Shown here: piece after piece, positions 1 to 64,000 of the stretch | Layout: each line of letters opens with the position of its first letter | How positions within the stretch are numbered: the first letter of the stretch is position 1 | NCBI GenBank assembly: GCA_031963045.1 | Contig: JASSUK010000042.1 | Location: 1,030 to 65,029 of the forward strand | Direction: 5' to 3' | Origin: Mycoavidus cysteinexigens | GTDB lineage: Bacteria; Pseudomonadota; Gammaproteobacteria; Burkholderiales; Burkholderiaceae | Length of the DNA stretch: 64,000 bases | The notes under the pieces: generated by a model | What the model saw: only the letters and a program-made list of their open reading frames with translations | The model's database searches: none | What the model was told of the DNA's origin: nothing | Position numbers and translations under genes: made by a program

Positions 1-327
1 GCTTGCGAACAGCTACTGGCATAAAAGCTATCATTTTTAATTCACCTCGTAAATTTAAGTCAATCGTCAAATATGCCTATATTTCATAGTTGAAAATAAT
101 GATTAAAGAGAGCTCTCAAACATACCCTCTCATCCCTTTTTCAGTATCCATGACGATTGGAATCACAATCCAGGTTGGGAAACGCATTTTTCCATTATAA
201 ATAACTAATTAAAAATAATTGTCAATAACTTGGTAAAAGTCCGCCTAATCTTGATAATACTTTGCGAGATGCCGTTGACAAAATTCTGCTCAGTTATCCA
301 CCCTATTCCCCGATCTGACATATTAAA

Positions 328-414
328 GATACTCTGCATAACCTCTCCTCCACTGTTGCTCAGCCCCAATATACGGTCGCTAGAGTTGGGAAAACTGAGG
401 TTATGCAGAGTATC
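328..414. repeat. 18-bp perfect inverted repeat (GATACTCTGCATAACCTC / GAGGTTATGCAGAGTATC) around a 51-nt loop, about 400 nt upstream of the first NACHT gene
   Basis: Arms at 328-345 and 397-414 are exact reverse complements, read directly from the sequence. Confidence 0.8.
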
Positions 415-806
415 CTTAGCTTCTTCTAATGACTTTTCGTGAAACTACGTCACCAATTCTTCAACAACGTATCGCTACACACCGATTAATTTATGCGTGC
501 CTCAAGAAATGAAATGCGGCTCTCATCGCTGTGAACAGCATAAATTTAGTCCATCCTCCTAAAGCATCACTGAGGAAATTATCTAGCAAACCGAAAAACG
601 TCCGTATAAGATATCTACATACGTTGCTGATTTACGGTGTGAGATTGGAGGTTTATAACAAAGGCGTGCGGACTCAAAACCTGCATTAGCATCGACCTGT
701 CAACGTAGTAGAGGTTGCGATACAGCGTGGGTAATTCTGGCTCACAAGCGGACGTACGAAAGAGATTATGTAAGCGTCAAGCCTGCATACGTTAGAAGAA
801 TGCACT

Positions 807-3800
807 TTGAACAGGACATGGGCTCAAGAAGCAAACCGAAAGGTGCCCATAGAAAGTATGTCGCCTATTTCCCCCGCTCATTCTCCGTCAGCCTCCCCTC
901 GTCCAACGCCGCCGGTGCAAAGGCCAACGACAGGAGAGGCCATTGCTGATTCTAGGCCGCTTAATCAAACCGCGCCAGCACACGGGGGAGGATCGCTAAT
1001 AGAAAGGTTTAGGTTTGCTCGTTCGCTTGGGCCAAGGTCTTCGGTTTCAACGCAGCCGCAAGGATCTGAACAGACATCGGAAGCGCTTAGACATGCTCAG
1101 GAAGCTTTGAAGGATGCCGATACGCAACGGATGGAAGGAAAACTCGAGACTGCAGAGGTCACTTATACGGCGGCGATAAACAATTTTAACCGCTCTTATC
1201 CAAATAATCAGTCGATGCCCGCCGATGTGAAAATTGGATTAGCTAAAGCTTATTGCGGGCACGGTATGACTTTATCCATGAGTGGTAGATTCGATGAGGG
1301 GCGTAAGGACTTTGAAATGGCCGTTGGATTAGGATCAAAAAAAGCTACCAGCATATTAAGCATTATTCCATATGGTAGTGCGAGCACCACTGTCCCTAAT
1401 CATTTCAATTCTCAGCAGGCATCACCACTCTCTTTCACTGAAAATCGTGCTGTAAAGCTAACACACGATATTAAGCATACGCGACATTTAGCTGAGAGCT
1501 GGTTAGCTGCTTCTAAGGTTGAACAGCGATCTTTTCGCGAATTAGCCGTAAAGATCCTTCATGCCGCCAATCTAAAAGGTCCCGATAAATTGGCTCATTC
1601 GCAGGAAATTGCGCCGCTAGCGGCAATTCCTGATCGTACAATTTTTAAAGAATGGATAGATATTATGTTTTCAGCTTTGTCTGGGAAGACTACGCTGAAT
1701 CAGCAAGCATTAAGAGGGCTGGAAGTTATGTTACACAAACTTCCACAATCATTGCTGAATACTGAAGAAGCGGAAAGCTATTTAGTAAAGCTGTTAGAGG
1801 CTTTAAATGAAAACCTAAATATAAGGCCCTGGGTAAACGTTGAAGCACTTCAACTTCTACTCCAAACCATTTCACAACTGTTAGATAAACTAGTCTGGAC
1901 TCGGCTTCAATATGGTGTGAACCGTATAAATTTACGTGATAAATTGAACAATAGCCTGATCAAGTTAAAGAATGAGTTAAAGAATAAATTAAAGGACGAT
2001 TACTCAGTATTGGAATTCCAAATCAATTATGTGCGCCAGGCTCTAGAGTTGATTCCTAATGAGGAAAGCCCCTTGGAAGAATTCTGTGATCGCCTATTTA
2101 ACGGATTCATGCTGATCACCAATGTTTACGCAGCAGTTGCAAGCATCAGCAAAGATGTTACTGGGCTTCAGTATGCTATGAATGCCGCTCTCACGAATAA
2201 AACTATGAGTCAAGCCAGCGTGGCGCTCTCTCAAAGAGCCTCTGTCACCTCTATCGCAGCTGGGATTGGGAGCGGCGCGAAAAGTGGCATGCCAGCTATT
2301 AAAGACTTAGCCGAAGCGATGTTTCAAGTGTGGAGATCAAGAGTCGTGTCACGGCCCTGGCTTATGGCATTGCAATTAGCCGATGCGTGCTTTGTGGGAC
2401 AAGGCCAGTTCTTTGAATTCGAGCGTTTTGTTAGGTGGGGTCCATATGGTAATGACAAAAATTTCTTGCAAGGTCTGTGCCAACGCTTAGAGTACATTGC
2501 CGGGCGTTATTATAGTGAAGCCGAACGTTTAAGAGTACTCCCAGCCTCACAAGTTGCTAACACAGTCAGACAGACAGAGGTAATTGCTCGGCAAGCTGTT
2601 AAGTTTTTAAGCATATTCACTATGGAAGGGCAGCCTGAGCCTGTGCAGAAAGCGGCTTTAAATGCTCTAAAGCGCTTAGATGTAAAGCTGCCTAAACTAC
2701 TACAAGATAATCAGGATTTTTTAAAGCTGGTGCGCCCTGACTCTATGTCTGCCCAGCAAGCTGGTCTCCGACCGATTGATATTCCGCCAGCCTGGCATAC
2801 CGACTGGTATACACCGCCTACTAGCCTACTAGAGAAACAATTAGATGGAGTCTCATGGCCCGATTTGAATAGAAAAATTCAGCAATTTGGAAAGACATAT
2901 TTAGAAACTAGACATTTAAAAACTCTGAAAAAAACCGTTAAAGATAATATCCAAGATATCGATATCTTGGTGAAGAAATATATAGAACCAAAATTTACAA
3001 GAATCGATGATGTAAGTGCGCGCTCACCGTTGGCATTCAGTGATACAGTTACTGAGTTTCTCGGCCATTCAAAGCAAAAATTTCTGTTGCTGTTGGGTGA
3101 CGCCGGCGCTGGCAAGACTATATTTAATCACTATCTTACTCGCGACTTGTGGGAAAAGTATAACGAATCGATCCAATTGGATGATGATTCGTCCTTTATT
3201 CCTTTATTTATTCATTTACCAGACTTAGGCCCAACCTTTGGCTCTCAGCCTAATAATTTTATTGTCGAATATTTCGAAAACCAAGGCTTGAAAGCATCAC
3301 AGATTCAGTTCTTACAAAAAACTCGGAATTTTATTTTTATTCTGGATGGTTATGATGAGTTAGGCTACATCCCTCGAGAATTCTATAAATACAATGAATT
3401 AGATAAATGGGAGCACTCAAAAACCATCATCAGCAGCCGACCAGAATATTTAGACTATAATCACAAAAGACATTTTGGCCTGTCCGGTATTCCTGAAATA
3501 TTTCAGGAATACCGGTTTGCGCCATTTTCTGAAGTAGATGTTAAGAATTATATCAAAGAATATATAGGTGAGGAGATCCTAGAAGAAGGAGTAAATAACA
3601 AGAAATATAAAAATGAAAATGAAATTTTTAACTCACTTTCACTTGAATTAAAAGAGTTGGTGCGCAATCCTTTTTTGCTCAACATTGCCTTACATTTCAT
3701 TCCATTAGATGAATCGAAAACGCTCAATGCTGGCCAGCGCCATTTCACGCGGTTTGAATTGTATAATCGATTCGTTGATAGCTGGTGTGATCGGTCTTAT

Positions 3801-6575
3801 GAACATTTAATAAAAAATAAGAAATCAGAAAAACAATTGGCATTTGATATATTAAGCAAAAAATTTGATAAAAATGTCGTATGTTTCGCTAAAAAATTTG
3901 CAGTAGCTATGCATCGAAAACAGCAGAAAAAAGTAGTTACAACTGAATATAAAATTTCAACTCAGGAACATGATTGGTCCGAAGAGCTACTCAAAAAATT
4001 ACTCGATGATGGGAATGTAAAAAACAGGCTGTTGCTTCAGAGCGCTCCATTAATTGATTTATATGATAAGTATGAGTTTATCCACAAATCATTTCAGGAC
4101 TATTTTGTAGCATATGCGCTATGGGACGGGCTTTCTACAATCGATCAGTCAGCATGGATCAACAAGTTGAGTGTGGTGAAAGATCCAGCTGTGCTCGACT
4201 TTCTGGTTGAGCTGGTACAGCAGGATCGAGGTTTAATAGGGCAGCTGATCGCTTGGATTAAGGCTTCGAAGAATGAAGTCTTTAAAACCGCAGCGGCGAA
4301 TGCGCTAACTATTTTGGTCAGAGCGAGAGTGCTGTTGAGTGGAGAGAATTTCAACCAGATTCATGCGCCTGGGGCAGATTTAAGTTATGGAGTGTTTGAC
4401 CATACCAAATTCGAGAAAGCAGATTTAAGAAGAGCGAAATTGCGAGGCGCATGGTTACGCGAAGCCGATTTCAATGGAGCAAAGCTAGCTGATATTGAAT
4501 TTGGGGAAAAACCGGCTTTAGAGTTCAATGAACATGTTAAAGCCTGTAGCCTTTCGTCTGACGGGCGCTGGCTGGCCGTTGGTACGGGCAGTCTTATTAG
4601 GCTGTATCAGGCTGAGAGTTTGAGGCGGAAGAAAACGTTTGACAGGCATTTTGGTGATGTGGTGAGTGTGTCGCTATCGTCAGATGGAAAGTTGTTAGCG
4701 TCTGGGGATGACAAAGGGATGGTGAAAGTGAGGCAGTTTAAAGATGGAGGATGGTTATCACATAATCTGAGTGAAAGCCATAGCGATAAGAGGACTCATG
4801 TATCGCTATCGTCAGACGGGAATTGGTTAGCGTCATGGAATACTGGGGGCCGGGTGAAGGTATGGCAGTTTGAGAGTGGGAGCTGGTCCTCGCATGATCT
4901 ACCCGAAGAGCATGACAATAAGGTAGTGAGTGTGTCGCTATTGCCATTTGGAGAGTCGTTATTGTTAGCAGCTGGCTGTAGAGATGGTAAGGTAGAAGTG
5001 TGGGGGTTAGAAAATGAAGGCGCAGGCTGGTCGCTACGCGTCTCGCCTGAAGGGCATGACCGTGACTATGCTGTAGAGAGTGTGTCGCTATCGTCAGATA
5101 GGAAATTGTTCTTATTAGCGTCTGTGGATACAAGCCGTGTGGTGAAGTTGTGGCAGTTTGAACGTGTAGCCTGGTCGCCGTATGTTATACCTGAAGGGCA
5201 TGACTCTAATGTAATGAATGCTTCGCTATCGTCAGATGGAAAATGGTTAGCATTAGGGAATGGAAATGGTACGGTGACAGTGTGGGATGTGGGAAGCGCA
5301 AAAATGTCCTTGCGAGAGACGCTTGAATGGCATGGTGGTAGAGTAAATAGTGTGTCTCTATCATTAGATGGGAAGCGGTTAGCATCAGGAGGCTCGGACA
5401 AGACGGTGAAGTTATGGGAATTAGAAAGCGCAGGAGCATCGTTGCGTGATCCGCTTGAACGACATCATGGTGTTGTGAGTAGTGTGTCGCTATCTTCAGA
5501 TGGGAATTGGCTCGCGTCAGGAAGTTGGGGCGGGACGGTTAATGTGTGGAAGTTTGAAAGCGGAAGAGAAAATTGGCCGCTGTCTAAGACGCTCGTAAGG
5601 TATGGTGGTGAGATGGGGGGGACTAGTGTCTCGTTATCGTCAGACGGGACGAGGTTAGCATCAGGGAATATAAACGGTAAGGTGGAAGTATGGCAATTAG
5701 AAAGGGGAAGTACTGATTGGCTGTGGCATAAGGCGTTTGAAGGGGGGACTATTTTTAATAGTGTGTCGTTCTCGTCGGACGGGCAGCGGTTAGCATTGGT
5801 GAGGGGGAGGGGTATAGCGAATGTGTGGCAGTTTGAAGGTGATAGTTGGGTAAGCGTGCCGTTACTACCAGATAGGAATTTGGTAGCGTTAAGAACGGAA
5901 GGAATGGTAACGATACGGCGGTTAAGTGATGATAAGGTGGTGAAAAATGTGTCGCTATCGTCAGATGGGAATTGGCTAGCGTCAAGAACCATGGATGGCA
6001 TGGTAAATATGCAGCGGTTAGGAAGTGAACCTACAATTTCGCCGTTGGGTAGTCCGTTTATATGGGGTAGTGGTAGTACGCTGAGTAATGTATCACTATC
6101 GTCAGACGGGAAGCGGTTAGCATTAGGAAGCGTTAACGGGTCGGTGTGGTATTTCGAAGGTGAAAATTGGTCGAAGCTTAAAATACTTGAGGAGCATAGT
6201 GATCTGGTGACTAGTGTGTCGCTATCGCCAGACGGACAGTGGTTAGTTTCTGGAAGTCGGGATGGAACGGTAAAGCTGTGGTCAGTGGATTCAGAAAAAT
6301 GTGAGGCGACAATTCAAAATTCTATTGGAAAGGTTACTTCAGTTGCTTGGCAAGGACTTTCTGTGGACTCTGCTAAAATAGCGACAGGAGGGACCGATGG
6401 GACGGTTCGTATTTGGCAAGTAGATCACAAAGAAAACGATCGGCGGTTCATTTTATCGTGGACCTCATGTCAAAACAGGCTGACCGTAGCCGGCATGTCT
6501 ATTGAAGGCATAGAGGATTTGAGCCCAACAAATGCCCGTTTGCTGAAGCAAAGGGGCGCACATGACGGGGCCTGA
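807..6575 (+). CDS. NLR-like STAND NTPase, paralog 1: N-terminal S/P-rich and TPR/helical region (about 750 aa), NACHT, pentapeptide repeats, divergent WD40 repeats
   Basis: 1922-aa ORF. Walker A LLLLGDAGAGKT (about nt 3085-3120) and Walker B FIFILDGYDEL (about nt 3331-3363). Pentapeptide tract GADLSYGVFDHTKFEKADLRRAKLRGAWLREADFNGAKLADIEF. About 15 repeats built on VSLSSDG(K/N)(W/L)LASG...V(K/N)(V/L)W. The track start is a TTG without an SD; ATG at 858 (MSPISPAHS) is an alternative start. Confidence 0.85.
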   Translation: MNRTWAQEANRKVPIESMSPISPAHSPSASPRPTPPVQRPTTGEAIADSRPLNQTAPAHGGGSLIERFRFARSLGPRSSVSTQPQGSEQTSEALRHAQEALKDADTQRMEGKLETAEVTYTAAINNFNRSYPNNQSMPADVKIGLAKAYCGHGMTLSMSGRFDEGRKDFEMAVGLGSKKATSILSIIPYGSASTTVPNHFNSQQASPLSFTENRAVKLTHDIKHTRHLAESWLAASKVEQRSFRELAVKILHAANLKGPDKLAHSQEIAPLAAIPDRTIFKEWIDIMFSALSGKTTLNQQALRGLEVMLHKLPQSLLNTEEAESYLVKLLEALNENLNIRPWVNVEALQLLLQTISQLLDKLVWTRLQYGVNRINLRDKLNNSLIKLKNELKNKLKDDYSVLEFQINYVRQALELIPNEESPLEEFCDRLFNGFMLITNVYAAVASISKDVTGLQYAMNAALTNKTMSQASVALSQRASVTSIAAGIGSGAKSGMPAIKDLAEAMFQVWRSRVVSRPWLMALQLADACFVGQGQFFEFERFVRWGPYGNDKNFLQGLCQRLEYIAGRYYSEAERLRVLPASQVANTVRQTEVIARQAVKFLSIFTMEGQPEPVQKAALNALKRLDVKLPKLLQDNQDFLKLVRPDSMSAQQAGLRPIDIPPAWHTDWYTPPTSLLEKQLDGVSWPDLNRKIQQFGKTYLETRHLKTLKKTVKDNIQDIDILVKKYIEPKFTRIDDVSARSPLAFSDTVTEFLGHSKQKFLLLLGDAGAGKTIFNHYLTRDLWEKYNESIQLDDDSSFIPLFIHLPDLGPTFGSQPNNFIVEYFENQGLKASQIQFLQKTRNFIFILDGYDELGYIPREFYKYNELDKWEHSKTIISSRPEYLDYNHKRHFGLSGIPEIFQEYRFAPFSEVDVKNYIKEYIGEEILEEGVNNKKYKNENEIFNSLSLELKELVRNPFLLNIALHFIPLDESKTLNAGQRHFTRFELYNRFVDSWCDRSYEHLIKNKKSEKQLAFDILSKKFDKNVVCFAKKFAVAMHRKQQKKVVTTEYKISTQEHDWSEELLKKLLDDGNVKNRLLLQSAPLIDLYDKYEFIHKSFQDYFVAYALWDGLSTIDQSAWINKLSVVKDPAVLDFLVELVQQDRGLIGQLIAWIKASKNEVFKTAAANALTILVRARVLLSGENFNQIHAPGADLSYGVFDHTKFEKADLRRAKLRGAWLREADFNGAKLADIEFGEKPALEFNEHVKACSLSSDGRWLAVGTGSLIRLYQAESLRRKKTFDRHFGDVVSVSLSSDGKLLASGDDKGMVKVRQFKDGGWLSHNLSESHSDKRTHVSLSSDGNWLASWNTGGRVKVWQFESGSWSSHDLPEEHDNKVVSVSLLPFGESLLLAAGCRDGKVEVWGLENEGAGWSLRVSPEGHDRDYAVESVSLSSDRKLFLLASVDTSRVVKLWQFERVAWSPYVIPEGHDSNVMNASLSSDGKWLALGNGNGTVTVWDVGSAKMSLRETLEWHGGRVNSVSLSLDGKRLASGGSDKTVKLWELESAGASLRDPLERHHGVVSSVSLSSDGNWLASGSWGGTVNVWKFESGRENWPLSKTLVRYGGEMGGTSVSLSSDGTRLASGNINGKVEVWQLERGSTDWLWHKAFEGGTIFNSVSFSSDGQRLALVRGRGIANVWQFEGDSWVSVPLLPDRNLVALRTEGMVTIRRLSDDKVVKNVSLSSDGNWLASRTMDGMVNMQRLGSEPTISPLGSPFIWGSGSTLSNVSLSSDGKRLALGSVNGSVWYFEGENWSKLKILEEHSDLVTSVSLSPDGQWLVSGSRDGTVKLWSVDSEKCEATIQNSIGKVTSVAWQGLSVDSAKIATGGTDGTVRIWQVDHKENDRRFILSWTSCQNRLTVAGMSIEGIEDLSPTNARLLKQRGAHDGA

Positions 6576-7568
6576 GCGAGCGCCAGACGTGCACAAGTTG
6601 CTACCAGTTACTAGCTTGCCGGGCGATTTAATTGCCTGATATGGAATGTCGGCTCTTTGCTGCAATGGATTGTTGAGTCTGCTGCAACTGTCGATAAAAA
6701 TCTTTTAATCCAAGCACCTGCTCTCGTCAAGCCGGGTAACTGTCAGTAATGGGAACGCAAGCGCTATCGAACAAGTAGTCTGTTTTTATCTGAATTGATG
6801 GCCTTGTTGTTTTAGTCCATCAAATTCGCCACCGGCATTTCAAGCTGTTCTATGAGGGCGTATTGCTTAGCGACTCCCAAACCTAATTACACATCTTCGA
6901 GGAATATCGCCTCCACTAGCAAAGCGCCTTAAGCAAAACTCACGTTATATTAGGTATGAGGTTAAGCTTTGGAGAATCAGTTTATCAAAGTTAAAAGAAG
7001 TAAGGGTTAGTGCCCAGTGTGTATTGCCAAACACTTCTAACATACAGTGCCAAGAAATTTTACTGTGGATTTATTTCTGCTCAAGGCATTCAACATGTTT
7101 ATGCGCAGATCCAAGAAACTATAATTTTTTTTATGCTTCAACTATTAACCATTGAAAGGCTTCTTCATATACTATGAAAGAAAGACCTTCTCAAAAAGTC
7201 TTCTGCATATATTATATTGGGGCTGCATTATTCATCCAGGCAGCATGGCGTTGGTTGCGCTGTTCGGTGTCTCGAATACTAAAGTTGAGTAAGTACGTGT
7301 AGTACACTTAAGTAATGCATGTGTTCTTGTAGGTATTTTTGTAGGTACCTTAATTAAAAAAACCTTAAAAGCTTTATAAATACTATATGATCGAATCCTA
7401 CCGCCTCCGCCAGAAATTCAAAATTCCCCCCCAACCTATCCCATTTCAAATCAACCGAGAACCCTTGTAAAATAAAGGCTATCTGGAAATTTACTCCCTC
7501 CAATATATGGCACGGGCAGCCGTGCAAACCGTAGTGAAAGCCATGCATTAGGAATACATCGGGATCTA

Positions 7569-8210
7569 ATGGCCGATCCGTATGTGTTTGAGCAAGTCGC
7601 TGCACGCAATAATATGAGCCCGATGCGCTTCATGAATCAATCTGAAGACTGCAAAATGGCCATGTTTAGAGACTATGTAACTGCAAAAGGCATTGCGCAA
7701 CAGGCCCAACGTCTATCAGAGCAGGGTTTATCAGGTGAGGCGCTGCCTATCACACGGAATCAATTGGATACGATATCCGCTTCGCAGCGTGCATCTATAC
7801 GCGATAATATTTCTGCACTACATCAAGGAAAAGTGGCCAAAACAGGCTTTAGCTCTGTCGAGTCGCTTGAAGTGAACACCAGTACTCCTCAGCTAGTTAA
7901 TGACGCTAACAATGCTATTTCTGGACAACTAGATTCCACGGATAAAAACAGCATACCGTCTCGTGCTAACGCATTAGATGAAAATGTCAGTGCTTGGGCC
8001 AGCCCAGATAAAGCAATAGAAAGAGGGCGCTTTAATATGATGCAGTCTGTAGAGGATACCGAAGGGCATGATATTGCGGACTACAGCAGTAAATTGGTTA
8101 ATGCAGTTATGGGGGGAGACGGAACAGCCGATGGGGGAAAATTGACCGACAATATGAAGCGCAAAGAAGGCGCTCCTTTGCCGATCAATATAGAAATTAA
8201 GAAGAAGTAG
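7569..8210 (+). CDS. hypothetical protein (213 aa)
   Basis: Long ORF with no recognisable motif. Confidence 0.4.
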   Translation: MADPYVFEQVAARNNMSPMRFMNQSEDCKMAMFRDYVTAKGIAQQAQRLSEQGLSGEALPITRNQLDTISASQRASIRDNISALHQGKVAKTGFSSVESLEVNTSTPQLVNDANNAISGQLDSTDKNSIPSRANALDENVSAWASPDKAIERGRFNMMQSVEDTEGHDIADYSSKLVNAVMGGDGTADGGKLTDNMKRKEGAPLPINIEIKKK

Positions 8211-8526
8211 AATGTACTTTAAGCGGGAAATGCACCTTTATCCCGTTCGGATATTTCATAGTCTGGCAAAATAGACCTGTGCTAGGATCGCAATCACTTA
8301 CAAAGAGTGAATAGTATTCATCATCATAGTAATTTTCGTCCTTATAGCTCGTTCTAAATAGATCCTTAAAACCATCACTGAGCCACCATGCAAACCAGTA
8401 CGGAACCGATATAACTAGGCTGCCAACCAGCATAACAAAAAAACCATGCAGAGTTTTGTCGCATAGACAAAACGCAATACATACTGGTGGACCTATCGGA
8501 AGGAATAGTTTTTTCAGGCAACGCAT
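8197..8526 (-). CDS. hypothetical small membrane protein with two closely spaced hydrophobic segments
   Basis: 109-aa ORF beginning 3 nt after the stop of the upstream ORF 8529-8792. Hydrophobic hairpin LFLPIGPPVCIAFCLC-DKTLHG-FFVMLVGSLVISVPYWFAWWL. Confidence 0.45.
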   Translation of the reverse strand: MRCLKKLFLPIGPPVCIAFCLCDKTLHGFFVMLVGSLVISVPYWFAWWLSDGFKDLFRTSYKDENYYDDEYYSLFVSDCDPSTGLFCQTMKYPNGIKVHFPLKVHSTSS

Positions 8527-8528
8527 GA

Positions 8529-8792
8529 TTATTTTCTTTCTTCGATGATTAAATAATAGCCTTTGCCCTCGTTTGTCGAGACAACCACATTATTAACCAC
8601 ACGAAAGCCCTTTTCGTAGATTTCTTTAATACCTTTTACGTGCCCCAAATGATCACAACTGAAAGAAGAACCATAAGCATTAGGTAAAGTAGAAGCTGAA
8701 TAACACAATCCCCCTTTTAACGGGCCAGCGGCATACACATTGTTTACAAGTCCGAGGGAAGCAGCAATAGTGATAGCGAGCAATGTTTTCAT
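8529..8792 (-). CDS. small secreted protein (87 aa) with a Sec-type signal peptide
   Basis: N-terminus MKTLLAITIAASLGLVNNVYA-AG has the n/h/c regions and an AxA-like cleavage site. Confidence 0.55.
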   Translation of the reverse strand: MKTLLAITIAASLGLVNNVYAAGPLKGGLCYSASTLPNAYGSSFSCDHLGHVKGIKEIYEKGFRVVNNVVVSTNEGKGYYLIIEERK

Positions 8793-9551
8793 GGATTCTC
8801 CAAAATATAGAAGGGGGATGAAGAATAAATATAAAATATTAATGATATTCCCATTCCAATTTCAAATAAAAAATCTTAATCTGTCCGTGCAGCAGTTACT
8901 AAAGCATAGTTTTAGGGCAAAAATATTTAAATAAGCTGCCTTTAGCTACAAGACTTCATTATGCCGTTAGCGCAAGCAACGGCTTTATATTTATGAATGC
9001 GTATCAAAAAGCACTTCACGGCTCATCTTTTAAATAACCCTGCTTCGTATTTATCGCACATTTTCTATCTTACCTCTTTTTATTTAGATTGGCCAATGCG
9101 CCGCCATGCCCCATTCTTTTAAGGTGTGGTTGAAGAGAGATTAATCTACACCGGCATCGTGCCAACCTCTTAATCAAACTTAACAATAGTTACCCTCAGA
9201 ATTAGGGGATAACTAGGGGGCAACTCACGGAACAGAAAAAATAGTACGTTAGTGCGTTGAAGACCACAAGGAATATAGACAAAAGTGGGGTTTAAGGTGC
9301 AGTGGAACGATAACCGACGTAAAGGTTTACTCCAAGTCGCTTGCTTTACTTAGAAGCCATATATAGCCTTATCGTACGATTTTTTCCGTTTCGTGAGCAG
9401 ACCCCTGAATGCATTCCGATCCGTCAAGAAGCGCGTGAATTGACTGGAAAGTATGAACGTTCATTAGGTGAATTAGAGGCATTGCGTGGGCAGATTACTA
9501 AACAGGGTGCGCTTATCCATAGTTTTGCTCAGGGTAAAAGAACCGATTGAG

Positions 9552-9650
9552 AAATGGGATATCAGCGTTAAGCCGCCGATTACATGGTTTGGCGGCAAGT
9601 CGAGACTAGCCAAAAAGATCATGGCTATTTGTGCCCCCCCCAAAAAAATG
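9552..9650 (+). pseudogene. possible N-terminal remnant of a Dam-like (D12-class) N6-adenine DNA methyltransferase
   Basis: The translation KWDISVKPPITWFGGKSRLAKKIMAI resembles the conserved N-terminal (W)xGGK(r)xL motif. The frame ends at a C8A7 homopolymer tract and no catalytic region follows. Confidence 0.3.
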
Positions 9651-9734
9651 TAAAATTAGCTCGGGGAGCTACGCCAAAAGTAAAACCTGTGGGAGTCTTT
9701 TCGGACAGATTATGTGCCCAATTTTTTGAATTAG

Positions 9735-9881
9735 GGAGAGTGATCCAAACTGGGGGCTGACGGCCGAACTCTTGGAAGCGAGCGCTTTGAAAGCGTCCAA
9801 CAGCCGTCAGGAAAGTCGGGCCACACTCGATAATCAAAAAAATAAGTTGATTACGTCAGCCCCCAGTTTGGATCACTCTCC
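9735..9881. mobile_element. MITE-like element, 147 bp, with 28-bp perfect terminal inverted repeats
   Basis: GGAGAGTGATCCAAACTGGGGGCTGACG (9735-9762) is the exact reverse complement of 9854-9881. The core is non-coding. Confidence 0.6.
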
Positions 9882-10046
9882 AACACGAGCATAGATAGAA
9901 GCGGTTTCCATTGCTATTGGAAATCTGTTGGATCTTATACTATTATTTTAAAAGAGGGTTGTGTAGAAAAAGATTTACTAATCATTAATTTTTGGTTTCA
10001 TGATTAATCCGAGACAAGATAGTTATAAATTGTTTGGAGAAATAGA

Positions 10047-12725
10047 ATGGTCATAACTGGAAGCCCTTTTTTACCATGTTCGGTATTACGTTCAAGCTCA
10101 TCCTCCTCATCGCAGGTTTTTCCGGAAATAAATAGTTCAGCTGAGGTGGAAATACGCGATCAAGCAATAAATTTTAATAATCGATCTAAAAGAAGCAATA
10201 ATGCTTCAGGCGAATGTCAATATTCAACTGTAAACGTTCAGATCAATGATTTTCCGCAGTCATCATTAGAAGTTAATCGGCTTAGTTCTTTTATAAACCA
10301 AGCATCAATCTATGCATCTGGAAATATTCAATCAACCGATCTGCATCATGGGCAAGTGGACAATGTCGAAGCAATTACTGATGCATTTCAGTCCTTGCAA
10401 ATAAGGCATCAGCCTGAGGCTGTTACTGCTCCATCTCAAAGGGAAATTAGCTTTTCCGCAGATGAACAAATAAGAAAAATATTGCCTAACAAGGCTCTTG
10501 ACTTATTAGAAGAGATTAAATTATCCATTAACAATGCTGGTAAATTTATAAAAGCAATCGAAAATTTGCTCGGTTATGGAGTAGGGATTCGTATATTTTA
10601 TAAGATAAACGATGTCGGTAGCTTAGTAAATTTCCTGAAGAATCCATCTGATAACATTCATAAAAATGAAATAAAGGTACTTTGGACACTTGCAGATAAA
10701 ATGGTATGTGCTTTTCTTAAATATAATTTCATTAGCACCTCTTCGATTAACGAGATTTTAGAACTAAAATCTTTGATGCAAGAACAGTTATGGGAAAATG
10801 TAGAAAATAAATTTCAAGAAATGATTGATTTTACCATTGGTAAAATCAATGCATACTGGAAAAATAAAAATGATGGGCAGGATATATTTTTTCTACTTGA
10901 AAATTTATATGTATTGGTTAAATATATTAAAAATTTTAATAAAAAAGAAAATAATTTATTAAAAATAATAATCAATTTGAGTAGCGTTATTCAATATATT
11001 CCTTCAAAAGAAGAAAGATTTCGGAGAAAATTAAATGTTTTAGTGTCTAAAATTTTAAATGAGATATCTGTGCACGATTATAAATATAATTTTCACCTTT
11101 CTGAATTTGAATTGCCGTTGCAGAGATTATACGTACACTTTTCGTATTTGGAAAATAACTCAGATTATTATATAAATTATCTTGCCAACTATACGTGCCA
11201 GAGTTTAATAAATATTTATAAATTTTCTTACTTTATTAACGATGGAGCCAATTCTTCAGAATTGAGTAAAAGCCAACAAAGTGATTGGTATGTAAAGCTG
11301 CGAGAATACTATAAAATAGTAAATGAAGGTGAAATTAAAAAAATTAAATTTAGTGATTTAAAATATTTTTTAGATAAGCTAACTAACTTAGAAAAAAAAT
11401 TATTTTTAGGTGGTTTATACGAAAATTTAATTCATAATTTATTTGGCATTAAGCTAAAAAACTGTACGCGGCAACAGGTTTTTGAGCTTTTGGATAAGAT
11501 TATAAATGAGTACCCGGCTTTAATGGCAAAGCAGAGTTTTATAAGAAATATCAAACTTCCCGCAGAGGAGAGTTTTTTTTGGGTTTCCGCATTGCCAGAA
11601 ATAAACCAAAGGGTGGAATTAAATAATTGGCTTAAAAAAATTTCTAACGAAAGAAAATCGCAATCTGAATTTCTTGCAAGCTTGAAAGGTTTGTTATTAA
11701 ATTCTATTTTTACTGTGCCGCTCAAATTTAACTATCTAATCAAACATGCTAAAAGAAAAATAATAAAGAAAGTCAGGCAAAAAGTTTATCCGTTCCTAAA
11801 ATTAGGTGATTTAGATTTTCGAAGTAGTCCATTTCGTCATCTTCGTTATATGAGAACAGCGATGGATAATATCCCCTCTTATCGGAACACCGCCTCTATG
11901 AAATATGTAGATGAAAATGGCAAAGCATTTTATTTAATGGCCCATAGTATGGGAAACCCTCAAGGGGGGAAGATAATTTTACCTAGGCGGTTCGTAGTAG
12001 GCGATGATAATTGCTCAGATCGTGGACACAGTGAGGCAGTGTTATTGGCCGCTCATGCAATTGGTCATATTAAGGTTAAAGGCTGGGGTACATTGAACCT
12101 AGCTGGCCTTAAGCAAGAGTATTGTGCATCCACCAATGAGCCATGTTCTACAGGGGAGGCCTGCAAATTGAGTCTGCTGCCCTCATTACCTACTATATTT
12201 TATGCTAATAGTTATAAAGGCCATGAAGATGCAAACGGCTTTATGGATAAGCTTCATGCACACCAGTGGAGAAAGAATGAAGACGAATCTTATGAAAGCG
12301 AGGTCGAAAGCGAAGAAGAATGTGAAGTATTTGTGTTAGACGGGGAGTATTTTAAGGGCTTGGATTTGACCCACGAGCAAGAGCGAGAACCAGTCCCCGC
12401 TTGGCGTTTGCGTGATCACATTAAAGAAAAATCTCCTTATTATTCAGAACCTCTAGAAAACTCCTTTGAAAACAAATATTTTTCTGGTTATGTAAATATT
12501 CATAAAAATAGCTATAAAGCCCCGTTAATAGGAAAAAACGAGAGAATTGTAAAGTTAGGCATAAAAACAGAATCAGAAGTAGACGAACTGGATAGTGAAG
12601 TAGACTTAACAGCCGCTGTAGATACCTTCTGTGAGATAAGCGAACAACTTAAAATTTTACTCAGCAAACTTAAATCTTTGCGGAATGAAGCCCTCCAATA
12701 TTCTGGGGAAATAACCAAAATTTAA
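10047..12725 (+). CDS. large AT-rich hypothetical protein (892 aa); effector candidate with a C-terminal deaminase-like motif
   Basis: Uninterrupted 892-aa ORF in a very AT-rich segment. Ser-rich N-terminus (SVLRSSSSSSSQ). C-terminal GHSEAVLL...(35 aa)...TNEPCSTGEAC. Acidic tail. Confidence 0.75.
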   Translation: MVITGSPFLPCSVLRSSSSSSSQVFPEINSSAEVEIRDQAINFNNRSKRSNNASGECQYSTVNVQINDFPQSSLEVNRLSSFINQASIYASGNIQSTDLHHGQVDNVEAITDAFQSLQIRHQPEAVTAPSQREISFSADEQIRKILPNKALDLLEEIKLSINNAGKFIKAIENLLGYGVGIRIFYKINDVGSLVNFLKNPSDNIHKNEIKVLWTLADKMVCAFLKYNFISTSSINEILELKSLMQEQLWENVENKFQEMIDFTIGKINAYWKNKNDGQDIFFLLENLYVLVKYIKNFNKKENNLLKIIINLSSVIQYIPSKEERFRRKLNVLVSKILNEISVHDYKYNFHLSEFELPLQRLYVHFSYLENNSDYYINYLANYTCQSLINIYKFSYFINDGANSSELSKSQQSDWYVKLREYYKIVNEGEIKKIKFSDLKYFLDKLTNLEKKLFLGGLYENLIHNLFGIKLKNCTRQQVFELLDKIINEYPALMAKQSFIRNIKLPAEESFFWVSALPEINQRVELNNWLKKISNERKSQSEFLASLKGLLLNSIFTVPLKFNYLIKHAKRKIIKKVRQKVYPFLKLGDLDFRSSPFRHLRYMRTAMDNIPSYRNTASMKYVDENGKAFYLMAHSMGNPQGGKIILPRRFVVGDDNCSDRGHSEAVLLAAHAIGHIKVKGWGTLNLAGLKQEYCASTNEPCSTGEACKLSLLPSLPTIFYANSYKGHEDANGFMDKLHAHQWRKNEDESYESEVESEEECEVFVLDGEYFKGLDLTHEQEREPVPAWRLRDHIKEKSPYYSEPLENSFENKYFSGYVNIHKNSYKAPLIGKNERIVKLGIKTESEVDELDSEVDLTAAVDTFCEISEQLKILLSKLKSLRNEALQYSGEITKI

Positions 12726-12918
12726 TAGAAAATAAGTTTGATTGAGAGGTTTAAGGTTGCAGTGAAACGGTTAACTGTAACGGCTCGCTTTTGAAACCGG
12801 CCATGCTCGCAATCAGCGCACTTTCTGTCTCAGATTAATTGCAACTAGCGGAGCGTCCAGAGGGTGTCAGTAATTTTGTGCAAAAGAAGTCATATGAAGT
12901 TGATAAAAAAGGACACAT

Positions 12919-13161
12919 ATGACGAAGATAGACAAAGCGATATTAGAGCAATTTCTAGAGGGAGTAGATCTGTCGAATCCTAAATCGATATTCACGGAAG
13001 GCGGGTTGTTTAGTCAGCTTAAAAAGTCACTGGCAGAAAGAATATTGCAAGCTGAGTTAGAACATTATCTTGAGCAAGAACGTAGCACAGGAGAGATAAA
13101 GAATAATAATAAAAATGGCAGTAGCAAGAAATCAGTCTTAGCTGTTAAAACCTGCAATTGA
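12919..13161 (+). pseudogene. IS256-family (Mutator-type) transposase, N-terminal fragment
   Basis: KSIFTEGGLFSQLKKSLAERILQAELEHYLEQER...NGSSKKSV matches the typical IS256 transposase N-terminus. It is truncated after about 80 aa, with frame-shifted traces continuing to about 13290. Confidence 0.7.
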
Positions 13162-13735
13162 AAATGCGCCGACCTGCAATAAGCGGGATTTTCAACCAGG
13201 AATAATTGCAACTGACGAGATGCCCAAACCAGCATTATTTTCAACGGACTAAAAATGCAGAGACGATGGGATGAGCAGAGGGCATTCAAACAGAAAATAA
13301 GGTAATATTTTACTTTAATATCGGCGTATTAATATGTATTCTGCTAAAAGTGCCTTAATATTAAAGTTCGAATGTCAAGGCTAAATAGAAATGTCTGACT
13401 TTTATTATTTCCCATTAAAGAAAGGGCCATTTCATTGCTTCTAAGATCAATATTTTTTAGCTAGGGCTTCACATTGCAATGGTCTGCCTTTTAATCTAGT
13501 TTTGATAGCTACCATTTTGCGTGGTGAATCTGCTAATACTGCATCGAGGCCAAGGCACGCTGCACGCTGGTAATCAAGCTCATTATTGATTGCAATTGCG
13601 AGGATTTTTACTAGTGCTTGCCGACGAAAACAAGCGATTGTTTTAGGTGTCCATATCTACTTAGCTGCTACAAAAAATGTCAAGGGTCGGATAAGAGAGA
13701 ACCATTGCTAGCTCTCCCTCTCCTAAGAACTGTAC

Positions 13736-13916
13736 GTGCGAGTCGCCCCGCATACAGCTCAAGCCAAGAATACAGCACTGTTTAAGGCACCGGGCAATAC
13801 GGAGACTGGGTGGCGGCATAGTAATGCTGTATTCTTGGCTTGAGCCGTGTGCCTGGCGACGGGCCTGCACGGTACTTAGGGGACGGCGGGGTAGCAATCC
13901 GCCGCTGTTACCCGAC
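13736..13916 (+). mobile_element. group II intron remnant: GUGCG 5' motif, long stem, canonical 34-nt domain V and a domain VI-like hairpin; no IEP ORF
   Basis: 13842-13875 GAGCCGUGUGCCUG-GCGA-CGGGCCUGCACGGUAC folds as domain V: AGC triad with G.U wobble, 2-nt 3' bulge, GNRA tetraloop, 34 nt. 13879-13916 forms a hairpin with an unpaired A 7 nt from a terminal ...GAC. A 20-bp perfect stem pairs 13757-13776 with 13826-13845. Confidence 0.5.
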
Positions 13917-14011
13917 CCGCTACAAAATGTCATGGCTAATTACAAATGTCTGGTTTCTGGCTAAATAGAAATGTCTTGTTTTTATGACTTAAAATAAAAC
14001 AAGAAGCAGGG

Positions 14012-14070
14012 TTGACCACAGCAGCCCCCGCCGGGCCCTCTATCCCAAGAACGGGGGCTGCTGTGGTCAA
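14012..14070. repeat. GC-rich 19-bp stem-loop inside the IS, downstream of the transposase stop
   Basis: TTGACCACAGCAGCCCCCG (14012-14030) pairs with CGGGGGCTGCTGTGGTCAA (14052-14070). Confidence 0.6.
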
Positions 14071-14122
14071 TCACAAACGTTGAGAGTCGCCCAAGTTCAA
14101 ATGTCTTTATTTCCGTCGTAAT

Positions 14123-15535
14123 CTATATTCGATGTGGTGTATTTTGGTTACTGCGATGAGCCGCTACTTGCATAACCGCTGTTGTTAAATCCTCTATGGT
14201 GAATTCCCGCTGTTTTTTTGTTCGTGCCTGACGCTTTTTCTGATTCGGGACTATGCCTTGATTAGATCTTGATGGGGAACCAGAAGCAGGGCGGTTATCA
14301 CGTTGGGCTTGTATAAGCTGTGCTGCCTGGAGAACATGGCTCAAGCGTTTATGCTCTACGACTGCACCTTGATTGATTTCAGATAATCTATCATAGCGTT
14401 GATAATCAAAGATCATACCGTTAGCATGTAGTTCAATTCGGCCATCAGGATATTCGTACACTTCAATATATTGATGAATCAACTTTCGGGTTTCAACGGT
14501 ATCATTAAGCAGATAAATCACACGGTCATACTGTACTGTCAATGAATGCGTTACACGGCGTGGTTCACGCCATGTAAAAATAGTATCGAGATCCTCATCT
14601 TCACGCAGTGGACGGTGTGCATTGAAGCTGCTTTTAGGGGGCTTTGCAAAACGCGCATTAAAATCAGCAATAAAGCACGGGATAAAAGCGTTAGCTGCTT
14701 CTTTATTACTAATATCACGTAATCGAAGTTCTTTAACTAACCGATCTTGCAAAGTCAGATTAGCTCTCTCAACACGCCCCTTCGCTTGACTTAAATTCGC
14801 ACAAATATTTTCAATATTAAGCTCGTACATGGCACGACCGAAATGAGTCATACCTTTATCGCTACGCGTGGCATGTTGTGCACTACGGAAAATAGTGGCC
14901 TTATCGCTATAAAATGCAAGTGGCTTGCCATATTTTTCTAAATAAGCGCGTGTTGCTTCAAAATAGCTAAAAGTGGATTCGGTGGGGGTGAAATGCAGAT
15001 GCATGATGCGGCTGGTGGCATCGTCGATATAGGCCAGCAACGTACAGGCAGGACCTCGACCCTCAAACCAATCATGATCACTGCCATCAATCTGAATTAA
15101 TTCACCCAGACAAGACCGTCGATTTCTGGGTTGGTAAATCTTAGGAGGGCATTGTCTTTTAGGGACCCATAGGTTTGCTTCAATCATCAAGCGGCGTACC
15201 GTTTCCTTAGCCAGCTTGATGCCGTGACATTCGCGCAGTTTCTCACAGGCTAACGTGGGGCCAAAGTCTGCGTAGTGCGCACGAATAAGTGCAATTGCAC
15301 GTGCAGTAATATTTGCTGGAAGTTGATGATTACTTGCTTTGCCGCGGTGACGAGAGGCTATCCCAGCGGCTCCAAATTGGAGATAGCGATCAACAATTCG
15401 TGTAATTTGCCGAGCACTCAAGCCCAGGCGTTCTGCAGCCTGATAATGCTTTAAACGACGCTCAATAACTGCTTCTATGACTTTGACGCGGTCAAGTTCG
15501 CGCATGCTCATCGTAATACATCCAGGTTTAGCCAT
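14123..15535 (-). CDS. transposase, integrase-core (rve/DDE) type with N-terminal HTH; ISNCY-like
   Basis: 470-aa ORF. N-terminal MSMRELDRVKVIEAVIERRLKHYQAAERLGLSARQITRIVDRY (HTH). Core GELIQIDGSDHDWFEGRGPACTLLAYIDDATSRIM...AFYSDKATIF is typical of this transposase group. Confidence 0.9.
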   Translation of the reverse strand: MAKPGCITMSMRELDRVKVIEAVIERRLKHYQAAERLGLSARQITRIVDRYLQFGAAGIASRHRGKASNHQLPANITARAIALIRAHYADFGPTLACEKLRECHGIKLAKETVRRLMIEANLWVPKRQCPPKIYQPRNRRSCLGELIQIDGSDHDWFEGRGPACTLLAYIDDATSRIMHLHFTPTESTFSYFEATRAYLEKYGKPLAFYSDKATIFRSAQHATRSDKGMTHFGRAMYELNIENICANLSQAKGRVERANLTLQDRLVKELRLRDISNKEAANAFIPCFIADFNARFAKPPKSSFNAHRPLREDEDLDTIFTWREPRRVTHSLTVQYDRVIYLLNDTVETRKLIHQYIEVYEYPDGRIELHANGMIFDYQRYDRLSEINQGAVVEHKRLSHVLQAAQLIQAQRDNRPASGSPSRSNQGIVPNQKKRQARTKKQREFTIEDLTTAVMQVAAHRSNQNTPHRI

Positions 15536-15946
15536 TAAAACCCTCAGCTTAGCGGTATAAATTGCTCAGCATAGGGTTAAAAACCAGACATTACTACTTA
15601 GCCCCTACAAAAAATAATGCGATAATTTGTGTTATGTAAAATTAAACATAGACACTGATGAAGGTCCGCGACTAACCTTCACCGCGCCTACGCCTCCTCC
15701 TTGTGGGCAACTTTCAGCCTTGCGTGGATACGTTCAACTATCAGTTCATGCTCTAGCCTCAGCGCGTCCGTTGAAAGTAAAGTGGGCTGCGCGAGCTACT
15801 GAAAAATAATGCGCAGCACTTTGCATCATTCCTCCTTGCGAGCCACGTATGACCGTTTCCGTATCATGCAGCTCAGCAATAACATTACATCTCGATTTTT
15901 CGGAGTGTAAGACCAAAATTGTAGTCTCTCTTATTTAATTAACGAT

Positions 15947-16262
15947 TTATGTCATGTCCAGGGATGTTTTTGGATTAATGATGTTGATGTTATGAAATGG
16001 CTGAAGCGCTAGCAAATCTGCGTCAGCGCACAAAATAAATTTTTCACGTGTTCCTGCTTCACTTCCTTCTTTTTTTGCAGCTTGAATACTTTGTTTGATG
16101 CGTTCAATGGATGTTTGCATACGCTCGCATACGCTCATCCATAGGCAATCCCTTGCCCATATTGAATTTATCTAAAGCTTCCTCGTGCTCTCTATCCAAT
16201 TCTTGCTTGGCTTTTTCAATAATTTCGTAGTCTGATTTGGAAAAAGTTTCCATGAATGCTCC
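15947..16262 (-). pseudogene. small hypothetical gene (about 98 aa when repaired) disrupted by a 10-bp tandem duplication
   Basis: GCATACGCTC occurs twice in tandem (16117-16126 and 16127-16136). Removing one copy fuses ORFs 16104-16307 and 15947-16138 into ...GLPMDERMQTSIERIKQ.... SD AGGAG lies 6 nt before the ATG at 16262. Confidence 0.55.
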
Positions 16263-17170
16263 TGTTAAAGAATACAGAAAGGAAGGCCTTTCTGTTCTTT
16301 GAAGCATAGGGGCATTTTGTGTGTAGGACTATTTGTCGAATGGTATAGGGCTAAAAAATTAGTATTTTTATTTGGCTAAATCTTTTTATCTCAATTGATG
16401 GTTTCATATTTTCAGCTGTTGGTAGAATAAGCGAGAGAAGAGGATTTTATTTTTGCTGATCTGCCAAATAGCGACGGTTTTTTTAGATATAACAAGTATC
16501 AGTTTTCATGAGTGAATAAAGAGCGCCTTGCTAGCTCTTTGTCCCAGGTCAAGGCGCGAGACGTAAAAGTTCTGGTAGAAAATGCTAATCATGATTGCGT
16601 ATATGATCTTTATTCCGATTTTTAATTTACATTAAAAAAGTTTCACGCTATTCTGAAATTTCAGACAATACGGTGGACCACATGCATTATGAAGAGTTAA
16701 TTATTTCAACAAATACTTAAGACTTAAGAATAGTTATGGTTTTTATGGTAAATTAATGAAAAAAATAGAAAATCGTCTGGCGGAGATATGAACTTTCTTA
16801 ATAAAAAGGATTAGACCGTGACTCTAGGAGAAGAAATAGCCCTCGACCTAATAGCTAGTTCGTTTTCAGTAAGTCCAGTTAACGCATGCGTCGAATCTAT
16901 CACCAAAAATGATTATGCAAGACTAGATCCTGGACAACGCTCGTATGTGGCGCTTGCGCAGATCTATTGGAGTAAGAGGGATATACGATTGCAGAAGCTT
17001 TATCATACATTGGCTTAGATAATATTAAAAAGCTTATTGAATATTGGGGCGATCCTGCAATTGTAAAGCGCCAAAAGATACGGAGAATATTAGATGCACA
17101 AGATAAAGCACAACAAACATTTTAATTTGACCTATTAGTCCTGCTACGTATCTAGGCACAACAAAACATT

Positions 17171-18400
17171 TTATAAAGAATGCTTATTTAACGCGCAAGT
17201 CGCTGCATTCTGAACACTCTTCACTGGATCTTTTTGCGCTAATGCGATAAGGACTTCCTTCGTTTGCGGGGATAAAGAGTGTAGTTCACCAAATAAGTTA
17301 GCCGATATTTCGCGGAATATCCCAACGGGATTTTTCGACAACAAGAGAATCTCTTGCTCTAATCGTGCTGGTGAGAGACGCTGCCGCAATACATGCATTA
17401 CTGCTTTCTGGACATTCAGTGCCTCATCTTTTAATAGTGGGATAATCTCTTGCTCTAATCGTACTTGCGGGAGAGACTGACCTAATATGCCAATTGATAT
17501 TTTTCGGACCTGCCACGCTGGATCTTTTAATAGAGGGGTAATGTACTGCTCTAATCGTGCAGCTGAAAGACGCTTACCTAATATGTCAACCGCTGTTTGT
17601 CTGACCTGCCAGGCTGGATCTTTTAATAACGGAGTAATCTTCTGTTCTACCTGTAGAATGAAGAGGCGATCGCCTAATAAGTTCATCACTGCTTGTCGGA
17701 TCGACCACTCTTGATCTTGTAATAGCGGCGTAACCTCTTGCTCTAACTGTACAACTGAGAAGCGCCAACCTACTACGTAAAACGCTGCTTTTCGAACTTG
17801 CCACGCTGGATCTTTTAATAACGGGGCAATGTACTGCTCCATGTCTGCTGGCAAATCGGACAAGCCGCTGAGGGTGGAAATTGCCTTTTCCCGAATCTGC
17901 CACGCTGGATCTTTCAGTTGCTGGATCGCCTCAAATTTACGTGCTAACTTAAGTGCGACTTGGTGTTCTTCCTCACAGATCTGCTTATTAGTTTCAAGTT
18001 CTTGCCTTAGTGCTGTGCATTCTTTTTCTTTAGCCTCAAGGCTTTCTTTTAAGCCCGTTTTCTCTTGATCAGCAGCTTCAATAGCTTGATTTTTCTGCTT
18101 TAGACTTTCATTCAGTTCATCAATCTGGCCTATAAAATAGGATAAAACTTGCTCGGTTACTCCTGCGTGTTGACTATTTCCTAACGTTGTTTCTATCCTT
18201 GCTAATGCTTGCCGCATGTCTTGTAGGCTGCAATCAGTAGCTTGGTTTGCTGCTTGAAGAGTTTCTATTGAGTTTTCATGGATATTTAGCAGCTCAGTCA
18301 GTAAGTTTTCCGCATTTCTCTCTTCTTGCGTAACCAATGGCACATATTGAGAGCTTGCTGCGCTACTTGTTGGAGTTAGTGTTGTGGATGGTAACTGCAT
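17171..18400 (-). CDS. HEAT-repeat protein with an N-terminal coiled coil; effector candidate
   Basis: Seven or more tandem 32-34-aa units (LEQxITPLLKDPAWQVRxxAxxxLGxRLS), a classic HEAT/PBS-lyase-type signature. S/T-rich N-terminus MQLPSTTLTPTSSAASSQ. Confidence 0.8.
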   Translation of the reverse strand: MQLPSTTLTPTSSAASSQYVPLVTQEERNAENLLTELLNIHENSIETLQAANQATDCSLQDMRQALARIETTLGNSQHAGVTEQVLSYFIGQIDELNESLKQKNQAIEAADQEKTGLKESLEAKEKECTALRQELETNKQICEEEHQVALKLARKFEAIQQLKDPAWQIREKAISTLSGLSDLPADMEQYIAPLLKDPAWQVRKAAFYVVGWRFSVVQLEQEVTPLLQDQEWSIRQAVMNLLGDRLFILQVEQKITPLLKDPAWQVRQTAVDILGKRLSAARLEQYITPLLKDPAWQVRKISIGILGQSLPQVRLEQEIIPLLKDEALNVQKAVMHVLRQRLSPARLEQEILLLSKNPVGIFREISANLFGELHSLSPQTKEVLIALAQKDPVKSVQNAATCALNKHSL

Positions 18401-18564
18401 AGGTTTTTCCTCTCAGAGAGCCAAAAAAGGCTATACAACGCGATACACAGTATTTATACGTACCCAACAACGTTTAGCGCATCGTGTAAAACACTGAACT
18501 TTTTACATAGAAGAGTATGCCGCTGTTTATTTTTGAGGGAATAAAAAAATAAAGGAGGTGAGCT

Positions 18565-20376
18565 TCATAGGTTAGAACTCTGATGGTCGAGACGCTCAAG
18601 TAGCCAACTTGTAACATTTATTCGATGAATTAAAGACAGCTTTTCACTTTTACTCAGTAAAATCCTTAATACAGAAAGAGATACCTGTTGGCTATGACTA
18701 CCATCTAAATATGGTGAAATTAATTCAATAATCAAGTCTCGTTCTCTTTGCCTTGGCAGTCCATCTAAATTGTTGACAATGCTACTTATCACGCCATCTT
18801 TATTAGATACACCGGGTAAATTCTTCTTAATAATATTGATTAATTGATATCTTTTGTCGTTAGAAAATAACAACCAGTTCTTGGTTATGCCCATTAAGAG
18901 AGGAGCGATTGCTCCTCTAGGTAGTTTTTTTATGTACTTTTCTATTAAATCAATAATTTTAAATTGAGAATTTCTAAAAATAGCGTCTTCACGAATATCA
19001 CCATAAATTTTCACTTGATCCAGTTTGCAGACAGATTCTATTAATTCCATGAAGTTATTTAAATTTGATCTGAATGTATATTCTGGAATTGCTTCAATAT
19101 AATCATATAAATAATCGAGAAATTCTATATCTTGCCTAAGAGGAATGCATTCCAATTCAAGTTTCAAGAAATCTAATATAACCTTTATAGGTAAATCAGG
19201 GTAATCCTCTAAAATTAATTTTTTTTCCGAAATGGATAAATGATTTATCACTTTATCAAGCGAATCATAAATTTCGCTATGCGGGTATAGCTTTAATTTT
19301 TCAAAGAAAATGGACTTCAGCACCTTAGGCATTCCTCCAAAACCATACGCAGCGAGTCTTTCTAATATTAATTTTGCTGGTGCTTTGGGTAGGGTTGGAA
19401 GGTATTCGATTAACGCTCCATAGACCAAATGGTTCAAACAAATCTTTTTAGTATTTTTGGGGGTGCTTAGTGCTAGCGTCAGATTTCTTAATATTGAACC
19501 TAATCTTTCTTTAGGCTCTTCTGCCAATCTTCTTAGGTCTCGACCGACTCTTTCAACAGACGTTTGGTGCTCACGTCTTAGCGCTGGTTCTTGTGGGTCT
19601 TTTAGAAAAAAGGCTTTTGCCGATAAAAATTCTGCCTCTGATTTAGATTGTTCTTTTAAACCTATTTTTGCAGAAATCGAAATCCGTCTAAACCATTTCT
19701 CTAGCAGCTCTTTTTGTATTTGTTTGGCGCCATTTAGGGTTGGGCTAGAGTTTGGCGTATAAGCATCCGACTCTAAAAATTGTTTAAACCCCGTCAACGC
19801 TTCGCCATACTCTCCTGGGGTTCGTAAAAATTCAGCGACTTGCTGATATCGGTGCGTAAATTTTTCGGCGTTCTGTGTATTAAATTGAGTAGGTTGTTGC
19901 AGCATAAGTGCGCGCAACTCAGACGTACCATTCATAATTGTCTGATAGCGTGCCTGTCTTTCTCTTTCAAGTTTAGTTATGTCTCTTTCGCATGCTTGTC
20001 GAGATTGCTTAACGAACGCTATCTCTTGCTCGCTTAGCTGCTGCTTTTCTTGAGTTTCGAGATTTCTTAGCTGATTATCAAGCTCCTGTTTACTTTCTCT
20101 GAATAGCTTTGAACTCTGTGCTAAAAAATACATATGAGCTAGAGAATCAAATGCTTCTCCACTTTTTAATGTCGGTATAGCCCATGCCAGCAAGTAAGCA
20201 ATTTTTGCCTTTTTATCGGTTATGTGCGATTCAATTTTTTCTCGAAGTTCAGCGATATAAATAGGATTTCGCCTGGGGGATGTATTTAATGAGTTTATAG
20301 GATAAGGTGATGATGGGTCGGCTTGTATCGCTGGGATATGGGAATGAAACGATGGAGCATGTGAGACTGGTAGCAT
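18565..20376 (-). CDS. hypothetical protein (603 aa), helical/coiled-coil; effector candidate
   Basis: Long ORF with an S/P-rich N-terminus (MLPVSHAPSFHSHIPAIQADPSSPYP). No recognised catalytic motif. Confidence 0.7.
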   Translation of the reverse strand: MLPVSHAPSFHSHIPAIQADPSSPYPINSLNTSPRRNPIYIAELREKIESHITDKKAKIAYLLAWAIPTLKSGEAFDSLAHMYFLAQSSKLFRESKQELDNQLRNLETQEKQQLSEQEIAFVKQSRQACERDITKLERERQARYQTIMNGTSELRALMLQQPTQFNTQNAEKFTHRYQQVAEFLRTPGEYGEALTGFKQFLESDAYTPNSSPTLNGAKQIQKELLEKWFRRISISAKIGLKEQSKSEAEFLSAKAFFLKDPQEPALRREHQTSVERVGRDLRRLAEEPKERLGSILRNLTLALSTPKNTKKICLNHLVYGALIEYLPTLPKAPAKLILERLAAYGFGGMPKVLKSIFFEKLKLYPHSEIYDSLDKVINHLSISEKKLILEDYPDLPIKVILDFLKLELECIPLRQDIEFLDYLYDYIEAIPEYTFRSNLNNFMELIESVCKLDQVKIYGDIREDAIFRNSQFKIIDLIEKYIKKLPRGAIAPLLMGITKNWLLFSNDKRYQLINIIKKNLPGVSNKDGVISSIVNNLDGLPRQRERDLIIELISPYLDGSHSQQVSLSVLRILLSKSEKLSLIHRINVTSWLLERLDHQSSNL

Positions 20377-20544
20377 TTTGGATCTCCCTAAGATCTTCTG
20401 CCGTTGCCTATGAGGATTTTATAACGATTGTAGGAGGCCAGTATGCTTTTGGTTTTTACGCCTTTATATTATGTTTGCCTATACTTACGATACCCCATTA
20501 AGGGAGGAATGTTTAAACCAGCATGTATCTAAAATGTACGGTAG

Positions 20545-20688
20545 GCGCAATCCCTCATTGAGGCATGGAGGATGGATTACAACCAAGAACGTCCTCATAG
20601 TGCACTGCAGTATTTGACCTCGCTTGAATTTCGAGCAAAATATCAATCACCATCTGCCTTGAATACTAAGTTATCTATGGCTGCCTAA
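20545..20688 (+). pseudogene. IS3-family transposase (OrfB) C-terminal remnant
   Basis: The translation AQSLIEAWRMDYNQERPHSALQYLTSLEFRAKYQ carries the conserved W..YN..RPHS.L.Y.T..EF tail of IS3 integrase-core transposases. Nothing upstream remains. Confidence 0.7.
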
Positions 20689-20711
20689 ATGGGGGAAGGT
20701 CATACTGCTTG

Positions 20712-20789
20712 GAGATTATTTATATCAAGTTTGCCGGTGCGCACGCTGAATACGACAAAATCAATGCTGAAACGGTAGAGTTGGAGTAA
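20712..20789 (+). pseudogene. HigB-like toxin C-terminal remnant
   Basis: EIIYIKFAGAHAEYDKINAETVELE* matches the conserved (V)xIRF(I/V)GTHxEYDKIDAxT tail of HigB-family toxins. It is cut off next to the IS3 remnant. Confidence 0.5.
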
Positions 20790-22400
20790 TTAACATGGAT
20801 AGTAGGCATACAAGCATTTGTAACTTTGTTAGGTTTTGGCGACGCTAGCAGTTTTATCTTGCGCAGGCATTAGCCAATGGATCTGAGGCTCAAACGCGTA
20901 ACTTGGCAGTGTGATCTTGCGTCCTCTACCGGACGCTACCGCTTGCCAGTTAATTGTGGCCCCATGTTCATATAGCTTCGCCAGAGCCTTTTTTGTATAT
21001 ATACCTGCAAAGCGCCTTCTAGTACTACTTCGCAATGGCGGCTATCTGTTTTTGCAATTTTTCTAAGCATGTCTAGTGCTTTTGAATGTGCTGAAAAATT
21101 GGATGTACTATCAGGGTTAGGCATGAAAATCTCCCTTATAAAGAATGGAATCATTCGGTGCAGCTAAAACGATTCGTTCAATAATAAGATAATATTTCCG
21201 ATGCTATGACTGTGAAAATGGGTATGGAAGCCATTTGAGCATCATTCAATTATGGTAGTCAAGAAGAAAAAGGGAAGTTTGGCACGTGGGTCAGATTCAT
21301 CCATCATTCTCTGCAGGCCACCTGGTGTCGGAATCACTTTATTCGCACGAAACCGTATTCCGTGCATATTCGCAAAGGCAGTCGGGTTGCACGCTATCCT
21401 GAGAGCGCTTTTGCTAAGGCTAACGAATGGGAAAAAATTCTGATTAAGCTGGTTGAGGATCGATATGCATTGTTGCGACAGCGTTCAGCTGTATTGAGCC
21501 GATTGCGTGCTGTGCTCACGGAGTATGAACGTTTATTGGCAAGGGGCTTTGTCAGGTGCTCTGAAGATAGGTAGATAAAAATACAGCAGGTTTTTAGCGT
21601 ATACATTCGCTTCTTAAAAAAACCAACCCGAATTCTACAGCTTATAAATTGACAGCTCCCTCTTAAGGCGCAACAAGCGCGTTGTGTACGCTTTGCTCAA
21701 TTTATGCCTTCCTATGCCTTCCTACTATTTTTAATGCACGCGCCGCTGTGTTTTCCCCTTCCTGAAAAACTATAGGTATCACCCGATTCCTGCCACCCCT
21801 TCTTATATCTAGTATTCGCATGAACCCCATTTCCTGTCTCGCGCTTCACCTCGGATTAAGTGTAATAGGATGTGCGCTGGTCGTTCATGAGCGTGGCTGT
21901 TTTGCCTGACATAAGAAGTTGGCCTGGCACATTTCTCATTGTTTGCTTGAGACTGCGGATGATTAAAAAATAAAACGAATGAGGACAACCCTGCTGTCAC
22001 GTGTCACGGCAAAGATAGTGGAGTCTTGGCAACCTAAAGCAAGCGCGTTAGACCGTGCAAAAACGCGTCTGGAACAAGCAAAAGAGCAGAAAGAAGAAGG
22101 GAAGAAACGACGACGCATTGGGGAGCCTGATTTCAAGCTAAAGCTGCTCTCAAAACGCATCTTAAAGGTGGCGTGCAAATAGTCGAAACAAGACGTCTAC
22201 TGGCAGAACTCCAGCAGATGCGTGCGAAGATTTTGCCATTAACCCAAGATTTTACGTTCGACGAAGGACGTCAAAGCTATCTCAAAGCGCAAACCTATTC
22301 TCCTGACACGGCACAACAAGCAGAAATCCAAGCCCTTCTTGACGATTTACCTCGCGCTCCTCTATCAATCACTATAAATAGAGCATCTACGCTACCGCCT

Positions 22401-22451
22401 TCTGCTGTACCTGCTGTACCTGCTGTGCCTGCTGTGCCTGCTGTGCCTGTG
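22401..22451 (+). repeat. 9-bp tandem repeat (CCTGCTGTR, about 5.5 units) encoding (PAV)n
   Basis: Read directly: tctgctgta cctgctgta cctgctgtg cctgctgtg cctgctgtg cctgtg. Confidence 0.85.
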
Positions 22452-22771
22452 TTGACAACAGGTTTGCCTACCTCCTTTTTATGCCATCCTCGTTGCTTTC
22501 GCCGGTCTTTCGCCGGTGACGCAGGATTATCAGCTCGTGGGGTCTGATGAGATTAAAAATGCGCGACATCTTGCGTGGTGTTTACAACAAACGCATTACG
22601 ATACCGCGCAATACAAACAGCTATCCGCACTCGCGCGTGAGGTCATAGAACGCTTTGGTTAGCGCGCCGGCAAAGATTTAGTCTGTCTGCAAGAAGCGGC
22701 AGAATTAGCGGTAGTCCCTTCTTTATCCAGGATGCCATTGTTAGGCGTAGGCCCCCGAGCAGGAGAAAAAA

Positions 22772-25700
22772 TTGAATTCATTGGGTATCTTCAGCGCCGG
22801 AGGGCGTCCGCTATTGCCAGTCACATTTCCACAGCGCCAGCCGCAAGCGGGGAATCAAGAAAAAGCCCAAAAATCGTACGGAGATGGGGTAGAGAAGGCT
22901 AAAACTGAACATGAAAAAAATCCTGGTGATCCGCAAGCAAAACAAAACTTAGATGCGATACGTAACAAATACTTCCCTTTTTTTAGTGGGCTTCAAGAGC
23001 CTGGTGCAGCGTTTAACCAGGAAAAAAGCAAGCAGGTGGATTATCTGTTTAAAAAGGCACTATCGACGCTAAGATCCTTAGCGGTACCGAATAAACCCAG
23101 CCTTTTTCTGGTGTATGCCCACGACAATCCCGCTCACGCCGAAAAGGCCGAGGCCAATATTTCTAGTTATTTAATCAATGAGTTATCTCAAATCCGAGCC
23201 AACCTGTATTCGGATCAAACGCCGATGGGGAAACCGTATTTGAGCTCCCCGGAAGATTTAAAAAAGGACGGTAAGTTAGAAGATATCTTAACCAGTCAGC
23301 TTTGTTTATTGCCCGATCAGTTGCGAGACGATGTAAAACCGGTCGATAAGGTCGTGGTGTGTTGTTCTGAGTTATTAGGAAGGTACTTGAGATGGCCGCA
23401 CTATGAAAAGTTTTACCAACAAATTCAAGAAGCCTATTTCAAAGATCGAGAAGCCTATCGCAAAAATGACGCACACGCCGGCACTTCGGCAATACGTCAA
23501 GTGGTCAGACAATTCTCCCAAGAAGAAGCCTATAAGGCGGATTTTCATCATGTATTGACGGAAATGGCTTTTTTGCAAATCCGGGCCGAGCACTCGGAAG
23601 CGCAGCACGGCATTATCCCGATTTCGTTAACCATAAATAGCTATCAACAATGCCTGGCGCATTTTATTCCAGCGACCACGGTGCGCATGGAGGATATTCT
23701 CCGATTTGAGGTGCAAGCCAAATCGGGAATAGAGGTATATCCGAATCAAAGTCGGCACTTGCTGCTGTTTAAGCTGATCGAGCGGCTGTTAGTGGGCAGC
23801 AATGAGGCCCAAACGTTTCTTGGCAAGTTTTGGCATGGGTATAACGATTGCATTAAATCTTCAGCGCTTGGCACACTTGAGTTTGCCAATTTATTAGATG
23901 GCATTTTTGCTGACATAGACAGAGAGCTGCGCAACCAGCTTGTTCTTAATGTACAGGAACAACAGCGTAAAGAACTGGAATCGAAGAAAGAGCCGCTTGC
24001 GATCTTAGGCGAAAACATCAAAAAAGAATATTTCACGACGTGGCGAAACCTGGTGGAAATTCAAGATGGCCTGGCGATGTATGTTGCACTGGAATGCAGC
24101 TTCATTACCAATACAAAAGAGCGCTTTAGTTTAGAAGAGAAGGTGAAAGAGTTTCTTGTTTCAGGAGAAAAAAAAGTACTGCTTTTATTGGGCGAAGCCG
24201 GTTCTGGAAAATCAACATTTAACCGGTATTTGGCGCGTAGTCTATGGGAAACGTATGACAAGGAAACCAATAAATCTAGCCAAACTCCTATTCCTTTATT
24301 TATTCCGCTATCGAGCTTGAAAGAGCCTAATGATAATCTTATTGCCGAATATCTTATAAAAATGGGGCTTAAAAAAAGCCAGATTGCTGATTTAAAAGAA
24401 AATTATCGCTTTATTTTTATTTTGGATGGGTATGATGAAATCAAAGATCGAACCCGCCTATTCTACATCGAAAATAAACTGGATCAATGGAAAGCCAAAG
24501 TCATCATTACCAGTCGGCCAGAATATTTTGGCAATGGATATGAGTGCCAGTTCCATCCAAAAGGCCAGGCATATTTACTCCAGGCATATCGACTCTCTCC
24601 ATTTTCTGATTTGACGATTGAGGAGTATGTAAACAAATACAAAAACGCGTACCCAGAATTAGAGAAAAATATCGTAGAGCATGGAGAGATTCTGAAGCAA
24701 CCCGAAGTTAAAGAGTTGGTACGCAATCCATTTTTGCTTAAGATGGCCTTGAGTGAATTGCCTGCTTTGAGCCAGAAATACAAGAATAGCGGACAGCGTA
24801 TTACCCGAATTGCGTTATATGATCAATTTGTAGAGAGCTGGTTTAAGCGTTCCCAGGATCGATTGAGAGATATTCGCTTAACTCACGCAGAGCAGAAGGC
24901 ATTTGATTTTTTAAACAAAGCCTTTATTAGGCATGGAACAAAATTCAGCAAAGATTTAGCGATAGCGATGTATCAAGCTGGATTGGTGAGTGTGGCGTAT
25001 TCTGAGCAACTCTCCTATGATCAGTCTGATGCTGTAGAGAAAGATTGGCGAGATAAATTTTTAAGTGATCGTAATGAACAAGTTAAGTTATTGCGCTTTA
25101 ATGCTCCGCTGATATGCCAAGATGACCGATATCAGTTTATTCATAAATCGATTCAGGATTATTTAGTTGCGCGAGCCATGTGGGAAGAGCTGGAAAACGC
25201 AAGCGAACGCGATGCCTCCAGTGGTGCTGAGCCGCTGAACGAGATAAAAAATGTGCGCCTGATATGGGAGGCATTGGACCCTGCCATTCAAGTCGATACC
25301 ACCGCATTATTGAACCGATTCAATTTAGTGGAGGAGCTAGCCGTCCAGAGTTTTTTAGTCGAGCGAGTCCAGCAGAACCGAGCGTTGGTGAAGCTCCTGT
25401 TGACGTGGATCAAAGCCTCAACGAGCCAAGATACTGTGAGTACAGCCGCGGCGAATGCGATCACGATCTTGGTTAGAGCAGGAGTGCAGTTTAATGGAAT
25501 GGATTTACAAGGAATTCAGATTCTGGGTGCAGATCTGAGCTATGGCGTATTTGACTCTGTACAGTTGCAAGGTGCAGATCTCAGCAAGACGAACTTAACT
25601 GGCATATGGTTGCGCAACGCAGGTTTAACGGGGGCGTGCATGGAGGGCGTGCAGTTTGGGGAATTACCGAGCTTGCAGTTGGAAGAATCTGTGGATGCTT

Positions 25701-27775
25701 GCTGCTATTCGCCCGATGGGCGCTACTTAGTGGCTGCATTAGGAGCAGGCCTCTGGTCTGGACCAGGGAGGATTGCGCTGTATGAGGTCGAGACGTTAGC
25801 GCATGTGCATACGTTCGAAGGGCATACCAGCCTGGTGACAAGTGTCGCTTTCTCACCCGATGGCCAAACGCTGGCCTCGGGCAGTGATGACAAAATGGTG
25901 CGGTTGTGGTCGGTCGCCGAGAAAAAGCCGTTGCACACGTTCGAAGGGCATATCAACAAGGTGACAAGTGTCGCGTTCTCGCCCGATGGCCAAATGCTGG
26001 CTTCCTGCAGTGGGTACGACCCAGTGCAGCTGTGGTTGCCGTGGCACATGTTCGGCGAGCATAGCCAAACGCTGGCTTCGGGCAGTGGAGATAATACGGT
26101 GCGGCTGTGGTCGGTCGTTGAGAAAAAGCCGTTGCACACGTTCGAAGGATATAGCAGTTATGTGACAAGCGTCGCGTTCTCACCTGATGGCCAAACGCTG
26201 GCCTTGGGCAGTGGAGATAATACGGTGCGGCTGTGGTCGGTCGCTGAGAAAAAGCTGTTGCACACGTTCGAAGGACATAGCGGTTACGTGACCAGCGTCG
26301 CGTTCTCGCCCGATGGCCAAACGCTGGCATCGGGCAGTGATGACGATACGGTGCGGCTGTGGTCGGTCGCCGAGAAAGAGCCGTTGCACACGTTCAAAGG
26401 GCATACTAGCGGGGTGAAAAGCGTCGCGTTCTCGCCCGATGGCCAAACGCTAGCCTCGGGCAGTGTGGACGATACGGTGCGGCTGTGGTCAGTCGCTGAG
26501 AAAAAGCCGTTGCACATGTTCGAAGGGCATATCAGCCTGGTGACAAGCGTCGCGTTCTCAAGCAATGGCCAAACATTAGCCTCCGGCAGTATAGACGGGA
26601 CGGTGCGGCTGTGGTCGGTCGCCGAGAAAAAGCCGTTGCACACGTTTGAAGAGCATACCGACTATGCGACCAGCGTCGCGTTCTCGCCCGATGGCCAAAT
26701 GCTGGCATCGGGCAGTCGTGACAAGACGATGCGGCTGTGGTCGGTCGCCGAGAAAAAGCTGTGGCACACGTTCGAAGGACATATAGGTTATGTGACCAGC
26801 GTCGCGTTCTCAAGCAATGGCCAAACACTGGCCTCCGGCAGTATAGACAATACGATGCGGCTGTGGTCGGTCGCTGAGAAAAAGTCGTTGCACACGTTCA
26901 AACATACCCACCGGGTGACCAGCGTCGCGTTCTCGCCCGATGGCCAAATGCTGGCATCGGGCAGCGGGGACAATACGATGCGGCTGTGGTCGGTCGCCGA
27001 GAAAAAGCTGTGGCACACGTTCGAAGGACATAGCAGTTATGTGGCAAGCGTCGTGTTCTCGCCCGATGGCCAAACGCTGGCCTCGGGCAGCTATGACAAT
27101 ACGGTGCGGCTGTGGTCGGTCGCTGAGAAAAAGCCGTTGCACACGTTCAAAGAACATACCCACTATGCGACCAGCGTCGCGTTCTCAAGCGATGGCAAAA
27201 CACTGGCCTCGGGCAGTAGGGACAAGACGGTGCGGCTGTGGTCAATAGCCGAGAAAAAACCGCTGCACACGCTCAAAGGACATACCTACGAGGCGACCAG
27301 CGTCGCGTTCTCGCCCGATGACCAGACGCTGGCCTCGGGGAGTGGGGACCATACGGTGCGGCTGTGGTCGACGACTTCAGGACAATGTTTAACCGTGATT
27401 CAAGGTTTTAATGGGGCCGTCAACTCTGTTGCTTGGTACGAGAGCGCTGAAGGAGTCTGGCTGGCAACGGGAAGTAGTGACAAAGCGATACGCCTTTGGA
27501 AAGTGCATCGGGATGGTGAGATGTGCCGCGTGACATTACACTGGGCCTCAGCACAAACAACATTAACGACACCAGGGATGTCCATTCAAGATGTGATCGG
27601 ACTCAGCGCGAAGAATATCGAACTACTCAAACAACGCGGTGCAAAGGGAGAGCCACACTATACTGAGGAGCAAGAAGCGCGGCCATTGCTAACAGAAAGA
27701 GCAGAAGCACCAGCATTCACGCTACCTGCCCAAGCTGGTAACCGCTATGGATCGACTTATCTCAATTTCGCTTGA
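22772..27775 (+). CDS. NLR-like STAND NTPase, paralog 2: SEFIR/TIR-like N-terminal domain, NACHT, pentapeptide repeats, about 14 WD40 blades
   Basis: 1667-aa ORF. TTG start with SD AGGAGA (22761-22766) 5 nt upstream. SLFLVYAHDN...KVVVCCSELL is SEFIR/TIR-like. Walker A LLLLGEAGSGKST and Walker B FIFILDGYDEI. Pentapeptide tract GADLSYGVFDSVQLQGADLSKTNLTGIWLRNAGLTGACMEGVQF. 42-aa WD40 units (GH..VTSVAFSPDGQTLASGS.D.TVRLWS). Confidence 0.9.
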   Translation: MNSLGIFSAGGRPLLPVTFPQRQPQAGNQEKAQKSYGDGVEKAKTEHEKNPGDPQAKQNLDAIRNKYFPFFSGLQEPGAAFNQEKSKQVDYLFKKALSTLRSLAVPNKPSLFLVYAHDNPAHAEKAEANISSYLINELSQIRANLYSDQTPMGKPYLSSPEDLKKDGKLEDILTSQLCLLPDQLRDDVKPVDKVVVCCSELLGRYLRWPHYEKFYQQIQEAYFKDREAYRKNDAHAGTSAIRQVVRQFSQEEAYKADFHHVLTEMAFLQIRAEHSEAQHGIIPISLTINSYQQCLAHFIPATTVRMEDILRFEVQAKSGIEVYPNQSRHLLLFKLIERLLVGSNEAQTFLGKFWHGYNDCIKSSALGTLEFANLLDGIFADIDRELRNQLVLNVQEQQRKELESKKEPLAILGENIKKEYFTTWRNLVEIQDGLAMYVALECSFITNTKERFSLEEKVKEFLVSGEKKVLLLLGEAGSGKSTFNRYLARSLWETYDKETNKSSQTPIPLFIPLSSLKEPNDNLIAEYLIKMGLKKSQIADLKENYRFIFILDGYDEIKDRTRLFYIENKLDQWKAKVIITSRPEYFGNGYECQFHPKGQAYLLQAYRLSPFSDLTIEEYVNKYKNAYPELEKNIVEHGEILKQPEVKELVRNPFLLKMALSELPALSQKYKNSGQRITRIALYDQFVESWFKRSQDRLRDIRLTHAEQKAFDFLNKAFIRHGTKFSKDLAIAMYQAGLVSVAYSEQLSYDQSDAVEKDWRDKFLSDRNEQVKLLRFNAPLICQDDRYQFIHKSIQDYLVARAMWEELENASERDASSGAEPLNEIKNVRLIWEALDPAIQVDTTALLNRFNLVEELAVQSFLVERVQQNRALVKLLLTWIKASTSQDTVSTAAANAITILVRAGVQFNGMDLQGIQILGADLSYGVFDSVQLQGADLSKTNLTGIWLRNAGLTGACMEGVQFGELPSLQLEESVDACCYSPDGRYLVAALGAGLWSGPGRIALYEVETLAHVHTFEGHTSLVTSVAFSPDGQTLASGSDDKMVRLWSVAEKKPLHTFEGHINKVTSVAFSPDGQMLASCSGYDPVQLWLPWHMFGEHSQTLASGSGDNTVRLWSVVEKKPLHTFEGYSSYVTSVAFSPDGQTLALGSGDNTVRLWSVAEKKLLHTFEGHSGYVTSVAFSPDGQTLASGSDDDTVRLWSVAEKEPLHTFKGHTSGVKSVAFSPDGQTLASGSVDDTVRLWSVAEKKPLHMFEGHISLVTSVAFSSNGQTLASGSIDGTVRLWSVAEKKPLHTFEEHTDYATSVAFSPDGQMLASGSRDKTMRLWSVAEKKLWHTFEGHIGYVTSVAFSSNGQTLASGSIDNTMRLWSVAEKKSLHTFKHTHRVTSVAFSPDGQMLASGSGDNTMRLWSVAEKKLWHTFEGHSSYVASVVFSPDGQTLASGSYDNTVRLWSVAEKKPLHTFKEHTHYATSVAFSSDGKTLASGSRDKTVRLWSIAEKKPLHTLKGHTYEATSVAFSPDDQTLASGSGDHTVRLWSTTSGQCLTVIQGFNGAVNSVAWYESAEGVWLATGSSDKAIRLWKVHRDGEMCRVTLHWASAQTTLTTPGMSIQDVIGLSAKNIELLKQRGAKGEPHYTEEQEARPLLTERAEAPAFTLPAQAGNRYGSTYLNFA
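25800..27370 (+). repeat. array of about 12 near-identical 126-bp (42-codon) tandem repeats encoding WD40 blades
   Basis: GTGCGGCTGTGGTCGGTCGCCGAGAAAAAGCCGTTGCACACGTTCGAAGG recurs every 126 nt (26099, 26225, 26351, 26477, 26603 and onward). One unit is 123 nt and one is collapsed. Confidence 0.9.
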
Positions 27776-28220
27776 AAACGAGCGAGTCAGCGTGCATTTG
27801 AAATGGTTTAACCTAAATAGAGATATTCCTTTGCCAGAGGGGCGGTTGATAATTGTCTATCATGGCTTCTACCCAATTGACGATGTGGCTCGGCGTAGGC
27901 CAACCATTGGAGCCACAAATCGTGAGTTCCATCATTTGGCCATGGGCATTCTGACTGCTGAGACAACCAACCCCGACATAGACAATCCTATTCGTCGGTC
28001 GACTTATATGTTCTCTTGTGCAGGTCCAGACCGAGTTCACATGATGCCGATCAACCATCCCTTCTTATCCAAGCTGAACGATCACGGCCAACCCGACCCT
28101 AACGGATCGCATATCGTTCTGTTCTCGATTATTGGGAGTCCGGCAAGCTGGAAATACAGGGACGACCGACGGAATCAAGGGGATTGTATGTTTCTTTTGC
28201 GGCTGCGGGGTACAGGATGA
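27747..28220 (+). CDS. hypothetical protein (157 aa) overlapping the 3' end of the NACHT-WD40 gene
   Basis: The ATG at 27747 lies 29 nt inside the preceding ORF. No recognisable motif. Overlapping alternative frames downstream suggest possible decay. Confidence 0.4.
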   Translation: MDRLISISLENERVSVHLKWFNLNRDIPLPEGRLIIVYHGFYPIDDVARRRPTIGATNREFHHLAMGILTAETTNPDIDNPIRRSTYMFSCAGPDRVHMMPINHPFLSKLNDHGQPDPNGSHIVLFSIIGSPASWKYRDDRRNQGDCMFLLRLRGTG

Positions 28221-28394
28221 CGATCAGCCCCAGCAGCACTCGATATACGCCCCTCCGCCGAGCGATAACAGTTATACCCAGTCGTCAACCACTAGTTTGG
28301 CTCCATCAGTGGTCAGTCAAGCATCGGGTGGTTCCGTGCCGGCGCATACCGCCTCCGCCAAATACATTGCACAGAGTGACACAATCTTTCCCAG

Positions 28395-28428
28395 AACCCG
28401 AACAGCTATAAGGCTTTTCGGGTTTTTT
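28395..28428 (+). terminator. Rho-independent terminator-like hairpin plus T-run
   Basis: AACCCGAA...TTCGGGTT followed by TTTT. It is a near-copy of the hairpin downstream of tRNA-Arg. Confidence 0.6.
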
Positions 28429-29111
28429 ATTGCCCAAAGTACCTCTACCTCAATCAGTAAAGCGCATAGAAAAACGGATACGTTCGAAAAACAAAAAGCT
28501 TGGAAAGAATGCAGCAAGACCAGGTGCAATTTGAAATAGCCGTCAATCAAGGGAAGCAATCGATAGCCACCTATTTACAGCAACACGCACACAAAGTAGA
28601 TCATGCTGCCCGCATATAGGCGATTCAAGAGCATTTTGCACAACCTGCCAATGTGCAGTTTACAAACCTATCAGCCAACACAGTGGGAGCATGCCATAAG
28701 TGGATGTATGAACAGATCCGCACTGCTCCTGCGCCCCGCAGCATGCCAATGCCTCTGCGCAGTAGCCCCGCAGCGCTGTGGCAACCTGGTATCTCCACAC
28801 AAATCGCGCCTGCAGATCGGTTAGCGCAGCGTATGGAGGCAATGGGGTTGTAACAAGATTTACTTTTGCTATGCAGCAGACAGCTCATTTTTAAGCTTTG
28901 ATTGAAGTAGTGCTTTTCTGTGTCTTTGTCTTCTTGCAATGGCTCTTTGAGGGGAGTTTTTTAAAAGGTTAAGAGATATGCATAATGCTCCATTTCATCT
29001 TGCGATCGTAGGATCTACACGAAAAAATAGGAGCGTGGAGGTTATATGGACTTCCTTTATTACCTTTAGTGCGTTTCTATTTTTAATAAGTCGAAATAAT
29101 CTATTTTATGC

Positions 29112-30578
29112 CTACCTATTTTTTAATATTTTGTCAACGCCATCTATATATTTTCTTATGCTTTCTTGTTGCATAGGGCTATCACCGCTTGCAAAGTAGC
29201 TAAGGAATTCGTTTTTATATCTCTTTTCATTTCTCCAATGAAAAATATAAAATGCTATTACTTTTTCTTTTCTTTCTTTGGCAGCCTCTATATATTCTAT
29301 AGAGGTATTTATTTTGTTTTTGCAGTTTTTAAAAGATTCTTTTAAATATTTTTTCAAGTCAACTATGTCTTTTGGAATTTTTTCGGTGTCGAGCATGCCT
29401 GTAAAATGTTGACTTATGATTGAATTTTGCATGTCTTTTGTTTTTTTAAAACGTGTCTGATTTTTTTGTTTTTCTTTCAATTTTTTAGTCAAATCCTTAC
29501 AAGGTTTAATGCCATCTAATGGTTGATTTTTTAACATTGTGTCAAGTCCACTTGTATATCTTTTTATGCTTTCTTCCTTTATAGGGCTATCATCACTTGC
29601 AAAGCAGCTAATGAATTTTTTGTTATATCCCTTTTGATTTCTCCAATGAAAAATATAAAACGCCATTATTTTTTCTCCATTTTCTTTTGTGGCTTTTATA
29701 TATTCCTGAGAGGCAGTGTTTTTACTTGTAAATTTTTCCAAAGATTCTTTTAATGACTTTTTCAAGTCATCTATATTTTTTTGTATTTTTGCGGCATCTA
29801 GTGTGCCTGTATAATATTGATATATGATTGAATTTTGCATGCTTTTTATTTTTTTTAAACGTGTCTGATTTTGTTGCCTTTCTTTATCTTTTTTAATCAA
29901 ATGCCGAGGAGTTTTAATGACATTTAAGGAGTGGTTAAAAAGATAGTGATTCTCTTCACGCGAATGAGTATTTGCATTAAAATCATGTCCTGCTATAGGA
30001 GTGTACTGTAAAGCATTTTGACCTATTTCATCATGCAAATTGGTAGATACATCATGTATTTCTATATTTTTCTGACGATCAGGAGTAGTTTGAAAAATCA
30101 AGCTATTTTCTAGATTATGACCTGATGGCATTAATGGAGTATCTGTGTATCCTGCATCAAAGGGATATCCACTATATTGAAAAGGTTGACTTATCTCTAA
30201 TTGAAATGGAAGTTGAGGAGGCGTAGAAACTTCTGCTGGAATAAAAGTATCGCCAACATCCGGAAAAAGGTTAAATAAATCTGGATAATCTTTATCTATA
30301 TCAAACTGTGTTGGCCCTAATGGGTTGGCACTCGATTCATTAGAAATATCATCATGCGAAGGGGATCCTAATTTTTGCCGTTTTCTATTAGGATTTTTAT
30401 TAAGGCTATCATTCCCTCGCTTATTGCTTGAAGATAGGGCCGCTGGCAATGGAGTAAGTCCGTTAAACGGAACACTTGTCCCTTGACTATGCTGTGGGGG
30501 AGATGGAATACTTTCTCCAGGATAAGGAAACTGCTGCATATTCCATTCTTGGGAAACATACACTATGGACTTAACCAT
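29112..30578 (-). CDS. hypothetical protein (up to 488 aa) with a P/S-rich N-terminus, an NLS-like basic patch and two about 125-aa tandem repeats; effector candidate
   Basis: NPNRKRQKLGSP patch. Repeat 1 (...KERQQNQTRLKKIKSMQNSIIYQYYTG...AFYIFHWRNQKGYNKKFISCFASDDSP) and repeat 2 (...KEKQKNQTRFKKTKDMQNSIISQHFTG...AFYIFHWRNEKRYKNEFLSYFASGDSP). Start uncertain (MQQFPYPG is an alternative). Confidence 0.7.
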   Translation of the reverse strand: MVKSIVYVSQEWNMQQFPYPGESIPSPPQHSQGTSVPFNGLTPLPAALSSSNKRGNDSLNKNPNRKRQKLGSPSHDDISNESSANPLGPTQFDIDKDYPDLFNLFPDVGDTFIPAEVSTPPQLPFQLEISQPFQYSGYPFDAGYTDTPLMPSGHNLENSLIFQTTPDRQKNIEIHDVSTNLHDEIGQNALQYTPIAGHDFNANTHSREENHYLFNHSLNVIKTPRHLIKKDKERQQNQTRLKKIKSMQNSIIYQYYTGTLDAAKIQKNIDDLKKSLKESLEKFTSKNTASQEYIKATKENGEKIMAFYIFHWRNQKGYNKKFISCFASDDSPIKEESIKRYTSGLDTMLKNQPLDGIKPCKDLTKKLKEKQKNQTRFKKTKDMQNSIISQHFTGMLDTEKIPKDIVDLKKYLKESFKNCKNKINTSIEYIEAAKERKEKVIAFYIFHWRNEKRYKNEFLSYFASGDSPMQQESIRKYIDGVDKILKNR

Positions 30579-32458
30579 GATGCGCGCGCTCTATAAATAT
30601 GTATATTGTTTAATAGGTGTAATGTTTTACAGTCAACCTGTATGTACCTCCTATTAAATACGATGGCGTGCGCTATCCTCACACCTTTTGCGTAATATCC
30701 TGCTATAAAACGAAACACGCCCTCTACTGTAGAGCACTGCCCTTCTGTTTTGCTTTTGTCTACCGTATACAAAATAATTAAAATTTCTATAAAAATACCC
30801 CAGTAATTGAAATAGCGCGCGCACTTCCTTTTGCAAAGAATCTTTTACTTCCCAACCAGTAGACTGAATCGCTGAAAGTTGAGCATCGTGTGCGGCAGCT
30901 AGTGGGTAAAAAGCAAAGATTACCCACCGCAATACGTCCCTGTTATCGCCGGGGTCGCGTCCGGTAGCGCTTTTCCTCACACACTATTCATAAAAATAGA
31001 TTGCAATGGAGTTTTACTCTTGCAAATGCTGTGAGCATTCGTTTTCCCGTGCGGGGTCGGTGTGGAAAGTAGGCCGTTTATGACGTGCAGGATTTTTTCT
31101 CTTGGCAGCTAAAACGGTCATGATGCTTTTTCCACTGGACCTTTTATATGCCCATCTCTGCACATGATTTCTGCGAACTCACCAAAGTCTCGCTCGACGA
31201 CTATTTACGCAATATCCCCATTGATTAAATCGGTATGGAGCGCCCGCTCCTTAAACGCTGCCTTTCTAAACGCAAACTCTTCTTTGGTGCACGCCAACAT
31301 ATTGTGGAGAACGTGCGTAAAGACTATGGGAGCCATTTTGCGTTGGCCTATGGCGAAACGCCGGTCGAATTTAATAAGCGCCATACGACGGAGCAAGTCC
31401 AAGTTCCGTGGCGATGCGCCGTAGATGGATTGTATTTGGATTACGACCGTCTCTTTGGTGATTGACGTACGCGAAGGCAATTTACTGTATGCAATCGCCT
31501 CTGCCAAAGCACATTACAGGCATGCCGATGCCGTTATAGCTGGTAAAGCGTTTGATGCATTACTGCGAGAATATCAAAGCCGACAACATGGGCAACGGCG
31601 CTATTTTATAAGTGAGTGTGGCTATGCCGACCATCACGTTTTATCGCTTTGATTTAGGGATTGATTGGCGTAAAGGCGAATCGGTATCGGATGCCAATCG
31701 TTTACCTGAAATGTGCAATGAGTATGTAACCACAGTCCTGGCTGCACAAAAGCGCCCTGGTCTGGTCAGAGTGGCGATTTTAGAGTCAGGAACCAGCGGC
31801 CTTTTTGCGGCAGGTGGAAAACTGCATATGTTTTATGGGGAAGGACAGATTACGCATACAGATACACGCTTTGTAGCGCACAAGGTGACGCGCCCAAAAG
31901 GATAGCAAGCTTATTAGCACCGAGCTGTACTGGGCGCGCCTTTGCATTGCGATTTACCCACAAGGATAACCAACCCTTTAGGCTAGATGCGGTGACTGTG
32001 GCCTATTATCACTCTCTAAATTTTCATTGTACATTTCCAAATTTTCTGGCAAATCAATGCCTCTCAAATAAAAAACATTTAACTGTAATTATTTTTGTAT
32101 TAATGAAAAATATTAAATACTAATTAATATAAAGACAACAGAGTTTTTATGCAGCTACGATTTTTAATTTTTCCTGGCTCATTGAATATGCACTTTGCGC
32201 GCTTAGTACCGCTGTTTGAGCAGGTAGTGCGGAAAGCTGTGCACGGAGAATTTAGTATCGAAGACTTGTATCTCTTGGCACAGCAGGATCGCATCATACT
32301 AAGAATGGTTGAGCAAGACGCTCAAGTGCAATTTGTATTCGCTTTTGAATTTATTGCGTATCTGCGATTTACTGCCATCAATATTTTGGCGCTGGCCGGG
32401 CGAGGGTTAGGAGTGTAGTATGCATTTTTCCTTTCTGAAGTATTTTATCAGCTGATTA

Positions 32459-32821
32459 TTAAATTTGATGATTTTGAATAGAATAATAATTTTCTATAAA
32501 ATCGGCATACATGCCTAAAATCACAGCCAATACCAAAAGAACGAAGGTAGAAGTTCCCATAAGTTGACCTAGAGATATGCAAGTAATTAATCCTAAGCAG
32601 AAAAGTAATATCGTTACTACATTTTCTAGCGTATCGGCCTGCCTAACTTTAGGGTGTCGCTCAGAGGTAATAGGGTTCTGGCAAACATTTTTATTTTCAA
32701 GAGAAGGATCATCGTTTACTGTGCTGCCATCTCCTTTTTTAATTTCTTCTGCTTCATGGTGAGTATGAAGTAAGGCGTTGGCAAAAGTAGGTTGCGCCTG
32801 TATAGAACCTGCAGAATTCAT
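32459..32821 (-). CDS. small membrane protein (120 aa) with a bilobed hydrophobic hairpin
   Basis: VVTILLFCLGLITCISLG-QLMGTS-TFVLLVLAVILGMYA. Confidence 0.5.
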   Translation of the reverse strand: MNSAGSIQAQPTFANALLHTHHEAEEIKKGDGSTVNDDPSLENKNVCQNPITSERHPKVRQADTLENVVTILLFCLGLITCISLGQLMGTSTFVLLVLAVILGMYADFIENYYSIQNHQI

Positions 32822-32947
32822 GCTTATTCCCCATAGATACTAGGCAGCAGCAAAGAATGAATGATAAAAACGTGGATACATCGTATTAAATAACGGCCCT
32901 TTTATAATTCTAAGGGCCACTTTATAAGGTATATTTTAAATAGCTAA

Positions 32948-34513
32948 CTAGGCTATAAGGGCTTGAATAGCAGCTTTTTGTCTTGCATTCTCTATTTCAA
33001 GATTTCTAGCATGTTCTACTAAAGCCTTAATCCTCGCATTTTTTTCTGCTTTTCTTTGCGCTCTTGCTTGTTTGAGTCGCGCTTTTTCTTCTACTGTTAG
33101 CACTTCATCAGACTCTGATTCTGAATCAGAAGAAAGGAGTTCCTCAATATTAGGTTCTTTAAAAATAGTAGGTTCAGCCTTTCCTTTACCTTTAAGCGTA
33201 GATGAAGCATGGTGTTGAAAAACGGGGCTATCTTCCTCTTCTATTTCAGGACTAGGGAACCGCCCAATAATGGGTGAGGCAGAAGCACTCGAGGAATTTG
33301 AAGTTAATGAACTGAATGAGGTTTTACGTACTCTTGGTTGGTAATTGACAAGCGTTTTCGTTGATTCTTGTCCTTCCCCAGAGAGCGTAATGGCTGGTCG
33401 CGTTGCGGAGCCCTGTGCTAAAAGCAGCTGCTGTTCAAGAGGGAGAAGGTATTTTGGGTCGACAACCTGAATTACGTTTTGGACGTAAGTATTATGGGTG
33501 ATGGCAGGTGGAGCGTTATCAATTTTTTGCTCTAAGCGCTGATTCTGATTTTCAAGGCGAACAAGGGTACCTTTAATATCCGTAGTATCTTGTTTAATCT
33601 GAAAAATAGCGCTGATCATGTCGTTTAGTATTTTCATATAGGAGCCTATTACTTCCCGTCGAAGTATAAGCACGTCATTATTTTTGGCATGACGTTTATC
33701 TGAGCTTATAAAGTTAACAAATCTAATTACTGCCATCGCAATAGAAACCACAATGGACACGCAACATATAAACAATGGTAGTTGCAGACCAATCCCCACC
33801 GCCGTTACAACGCCTGCAATAGTGCAAATCACCGTTTCTGTTCGAGGAATGGAAAGGAAATATTTTACCAGAGAGGTCGTATGTGAGTCCTCTTCTTGCT
33901 CTATGGCAGATAGTTTTTGGTCCAGGGCCTGCACCTGTTGAATTAAACCCATTGATGCAAGCTCAGTACCCGTTTCCTGCATTTCTATTGAAATGGGCAG
34001 CTCTTTTTGGTTTTCTTCAGGCGCACTATCGAGCAATGCATAAATCTTCTGCTGCTCTGCATAAATAGCTTGTAATTCTTCCTGAATGCGTGGGTATTCG
34101 TGCTCTTGCTCTTCGGGTGCTAACGCATTAAAACCGGTATGTAATTCATTAGCTTTTTCAGAAAGTGCTTCTAGCGTCTCAGAAAGCTGAAGCCCATAAA
34201 GTATTAGAGACCCCATCTGAAGTAAGAAAGAATCCTCTTTGTCTTTCTCTGCGTCAGAAAGCAATCTATTCTTATACCATCGCGCGAGGCACGCAACGGA
34301 ATCCGTTGAAGTGCGATTATGGAATAGTTTACTTAACGGAGCACGCTTACTGGTAAGTATTTTTTGTTTCTGAACAGCGCTCTTCGAACCTTCAGAACGG
34401 TTTCTAAAAAGCTGACCTGCATCAAAAATCGTAGGACTGAGCGATATAAGCATAAGGAAACTACCTTTGCATCTAGATATTAGACTTATCCGAGCTTTTG
34501 ATAGTGATGACAT
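32948..34513 (-). CDS. coiled-coil membrane protein (521 aa) with a central bilobed hydrophobic hairpin; Inc-like effector candidate
   Basis: VICTIAGVVTAVGIGL-QLP-LFICCVSIVVSIAMAVIRFV is flanked by long helical/coiled-coil stretches. Acidic/Ser-rich and K-rich C-terminus. Confidence 0.7.
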   Translation of the reverse strand: MSSLSKARISLISRCKGSFLMLISLSPTIFDAGQLFRNRSEGSKSAVQKQKILTSKRAPLSKLFHNRTSTDSVACLARWYKNRLLSDAEKDKEDSFLLQMGSLILYGLQLSETLEALSEKANELHTGFNALAPEEQEHEYPRIQEELQAIYAEQQKIYALLDSAPEENQKELPISIEMQETGTELASMGLIQQVQALDQKLSAIEQEEDSHTTSLVKYFLSIPRTETVICTIAGVVTAVGIGLQLPLFICCVSIVVSIAMAVIRFVNFISSDKRHAKNNDVLILRREVIGSYMKILNDMISAIFQIKQDTTDIKGTLVRLENQNQRLEQKIDNAPPAITHNTYVQNVIQVVDPKYLLPLEQQLLLAQGSATRPAITLSGEGQESTKTLVNYQPRVRKTSFSSLTSNSSSASASPIIGRFPSPEIEEEDSPVFQHHASSTLKGKGKAEPTIFKEPNIEELLSSDSESESDEVLTVEEKARLKQARAQRKAEKNARIKALVEHARNLEIENARQKAAIQALIA

Positions 34514-35107
34514 TTATGCAGAAAATATAGAGGGCTAGGCCGTATATGTGAGTTCTACCAATGCTGTATTTATGGAGCAGTCATCCATCTAAAATAGAAC
34601 CCTTCTTATTTTAGCGATGCAAAAAAATACCCCACTAAACCACAGTGAGGCAGAAATCTCCTCCAGCAATGAAGAAGTGATAGTTGTTCTTCGAACTCTC
34701 GATAGCCGCGCAATAATGCTCCCCAGAAGTAGTCAAGCCATGGTTTGATGTCATGCTGCCCTTGGTGCTGCTAATGGTATCGTTGTTGGTCGCCTTCCAG
34801 CGTCTGCCTGGCTGCGGCATATAGCGATATAGCAAGGTATGCGTCCCGTTGGCGATATTTCGAGGGAAAGAGCGATATCTTCGGAGCTAGAGTGGGGCAG
34901 TGCAGAAATAGTCGACATCGGATTCATTCGTCATGCTGGGGAATTTGGAAAGGTATAATGTACTATTAACTTGTCTGAAGTGATGGGTGGAAATCTAAAA
35001 GCCTGCATAACTATCCTGTTCTGCGGGCTTTTTGTCGCAAAAATGAAGCAGCGCGCGTTATAGGGCGCAATGTTCCTCGCAAGGGAACGCACTTTTTATA
35101 AAAAAGG

Positions 35108-35671
35108 ATGAGCACTACCATGAATTTTAATGATCTACCTGCAGGCAATGCTTTGCCCAATGAGTTTAATGTGGTGATTGAGATCCCAGCCAACAGTGAT
35201 CCAGTGAAATATGAAGCGGATAAAGAATTGGGGATGTTGGTGGTAGATCGCTTTATTTCAACGGGTATGCGTTATCCGGCAAATTATGGTTTTATTCCTC
35301 AAACGCTGTCGGGTGATGGAGATCCGGTTGATGTGTTGGTGATTACGCCTTTCCCGCTCCTCGCTGGTTCATTGGTGCGTGCCCGTGCATTGGGAATGCT
35401 TAAAATGACAGATGAATCCGGTATCGATGCGAAATTGGTTGCCGTACCTCTGGATAAAGTGTGTCCTATGACTGCTTCTTTGCGATCCATAGACGATGTG
35501 CCTATGCATTTGAAGGCGCAAATTCAGCACTTTTTTGAAAATTACAAAGCGCTGGAAAAGGGTAAGTGGGTGAAAGTTGAAGGTTGGCAGGCGGCTGATG
35601 CGGCCCATCAAGAAATTATGGAAGGGGTGCAGAGTTACCAAGAAGCCAAAGCTTTAGCCGTGCAGAGTTAA
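35108..35671 (+). CDS. ppa: inorganic pyrophosphatase (family I)
   Basis: [25 protein letters not shown]...[23 protein letters not shown]...DAKLVAV carries the family I PPase signature (DGDPxD). Confidence 0.95.
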
Positions 35672-35706
35672 TTTTTCTGCCTTGTGTTTTTTCTGTTGGA
35701 GTTGGT

Positions 35707-37470
35707 ATGGTCCTTCGTATAGCGTTAGCGCAGATGAACCCGGTGTTGGGCGATTTTGCAGGTAATAGTGACAAAATTGTTGAAGCTGCGCGCATAGCGC
35801 ATGAAAAAGGCGCGCATTTGCTGCTTACACCCGAGCTGGCGCTTACGGGCTTTCCTCCAGAAGATCTTTTATTGCGTCCTGATTTTAATCAGCAGAGCGC
35901 TACTGCCTTGGAATTACTCGCACAGCGCCTAAAAATATTTGAAGGCTTGCAAGTTATAGTGGGGCATCCGCATTGCATAGGGCACCACAGCTCAGAAGAC
36001 GCTATCCCAAGGCCCTTAGAAAACCCACCCATCGATCTGTTTAATTCCGCTTCGCAGTTGATAGCGGGGCGCATTGCAGGGCGGTATGACAAAAGAATGC
36101 TGCCGACTACGCAAGTATTTGATGAGTACCGTTATTTTGTGCCCGGACATGCGCCTTTTCTATTTGACATACAAGGGGTGCGGTGCGCACTATTGATTTG
36201 TGAAGATGCATGGACTCCTACCCCTATGCTAGAAGCTCGCGCCCAGGGAGCTCAGCTTATGCTGGTACTCAATGGATCGCCTTGGCATGAAGGAAAAATG
36301 GCTTTTCGCCTTCAGAGAATGCGCGCCATGTTGGAGCAGGCGAGCGCTTGCGAGGGTCCACTTGGATTGATTTACCTCAATCTAGTAGGAGGGCAAGATG
36401 AATTGGTTTTTGATGGGGGATCTTTTGCGCTGGATGCCCATGGTGCATGCACTATGCAATTGCCGCAGTTTGAAGAGGCAATAGGGTGGGTCGAGTGTGA
36501 AATGCAGGCCCCTTTTGCAGACCAAGCGCCTGACGTACCGCGCTTGGATCTACGTGGTACATGCAGTGTACTGGAGAGCGACACAGCGCAACTCTACCAA
36601 GCGCTAGTAGTGGGGGTGCGCGACTACATGCATAAAAGTGGGTTTAAAGATGCACTCATTGGCCTATCAGGTGGAGTCGATTCCGCACTGACCTTGGCGA
36701 TTGCATGCGATGCGCTGGGTGCAAAGCATGTGCATGCTGTGATGATGCCTTCTCAATATACTGCGCAAATATCGCTAGATGATGCGCGCACTTTAGCGCA
36801 AAACTTAGGCGTGCAGTATACGGAGCTCCCCGTGACATCCGTTTTTGATGCATGCCGCGCTACGCTATCTCCGGCATTGGCTCAGGCTTGGGTTGAGGTG
36901 AACGCCAGCGGGGTAACTGAAGAAAATCTTCAAGCCCGTATTCGTGGAGTGTTTCTTATGGCGCTGGCTAATCAGTCTGGCGCGTTGGTACTTACTACGG
37001 GCAATAAAAGTGAAATGGCGGTTGGGTATTGCACCCTTTATGGCGATATGGCCGGTGGGTTTGCCGTGCTTAAAGATGTATTTAAAACATCCGTCTATGC
37101 GCTATGTCATTATCGTAATGCGGTAGAGCAAGAAAAAAAGCAGCCTACGATAACTACAGACACTCCTTTGATTCCACTACGGATTTTAACGCGCGCTCCC
37201 TCTGCTGAGCTGCGTGATAACCAGACCGATCAAGATAGTTTGCCTGCCTATGCAACGCTGGACGCTATCGTTAAGCTTGTGATGGAAGAGCATGCCGGTA
37301 AAAAAGAGCTCCTTGCGGCAGGCTATACCATGGAGGATATTGATCGAGTGCTCTCCTTACTTTGGCGTAGCGAATATAAACGTTACCAGGCTCCGCCGGG
37401 CACGCGTGTGACACGCAGGGGGTTTGGGCGGGACTGGCGTTATCCTTTGAGTTGGGTGGTGCAAGAGTGA
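35707..37470 (+). CDS. nadE: glutamine-dependent NAD+ synthetase (CN-hydrolase domain plus NAD synthase domain)
   Basis: N-terminal nitrilase-like domain (IALAQMNP...LLLTPELALTGFPPEDL...ICEDAW). C-terminal PP-loop GLSGGVDSAL and TGNKSEMAVGYCTLYGDMAGG. Confidence 0.95.
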   Translation: MVLRIALAQMNPVLGDFAGNSDKIVEAARIAHEKGAHLLLTPELALTGFPPEDLLLRPDFNQQSATALELLAQRLKIFEGLQVIVGHPHCIGHHSSEDAIPRPLENPPIDLFNSASQLIAGRIAGRYDKRMLPTTQVFDEYRYFVPGHAPFLFDIQGVRCALLICEDAWTPTPMLEARAQGAQLMLVLNGSPWHEGKMAFRLQRMRAMLEQASACEGPLGLIYLNLVGGQDELVFDGGSFALDAHGACTMQLPQFEEAIGWVECEMQAPFADQAPDVPRLDLRGTCSVLESDTAQLYQALVVGVRDYMHKSGFKDALIGLSGGVDSALTLAIACDALGAKHVHAVMMPSQYTAQISLDDARTLAQNLGVQYTELPVTSVFDACRATLSPALAQAWVEVNASGVTEENLQARIRGVFLMALANQSGALVLTTGNKSEMAVGYCTLYGDMAGGFAVLKDVFKTSVYALCHYRNAVEQEKKQPTITTDTPLIPLRILTRAPSAELRDNQTDQDSLPAYATLDAIVKLVMEEHAGKKELLAAGYTMEDIDRVLSLLWRSEYKRYQAPPGTRVTRRGFGRDWRYPLSWVVQE

Positions 37471-37528
37471 GGGTGAAGATTTCTAATCTTGTATTTTTAA
37501 ACTTCAAGTTATATAAAATTTGCTCTCT

Positions 37529-37783
37529 TTATCTAGTGAGGGATTGTATATTCTGTCCACCTTTATCGACTAGCTGATGTTCACTTTGTTCAATAGCGAG
37601 TTCAACGGCTGCTTTCGAGGCTTCTTCCATCATGACCTTAGCTTCGTTTACTGCACCATCGAACATTCCACCACCACCACTACTATTACCACTACCACTA
37701 TTACTTCCTCCATTATTTTTATTATCAGAAGCATGAAATTTATTAAAATATTGCCTTTCTGGAAGGCTAGTGCTGTCACCCAT
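37529..37783 (-). CDS. small Gly/Ser-rich protein, paralog 1 (84 aa); putative T3SS pilus subunit or harpin-like secreted protein
   Basis: MGDSTSLPERQYFNKFHASDNKNNGGSNSGSGNSSGGGG-MFDGAVNEAKVMMEEASKAAVELAIEQSEHQLVDKGGQNIQSLTR. It sits in the hrpE-equivalent position of the Hrp2-like cluster. No Cys. Confidence 0.6.
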   Translation of the reverse strand: MGDSTSLPERQYFNKFHASDNKNNGGSNSGSGNSSGGGGMFDGAVNEAKVMMEEASKAAVELAIEQSEHQLVDKGGQNIQSLTR

Positions 37784-37939
37784 GGTTTTATCCAGTTTTT
37801 TTAAAAAACTTCGCTTTGGATTTGCATTTTGTGATAGGTTTTTCGCCGCTACATGCTAAAGAATATTATACAATTTTTGATTAGGAACCAAGAAGACCGA
37901 TATGTATAGTCTTCTTGGTTATGAAAATTTACTCTCATT

Positions 37940-38182
37940 TTATCGAGTGAGGGATTGCGTGTTTTCCCCACCTTTATTTGCTATCTGAAATTTACTTTGT
38001 GCAATGGCAAGTTCAACCGCTGCTTTTGACGCCGCTTCCATCATGGCCTTAGCTTCGTTTACTGCACCATCGAACATTCCACTACCACCACCACCACCAC
38101 TACTTCCTCCATTATCTTTATTATCAGAAGCATGAAATTTATTAAAATACGCTCTGTCTTGAAGGCTAGTGCCGTCACTCAT
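37940..38182 (-). CDS. small Gly-rich protein, paralog 2 (80 aa); putative pilus subunit or harpin-like
   Basis: MSDGTSLQDRAYFNKFHASDNKDNGGSSGGGGGSG-MFDGAVNEAKAMMEAASKAAVELAIAQSKFQIANKGGENTQSLTR. Conserved upstream TGGACAAAATCATG. Confidence 0.6.
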   Translation of the reverse strand: MSDGTSLQDRAYFNKFHASDNKDNGGSSGGGGGSGMFDGAVNEAKAMMEAASKAAVELAIAQSKFQIANKGGENTQSLTR

Positions 38183-56115: not shown

Positions 56116-56616
56116 ATGGCTATGAAAGATCGTCGTGAAAAAACTTTTAAAATTCTGGTCGATGCGCGTGAGAGGCAGATTAAAGCACTAGAAACACAGC
56201 TTGCATCCTTGCGTTCTCAATATGCCGAACTTCAACAAGCCACTGGGCAGAAAAAAGAAGCACTTGCTAAACAAATGCAAGAAGAGGCTGAGCGTAATGA
56301 TCAAATGCAATCCATGATGACTGGCGGAGGTACTTTTAAGGTGAATGAACTTTACACGCTTCGCCAATACCAAGGCATAGTAAGTGAGCGGCGTGTGCAG
56401 TTTGAATCTGAATGCGCGCAGGCAGAGCAAGCAGAACAAGCAAAACAAAATGAGATACAAGGCATACAACATCAAATTGCTAAAAACCAAGCGCAACGCG
56501 ATGAATATAAAAAATTATTAACAAAAATAAAAAATAAAGCGTTTAAAACCGCAGAAGATGCACAAGATGAGTCTGCTGAAGAGGCCTTGGTTGCCCAACG
56601 CAGATTCAGTCGCTGA
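56116..56616 (+). CDS. sctO: coiled-coil stalk protein SctO (hrpB7 position)
   Basis: 166 aa, entirely heptad-like and Q/E/K-rich, directly after sctN. Confidence 0.6.
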   Translation: MAMKDRREKTFKILVDARERQIKALETQLASLRSQYAELQQATGQKKEALAKQMQEEAERNDQMQSMMTGGGTFKVNELYTLRQYQGIVSERRVQFESECAQAEQAEQAKQNEIQGIQHQIAKNQAQRDEYKKLLTKIKNKAFKTAEDAQDESAEEALVAQRRFSR

Positions 56617-56693
56617 GGACTTTGCTTATGGTAGTTACAAGCAGATTTTCAGGAGGTATTGGTAAAGAGGCTAGGCATAACAATAAGTAGAGG

Positions 56694-57533
56694 GTGGTAG
56701 TGGACAGTATACAAAATATGATGAATTTGCATGAATCATTCAGCAATTTCATTTTAACTATGGCGCTATGCAGCCTGCGCATTGGGATTGCTTTTCTCAT
56801 TATTCCCGTGATGGGCGAGCAAGTAGTTCAGGGACTCAATCGCACGGTTATCAGTATGTTGCTGGCGAGTTTCGTGGCTTATGGTCAATCTATTGGCGCG
56901 CTTCAACTAACGCCCATAATGGTCATATCCATTATGGCTAAAGAAGCCATTTTGGGACTTATCTTTGGTTTTTGCGCATCTACGGTATTTTGGGTTGCAG
57001 CCAATGTGGGCTTTCTTATCGATGACTTATCTGGTTTTAATAATGTGCAGGTGAGTAACCCAATGCGTAGCGACACGAGTACGCCTACTTCCTCTTTGTT
57101 ATCCCAGCTTGCAATTACGGCATTTTGGGTGCTAGGTGGCATGATGTTTTTGCTGGGAGCGCTCTATCAGTCTTTTCAATGGTGGCCGATTTTAAGCATA
57201 CAGCCCGAGGGGCTACCTATACTTGAATCCTTTGTGCTGAGCTATACAGACTCCCTTATGGAAATGACTGCAAAGTTAGCTGCACCGATGATGCTGATTT
57301 TGGTTATGGTCGATTTTTCTTTTGGTTTTTTGGCTAAAGGTGCAGAGAAAATTGATACGATGTCTTTAAGTATGCCCGTAAAAGGCGCTATGACCTTATT
57401 ATTATTAGCTATTTTTATCACCATTTTTATTAGCCAAGTCCGATCACAGCTTTCATTGCAAGGCATAGCAGGAACAATTCATTCCTTGCGCCCAGAAAAT
57501 AAAGAAGAGGCAAAAAGCACCAATAAGCACTAA
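56694..57533 (+). CDS. sctT: T3SS export apparatus protein SctT (HrcT/FliR family)
   Basis: Polytopic membrane protein with the LRIGIAFLIIPVMG N-terminal block typical of the FliR family. The GTG start at 56694 or ATG at 56718 are both possible. Confidence 0.9.
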   Translation: MVVDSIQNMMNLHESFSNFILTMALCSLRIGIAFLIIPVMGEQVVQGLNRTVISMLLASFVAYGQSIGALQLTPIMVISIMAKEAILGLIFGFCASTVFWVAANVGFLIDDLSGFNNVQVSNPMRSDTSTPTSSLLSQLAITAFWVLGGMMFLLGALYQSFQWWPILSIQPEGLPILESFVLSYTDSLMEMTAKLAAPMMLILVMVDFSFGFLAKGAEKIDTMSLSMPVKGAMTLLLLAIFITIFISQVRSQLSLQGIAGTIHSLRPENKEEAKSTNKH

Positions 57534-57984
57534 TAAGCACGTATGGTTTTTCGTGATACTTATCTATATACCTTGTGTTTTATCGCCCCATCTATATGGG
57601 TGGGGCGATAAAAATCCCACAGTCAGCCTATTTTTCCTCGCTACCCCATCAAATTACAGCGATTTCCTTTCATTGGACGTTATCTCTCACGGTAATGCAA
57701 TGTAAATGGCTTTGTTGCGGGCTACTCAGATTTTTACATACTGGTAAAAAAATGAGAATTCTTGAAAGCATTGCCCAGATATTTTGAGTGTTTATATCTA
57801 TCTCCATCATCCTACTATTTCGTCGGCTTGATAAATCCTTTCCTGGGCTTCTTTCTGGGTTTTTTCTCTGGAACGACACAGATCGGTATGGGCCCGTATT
57901 TTTATTTTTTTTGAAGACCTGTTTTGAACCTGTTCTCAAGCAGGAGACAAACGGTCGTTATTTGATGGGGATGGTTTAGTAAAA

Positions 57985-59811
57985 ATGAAATTTTTGGGTA
58001 CCATCTGGTCTGCTATTGGCCTGAGTCTCGCGATATTTGTAGCAGGAATATGTCCTGCGCAAGCAGCAACTGTTCCATGGAAAAAAGAGAAAATTCACTA
58101 TTCAGTAGAAAGTAAGCCGCTCAAAGATGTATTGCGCGACTTTGCAGCAAGTCAAGGTATTGCAGCTACTATTGCACCGAATGTAGATGGCATGGTGAGT
58201 GGCAAATTTAATATGTCTCCTCAGGCTTTTTTGAGTGCACTCTCTTCTACTTTTGGATTTACTTGGTTTTATGACGGTACTTTGCTAGATATTTCTGCGG
58301 CAAGTGACGTTAAAAGCACGCTGATTTCAATGCAATACGGCAGCATGGAAGATCTGCGTAGCGCGCTTGATCGCATAGGATTATCGGATAAACGCTTTCC
58401 TATTGTGTATGACGATGTACAGCATACTGCGATGGTAAGTGGTCCAGCTCATTACGTACAGCTGGTATCTAATGTAGCGCAAAATGTAGATGGCAATGCA
58501 GGTAAAGATGCAGGCACACAAGTTCGTATTTTTAAGCTTCGCCACTCTTCAGCAACGGATCGCATCGTAACCGTAGGTGGCAATACCGTGAATGTGCCAG
58601 GTGTAGCCAGTGTATTGCAGAGCTTATTTAGCAACTCACGAAGTTCTGCACAAACTTTACTATCACCCAGCATCGTAAGAGCGAATTCAATGCTCGATGT
58701 AGACGGGCGCATACCTAATGGCTCTGTGAGTTTTGGCAATGGAGGTTTACTTCCTCCATTGCCTCCTGGTTATGCAGCAGGAGGCAACTTGGGTAGTGTT
58801 CCTGTCAATGACCAAGTAAACCAGTTATTTCCAGGCACGCCATCCCTCCCGGGCATGGGTGCAGTAGGCGGTATGGCAGGCACTCCCATGGGGCCAACCG
58901 GTCGTGTAGTAACTAACCCAACAGATAGTCTATTACCTGTAATTAAGGCCGATGCGCGGACCAATTCCATTTTGGTACGTGATGTACCCTCGCGTATGAG
59001 TCAGTACAAGCCACTCATTGATGAACTCGACGTTAAACCGCGTTTAATTGAAATCCAAGCTACGATGATTGAGATCGACAGTGGCGCATTAGACCAAATT
59101 GGTGTGGATTGGCGTGCGCACAATAGCCATGGCGATATCCAAACGGGTGATGGAAATAGACAGCAAAATGCATATAACGGCAATATAGATCCTAAATTTG
59201 GGACAGTGCCTAGTACAGGTGCTGTTCTTCCAGGAGGGGCCCTTTTAGCCACTCCAGCAGGGATTTCGATGACGGCTGTGTTAGGCGATGCAGGCCGATA
59301 TCTCATGGCAAGAGTCAATGCGCTTACACAAACCAATCAAGCACGCATTGAAGCAAGCCCCAAAGTTACGACGCTAGACAATATAGAAGCCGTAATGGAC
59401 AACTCGCAGCAAATGTTTGTACCTGTAACTGGCTATGCAGGTGGTAATCTATACAATATTTCAACAGGCATTTCGCTGCGTGTATTGCCTATGGTGGTTG
59501 AAGAAGAGGGCGCCACGCAGATCAAGCTTGAAGTTAATATTGAAAACGGCCAATTTGCGCCATCCGTAAATCAAACGCCAGGTGCCATTCCGATGGTCGA
59601 CACCAGCCAGATCAAAACACAAGCCTTTATCACGCAAGGCCAAAGTTTGTTGATTGCTGGTTACCAAAAGAAACACGATACAAAAGGCGTATCAGGCATT
59701 CCTCTTCTCTCCAAAATCCCATTTTTGGGCGCATTATTTCGCTATAAAAACGACACAAATTCACGGAAAGAACAACTTTTCTTGCTCTCTCCACGTGTGA
59801 TTGATCTATAA
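57985..59811 (+). CDS. sctC: T3SS outer-membrane secretin SctC (HrcC)
   Basis: Signal peptide MKFLGTIWSAIGLSLAIFVAGICPAQA. C-terminal secretin block (LLIAGYQKKHDTKGVSGIPLLSKIPFLGALFRYK). Confidence 0.92.
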   Translation: MKFLGTIWSAIGLSLAIFVAGICPAQAATVPWKKEKIHYSVESKPLKDVLRDFAASQGIAATIAPNVDGMVSGKFNMSPQAFLSALSSTFGFTWFYDGTLLDISAASDVKSTLISMQYGSMEDLRSALDRIGLSDKRFPIVYDDVQHTAMVSGPAHYVQLVSNVAQNVDGNAGKDAGTQVRIFKLRHSSATDRIVTVGGNTVNVPGVASVLQSLFSNSRSSAQTLLSPSIVRANSMLDVDGRIPNGSVSFGNGGLLPPLPPGYAAGGNLGSVPVNDQVNQLFPGTPSLPGMGAVGGMAGTPMGPTGRVVTNPTDSLLPVIKADARTNSILVRDVPSRMSQYKPLIDELDVKPRLIEIQATMIEIDSGALDQIGVDWRAHNSHGDIQTGDGNRQQNAYNGNIDPKFGTVPSTGAVLPGGALLATPAGISMTAVLGDAGRYLMARVNALTQTNQARIEASPKVTTLDNIEAVMDNSQQMFVPVTGYAGGNLYNISTGISLRVLPMVVEEEGATQIKLEVNIENGQFAPSVNQTPGAIPMVDTSQIKTQAFITQGQSLLIAGYQKKHDTKGVSGIPLLSKIPFLGALFRYKNDTNSRKEQLFLLSPRVIDL

Positions 59812-59920
59812 AAGAATGGTAGTTTGGAGGGAAGTATGAACCCAAACTATTAACGCTAGTTTTTATCTGCAAGTGATGTAAAAATAAAAAAAATTCAACA
59901 AAAAATGCTTTAAATAAAAA

Positions 59921-59964
59921 AGCGCCTTCTTGGACTATGCTATTTCCAAGAAGGCGCTTTTTTT
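59921..59964. terminator. bidirectional Rho-independent terminator after sctC
   Basis: AGCGCCTTCTTGG / CCAAGAAGGCGCT 13-bp stem, with an A-run upstream and a T6-7 run downstream. Confidence 0.8.
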
Positions 59965-60033
59965 ATGACGGTAGGGAGCCTCCTATTGCCCGAGAGTCAT
60001 CAACAGGCCAATAAAAAAGCCGCAAGACGCTAT

Positions 60034-60537
60034 GGAAACACTGATTTAATCGAGACTTTTTTAGAGGAGTCTGCGCTTCGCAATCTGGATATTGGCCAAC
60101 GCAAAAAAAGCAAATAATTGCGCGGTATCCTTGGCTAAGCCACGGTAACGCACCTTTTTGTGGCGAAACAGGTTCTTGATAATGTGGAATGGGTGCTCGA
60201 CCCGCACCAGAATCTGCGCCTTGACGTGCTTGAGTTGCCGAACCAGTTTAGGCAGCAAGTCACCTTTAAGTCGCTTCAGGGAGCTTGGACGCACGACCGC
60301 GCAGGCCCTTGGGATAGAACTGGTCGAGTGCTGTAAGCAGGCGGGGCCATGGGATCAGCCTATTCATCTCGGCAAGGAATTTCTCGCGGCGGGTAATCTT
60401 CTTACCGGCATATTCAGCACGGGCAAATGAAATCTGTTTCATCGCATTCTTAGTAGCGGGAAGGGGGAATCATAGGAAAATCGTAGCAGCGTCACGCAGC
60501 GTTGTCGAATGGATTCCGCGATTAAATCAGCGTTTCC
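60034..60537 (-). mobile_element. internally deleted IS5-family element (about 0.5 kb)
   Basis: 19-bp terminal inverted repeats GGAAACACTGATTTAATCG (60034-60052) and CGATTAAATCAGCGTTTCC (60519-60537), with one mismatch. They enclose fused N- and C-terminal transposase pieces. Confidence 0.8.
60061..60442 (-). pseudogene. IS5-family transposase remnant: N-terminal about 50 aa joined out of frame to the C-terminal about 75 aa, DDE core deleted
   Basis: MKQISFARAEYAGKKITRREKFLAEMNRLIPWPRLL...YPKG (from ATG 60442) and ...VRVEHPFHIIKNLFRHKKVRYRGLAKDTAQLFAFFALANIQIAKRRLL are both typical IS5 blocks. Confidence 0.75.
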
Positions 60538-60549
60538 TTAAGTAAATTT

Positions 60550-61638
60550 TCAGAAAAGAAATTTAATAATTTTACCTTTTCTATTTTTTATCTCAGGGCA
60601 ATTAAATTGATTTTCAGATAAACCATTCCCGCTTAAATTAACTCCCTCAAGTGTTAAGTCATATTCTGGATAATTTTTTGCGTATCCTGATAATATTTTG
60701 AAAAAATTATCTACTCCTTCTTTAGTAATATTATTATTACGATCCAAAAGTAAGTATGTCAGCCCTTTAGGTAATGCCTTAGCTATATGCTCTAAGCCCG
60801 CATTGCCAATTTGATTGTTACCTATTATTAAGTAATTAACGGTCATTGTTTTAAGATATGGGGCTAGCCCTTCTGCACCCATTTCTCCAATTTGATTTTC
60901 GGAAAATATGAGTCTCTCGAAAAAATTATTTGCGAGAGCTTCTCCAAGACTAGTAATGCATGAGCGCATATCAAATCTTTGACAACTTAGTATTATTCGA
61001 GATACTTCTCTATTATTTGATGTTATTAATTTTATTTTATTAAATAAATCATTAATAAAATTTTCTCTGTATTCTGCCTCAGCATACAGTCTATGTATTT
61101 GTAGCTGCAATATTCTTATATCTTTTTTACGTGCTATTTCATCAAGTGCTATCAAGGTATTTTCACATTTCCCAGGGCCATATGGTTGAATAAGTAAATT
61201 CATGCACTGCATTTCATTCAGTAATGATTTTTTAATAGCCTCCCGAATTTTATCTTCTTTTAAAGAATCTGTACCAAATTCTCTCGTTTCTATCATCTGA
61301 AATTCCACCATGGAATTTATAAGTTGACTTTTTATTTGTTCTTCTGTTATCTTCTTTTTCATGACAGGGGCATGATCTATAAAATATTTAATATTATTGT
61401 GAAGTGATTTATTTGCAAAGCTGATTGGGCGTAGTTGTTTTATCGCTTCTTCGTAAAAACAGGGGTATGCAATATAATTGCAAATTATATTTAGTATTTC
61501 TGTTGGGAGATTGGTTAGTGAGGCGAGCTTATTTTTATAATACCCATCTTCAATCATTAATCCATGTCCTACATTTTCCTCGTTAACATTAAATTGTGAT
61601 GATATTTTATTATTTGATGTAATGCTGTGAGTATTCAT
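60550..61638 (-). CDS. F-box-like plus leucine-rich-repeat (RNI-type) protein; eukaryote-like effector candidate
   Basis: LPTEILNIICNYIAYP...LRPISFANKSLHNNI fits the F-box pattern (LPxEIL..I...L....L..vnK.w). C-terminal 28-aa RNI-like LRRs (NQIGEMGAEGLAPYLK..., NQIGNAGLEHIAKALPKGLTYLLLDRNNNITKEGV). Very AT-rich. Confidence 0.75.
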   Translation of the reverse strand: MNTHSITSNNKISSQFNVNEENVGHGLMIEDGYYKNKLASLTNLPTEILNIICNYIAYPCFYEEAIKQLRPISFANKSLHNNIKYFIDHAPVMKKKITEEQIKSQLINSMVEFQMIETREFGTDSLKEDKIREAIKKSLLNEMQCMNLLIQPYGPGKCENTLIALDEIARKKDIRILQLQIHRLYAEAEYRENFINDLFNKIKLITSNNREVSRIILSCQRFDMRSCITSLGEALANNFFERLIFSENQIGEMGAEGLAPYLKTMTVNYLIIGNNQIGNAGLEHIAKALPKGLTYLLLDRNNNITKEGVDNFFKILSGYAKNYPEYDLTLEGVNLSGNGLSENQFNCPEIKNRKGKIIKFLF

Positions 61639-62637
61639 GATTGGTGTGCCTGTATTATTAATGTTGTAAGATAATTTTTAACTAAGAAAATTGCCTTGCT
61701 TATGACCTTTCTCTCCTCCATGCACTAGAGATAATTTGGCATAAGTCATCAACAAGAAATCAACTGTTATTGTCTGCTTGTTTAAATAAAAATTAGGTAC
61801 TAGGTAGTACTCTCCTTCAAAAGATCAATAATCCGGTAATACAACCGATGAGAAAAGCTACGTAGAATATTAATAATTATTAGAAGTATCTTTTTAGTAA
61901 GCTCATCCCTCCAAGGAAGCATAAACTACTTAAAAAGACAGAAAAGCGCGCACGGCGACATCATGAAACGTCATATTCTCAACATATTTTTACTTGGCAT
62001 GCTGCTTTTAGGCTATGTCATGGTAGCTAATACTGTTTTTGGATGGGCGGTAACCTGAAGGAATGTTTGGCCCAGTGCCAATCGCTTCCTCCATATCTGA
62101 GCGTCGCATATCTCCATTCGGTGTTTGAAGATGTTGATTCGCAGCAGCCTGGTTATCAAAGTTTGTATGACGACCCGCAGCTAAATTGATATATTAAAGT
62201 GCTGCTTGAAAGCCAGTCAACTCCTCACCCGGCGAATAATGGCTTGTATTGGTTAAGGCTGTGAGGCGTGCCGCTGCCTGTCCTACTCTCGGGTTCATGC
62301 CATAGGACTGATAGCGCTTTTCTAGTTTAGCCGCTTCCTAGATGTGCGATTTACAAAGTCACTGAGCTCAAATGCCACAGGACGCGTCTCAACAGGATCT
62401 AACTCGGCAATGCAGCGTTCCGAGACTTGGTCATTTGAATGAACGGAAGCTGCTGGGGATCTAGAAGAAGGTGGTGCAGTACTTATCGGGGATGCCCTAA
62501 AAAATCTCTCAGAGAAATGGAATCACACAGAAGTTGGTGATGTGCTACGAAGTCGCGCAAGGTGGCTTCGGCCACGCCCTAAAATTAACTACATTTTTCG
62601 TTGGTTTCTTGTGGAAAATAGAGTCAACGTGAGCCAT

Positions 62638-62669
62638 AAAAAAACCCGAAAGCCTTATGGCTACTCGGG
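62638..62669 (-). terminator. Rho-independent terminator downstream of tRNA-Arg
   Basis: On the minus strand: CCCGAGUAGCC-AUAA-GGCUUUCGGG followed by U7. Confidence 0.7.
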
Positions 62670-62705
62670 TTTTCTGTAAAATTGGGTAGTGCTGTGTAGT
62701 ATAAC

Positions 62706-62782
62706 TGGCCTGCCAAGAGGGATTCGAACCCCCGACCACCGGCTTAGAAGGCCGGTGCTCTATCCAACTGAGCTATTGGCAG
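62706..62782 (-). tRNA. tRNA-Arg (anticodon TCT), CCA encoded
   Basis: Hand-folded cloverleaf. Acceptor CTGCCAA/TTGGCAG, D-arm GCTC-AGTTGGATA-GAGC, anticodon arm CCGGC-CTTCTAA-GCCGG, T-arm GGGGG-TTCGAAT-CCCTC, discriminator G plus CCA. Confidence 0.9.
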
Positions 62783-62800
62783 AAAAAGAGTAATAATTGT

Positions 62801-62947
62801 ACTAGGGCATGTCCTCAATCGCCCAAAAGGGCCCATCTTTGGGGTCGTGGGGTGCCAGGTATTCACAGTACTTGAGTACATCCGGATCCTGTGCTCCTGC
62901 TCCCCCCAAATAGGAGCCCCTTTGGGACAATTGAGGACACGCCCTAG
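62801..62947. repeat. 147-bp imperfect palindromic element just upstream of tRNA-Arg
   Basis: ACTAGGGCATGTCCTCAATCGCCCAAAAGGGC (62801-62832) pairs with GCCCCTTTGGGACAATTGAGGACACGCCCTAGT (62915-62947), about 31 bp with 3 mismatches. Further internal pairing includes GTACTTGAGTAC. Confidence 0.75.
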
Positions 62948-63138
62948 TTTTTGGTAATTTTTAACGTTTTCAGGGTAAGTGATGCGCTCACTTTTCCGTC
63001 GAAACGGCTTAAAAAATGCAAAGATAGGATTTTAGTACATTTTACCCGCGTAGCGAAAGAAAACTTTTCCTTTTCAGATAAATCGAGCTGTCGTTTGCTA
63101 GTTGGCGGCATAGTACCGCTAAGCGCACGTTGTATTTC

Positions 63139-63945
63139 TCATGCATAGCAGCCGGAATGGGAGGATTCCAATATGGTATTACAATTGGAGTAGGAGCTGG
63201 TTCTCTTCATGGTCCCTACGAAAATAGGCCTTTGAGGAGGGAGGGAGGTGGCCCTTTTTTTACTTTCTACTTCTATTGGTGAACAGGCGTTTGAATAACG
63301 AGGTCTTGATCGGCCTATAGGGGTGTTATTTTGGTTTAGTGCATCCAATAATTCTTGATGCTCTTTCTGTTTTTGGCATAATTTTTGAAACCGATTTTGA
63401 TGCTTTTTTTGGCAGGATTGCAGTGATTTTATTAAATAATCGCCTGCTTTATGATTTTTGAAAAGGTATACGGGGTTTCTCATTGATAAGAAACTTTCTG
63501 TTACAGTCTCTTTCGTTTCTTTATTTTGTCCAGCCATATATATTTTTATAGAAAATTGCACTCTAATAGCAAACAGAAGTATTCCAGTTATCAATAAAAT
63601 GCTGCTGAAAAATAAAGAGATTTCCATAGGCATGGAGCCAGTAAAACCCATCATAGTTAAAGCAAATCCAAATATTGCCTCTAAAACCGATCTGTACAGT
63701 TCATTTGGAGATTCTTCTGACATATCTTTGATGCACTTGGCTTCATTGAAGTTAATTTCTGTTTGAATATTCTCTAAAATAGTATCTATATGCTTTATAT
63801 TTAAAATGCTTCGCTCTATAAAATATTTTAACTCTTCAAATTCTGTAAAATATTTTGATATTTCATCCGGGCTAGGATGCGATATATTTTTAATGCTAAC
63901 CTTTTCAATGTCTTCGATGCGTATTGATTTTTTGTATCCTTGCAT
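63139..63945 (-). CDS. hypothetical membrane protein (268 aa) with a bilobed hydrophobic hairpin
   Basis: LEAIFGFALTMMGFTG-SMPMEIS-LFFSSILLITGILLFAI, flanked by helical soluble regions. AT-rich. Confidence 0.6.
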   Translation of the reverse strand: MQGYKKSIRIEDIEKVSIKNISHPSPDEISKYFTEFEELKYFIERSILNIKHIDTILENIQTEINFNEAKCIKDMSEESPNELYRSVLEAIFGFALTMMGFTGSMPMEISLFFSSILLITGILLFAIRVQFSIKIYMAGQNKETKETVTESFLSMRNPVYLFKNHKAGDYLIKSLQSCQKKHQNRFQKLCQKQKEHQELLDALNQNNTPIGRSRPRYSNACSPIEVESKKRATSLPPQRPIFVGTMKRTSSYSNCNTILESSHSGCYA

Positions 63946-64000
63946 GATTTCTTTTTCAATAGTCTGAGCAAGTTCTTCCCCATAATATTTTATATTATCA

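Follow-up and report, generated by a model that had tools for sequence, protein, structure and literature searches.

What does a giant NLR-like protein do in a bacterium that lives within a fungus? The question is raised by p1, which is encoded on the forward strand at 858..6575 of the window (the whole 64,000-nucleotide stretch of DNA that was analysed) by an intact open reading frame of 1,905 aa plus stop. The 5.7-kb frame is uninterrupted and free of introns. An alternative TTG start at 807 would give a protein of 1,922 aa; the ATG at 858 was favoured over it because the N-terminus of p1 (MSPISPAHSPSA) aligns with that of the Mycoavidus cysteinexigens ortholog P0178 (MLPPICSIHSPSV). Scans for sigma-70 promoters and terminators at p1 returned background levels only. 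Pfam analysis revealed ARM_5 (aa 204-579), NACHT (743-904) and Pentapeptide (1159-1218) domains followed by WD40, and all the motifs quoted in the initial annotation were recovered, namely GDAGAGKT, FIFILDGYDE, FIHKSFQDYFVAYALW, AAANALTILVRA and the tail GMSIEGIEDLSPTNARLLKQRGA. Evidently, p1 is an intact immune-receptor-like switch protein and a new, divergent member of an already known family.

The switch itself is the NACHT NTPase at 3084..3569 (aa 743-904), where the Pfam match to PF05729 is barely over threshold (30.9 bits against a cut-off of 26.7). Walker A (GDAGAGKT, aa 747-754, 3096-3119), Walker B (FIFILDGYDE, aa 825-834, 3330-3359) and an S/T-R-P motif (IISSRPEY, aa 857-864, 3426-3449) are all present, and together with the score above the gathering value they place p1 among the NACHT-clade STAND NTPases. 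A helical, winged-helix-like region conserved across the family follows at 3570..4331 (aa 905-1158) and contains FIHKSFQDYFVAYALW (aa 1074-1089, 4077-4124) and AAANALTILVRA (aa 1145-1156, 4290-4325). The pentapeptide-repeat tract at 4332..4511 (aa 1159-1218) was identified with PF00805 (E 7.8e-7) and by matches to pentapeptide-repeat proteins in the PDB. Next come fourteen divergent WD40 blades at 4518..6467 (aa 1221-1870), assigned from repeat anchors and Pfam WD40; these would form two seven-bladed propellers. The description of these repeats as divergent, irregular and built on VSLSSDG was borne out: 13 such anchors and one terminal blade follow each other at intervals of 41-62 aa, and TRF found no tandem array in the DNA between 4.5 and 6.5 kb. 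In comparison with the closest relative of p1, the M. cysteinexigens protein named 'HNWD1' (BBE08475.1 / WP_081953518.1), the pentapeptide tract is the most conserved segment (70% identity) and the WD40 domain the least (34-35%), as would suit a conserved switch that carries a variable sensor. The protein closes with a conserved tail at 6468..6572, recognised by pairwise alignment with the paralog p2 and by the motif GMSIEGIEDLSPTNARLLKQRGA at aa 1879-1901; the same tail was found in P0001, P0046, P0054 and P0059. All these features lie on the forward strand.

The second giant of the window, p2 (22772..27775, forward strand), has the same chassis as p1 with a different head, which is without Pfam match, and regular WD repeats of 42 aa. 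Its blades are 42 aa apart (41 once, with three irregular) and correspond to a 126-bp array of 10.4 copies with 82% matches by TRF. BLASTP of p1 against p2 gave one colinear alignment, aa 662-1901 against 375-1624, with 36% identity, 616 bits and E=0, so the two giants are true paralogs on a common NACHT, winged-helix, pentapeptide, WD40 and tail chassis, as had been proposed. Upstream of aa 662 nothing significant was aligned, in agreement with the claim that the two heads are unrelated. The homology breakpoint lies at about aa 662-705 (nt ~2841-2970), and the alignment becomes solid near LVKKYIEP at aa 704. A 5'-truncation of p2 by frameshifts was considered and rejected, as its N-terminus is colinear with that of the BRE-AD073 ortholog. 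The suggestion that the p2 head is SEFIR-like found no support in Pfam or in PDB sequence searches.

The p1 head begins with a leader at 858..1061 (aa 1-68), which is S/P-rich and predicted to be disordered (AF2 pLDDT about 30-47). Serine or proline occupies 17 of the first 50 residues, with Pro and Ile at positions 3-4 (P3, I4). The leader had been called free of acidic residues; its S/P-richness stands, but an acidic residue occurs at position 27, and only the 26 residues before it are acid-free. Among the family members, such a 68-aa S/P-rich leader is present in p1 and its HNWD1 ortholog only, and most others are without one. The leader is followed by helical hairpins at 1062..1382 (aa 69-175). 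The proposal that these are TPR-like is weak by sequence, where TPR_1/TPR_12 matches stay below the Pfam cut-off (E about 0.01), but is supported by the alignment-based AF2 model, which places helices at 70-169 with pLDDT mostly >85 and hairpins >90. The long helical region also reported there turned out to be an ARM_5 alpha-solenoid (PF23948) at 1467..2594 (aa 204-579), with E 3.1e-35, 122 bits against a cut-off of 27, and coverage of profile positions 3-355 of 419. This profile was presumably built from the published long-solenoid cluster of Wojciechowski, Dyrka et al. The end of the head and the pre-NACHT linker (2595..3083, aa 580-742) hold the family motif PxWxPxW at aa 642-654.

Structure prediction from the single sequence was unusable for the head (pLDDT 45), and the alignment-based model was used instead. 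It is all-helical, with pLDDT 74.5 and pTM 0.68, and through the larger part of aa 200-400 and 530-620 pLDDT is >90. Foldseek against the PDB returned generic TPR/ARM/HEAT solenoids only (best E 4e-3, TM <=0.2 over the query), and therefore no specific structural relative can be named. No match to an enzyme or housekeeping family, a nuclease, TIR, protease or other killing domain was obtained for the head in Pfam, fold or PDB sequence searches. With aa 1-1231 as query, the PDB sequence search matched pentapeptide-repeat proteins only, and Pfam showed no HET domain in these 1,231 residues at E<=1. Pfam, the model and the fold search together identify the p1 head as a non-enzymatic solenoid.

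How common is this head? A word-indexed homology search with aa 1-731 returned zero matches, and exhaustive HMMER was needed to find its homologs. It gave 135, most of them at least 1,400 aa long, and those that could be named come from Mycoavidus, Glomeribacter or BRE genomes and from Mortierellaceae. The initial annotation did not notice that a published family of NLR-like proteins is common to Burkholderia-related endofungal bacteria and Mortierellomycota fungi. Chassis and head have both been published as an example of gene transfer between kingdoms. The NACHT-PPR-WD40 architecture was described in Mycoavidus and Mortierellomycota (Ciach et al., 10.1101/2021.12.02.471044; PMC11291939). A long alpha-solenoid N-terminal domain of fungal NLRs, >500 aa with two solenoid stretches and joined to NACHT and WD40, was reported from Mortierellomycetes and, among bacteria, 'mainly in Mycoavidus cysteinexigens' (Wojciechowski, Dyrka et al., 10.1101/2022.03.16.484565; PMC9815663). 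The claim of a 750-aa head completely different from that of p2 holds, but the head is no novelty: sequence comparison indicates that ARM_5 is the default head of the family and the p2-type head a minority.

The relatives of p1 were placed with the core and with full-length alignments. In the head, p1 is 47% identical to HNWD1. A neighbour-joining tree of 42 sequences makes its core the sister of the HNWD1 core (bootstrap 0.94), with sequences of endofungal bacteria around them; the bootstrap of the whole bacterial clade is modest (0.67). The core matches M. cysteinexigens P0001 with E 1e-97 over 98% of its length, and p1 was aligned full-length to L002. The best core match among the GTDB representatives scanned, a set to which the genome of the window does not belong, was 43%. 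Recombination of heads with chassis in this family is indicated by two observations: P0049 joins the ARM_5 head to another chassis, of NACHT-HEAT type, and in the tree the cores with a p2-type head fall within those headed by ARM_5. Head swapping, put forward from the comparison of p1 and p2, is thus supported at the level of the family, but full-length counterparts of both architectures in Mycoavidus genomes, HNWD1 and L012 (50% identity over 1,751 aa) among them, mean that neither arose here. The NadE of the window is 97% identical to that of MAG BRE-AM1000, an assembly of ~4x coverage, and only ~56% to that of other Mycoavidus genomes, from which the host genome appears to be a divergent Burkholderia-related endofungal lineage.

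Since many homologs of p1 are annotated as fungal, it has to be asked whether the gene is mis-binned fungal DNA or a recently acquired, functionless fungal passenger. Fungal and bacterial assemblies do get mixed, as is plain from 'fungal' records that are contaminating bacterial DNA and from the reverse case (P0232, P0048). However, a single contig joins p1 with bacterial NadE, inorganic pyrophosphatase, an IS transposase and the T3SS, and the core groups with endobacterial rather than fungal sequences. GC3 of p1 (0.36-0.46) matches that of the housekeeping and T3SS genes (0.33-0.47), which marks it as a resident gene and not a recent import. With the unbroken, intron-free frame added, mis-binned DNA or a passenger is highly improbable.

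On balance we lean towards p1 being an intact, vertically maintained NLR-like STAND member that works as a ligand-gated, probably host-directed switch with a non-enzymatic scaffold head. The switch mechanism and the roles of the head and of the host are read from the architecture and from established STAND and NLR knowledge. The double WD40 propeller would bind a protein ligand and keep the NACHT in an ADP-bound off state. Once the ligand is bound, the nucleotide could be exchanged and the NACHT-WH module would oligomerise, perhaps with the pentapeptide beta-helix as a rigid spacer. The clustered non-enzymatic heads would create a multivalent scaffold recruiting or sequestering partner proteins. 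The solenoid head could also be an autoinhibitory or sensor module instead of the output module. Both ligand and partners would most probably come from the fungal host and not from the bacterium, in view of the expansion of the family in reduced endosymbiont genomes and of the island of eukaryote-like repeat proteins beside the T3SS. By sequence comparison, the family appears to be expanded in Mycoavidus and related Burkholderia-related endofungal bacteria, with up to 16 loci in one ~3-Mb-class MAG, and common to their Mortierellomycota hosts.

The layout of an N-terminal module, NACHT and C-terminal repeats is also that of bacterial NLR-related defence proteins, as is well established, and p1 might be a bacterium-autonomous immune sensor of the bNACHT/Avs kind, directed against phages or mobile elements; from the bacterial cytoplasm it would answer a phage protein with abortive infection or an arrest of growth. 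Defence genes typically form families with many copies, shuffled heads and variable sensors, IS copies adjoin several members of this family, and Mycoavidus genomes carry prophages (PMC5877345). Nevertheless, among the 5,027 defence models of PADLOC no family was matched by p1 aa 1-1231 at E<=0.01, and the head shows no domain for killing, such as a nuclease, TIR or protease. For phage defence it is unusual to find up to 16 large copies in a genome that is reduced and restricted to a host, and the nearest non-endosymbiont relatives are without the head; head-less relatives occur in gammaproteobacteria and myxobacteria. We consider an immune sensor of this kind unlikely.

A complete Hrp2-type T3SS gene cluster (HrpB1 x2, HrcS, HrcR, HrcQ, HpaP, HrcV, HrcU, HrpB2, HrcJ, HrpB4, HrcL, HrcN, HrpB7, HrcT and HrcC) lies at 38930..59811. 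Its three operons with perfect TTCG-N16-TTCG (hrpII) boxes, at 39571-39594 and 49787-49810 on the reverse and 49936-49959 on the forward strand, have these at -79 to -113. HEAT, LRR and ARM_5 orphans share the window with p1, and S/P-rich, acid-poor N-termini like that of p1 were found in five other orphan ORFs of the island (1-35 kb). At the N-termini of the T3SS structural and housekeeping genes, by comparison, 2-7 S/P residues were counted, with 10 in one structural gene, hrpB4. One orphan of 892 aa (10047..12725, forward strand) has an ARM_5 fragment (PF23948, E 2.3e-7) and a Ser-rich, acid-free N-terminus without NACHT, and its 41%-identical homolog adjoins an NLR gene in BRE-AV005. It was also compared with the ARM_5-only gene beside M. 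cysteinexigens HNWD1, and this correspondence was rejected, as no significant similarity was obtained; a deaminase-like HxE…PC…C motif in its C-terminus was likewise without Pfam support.

This setting invites a sharper version of the host-directed reading, in which p1 is itself delivered by the T3SS, with the S/P-rich N-terminus as predicted export signal, and mimics, poisons or hijacks the homologous fungal NLRs. The composition of the N-terminus fits a permissive criterion for export (S/P-rich first 50 aa, nothing acidic before position 13, Pro or an aliphatic side chain at 3 or 4), and the M. cysteinexigens ortholog shares the first ~13 residues of the leader despite only 35-48% identity elsewhere in the two proteins. 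The host fungi encode homologs bearing the same ARM_5 head, and the secretion system with its intact boxes is in the same window. Such N-terminal compositional rules are, however, only loosely specific, the leader is missing in most other family members, and export of 1,905 aa with two beta-propellers would need complete unfolding. Moreover, 32 kb and an IS element separate p1 from the cluster, and in contrast to the three T3SS operons it has no hrpII box within 400 bp upstream, even with one mismatch allowed. An hrp box is not obligatory for T3SS effectors. Taken together, delivery of p1 as an effector is possible but somewhat unlikely. A broader hypothesis holds that the symbiont exports NLR-like proteins of the host-receptor family via Hrp2 and so disturbs or co-opts host NLR signalling, by hetero-oligomerisation or competition for ARM_5-head partners, with the S/P-rich N-terminus of the p1/HNWD1 orthogroup as the export signal; this we regard as doubtful, with a low probability.

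NLR-like proteins common to Mycoavidus-type endobacteria and Mortierellomycota are among the clearest inter-kingdom transfers of immune-type receptors, and their symbiotic role was left open by the describing authors (10.1101/2021.12.02.471044; 10.1101/2022.03.16.484565). To this p1 adds evidence for ARM_5 as the default head and for the recombination of heads and chassis, and, as p1 and p2 belong to a deeply divergent lineage, both head types are shown to be old. The surroundings of p1 make the export hypothesis concrete: its island encodes eukaryote-like repeat proteins whose N-termini resemble those of effectors, and a complete Hrp2 T3SS lies next to it. If export is true, 'bacterial NLRs' would have to be reinterpreted, and through Hrp2 an effector-receptor pair of common descent would stand on the two sides of the symbiosis; if not, p1 is an ordinary member of the described family.

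How does p1 compare with known systems? Large repeat-rich Hrp T3SS effectors include the HEAT-ARM proteins SKWP/RipS and the GALA LRR proteins of Ralstonia and Burkholderia-related bacteria. The TAL-like Btl proteins of Mycetohabitans may be added (PMC11261895). Like these, p1 is very large, with eukaryote-like repeats, an S/P-rich acid-poor N-terminus and an Hrp2 cluster nearby. It differs in having no hrpII/PIP box and in its NACHT NTPase, and we know of no T3 effector that contains one. With bNACHT/Avs, p1 shares a STAND NTPase between an N-terminal module and C-terminal repeats, but it has no PADLOC match and its head no enzymatic effector domain. The HNWD family of Podospora anserina has an N-terminal HET domain and highly similar tandem WD repeats shaped by concerted evolution. 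HET-E, HET-D and HET-R resemble p1 in the NACHT and WD40 STAND layout, the multigene family and the variable sensor repeats, whereas p1 lacks both the HET domain and high-identity WD repeats (p2 does have an array) and carries a pentapeptide tract in addition. The Mycoavidus ortholog received the name 'HNWD1' by transfer of an annotation, which is no evidence for orthology with the Podospora proteins. Closer are the fungal long alpha-solenoid NLRs, which likewise join an ARM_5 head (E 3e-35 in p1) to NACHT and WD40, with the S/P-rich disordered leader of 68 aa as an extra in p1. Closest are the Mycoavidus and Mortierellomycota NACHT-PPR-WD40 NLRs; their studies did not discuss a link to an Hrp2 T3SS such as the one beside p1 (10.1101/2021.12.02.471044; 10.1101/2022.03.16.484565). 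The host lineage of p1 is much more divergent (NadE ~56%), and its WD blades are irregular where those described are near-identical, but its core follows their order of domains and can be aligned with theirs over its whole length.

The reading frame of p1, the NLR-like giant under study, runs uninterrupted from TTG 807 to 6575 on the + strand in the ORF listing of the window, and a second giant frame, that of its paralog p2, occupies 22772-27775 (+). The public gene call starts p1 at TTG 807 (P0044, 1,922 aa). As the closest ortholog has a RefSeq N-terminus that aligns with the translation from ATG 858 (MLPPICSIHSPSV… vs M-SPISPAHSPSA…), 858 was taken as the start (1,905 aa). About 440 bp upstream of it lies a palindromic element (324-418; 22-nt arms, 95% complementary, 51 nt apart), which is present once in the window and could be a MITE remnant, a terminator or an RNA.

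BLASTP aligned p1 aa 662-1901 with p2 aa 375-1624 in one colinear stretch (36% identity, 616 bits, E=0) and found no significant p1-p2 alignment upstream of these residues, as expected from the initial annotation of a paralog pair with a common core and different heads. In Pfam searches, p1 matched ARM_5 (PF23948, aa 204-579, E 3e-35, 122 bits, cut-off 27), NACHT (aa 743-904, 30.9 bits, cut-off 26.7) and pentapeptide repeats (PF00805, aa 1159-1218, E 7.8e-7), the remainder being WD40/beta-propeller. The p2 core is the same, while its first ~400 aa matched no Pfam family. All motifs named for p1 were found at the expected positions. Its WD region has 14 blades, 13 with 'VSLSSDG'-type anchors and one terminal, at the irregular spacing of 41-62 aa that had been described, and no DNA tandem repeat is detectable in it. 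The 14 blades of p2 have 10 of 13 spacings of exactly 42 aa, and its DNA carries a 126-bp x10.4 array. Taken together, the BLASTP, motif, Pfam and repeat results confirm that observation in every particular. In p2, one blade is damaged, with an irregular 67-aa spacing near aa 1067-1134. The pentapeptide and WD region of p2 (25472-27571) has a GC3 of 0.66 vs 0.24-0.47 in all other window genes; this repeat block could have been imported recently from a donor of higher GC content, or its repeats could have undergone GC-biased conversion.

A word-indexed search with p1 aa 1-731 gave no matches, and exhaustive phmmer recovered 135 head homologs. Because most of these have at least 1,400 aa, they likely share the overall architecture. 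Named examples in M. cysteinexigens are 'HNWD1' (47% identity), 'WD40 repeat-containing protein', 'Myosin heavy-chain kinase' and 'HNWD3'; other bacterial ones come from a 'Glomeribacter sp.' MAG and MAGs of Burkholderia-related endofungal bacteria (BRE), and fungal ones from Linnemannia gamsii, Mortierella alpina, Entomortierella beljakovae and Mortierella sp. AD011. The AlphaFold2 model of the head (38-sequence alignment, pLDDT 74.5, pTM 0.68) shows a disordered leader, helical hairpins at aa 70-170 and alpha-solenoid stretches at ~200-420 and ~475-625, in agreement with the TPR-like helices and long helical region originally noted. Foldseek against the PDB returned generic TPR/ARM/HEAT solenoids only (best E 4e-3, TM ≤0.2). 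The head has a scaffold-type fold and is not an enzyme.

The p1 core (aa 700-1230) matched M. cysteinexigens best (1e-97), followed by many Mortierellaceae proteins, several of which carry PF23948, NACHT and pentapeptide repeats. A scan of one genome per bacterial species gave 63 core loci, nearly all in MAGs labelled 'Mycoavidus cysteinexigens BRE-…' (up to 16 per genome), with a few in uncultured Gammaproteobacteria and one in a Myxococcales genome. In a neighbour-joining tree of 42 cores (624 columns), HNWD1 is the sister of p1 (bootstrap 0.94), and p2 occupies another position in the endobacterial clade to which they belong (0.67). Mortierellaceae sequences and one BRE sequence form a separate clade (0.96), and the gammaproteobacterial and myxobacterial sequences lie outside both. 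The HNWD1 locus (L065; strain B1-EB, DF850521.1 1485809-1511472) is a tandem of an ARM_5-only protein (853 aa), a NACHT-WD40 protein (1,262 aa) and HNWD1. The next ~9 kb have several open frames on each of the two strands and are presumably very repetitive.

The window NadE is 97% identical to that of BRE-AM1000 (GCA_031963365.1), which shares the ppa-nadE-hrpB1…T3SS synteny, and only ~56% identical to those of other Burkholderiaceae, other Mycoavidus MAGs included; the organism is therefore a deeply divergent Burkholderia-related endofungal bacterium. Some nominally fungal proteins look bacterial (P0232, P0048, both labelled Linnemannia gamsii), examples being a NadE of Burkholderiaceae type and an NLR head whose N-terminus is the endobacterial MQKIAGVSSFKR, and one BRE-MAG NLR (L061, BRE-AD266) is placed in the fungal clade. 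Cross-contamination of fungal and endobacterial assemblies could be distorting gene-transfer inference for this family.

When heads were typed across the tree, ARM_5 emerged as the default of the endobacterial clade. Full-length members from fungi have it too, and a long head is missing from the outgroup proteins. Heads of the p2 type turned up only in p2, in L012 (BRE-AD073) and at two BRE-AM1000 loci. Hence the p1 head, initially described as a completely different module, is the ordinary one, and p2 carries the unusual head. In a BRE-AD073 protein (P0049), a p1-type ARM_5 head is followed by an unrelated NACHT and C-terminal HEAT repeats; heads and chassis have thus recombined within the family. 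The head swapping proposed earlier holds in that sense but not for this genome, as both architectures have Mycoavidus counterparts at 47-50% identity. An IS transposase with HTH domains lies at 14123-15535 (-). In several Mycoavidus MAGs, copies 69-76% identical to it are found no more than 8 kb from NLR genes (L014, L019, L022, L044), and the family may have been duplicated or shuffled by means of this element. A short ORF upstream of p2 in a different frame (21979-22182, +) encodes MRTTLLSRVTAKIVESWQPKASALDRAK…, which resembles the N-termini of HNWD3 (MLSKITVKFVESLQPK…) and a BRE-AV005 member (MLSRITAKMVESWQPK…) and is probably what is left of a third NLR gene that has decayed; after it, at 22402-22449, comes a 9-bp x5.3 repeat (PAVPAVPAV).

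Identity between p1 and HNWD1 is 70% in the pentapeptide region, 48% in ARM_5, 45% in NACHT and 34-35% in WD40. Together with the architecture and the intact Walker A/B and SSRP motifs, this domain-wise conservation fits a STAND switch. By analogy with established NLR/STAND knowledge, sensing would fall to the variable WD40 double propeller and nucleotide-gated oligomerisation to the NACHT-winged helix module; the pentapeptide beta-helix would serve as a rigid spacer, and the solenoid head as the output, a clustered scaffold. GC3 is 0.36-0.46 in every p1 domain, within the range of resident genes (0.33-0.47), and p1 is therefore a long-standing resident; that it is an artefact or passenger is highly improbable. 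Host-directed action falls just short of an even chance in our estimation. A defence role inside the bacterium is rather unlikely, since p1 has neither a PADLOC match nor a killing domain.

A complete Hrp2-type T3SS is encoded at 38930-59811 (HrpB1 x2, HrpB2, HrcJ, HrpB4, HrcL, HrcN, HrpB7, HrcT, HrcC, HrcU, HrcV, HpaP, HrcQ, HrcR and HrcS). Perfect hrpII boxes (TTCG-N16-TTCG) at 39571-39594(-), 49787-49810(-) and 49936-49959(+) precede three of its operons by 79-113 bp, which suggests that this reduced endofungal bacterium has kept an HrpB/HrpX-type regulon intact. The first 35 kb hold p1, p2, an ARM_5-fragment protein, a HEAT-repeat protein and three orphans; an LRR protein comes after the T3SS cluster. 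Further eukaryote-like repeat proteins flank the region beside the T3SS (HEAT, 17171-18400, -; LRR, 60550-61638, -), and the HEAT protein has 96-bp DNA tandem repeats (17426-17839) and a polar acid-free N-terminus.

The leader of p1, predicted to be disordered over residues 1-68, is S/P-rich as first described (17 of 50 residues), and the absence of acidic residues claimed for it holds for the first 26 positions but not beyond, position 27 being acidic. It is specific to the p1/HNWD1 orthogroup; other paralogs begin MQKI.G..FKR or MLSRITAK. The first 50 aa contain 16-17 Ser and Pro in p1, orf10047, orf18565 and orf29112, 12 in orf32948 and 9 in the HEAT protein (24 polar residues, S, P, T, Q, N), vs 2-7 in T3SS structural and housekeeping genes (hrpB4, 10); the first 12 residues of the former six proteins are free of acidic residues, except for one in orf29112. 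Composition and the complete T3SS in the same window make export of p1 by this route plausible. Nevertheless, no hrpII box lies within 400 bp upstream of p1 even with one mismatch allowed, while orf29112 has a one-mismatch box (TTCGTTTTATAGCAGGATATTACG, 30714-30691, -113) with the distance and spacer start of the hrcU box, and we hold export, as one part of host-directed action, to be a doubtful though serious prospect. The 488-aa orphan orf29112 (29112-30578, -), with its S/P-rich N-terminus, is the best T3-effector candidate in the window. The 892-aa orphan orf10047 (10047-12725, +) begins with a poly-Ser stretch free of acidic residues and contains an ARM_5 fragment (E 2e-7) but no NACHT, and a 41%-identical homolog adjoins an NLR gene in BRE-AV005 (L058); for a part of its C-terminus that seemed deaminase-like (HSE…PCSTGEAC), Pfam gave no support. 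The significance of p1 rests on its testable link to the adjacent T3SS.

In itself, p1 is a new, divergent member of an already described family, and its most striking part, the head, corresponds to a known Pfam domain and is standard in that family. Wojciechowski et al. (10.1101/2022.03.16.484565) documented, for NLRs of Pezizomycotina and Mortierellomycetes, a >500-aa two-stretch alpha-solenoid head that in Mucoromycota is found together with WD40, with bacterial homologs 'mainly in Mycoavidus cysteinexigens', and suggested horizontal transfer. A bacterial origin of the chassis is one direction that our core tree allows, at a bootstrap of 0.54 for the clade of BRE and fungi. The published head and that of p1 are alike in exceeding 500 aa, in having two alpha-solenoid stretches and in being joined to NLR/WD40 modules.

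Follow-up and report, generated by a model that had tools for sequence, protein, structure and literature searches.

Bacterial NACHT and Avs defence proteins share a tripartite logic consisting of an effector, an NTPase and a repeat sensor. A bacterial protein with a SEFIR domain was found to protect against phage (Millman et al. 2022). The systems closest to the gene described here are NLR-type receptors that Mycoavidus cysteinexigens and fungi have in common: a 'TIR-like' fungal NLR head (cluster PQE30996) was reported fused to NACHT-WD40 in M. cysteinexigens, with an HHblits probability of 90% for SEFIR given for the head family (Wojciechowski et al. 2022, PLoS Comput Biol, PMC9815663), and NACHT-PPR-WD40 NOD-like receptors were found to be common to M. 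cysteinexigens and Mortierellomycota, with reciprocal best hits between them (Ciach et al. 2024, Evol Lett, PMC11291939). The latter study discussed transfer into fungi and raised a role in symbiosis as a question; the head domain was not described in it.

Here we analyzed a window of M. cysteinexigens DNA (the whole stretch of 64,000 nucleotides) that contains an intact example of this published situation, in which a fungal endosymbiont carries NLR-type receptors by the dozen, their relatives being immune receptors of fungi. Judged from its sequence, the gene is one paralogue of an NLR-like (STAND) family common to Mycoavidus-type endofungal Burkholderiaceae and fungi. New here are the invariant polar motif set of the head, including a candidate catalytic glutamate (Glu264), and the hypervariability of the WD40 repeats at five surface positions, which together with the high rate of intact copies make the role of these receptors, be it defence of the bacterium, manipulation of the host or recognition between the partners, accessible to experiment.

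Domain Anatomy of the Protein

By the ORF list and the translation, the NLR-like open reading frame (22772..27775, + strand) runs without interruption for 1667 amino acids. The protein falls into five parts: a short leader is followed by a TIR-clan head that resembles SEFIR domains and then by a NACHT NTPase, which a pentapeptide spacer separates from two WD40 propellers. These parts, and the elements around and between them, are as follows:

22761..22774, + strand: Shine-Dalgarno AGGAGA (22761-22766) and, after 5 nt, the TTG start at 22772 (sequence read)
22772..23035, + strand: 88-aa leader with many Gln, Pro and Lys residues (translation)
23084..23740, + strand: TIR/SEFIR-like head of the 'TIR-like' family PQE30996, aa 105-323 (AF2, Foldseek and BLASTP)
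23561..23563, + strand: codon of Glu264 in an LTE motif, candidate equivalent of the TIR catalytic Glu (conservation and hhalign path)
23741..24031, + strand: helical linker from the head to the NACHT, aa 324-420 (long helices in the AF2 model; conserved among homologues)
24176..24646, + strand: NACHT NTPase core, aa 469-625 (PF05729, 48.5 bits against a cutoff of 26.7)
24191-24217, + strand: Walker A, GEAGSGKST, aa 474-482 (motif read)
24410-24442, + strand: Walker B, FIFILDGYDEI, aa 547-557 (motif read)
24647..25471, + strand: NACHT-associated arm, putatively helical, aa 626-900 (conserved together with the NACHT core across Mycoavidus and fungal homologues)
25484..25657, + strand: pentapeptide-repeat spacer, aa 905-962 (PF00805, 36.7 bits against a cutoff of 20.2)
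25679..27499, + strand: array of 14 WD40 repeats, aa 970-1576, sufficient to form two propellers (PF00400 and hand count)
26027..26101, + strand: truncated in-frame WD unit of 25 aa (75 bp), aa 1086-1110 (hand count; TRF period 201 = 126 + 75)
27500..27775, + strand: C-terminal tail of 91 aa and the stop codon (translation)

Every block of the original prediction (head, NACHT, pentapeptide and WD40) was thus found, in the order proposed. The start that it had favoured, a TTG placed 5 nt behind AGGAGA, is there in the sequence and is identical to that of the public gene call, where it is read as M. The domain anatomy also supports the STAND/NLR logic read into this order, in which the head is followed by a NACHT switch and a repeat sensor.

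The NACHT P-loop and the FIFILDGYDEI motif, both claimed from the translation, are borne out by the Pfam match to PF05729 and are intact, Walker A fitting GxxGxGK[ST] and Walker B fitting hhhhDGhDE. Alignments with Mycoavidus and fungal homologues run from the NACHT core through the arm and span 93-99% of the query; by analogy with other STAND proteins, the arm may be helical or winged-helix. The pentapeptide solenoid, too, was recognized by Pfam and, weakly, by NCBIfam pentapeptide models, and this element is also present in fungal and Mycoavidus homologues. Past the last WD40 repeat the Pfam scan gave no family match for the tail. A weak IncD match was also seen in the family scan of the protein; the chlamydial origin that it might suggest was discarded, as the homologues point to Mycoavidus.

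Most paralogues carry a TPR-like leader. Comparing the paralogues' leaders with the protein's own leader and the DNA upstream of it, we found this leader to be absent, and the upstream DNA shows no decayed remnant of one either. Scanning 20.3-29.2 kb for promoters and terminators with simple patterns gave matches at chance level.

The TIR/SEFIR-like Head

The head is predicted to consist of beta-A (SLFLVY), beta-B (LYS), beta-C (KVVVCC), a helical insert, a helix FHHVLTEMAFLQIR and beta-D (IIPIS), in this order. The SEFIR/TIR-like block was originally drawn at aa 108-205, and its motifs are indeed where they had been placed (SLFLVYAHDN spans aa 110-119, KVVVCCSELL aa 193-202), but the conserved domain is larger, measuring ~220 aa (aa ~105-323).

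Structure prediction followed by Foldseek, which the original prediction had suggested for this region, placed SEFIR and TIR structures at the top, though at modest scores. AF2 models of the head, a full one of 332 aa (aa 89-420) and a trimmed one of 219 aa, reached pLDDT values of 84.4 and 80.1, and Foldseek retrieved almost only SEFIR and TIR structures, with probabilities of 0.97-0.99, E-values of ~1e-2 and TM-scores of 0.2-0.5. With the trimmed model, SEFIR or TIR chains made up 17 of the 20 best PDB matches; the full model scored worse because of its long C-terminal helices. The matches included ACT1/IL-17R (9ot1_E; probability 0.98, E 9.7e-3, TM 0.34/0.42) and IL-17RA (4nux; probability 0.97, TM 0.35/0.39), both under the usual TM of 0.5, as well as SPARTA TIR-APAZ (probability 0.97-0.99).

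Sequence profiles were then considered, and no SEFIR or TIR model of Pfam, NCBIfam or PADLOC matched the head or any of 22 homologues. Pfam SEFIR (PF08357) gave no match in the N-terminal 420 aa at E up to 1, and SEFIR was absent from the 25 most-matched families when 23 family members were scanned at E up to 5; the catalytic TIR families PF01582 and PF13676 had no Pfam match in the head or in the homologues scanned. An HMM of the family, searched against all PDB sequences, returned TPR noise only, stemming from the leaders of the paralogues. Aligning a 164-sequence head profile to a 121-sequence plant TIR profile with hhalign gave no significant match in local mode (probability 0.7%, P 0.08) and a nonsense alignment in global mode. 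Taken together, a TIR/SEFIR-clan character of the head is supported at modest strength, and the published HHblits match agrees with it. The Pfam, NCBIfam and PADLOC copies searched all miss the head, which merits an annotation profile of its own.

Within the head, a set of polar residues (YAH, SD, Q, S and FHH..TE..R) is invariant and common to 55 bacterial-type and 108 fungal-type sequences. Glu264 is conserved in 100% of the former group and 99% of the latter, and is found in 87/87 Mycoavidus paralogues. The best local hhalign path, in an alignment that is not significant (P 0.08), sets Glu264 on the Glu of the plant TIR 'LnEL' consensus, which we take to be the catalytic one, and so an equivalence between the two residues is only suggestive. 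A catalytic Glu264 would predict this very path, but we do not take the alignment as a sign of homology. Because of the invariant polar set we think that the head is an enzyme, by analogy one with a TIR-like NAD+ or nucleotide-cleaving activity in which Glu264 would be catalytic, and that a passive, SEFIR-type adaptor role is less likely.

Relatives and Paralogues

To the representative sequence of PQE30996, taken from the supplement of Wojciechowski et al. 2022, the head is 32% identical over 272 aa (BLASTP, E 5e-36). The layout agrees as well, the head and linker (aa 89-420) and the NACHT P-loop (aa 474) fitting the ~390 aa that precede the NTPase in this cluster. At 90% identity the protein forms a singleton cluster. 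Its closest NACHT relatives are M. cysteinexigens proteins (44-47%), followed by proteins of Kalaharituber, Gigasporaceae and Mortierellaceae (31-40%). Considering head and NACHT together, the relatives outside Mycoavidus that bear a source name are all fungal, with the exception of one Propionibacteriaceae MAG fragment, and the combination of NACHT, pentapeptide and WD40 recurs in fungal and Mycoavidus homologues.

A survey of homologues, proposed along with the original prediction, showed the family to be expanded in Mycoavidus. The scan of genome species representatives yielded at least 179 confirmed family copies, and among its best 80 matches, from which occurrence across the 185,579 species genomes was judged, the head family was restricted to Mycoavidus. 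The 74 loci kept from the scan all lie in Mycoavidus MAGs, 21 of them in a single MAG, and no synteny was found between them and the flanks of the window. Intact giants with a Walker A motif account for 63 of the 70 copies that could be judged (~90%); several database homologues are short fragments. The architecture is therefore typical of the lineage, and the family had been described before in two bioinformatic papers (Wojciechowski 2022; Ciach 2024), so that a pentapeptide spacer and a SEFIR-type head on a NACHT-WD40 body, initially regarded as unusual, turn out to be standard here.

The WD40 Array

The two propellers' worth of WD40 blades (14) that had been claimed agrees with the 14 stretches matched by PF00400 in Pfam and with our hand count of 14 units plus the truncated one. 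At the DNA level the array has a period of 126 bp and 10.4 copies with 82% matches (TRF), its repeats being ~80% identical, 91% at the maximum. Either recombination left the truncated unit behind as a scar, or the assembly collapsed at this point. Within the 42-aa unit, hypervariability is seen at positions 18, 19, 20, 38 and 40: nonsynonymous and synonymous codon differences stand at 217:24 at these five positions and at 427:304 elsewhere. The array also differs in composition from native genes, with a GC3 of 0.67 compared to 0.33-0.47.

Genomic Neighbourhood

Two further features of the window bear on the gene's context:

807..6575, + strand: second NLR-like giant, 1922 aa, with an ARM_5 alpha-solenoid head, NACHT and WD40 (family scan and comparison)
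38930..59811: Hrp-type T3SS, comprising HrpB1, HrpD5/SctD, SctQ, HpaP, SctV, SctU, HrpB4, SctL, SctN and SctC

The NACHT region of the second giant is 38% identical to that of the protein under study, and it is probably of the 'NLR_Helical' type of Wojciechowski et al. 2022. The neighbouring T3SS to which the original prediction pointed is real and constitutes a complete Hrp-type cluster, but it starts ~11 kb downstream of the gene, behind the unrelated genes Ppa and NadE. The gene's own neighbourhood comprises an ISNCY transposase, genes for repeat proteins, and ORFs that match no family.

We also scanned for PIP boxes using the pattern TTCG-N15/16-TTCG, under the assumption that this organism uses such boxes. 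Overall there were 7 matches compared to 3.6 expected, which we read as no enrichment. Two of them lie in the divergent intergenic region of the T3SS (49787-49959), whereas no PIP/hrpII-box-like motif was found within 1.6 kb upstream of the gene, the nearest match on the + strand being at 21154. PADLOC returned for the protein a match in the WD40 region (HEAT-ARM_XIII) and P-loop noise only.

Discussion

The explanation that we consider best as a whole, and to which we give roughly an even chance, is that this family paralogue is a ligand-gated STAND switch with an enzymatic TIR-like head, acting inside the bacterium. If it works as characterised NLR/STAND proteins do, a protein ligand would bind to the propellers at the hypervariable top face of the WD40 repeats, and binding would free the NACHT module, leading to nucleotide exchange and oligomerisation. 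Oligomerisation would in turn gather the heads and turn them on, each active head cleaving NAD+ or nucleotides in the manner of TIR enzymes through Glu264. The protein would then be a sensor for conflict or surveillance, and once activated it would arrest the cell. As for the site of action, we lean towards the bacterial cell; against this stand the position of the gene outside any defence island and the fungal identity of the named relatives, with its one exception, which points to a role at the host interface instead.

Such a role is the essence of the strongest alternative, which is possible but the less probable of the two: the protein may be a host-directed effector or mimic that is exported, for example through the Hrp-type T3SS, to the cytoplasm of the fungus and there engages the host's homologous NLR network (NACHT-pentapeptide-WD40 or TIR-like). 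Hetero-oligomers, a decoy function or triggering are plausible routes by which it could help establish or police the symbiosis. The original prediction had named a mimic of this kind, and the fungal relatives strengthen it in one respect. They include Mortierellaceae and Gigasporaceae, both of which host Burkholderia-related endobacteria, and the reciprocal best hits between Mycoavidus and Mortierellomycota are already on record (PMC11291939). The presence of dozens of largely intact family copies in endosymbiont genomes speaks for it as well, the hypervariability of the WD40 surfaces is in keeping with an arms race against a partner that varies, and the window also contains a complete T3SS. 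The first 29 residues of the protein contain zero acidic residues, a composition that an Hrp-type secretion signal would permit but that does not by itself identify one. The regulatory and genomic evidence runs the other way, with no PIP/hrpII-box-like motif upstream of the gene compared to two in the divergent promoter region of the T3SS, and with ~11 kb and unrelated genes in between. A two-propeller protein of 185 kDa would, in addition, be an awkward T3SS substrate, although large T3SS effectors are known. A bolder form of this idea, which we regard as doubtful, is that the endosymbiont's dozens of fungal-type NLRs, rather than being immune receptors of the bacterium, enter the host hypha or act on it in some other way, joining the homologous NLR network of the host via mixed oligomers or as decoys. 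The head would then stand for an enzymatic lineage new to the TIR clan, with a His-His-Thr-Glu site. If true, a bacterium would control the innate immunity of a eukaryote with copies of the eukaryote's own class of receptor.

The other function originally put forward, that of a bNACHT/Avs-type sensor for anti-phage defence or abortive infection, in which the propellers would sense a phage protein and the TIR-like head would deplete NAD+, appears quite unlikely. It draws on a domain logic that matches bacterial NACHT and Avs defence proteins, on the protective bacterial SEFIR-domain protein and on the enzyme-like character of the head's invariant residues, yet we found no evidence for it: no NACHT, Avs, SEFIR or TIR model of PADLOC matched the protein, 23 family members or the neighbours, and the neighbours include no defence system and form no defence island. 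Dozens of paralogues per genome are, moreover, atypical of a defence gene, and the head family is confined to Mycoavidus among the best matches of the genome scan, whereas defence systems usually spread across phyla.

It is very unlikely that the gene is a functionless relic left by a transfer out of a fungus, or that it is rich in repeats and amplifies selfishly. The compositionally outlying WD40 array, the IS transposase and unmatched ORF fragments nearby, the truncated WD unit and the short database homologues could all be read in this way, but the 5-kb frame is intact and keeps both Walker motifs, nine in ten of the judgeable paralogues are intact giants, the motifs of the head do not vary among 163 sequences, and many synonymous differences are found outside the hypervariable WD40 sites. 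Finally, a chimera in which head, NACHT and WD40 array were misjoined across repeats during assembly is barely credible: its traces would be the repetitive array, the truncated unit and the fact that the exact product is found on no short-read Logan contig, but the head-NACHT-WD40 order recurs in dozens of independent Mycoavidus loci and in database proteins, the gene sits on a 112-kb contig, and repeats of such limited identity allow the array to be assembled.

Comparison with Known Systems

Set beside the bNACHT and Avs proteins, the putative surveillance sensor has the same tripartite STAND logic, but its family differs from them in its massive, lineage-restricted paralogy, its fungal rather than bacterial relatives, and its lack of a PADLOC match and of a defence island. 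The fungal NACHT-WD40 receptors of the HET-E/NWD type resemble it in combining a NACHT with tandem WD40 repeats that closely resemble one another. In HET-E, as we presume partly from the description of Wojciechowski et al., the variability of the WD40 sites likewise falls on a few surface positions. Unlike these receptors, the protein has a head that is not a HET domain, carries a pentapeptide spacer and resides in a bacterium.

The predicted beta-alpha order of the head is that of SEFIR domains (IL-17R/ACT1) and of TIR NADases (SPARTA TIR-APAZ, AbTir and plant TIRs), and in plant TIR domains, as in the head, an invariant Glu lies ~17 residues before beta-D, a likeness that rests on a suggestive alignment only. 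The head differs from SEFIR and TIR domains in a helical insert of ~50 aa between beta-C and the Glu-bearing helix, in being outside their sequence profiles, and in TM-scores below 0.5.

The closest likeness is to the published 'TIR-like' heads of cluster PQE30996, which also stand N-terminal to a NACHT and have in common with our head the motifs F.VYAH, SDQ, ILxxQxCLLP, VDKVxxCxSE, FHHxLTExAFLxIR and HGII; compared to that cluster, the present copy is bacterial and its leader short and non-TPR. With the NACHT-PPR-WD40 receptors of Ciach et al. the protein shares an identical order of NACHT, pentapeptide and WD40, and differs from them in that its head is of the TIR-like type, the second gene in the window having an ARM-like head.

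Reading frame and domain order of the NLR-like gene

The NLR-like gene occupies 22772..27775 (+) as an unbroken ORF of 1667 aa, and its predicted start was read directly in the sequence (Shine-Dalgarno AGGAGA at 22761-22766, 5 bases, then TTG) and agrees with the public gene call on a 112-kb NCBI contig, which uses the same TTG. The protein was scanned piecewise against domain models, thereby avoiding masking by the WD40 signal, and the NACHT, pentapeptide and WD40 modules all scored above their Pfam cutoffs:

aa ~469-625: NACHT (PF05729), 48.5 bits versus a cutoff of 26.7, with Walker A GEAGSGKST and Walker B FIFILDGYDEI
aa ~905-962: pentapeptide repeats (PF00805), 36.7 bits versus a cutoff of 20.2
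14 stretches: WD40 (PF00400)

A hand count gave 14 WD40 units and a further one shortened in frame to 25 aa, and in the DNA the array has a 126-bp period (10.4 copies, 82% matches). Together, the piecewise matches, the hand count and the DNA-level repeat array demonstrate that the domain order of the original prediction was correct.

The N-terminal head and its candidate catalytic residue

No Pfam, NCBIfam or PADLOC model, those of SEFIR and TIR included, matched aa 1-420; likewise, none of 22 head homologues, each scanned singly, matched a SEFIR or TIR family, and a search of PDB sequences with the head-family profile returned nothing relevant. Despite the absent profile matches, the N-terminal block is a genuine conserved domain (the head, aa 105-323), reaching about aa 323 rather than ending at the originally proposed limits of aa 108-205. 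An AlphaFold2 model built on a 23-sequence alignment (pLDDT 84.4 for aa 89-420 and 80.1 for aa 105-323) predicted the order beta-alpha-beta-alpha-beta, helical insert, alpha helix, beta, alpha and a short last strand, and Foldseek against PDB returned almost exclusively STIR-superfamily chains at the top ranks. Matches of the trimmed model included the ACT1/IL-17R SEFIR 9ot1_E (probability 0.98, E 9.7e-3), the IL-17RA SEFIR 4nux (probability 0.97) and SPARTA TIR-APAZ (probability 0.97-0.99), with TIR-STING, AbTir and MyD88 at lower ranks; none reached E 1e-3 or better, and TM-scores were 0.2-0.5. The model is thus consistent with, and lends modest support to, the predicted SEFIR/TIR-like N-terminus, a likeness of fold that did not extend to membership in any of the profiles.

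Across 55 bacterial-type and 108 fungal-type heads, the motifs P..F.VYAH, SD, I...Q..LLP, V....S..L..Y, FHHV.TE.A.L..R and P..L are 85-100% conserved. The Glu of the LTE motif (Glu264 in the focal gene) is present in 87/87 Mycoavidus copies, and the residue after CCS is acidic (E or D) in 82 of 84. Judged from sequence, a polar set of this kind suggests that the head is catalytic rather than just an adaptor. Glu264 sits 17 residues ahead of the beta-D strand IIPIS. In plant TIR domains the same distance separates the catalytic Glu from the 'vIPvFY' strand, and when the head was aligned by hhalign with a profile of 121 plant TIR sequences, the best local path paired Glu264 with the TIR Glu. As this pairing falls short of significance (probability 0.7%, P 0.08), Glu264 remains a lead, as a candidate equivalent of the TIR catalytic Glu.

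Distribution of the family

With the first 440 aa as query, word-indexed searching retrieved only 22 proteins among 5.8 billion, those named being from Mycoavidus sp. HKI, Linnemannia gamsii and Rhizophagus diaphanus. Scanning one genome per species across 185,579 prokaryotic species yielded at least 179 confirmed copies, and the best 80 of the 179 matches correspond to 74 loci, all from six Mycoavidus cysteinexigens MAGs (21, 19, 13, 11, 5 and 5 loci). When 1.84 billion cluster representatives were searched exhaustively with HMMER, 327 head-family members were recovered; all 18 of the more distant members with a source name were from Pezizomycotina (Fusarium, Trichoderma, Aspergillus, Diaporthe, Daldinia, Pestalotiopsis, Coleophoma, Cadophora and Trichoglossum), several being annotated as NACHT- or NB-ARC-containing. 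The focal NACHT region is nearest to M. cysteinexigens proteins (44-47% identity), followed by those of Kalaharituber, Gigasporaceae and many Mortierellaceae (31-40%), and many of these relatives share the NACHT, pentapeptide and WD40 make-up. These relationships place the source of the window among Mycoavidus-like endofungal bacteria related to Burkholderia.

The 74 loci contain 92 head-bearing ORFs, of which 70 do not run into a locus end; 63 of these 70 are giants in which a Walker A motif is present and the head is followed by 900 aa or more. The head family is maintained in Mycoavidus, not decaying. Of all giants of this length (900 aa or more after the head), 52 resemble the WD40 type and 21 have other repeats, these latter (about a quarter) presumably carrying HEAT or TPR sensors. 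Two or three head-containing giants lie within 20 kb at 16 of the 74 loci. The focal gene shares 75-84% DNA identity with its Mycoavidus paralogues, and no synteny was found between its flanks and the 74 loci.

Two homologues, P0017 and P0020, form a separate bacterial sub-family with a Mycoavidus-style TPR leader, NACHT being absent from the fragments seen; P0020 lies on scaffold_1 (2.96 Mb) of Mycoavidus MAG BRE-AV005. P0017 is closer to P0016, a Rhizophagus diaphanus protein (53% identity over 327 aa), than to the window-type Mycoavidus copies (only about 39%), which hints that exchange between bacteria and fungi happened more than once.

Variability and composition of the WD40 array

In eleven canonical 42-aa WD40 units, entropy of at least 1.5 bits was confined to positions 18-20, which follow GH, and to positions 38 and 40 in SGS-x-D-x. 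Nonsynonymous and synonymous codon differences numbered 217:24 at these positions versus 427:304 elsewhere, the pattern that would be expected of a diversifying ligand-binding face. The pentapeptide and WD40 part (25472-27511) is an outlier in GC3 (0.67), compared to 0.33-0.47 in T3SS and housekeeping genes and 0.24-0.33 in flanking ORFs without a family match, while the head (0.47) and NACHT (0.44) are near native values. GC-biased gene conversion among repeats or paralogues could account for this, as could a foreign origin.

At 26027-26101, in-frame deletions that together remove 51 bp have left a WD40 unit of 25 aa (LPWHMFGEHSQTLASGSGDNTVRLW), and the unit before it has the degenerate end SCSGYDPVQLW; the truncated unit reflects either a scar left by recombination or a collapsed stretch of the assembly.

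Genomic surroundings

Neighbouring features of the window (coordinates, strand where assigned, description)
807-6575, +: second NLR-like giant, 1922 aa, with ARM_5 head, NACHT and WD40 repeats
10047-12725, +: low-GC large ORF, weak ARM_5 match
14123-15535, -: transposase of the ISNCY family (NF033594, 514 bits), in the interval separating the NLR-like giants
18565-20376, 29112-30578 and 32948-34513, all -: low-GC large ORFs without family match
38930-59811: complete Hrp-type T3SS cluster
49787-49810 (-) and 49936-49959 (+): TTCG-N16-TTCG (PIP/hrpII-box-like), T3SS divergent intergenic region

The second giant's head is an ARM_5 alpha-solenoid (PF23948, 120.9 bits), probably corresponding to the 'NLR_Helical' head reported in Mortierellomycetes and Mycoavidus (Wojciechowski 2022, PMC9815663), and its NACHT is 38% identical to the focal one. 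Fungal homologues with ARM_5 and NACHT were also found, one adding a pentapeptide repeat. Following this giant come an ARM_5-like protein, the transposase, a HEAT-repeat protein, an ORF without family match and ORF fragments. The four low-GC large ORFs (GC3 0.24-0.33) may represent effectors specific to the lineage or genes gained recently.

The ~2.4 kb 5' of the focal gene (20377-22771) looks like pseudogene debris, holding only short ORF fragments, including ORF 22173-22547, and a tandem repeat at 22402-22449 (9-bp CTGCTGTGC, 5.3 copies) encoding a short Pro-Ala-Val repeat; no remnant of the TPR-like leader typical of most paralogues was found upstream. On the 3' side lie three ORFs without family match, then Ppa and NadE. 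The T3SS cluster encodes HrpB1-like, HrpD5/SctD, SctQ, HpaP, SctV, SctU, HrpB4, SctL, SctN and the SctC secretin. At 7 versus 3.6 expected, TTCG-N15/16-TTCG motifs show no enrichment across the window, and the closest one 5' of the focal gene is 1.6 kb away.

Proposed mechanism and alternative readings

The observation behind the original prediction was confirmed, and its interpretation found support in part. Anatomically, the protein reads as a STAND switch gated by a ligand. Its propellers would sense this ligand, as their hypervariable surface positions suggest; the NACHT module would then oligomerise, to judge from its intact motifs and the family's behaviour elsewhere; and the clustered heads would act, in our preferred reading by cleaving nucleotides or NAD+ in a TIR-like manner, with Glu264 at the centre of the activity. 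The bacterial STAND and TIR systems characterised so far act cell-autonomously, and this analogy inclines us slightly to a site of action within the bacterium. A host-directed role is a tentative alternative, kept in view by the fungal kinship outside Mycoavidus, the family's expansion in an endosymbiont and the T3SS in the window. A classical anti-phage role, also proposed originally, is doubtful: it gained no specific support, and defence-system models matched none of the focal gene's neighbours. That the gene is a dead relic is unlikely, and that it is an assembly chimera very unlikely indeed.

Comparison with described NLRs

The pentapeptide spacer and SEFIR-type head had been thought unusual, and yet both features are the norm for the Mycoavidus lineage and are in print (Wojciechowski 2022, Ciach 2024). 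Ciach et al. 2024 (PMC11291939) reported 45-50% identity and reciprocal best hits between Mycoavidus and Mortierellomycota NLRs, and posed the role of these shared NLRs in symbiosis as an open question. The value of the focal gene lies in its concrete testable residues and in the biology of endosymbiont NLRs, rather than in architectural novelty. It belongs to a family known from computational description: Wojciechowski et al. 2022 (PMC9815663) defined a 'TIR-like' head of Pezizomycotina NLRs (representative PQE30996, median length 389 aa), linked to Pfam SEFIR with an HHblits probability of 90%, and the focal head is 32% identical to PQE30996 over 272 aa (E 5e-36).

What the first reader, a model, noticed from the sequence alone, without database searches (positions are those of the whole stretch)
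25800..27370. Near-identical 126-bp WD40 coding repeats with substitutions focused on a few codons
About 12 consecutive blades are almost identical at nucleotide level, which implies concerted evolution or recent unequal recombination. The differences cluster at the same codons in each unit. They fall in the 3-4 residues after (E/K)(G/E)H (TSLV, INKV, SSYV, SGYV, TSGV, ISLV, TDYA, IGYV, THRV, THYA, TYEA) and at GS-x-D-x-T (DDK, GDN, DDD, VDD, IDG, RDK, IDN, YDN, GDH). These positions map to the top-face loops of a beta-propeller. The same pattern is described for fungal HET-E/NWD NLR repeats as a generator of recognition diversity. The array is also visibly more GC-rich than the AT-rich neighbouring genes.
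Basis: partly seen in the sequence, partly recalled or inferred. Interest (0 to 1): 0.7.

Follow-up and report, generated by a model that had tools for sequence, protein, structure and literature searches.

The report
Hypervariable WD40 sensor of bacterial NLR
The repeat array encodes the double beta-propeller "sensor" of an NLR-like (NACHT) receptor in a bacterium related to endosymbionts of Mortierella-type fungi, and its blades vary at the same ligand-contacting positions as fungal HET-E/NWD immune receptors, which makes it a clear bacterial example of an already known design.

Summary
Window 25802-27385 holds 126-bp WD40 units inside a 1667-aa ORF (22772-27775, +). Eleven units are well conserved and one further pair carries in-frame deletions. 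The units are about 81% identical at nucleotide level (67-90%) and 74% at protein level, so they are not near-identical. Synonymous divergence between units is pS about 0.27-0.30, so they are not recent copies.

Amino-acid changes do cluster. Five codons chosen beforehand from paralogues hold 41% of non-synonymous differences, against 12% expected. In an AlphaFold model they lie in the d-a loop, the start of strand a and the b-c turn. These are the canonical WD40 top-face hotspots. After a +1 register shift they are the codons under diversifying selection in Podospora HET-E/HET-D.

The protein has an N-terminal domain (possibly TIR/SEFIR-like), NACHT, pentapeptide repeats and about 14 blades. 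It belongs to a family greatly expanded in Mycoavidus-like endofungal Burkholderiaceae, with 196 related stretches in the species-representative genomes. Across 21 arrays (236 units) the hotspot codons show omega 2.2-4.0 and the framework is below 1.

The architecture, highly repetitive bacterial WD40 arrays and hotspot variability are all published. This is a new member of a known kind. A side observation is unexplained: GC3 is 0.72 in the array and 0.43-0.48 in the rest of the gene.

The parts
22772..27775 (+). Whole NLR-like gene (1667 aa): N-terminal domain, NACHT, pentapeptide repeats, about 14 WD40 blades. TTG start preceded by AGGAGA 5 nt upstream.
   Evidence: ORF list and translation. 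The exact protein is present in the NCBI-derived collection as P0001. Pfam domains.
22772..24091 (+). N-terminal domain (about 440 aa), the presumed effector or signalling module. It has a mixed alpha/beta core (strands LFLVY, VVVCCS) and is tentatively TIR/SEFIR-like.
   Evidence: No Pfam hit even at E <= 10. AF2 model pLDDT 74. Only weak Foldseek matches (E 0.05-3.4, probability up to 0.94) to SPARTA TIR-APAZ, the ACT1/IL-17R SEFIR assembly and PdTIR. The domain is conserved at 50-68% in 38 paralogues.
24176..24646 (+). NACHT NTPase domain (residues 469-625). Walker A GEAGSGKST is at 24191-24217. Walker B-like FIFILDGYDE is intact.
   Evidence: Pfam PF05729, E 3.1e-12, 47.1 bits against a cut-off of 26.7. 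GxxGxGKST and DGxDE are invariant in alignment A1.
25484..25651 (+). Pentapeptide-repeat linker between the NOD module and the propellers.
   Evidence: Pfam Pentapeptide, residues 927-960, E 3e-6. NCBIfam pentapeptide models match residues 905-959. The model shows single-residue beta bridges every 5 residues.
25652..25801 (+). Divergent first blade (CCYSPDGRYLVAAL...), not part of the homogeneous array.
   Evidence: Translation. Modelled as beta strands. GC3 of 25472-25801 is 0.52.
25802..27385 (+). Homogeneous 126-bp WD40 array. Unit starts are 25802, 25928, (truncated unit), 26129, 26255, 26381, 26507, 26633, 26759, 26885, 27008, 27134 and 27260. For a unit starting at s, the hypervariable codons are s+24..s+32 (codons 9-11), s+84..s+86 (codon 29) and s+90..s+92 (codon 31). 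Codon 13 (s+36..s+38) is hypervariable in paralogues but mostly Thr here.
   Evidence: TRF, register, identity matrix, per-codon table, clustering test, secondary-structure mapping, GC3 0.718.
25928..26128 (+). Damaged stretch: unit 2 plus a truncated unit 3. Relative to the consensus there are two in-frame deletions (15 nt after about 26036, 36 nt after about 26063) and several substitutions (ASCSGYDPVQLWLPWHMFGEHSQ).
   Evidence: Alignment to two consensus units. TRF reports a 201-bp period here. pLDDT is below 50 at model residues 174-196.
26885..27007 (+). Unit of 123 bp. A 3-nt deletion removes the Gly of the G-H motif (HTFK-HTHRV).
   Evidence: Anchor spacing is 41 instead of 42 residues. 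Gapped alignment.
27386..27544 (+). Divergent terminal blade(s) (CLTVIQGFNGAVNSVAWYES...AIRLWKV) that close the second propeller. About 30% nucleotide identity to the array units.
   Evidence: Strands are modelled to model residue 692. GC3 of 27386-27772 is 0.44.
27545..27772 (+). C-terminal tail. The first part is conserved in paralogues (GLS..N..LLKQRGA) and the end is disordered.
   Evidence: Consensus of alignment A2. pLDDT is below 50 at model residues 737-767.

Best explanation
The array encodes the ligand-sensing double beta-propeller (about 14 blades, two 7-bladed rings) of a bacterial NLR-like STAND NTPase. The architecture is an N-terminal effector-type domain, NACHT, pentapeptide repeats and WD40. 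The host is a Burkholderiaceae bacterium of the endofungal Mycoavidus group.

Shown:
- The blades descend from one 42-codon unit.
- Framework codons are under purifying selection (dN/dS about 0.3), and units are somewhat more alike within the array than between arrays.
- Amino-acid diversity is concentrated on five or six codons per blade that form the top-face loops.
- Across the gene family those codons evolve with omega 2-4. They carry a binding-site-like residue mix rich in Trp, Asn, Asp, Ser, His and Tyr. Almost every blade has a unique combination.
- The gene is a mosaic of N-terminal, NACHT and WD modules whose closest relatives are different paralogues.

Inferred:
- The combinatorial top surface binds a non-self or modified-self ligand.
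- Binding releases the NACHT module to oligomerise and activates the N-terminal domain, as in fungal HET-E/NWD, Apaf-1 and bacterial Avs/bNACHT receptors.
- Unit duplication, deletion and exchange by unequal recombination or gene conversion, together with selection for diversity at hotspot codons, generate new specificities.
- This copy is an older, partly eroded array rather than a freshly amplified one.
For: Domains: WD40 E 2.4e-166 in 13 stretches. NACHT E 3.1e-12 and pentapeptide. Walker A and B are invariant in alignment A1.

Fold: the AF2 model has pLDDT 85.9 with about 56 strands, consistent with 14 blades. The best PDB match is 2ymu_A, the 'highly repetitive propeller' of Nostoc Npun_R6612 (E 1e-57, 45% identity), followed by double-propeller proteins including Apaf-1 (TM up to 0.60).

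Site clustering in this array. Mapping to the d-a loop, the start of strand a and the b-c turn. The hotspot definition comes from PMC3419727.

Family:
- 223 homologues at E <= 1e-5, the named ones from Mycoavidus, Glomeribacter or an endosymbiont of Mortierella (one is filed under the fungus Linnemannia gamsii).
- 196 related stretches in the species-representative genomes. The best 80 are all in Mycoavidus-labelled MAGs, and at least 25 are in one genome, BRE-AD073.
- Within-protein entropy peaks at positions 10, 11, 13, 29 and 31 in 56 proteins.
- Pooled pairwise dN/dS is 3.07 at those codons and 0.45 elsewhere in 20 arrays.
- Tree-based counts over 21 arrays and 236 units give omega 3.0, 3.75, 3.2, 4.0 and 2.2 (p = 0.0025, 1.5e-5, 7e-7, 2e-8, 0.0085).
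- Trp is 5.5-fold and Asn 3-fold enriched at the hotspots, and 621 units carry 581 distinct hotspot 5-mers.

Homogenisation: framework pS is 0.269 within the array and 0.36-0.43 to arrays of the same repeat type. Eight of ten units have their nearest unit in their own array.

Module mosaic.

Literature: the NACHT-PPR-WD40 architecture of Mycoavidus and Mortierellomycota NLRs (PMC11291939); the fungal hotspot positions (PMC12222747).
Against: No ligand, no activity and no phenotype is known for any member of this family. Function is inferred by analogy.

For this array alone, selection for diversity is not significant. Pairwise dN/dS at the hotspots is 0.69-1.17 and the tree-based counts are small.

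Pairwise and parsimony dN/dS on recombining repeats is approximate, and homogenisation of flanking sites can inflate omega.

The array shows damage: two in-frame deletions, a 3-nt deletion in a GH motif, H8 to Y, and S26 to L or C. The first propeller may therefore be impaired.

PADLOC has no model that recognises the protein as a defence system. It gives only a WD-repeat match to HEAT-ARM_XIII and marginal hits.

The identity of the N-terminal domain is weak.

Repeat-number polymorphism, a hallmark of the fungal systems, could not be tested. The closest genome (BRE-AM1000) breaks its contig before this region, and no orthologue was found.
Confidence: 0.75

Rival explanations
1. This is an ageing array under relaxed constraint. 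The variable codons are simply the least constrained surface-loop positions of a WD40 blade. The pattern reflects neutral drift on a formerly amplified array that is now eroding in a reductive endosymbiont genome, without ongoing adaptive diversification in this copy.
For: In this array dN/dS at the hotspot codons is about 1 (0.69 with the a-priori set, 1.17 with the set chosen from this array). Units differ by pS about 0.27-0.30, so amplification is old. The array carries in-frame deletions and a damaged GH motif. Its internal identity (0.74 aa) is below that of many paralogues (0.80-0.85).
Against: Pooled over 21 arrays, the same codons have omega 2.2-4.0 with significant non-synonymous excess. 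Their residue composition is strongly non-random, with Trp enriched 5.5-fold. The 5-kb ORF is intact and its framework dN/dS is about 0.3. Bottom-face loops are equally exposed yet stay conserved.
Confidence: 0.15
2. The protein acts not inside the bacterium but in the fungal host. It would be an NLR-like protein exported, for example by the Hrp-type type III secretion system encoded 11 kb downstream, to mimic, decoy or interfere with the host's own NACHT-pentapeptide-WD40 receptors or to bind variable host targets.
For: A complete Hrp2-type T3SS cluster lies at 38.9-59.8 kb of the same window. Mortierellomycota NLRs share this architecture and are the best reciprocal hits of Mycoavidus proteins (PMC11291939). 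The family is greatly expanded in obligate endofungal genomes of 2-3 Mb.
Against: No secretion signal or chaperone was identified or tested. A 185-kDa multi-propeller protein is an unusual T3SS substrate. Proximity of 11 kb with unrelated genes in between (pyrophosphatase, NAD synthase) is weak evidence. Related STAND-WD40 proteins in free-living bacteria are cytoplasmic sensors (PMC13581612).
Confidence: 0.07
3. The array length or content is an assembly artefact, that is, collapsed, expanded or chimeric repeats in a short-read metagenome-assembled genome.
For: The nearest relatives are short-read MAGs, some at about 4x coverage. Fungal HIC WD40 arrays are known to be mis-assembled from Illumina data (PMC12222747). 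The odd 201-bp junction could in principle be a mis-join.
Against: Units differ by 10-33%. The longest exact repeat is 58 bp and no 77-mer recurs. The reading frame is preserved across 5 kb, including both deletions. The blade count of about 14 fits two 7-bladed propellers, as in paralogues.
Confidence: 0.03

Closest known systems
Podospora anserina HNWD/NWD NLRs (HET-E, HET-D, HET-R and NWD paralogues)
   Same: A NACHT plus a C-terminal array of 42-residue WD40 repeats with conserved framework. Hypervariable codons are at GH-xxx-V-x-SV and GS-x-D-x-T (fungal positions 10, 11, 12, 14, 30, 32, equal to mine plus 1), mapping to the top face. A double-propeller sensor is predicted. Repeat exchange occurs within and between paralogues, and N-terminal modules are assorted combinatorially (PMC12222747, PMC4986451).
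   Different: The host is bacterial. There is no HET domain; the N-terminus is a different, unannotated domain. A pentapeptide-repeat linker is present. Internal identity is lower here (74% aa, 81% nt) than the >85% used to define fungal HIC repeats. Fungal site 39 (my 38) is not hypervariable here. Repeat-number polymorphism and allorecognition function were not shown.
Mycoavidus / Mortierellomycota NACHT-PPR-WD40 NOD-like receptors (Ciach et al. 2024, Evol Lett; Wojciechowski et al. 2022)
   Same: The same domain order. The closest homologues (50-75% per module) are Mycoavidus and Glomeribacter proteins. The second NLR in the window has the ARM-like helical N-terminus, which may correspond to the helical domain that those authors describe as shared with Mortierellomycetes.
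   Different: Those papers report the architecture and a proposed bacterium-to-fungus transfer. In the passages I read they do not describe repeat-level hypervariability. This genome is a divergent lineage: its NadE is only 56-57% identical to Mycoavidus proper.
WRAP propeller of Nostoc punctiforme Npun_R6612 and other highly repetitive prokaryotic WD40 proteins (PDB 2YMU; Dunin-Horkawicz 2014; Hu et al. 2017; Pereira and Lupas 2022)
   Same: The best structural match (E 1e-57, 45% identity). It has 14 blades forming two 7-bladed propellers at the C-terminus of a STAND ATPase. Disrupted or decaying blades are common, and hotspot sites are the diverse ones in highly repetitive WD40s (PMC9218822, PMC5587647).
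   Different: Npun_R6612 blades are nearly identical with no synonymous differences, indicating very recent amplification. Here pS between units is about 0.27-0.30. The phylum, lifestyle and N-terminal and linker modules all differ.
Apaf-1 / bacterial anti-phage STAND receptors (Avs, bNACHT)
   Same: A STAND NTPase with a C-terminal repeat sensor. Apaf-1's two propellers align with the model (TM up to 0.60). WD40-propeller sensors are recorded among prokaryotic defence-associated STANDs (PMC13581612).
   Different: No defence phenotype, defence-island context or PADLOC assignment here. Characterised Avs and bNACHT sensors are mostly TPR-like and are not built of homogenised hypervariable repeats.

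Membership tests
WD40 beta-propeller repeats | Repeated units of about 42 residues with GH / WD-like motifs that match WD40 profiles and fold into 4-stranded blades | tested here: met
   Pfam WD40 E 2.4e-166 in 13 stretches. The AF2 model has 4 strands per unit and pLDDT 85.9. Foldseek hits are to propellers.
NACHT-clade STAND NTPase (NLR-like) | NACHT domain with Walker A (GxxxxGKS/T) and Walker B (hhhhD[GAS]xDE) | tested here: met
   PF05729 at 47.1 bits against a cut-off of 26.7, residues 469-625. GEAGSGKST and FILDGYDE are invariant in A1.
NLR tripartite architecture | N-terminal effector or signalling domain, central NOD, and C-terminal superstructure-forming repeats | tested here: met
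   The order N-terminal domain (1-440), NACHT, pentapeptide, WD40 is shown. The nature of the effector is unresolved.
Mycoavidus/Mortierellomycota NACHT-PPR-WD40 NLR family | NACHT followed by pentapeptide repeats and WD40, with closest homologues in Mycoavidus-type endobacteria | tested here: met
   Pentapeptide Pfam E 3e-6. Homologues are 50-75% identical per module, and the named ones are almost all from Mycoavidus, Glomeribacter or Mortierella endosymbionts. The architecture is named in PMC11291939.
Fungal HIC (high internal conservation) NLR repeats sensu Dyrka et al. 2014 | More than 85% identity between repeats over at least 100 aa | tested here: not met
   Mean aa identity is 0.74 and the maximum is 0.83 between units. 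Mean nt identity is 0.81. Several paralogues do reach 0.80-0.85 mean, with pairs at 1.0.
Highly-Repetitive WD40 sensu Hu et al. 2017 | [quoted passage not shown] | tested here: inconclusive
   The mean over 10 units is 0.74, but the minimum pair is 0.55. The exact pairing rule of the published definition was not reproduced.
HNWD-type diversification (HET-E/HET-D-like) | Hypervariable codons under diversifying selection at top-face positions (fungal 10, 11, 12, 14, 30, 32, 39) | tested here: met
   The same structural positions were found for six of the seven fungal sites. For the family, omega is 2.2-4.0 with p from 0.0085 to 2e-8. For this array alone there is clustering (P < 5e-6), but omega is not significantly above 1.
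HNWD-type diversification (HET-E/HET-D-like) | Repeat-number and repeat-content polymorphism between individuals | not testable with these tools
   No orthologue in another genome. The next best full-length relative is 55-58% identical. The closest genome's contig ends before the locus. The metagenome scan found only a 68% relative.
HNWD family proper | N-terminal HET cell-death domain | tested here: not met
   No Pfam family at E <= 10 in residues 1-440 other than two chance-level hits.
TIR/SEFIR-domain effector NLRs | N-terminal flavodoxin-like TIR/SEFIR fold with a catalytic or assembly surface | tested here: inconclusive
   Foldseek E 0.05-3.4, probability up to 0.94, TM about 0.2 to SPARTA TIR-APAZ, the ACT1 SEFIR complex and PdTIR. 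No sequence-level match to these in the PDB or in Pfam.
Experimentally defined anti-phage STAND systems (Avs, bNACHT) | Match to a curated defence-system model, or demonstrated phage protection | tested here: not met
   PADLOC gives only a WD-repeat match to HEAT-ARM_XIII and marginal PDC-M16A hits (E about 0.004). Protection cannot be tested here.
DGR-diversified sensors | Nearby reverse transcriptase and a template/variable repeat pair with adenine-specific changes | tested here: not met
   No reverse transcriptase among 29 window ORFs (28 of the 33 with at least 150 aa) scanned against Pfam. The variation is between tandem units, not between a TR/VR pair.

The most novel reading that the evidence does not exclude
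Endofungal Burkholderiaceae keep a large, modular, fast-diversifying repertoire of NLR-like receptors. There are dozens of genes of about 5 kb in a genome of 2-3 Mb, and nearly every blade carries a unique combination of hotspot residues. The repeat cassettes are shuffled among paralogues and may be shared by horizontal transfer with the fungal host. Bacterium and fungus would then draw on one inter-kingdom pool of recognition modules that mediates partner recognition or control in the symbiosis. In addition, homogenisation of the cassettes may be accompanied by GC-biased gene conversion, which would explain GC3 of 0.72 in an AT-leaning genome.
Probability: 0.12. Interest if true: 0.8.

Novelty: new member of a known kind. 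Interest (0 to 1): 0.42.

Why it matters
Bacterial NLR-like proteins with internally conserved repeats have been suggested to diversify like fungal NLRs. The Dyrka et al. [quoted passage not shown]

This locus and its roughly 200 relatives give a compact data set. In it, six of the seven fungal diversifying-selection sites correspond to hypervariable codons, and five of them show omega above 1 in a bacterium that lives inside a fungus whose own NLRs share the architecture.

That makes three questions testable:
- whether these receptors act in phage defence, in symbiont-host recognition, or both;
- in which direction the modules moved between kingdoms;
- whether repeat homogenisation leaves a GC-biased signature in bacteria.

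For genome annotation, the locus is a reminder that such arrays are real coding sequence and prone to mis-assembly.

Tried and rejected
1. Strain comparison of repeat number was not possible. The exact protein has no gene record in the contig index and its 90% cluster has one member. The nearest genome, BRE-AM1000 (NadE 97%), ends its contig 635 nt upstream of ppa, before the NLR region. The metagenome scan returned a single 68% relative.

2. Mapping on 3-D coordinates was not possible because model files are not exposed to the script environment. I used DSSP per unit plus the canonical WD40 topology instead.

3. Identity of the N-terminal domain was pursued with Pfam at E <= 10, a PDB sequence search and a Foldseek PDB search. 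Only weak TIR/SEFIR-like fold hits came back, so it is left as tentative.

4. PADLOC and NCBIfam gave no informative assignment.

5. GC-biased gene conversion as the explanation of GC3 is not established.
- The correlation with internal identity (r = 0.74) is partly phylogenetic non-independence, because 16 of the high-identity arrays share one repeat type.
- Three of seven repeat types show almost no GC3 excess.
- The minority-allele spectrum is symmetric.

6. The promoter and terminator scan around the gene found no more sites than chance.

7. Minus-strand ORFs of 88-138 aa that overlap the array are treated as by-products of a periodic GC-rich sequence. The plus frame carries the WD40 signal.

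8. A DGR mechanism was rejected because there is no reverse transcriptase and no TR/VR pair.

Full report
**1. What is at the coordinates**

Tandem Repeats Finder reports a 126-bp period at 26064-27370 (10.4 copies, 82% matches, no indels, score 1627). It also reports a further 1.8 copies at 25806-36036 region, precisely 25806-26036, and a 201-bp row that marks an irregular junction.

The array lies in frame in one long ORF, 22772-27775 on the + strand, 1667 aa. A TTG start is preceded by AGGAGA.

Units can be laid in a 42-codon register starting P-L-H-T-F-E-G-H. Their starts are 25802, 25928, 26129, 26255, 26381, 26507, 26633, 26759, 26885, 27008, 27134 and 27260. A divergent last blade follows at 27386.

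Two irregularities exist.
- Units 2 and 3 are fused by two in-frame deletions (15 and 36 nt) relative to the consensus.
- The unit at 26885 lacks 3 nt and thereby loses the Gly of GH.

The units are not near-identical.
- Mean pairwise nucleotide identity is 0.81 (0.67-0.90).
- Mean amino-acid identity is 0.74.
- Synonymous difference between units is pS about 0.27-0.30.

The longest exact repeat in the array is 58 bp and no 77-mer recurs. A collapse or expansion artefact is therefore unlikely, although reads were not available.

**2. Is the clustering of substitutions real?**

Per-codon counts show high diversity at codons 1, 9, 10, 11, 29 and 31. Many framework codons are invariant in amino acid yet differ synonymously.

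To avoid circularity I defined hotspot codons from paralogues (10, 11, 13, 29, 31; see section 4).
- In the window array they hold 41% of non-synonymous pairwise differences against 12% expected.
- They hold 19 of 48 extra amino-acid states (P < 5e-6).
- dN/dS in this array is 0.69 for the a-priori set and 1.17 for the set chosen from this array, against about 0.3 for the rest.
- Tree-based counts give 1.7, 2.35, 0.6, 2.6 and 2.1 at codons 10, 11, 13, 29 and 31, but on small numbers.

The clustering is solid. Positive selection cannot be claimed from this array alone.

**3. What the protein is**

- Pfam finds WD40 (E 2.4e-166, 13 stretches).
- In the first 1000 residues it finds a NACHT domain (residues 469-625, 47.1 bits against a cut-off of 26.7) and pentapeptide repeats (927-960).
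- Walker A (GEAGSGKST) and the DGYDE Walker B region are intact and invariant among relatives.
- Residues 1-440 match no Pfam family.
- An AlphaFold2 model of residues 1-440 (pLDDT 74) has a mixed alpha/beta core. It gives only weak Foldseek matches to TIR-APAZ of SPARTA, the ACT1/IL-17R SEFIR assembly and PdTIR (E 0.05-3.4).
- A TIR/SEFIR-like effector is therefore a lead, not a result. It is consistent with the remark in PMC9815663 that SEFIR/TIR-like NLR N-termini have homologues in Mycoavidus.

The AlphaFold2 model of residues 900-1667 has mean pLDDT 85.9. It has about 56 strands, which fits roughly 14 blades. The deletion scar (model residues 174-196) is unmodelled.

Its best PDB match is 2ymu_A, the 'highly repetitive propeller' (E 1e-57, 45% identity). 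Other double-propeller proteins follow, including Apaf-1.

Per unit, the model gives the following layout:
- strand d at positions 42/1-5
- d-a loop at 6-11
- strand a at 12-17
- a-b loop at 18-22
- strand b at 23-28
- b-c turn at 29-31
- strand c at 32-37
- c-d loop at 38-41

The variable codons are therefore in the d-a loop, at the start of strand a and in the b-c turn. In the WD40 meander these lie on one face. The opposite-face loops (SPDGQ, VAEK) are conserved.

With the V-R1-R2-V rule of Wu et al. 2012, position 13 is R1, position 11 is R1-2 and position 29 is D-1. These are the three canonical top-face interaction hotspots (PMC3419727).

**4. The family**

The protein is present as P0001 in the NCBI-derived collection. 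The next best full-length relatives are only 50-58% identical. The named ones come from Mycoavidus cysteinexigens, Mycoavidus sp., Glomeribacter sp. or an endosymbiont of Mortierella elongata, apart from one record filed under the fungus Linnemannia gamsii. Many share the same 2.2-3.0 Mb contigs, which marks them as paralogues.

A scan of species-representative genomes with a NACHT alignment found 196 related stretches. The best 80 are all in Mycoavidus-labelled MAGs ('BRE' isolates), and at least 25 are in one genome.

- In 56 proteins with at least 9 units and at least 65% internal identity, within-protein entropy peaks sharply at positions 10, 11, 13, 29 and 31.
- At DNA level, 20 arrays with at least 75% internal identity give pooled pairwise dN/dS of 3.07 at these five codons and 0.45 at the other 37.
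- A parsimony count on neighbour-joining trees of units (21 arrays, 236 units) gives omega relative to the array-wide synonymous rate of 3.0, 3.75, 3.2, 4.0 and 2.2. The site-wise binomial p values are 0.0025, 1.5e-5, 7e-7, 2e-8 and 0.0085.
- Hotspot residues are enriched in Trp (5.5-fold), Asn (3-fold), Asp, Ser, His and Tyr, and depleted in aliphatic residues.
- The 621 units carry 581 different hotspot 5-mers.

These methods are approximate for recombining repeats, but the contrast is large and consistent.

**5. Concerted evolution and modularity**

Arrays of the same repeat type (...VRLWSVAEKKPLHTFEGH...) occur in three neighbouring paralogues of MAG BRE-AV005 (L043, L065, L066) and in P0035, P0073 and P0107.
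- Framework pS is 0.269 within the window array and 0.36-0.43 to those arrays. Eight of ten window units have their nearest unit in their own array.
- Between L043 and L065 the between-array pS (0.237) lies between the two within-array values, and most L043 units are closest to units of another array.
- This indicates array-specific amplification or homogenisation plus exchange between neighbouring paralogues. For the window array, none of it is recent.

The gene itself is a three-way mosaic.
- Its N-terminal domain is closest (66-68%) to one set of paralogues.
- Its NACHT is closest (69-75%) to a set that lacks this N-terminus.
- Its WD region is closest (71-75%) to a third set, whose NACHT is only 34-38% identical.

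**6. Organism and neighbourhood**

The window is bacterial. It carries a complete Hrp2-type type III secretion cluster at 38.9-59.8 kb. It also carries a second NLR-like gene at 807-6575 (ARM-like, NACHT, pentapeptide, WD40). That gene's repeats are diverged, at about 35% aa identity (three motif-matched units) and GC3 0.36.

NadE is 97% identical to that of MAG BRE-AM1000 (GCA_031963365.1), with conserved synteny. It is only 56-57% identical to other Mycoavidus and Paraburkholderia. This is a divergent endofungal Burkholderiaceae lineage.

**7. Comparison with what is known**

- The fungal HNWD genes (het-e, het-d and relatives) have WD40 repeats kept alike by concerted evolution, with diversifying selection at positions 10, 11, 12, 14, 30, 32 and 39 on the interaction surface (PMC12222747; also PMC4986451). 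With their register equal to mine plus 1, six of the seven sites coincide with the hotspots found here.
- Highly repetitive WD40 arrays in prokaryotic STAND proteins are known (PMC9218822), as is diversity at predicted hotspot sites (PMC5587647).
- The NACHT-PPR-WD40 architecture of Mycoavidus, and its sharing with Mortierellomycota, is published (PMC11291939).
- In the papers I could search, I did not find a codon-level demonstration for bacterial NLR arrays, or any repeat-level description for Mycoavidus. Dyrka et al. (2020 preprint) only say bacterial arrays 'might similarly' diversify.

The finding is therefore a new member of a known kind. The family-wide site-specific signal is a modest addition.

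**8. Mechanism, with steps marked**

Shown:
- domain architecture
- propeller fold
- location and statistics of the variable codons
- purifying selection on the framework
- modest within-array homogenisation
- module mosaicism
- family expansion

Inferred from characterised relatives (HET-E/D, Apaf-1, Avs/bNACHT):
- The hypervariable top face binds a ligand.
- Binding licenses NACHT-mediated oligomerisation.
- The N-terminal domain executes the response.

Unknown:
- the ligand (phage, fungal or bacterial)
- the cellular compartment of action
- whether this particular, partly eroded copy is still active

**9. Side observation: GC3**

GC3 is 0.718 in the homogeneous array. It is 0.48 in the N-terminal region, 0.43 in the NACHT region, 0.44 in the divergent last blade and tail, and 0.22-0.47 in other genes of the window. 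Amino-acid composition or expression level of the gene therefore cannot explain it.

- Over 46 paralogous arrays, the GC3 excess over the upstream part of the same ORF correlates with internal identity (r = 0.74).
- Sixteen of the high-identity arrays share one repeat type, however, and three of seven repeat types show almost no excess.
- Minority alleles at synonymous sites are symmetric.

GC-biased gene conversion, a GC3-rich founder blade and a foreign origin all remain possible.

**10. Verdict**

The biology is interesting but largely anticipated by the literature on fungal NLRs and prokaryotic highly repetitive WD40 proteins.

Noticed in passing
window 25802-27385 versus 22772-25471 and 27386-27772; loci L001-L078: GC3 is 0.72 in the homogeneous repeat units but 0.43-0.48 in the rest of the same gene. 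In 46 paralogous arrays the GC3 excess tracks internal repeat identity (r = 0.74), though not for every repeat type. The cause is unresolved: biased gene conversion, a GC3-rich founder blade, or foreign origin.
   Followed up: partly
window 807-6575 (+): A second NLR-like gene (1922 aa) with an ARM-like helical N-terminus (PF23948), NACHT, pentapeptide repeats and WD40. Its repeats are diverged (about 35% aa identity, irregular spacing, GC3 0.36). It serves as an 'old array' control next to the homogeneous one.
   Followed up: partly
window 38930-59811: A complete Hrp2-type type III secretion gene cluster: HrpB1, FliP/HrcR, HrcQ, HpaP, HrcV, HrcU, HrpB2, HrcJ, HrpB4, HrcL, HrcN and the HrcC secretin. 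It lies 11 kb downstream of the NLR gene and is syntenic in MAG BRE-AM1000 (L079).
   Followed up: partly
window 22772-27775 compared with P0004-P0113: The focal protein is a three-module mosaic. The closest relatives of its N-terminal domain, its NACHT and its WD region are three different sets of paralogues (66-68%, 69-75% and 71-75% identity). This indicates recombination between family members.
   Followed up: yes
window 35707-37470 (NadE); L079: The housekeeping protein NadE is 97% identical to MAG BRE-AM1000, which is labelled Mycoavidus cysteinexigens. It is only 56-57% identical to other Mycoavidus and Paraburkholderia. The lineage looks much more divergent than its NCBI label suggests.
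   Followed up: partly
window 37688-38488: A 400-bp unit is present twice in tandem at 95% identity, between NAD synthase and the first T3SS gene. Its coding status was not examined.
   Followed up: no
window 29112-30578 (-), repeat at 29118-29902: An AT-rich ORF (GC 0.32, 488 aa, no Pfam hit) contains an internal 408-bp duplication at 79% identity.
   Followed up: no
window 17171-18400 (-), repeats at 17426-17839: A HEAT-repeat protein whose 96-bp (32-codon) units are still detectable as DNA tandem repeats (71-77% matches).
   Followed up: no
window 22402-22449, in ORF 22173-22547 (+): A 9-bp repeat (CTGCTGTGC, 5.3 copies) encodes a (PAV)n stretch in a small ORF just upstream of the NLR gene.
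   Followed up: no
window 14123-15535 (-): An ORF with HTH_32, HTH_23 and HTH_28 domains, resembling a transposase, lies between the two NLR-like genes.
   Followed up: no
L043, L065, L066 (BRE-AV005 scaffold_1, 1.63-1.68 Mb): Three paralogues with the same repeat type as the window array lie within about 50 kb of each other. Many units of one array are closest to units of a neighbouring array, which suggests repeat exchange between adjacent paralogues.
   Followed up: partly
P0025 / L080 (Linnemannia gamsii assembly JAAAIN010000022.1): A family member is annotated as a fungal protein, at the end of a 62-kb contig. A bacterial-type NadE is also filed under L. gamsii (P0167). These may be endosymbiont contigs inside fungal assemblies rather than transferred genes.
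   Followed up: partly
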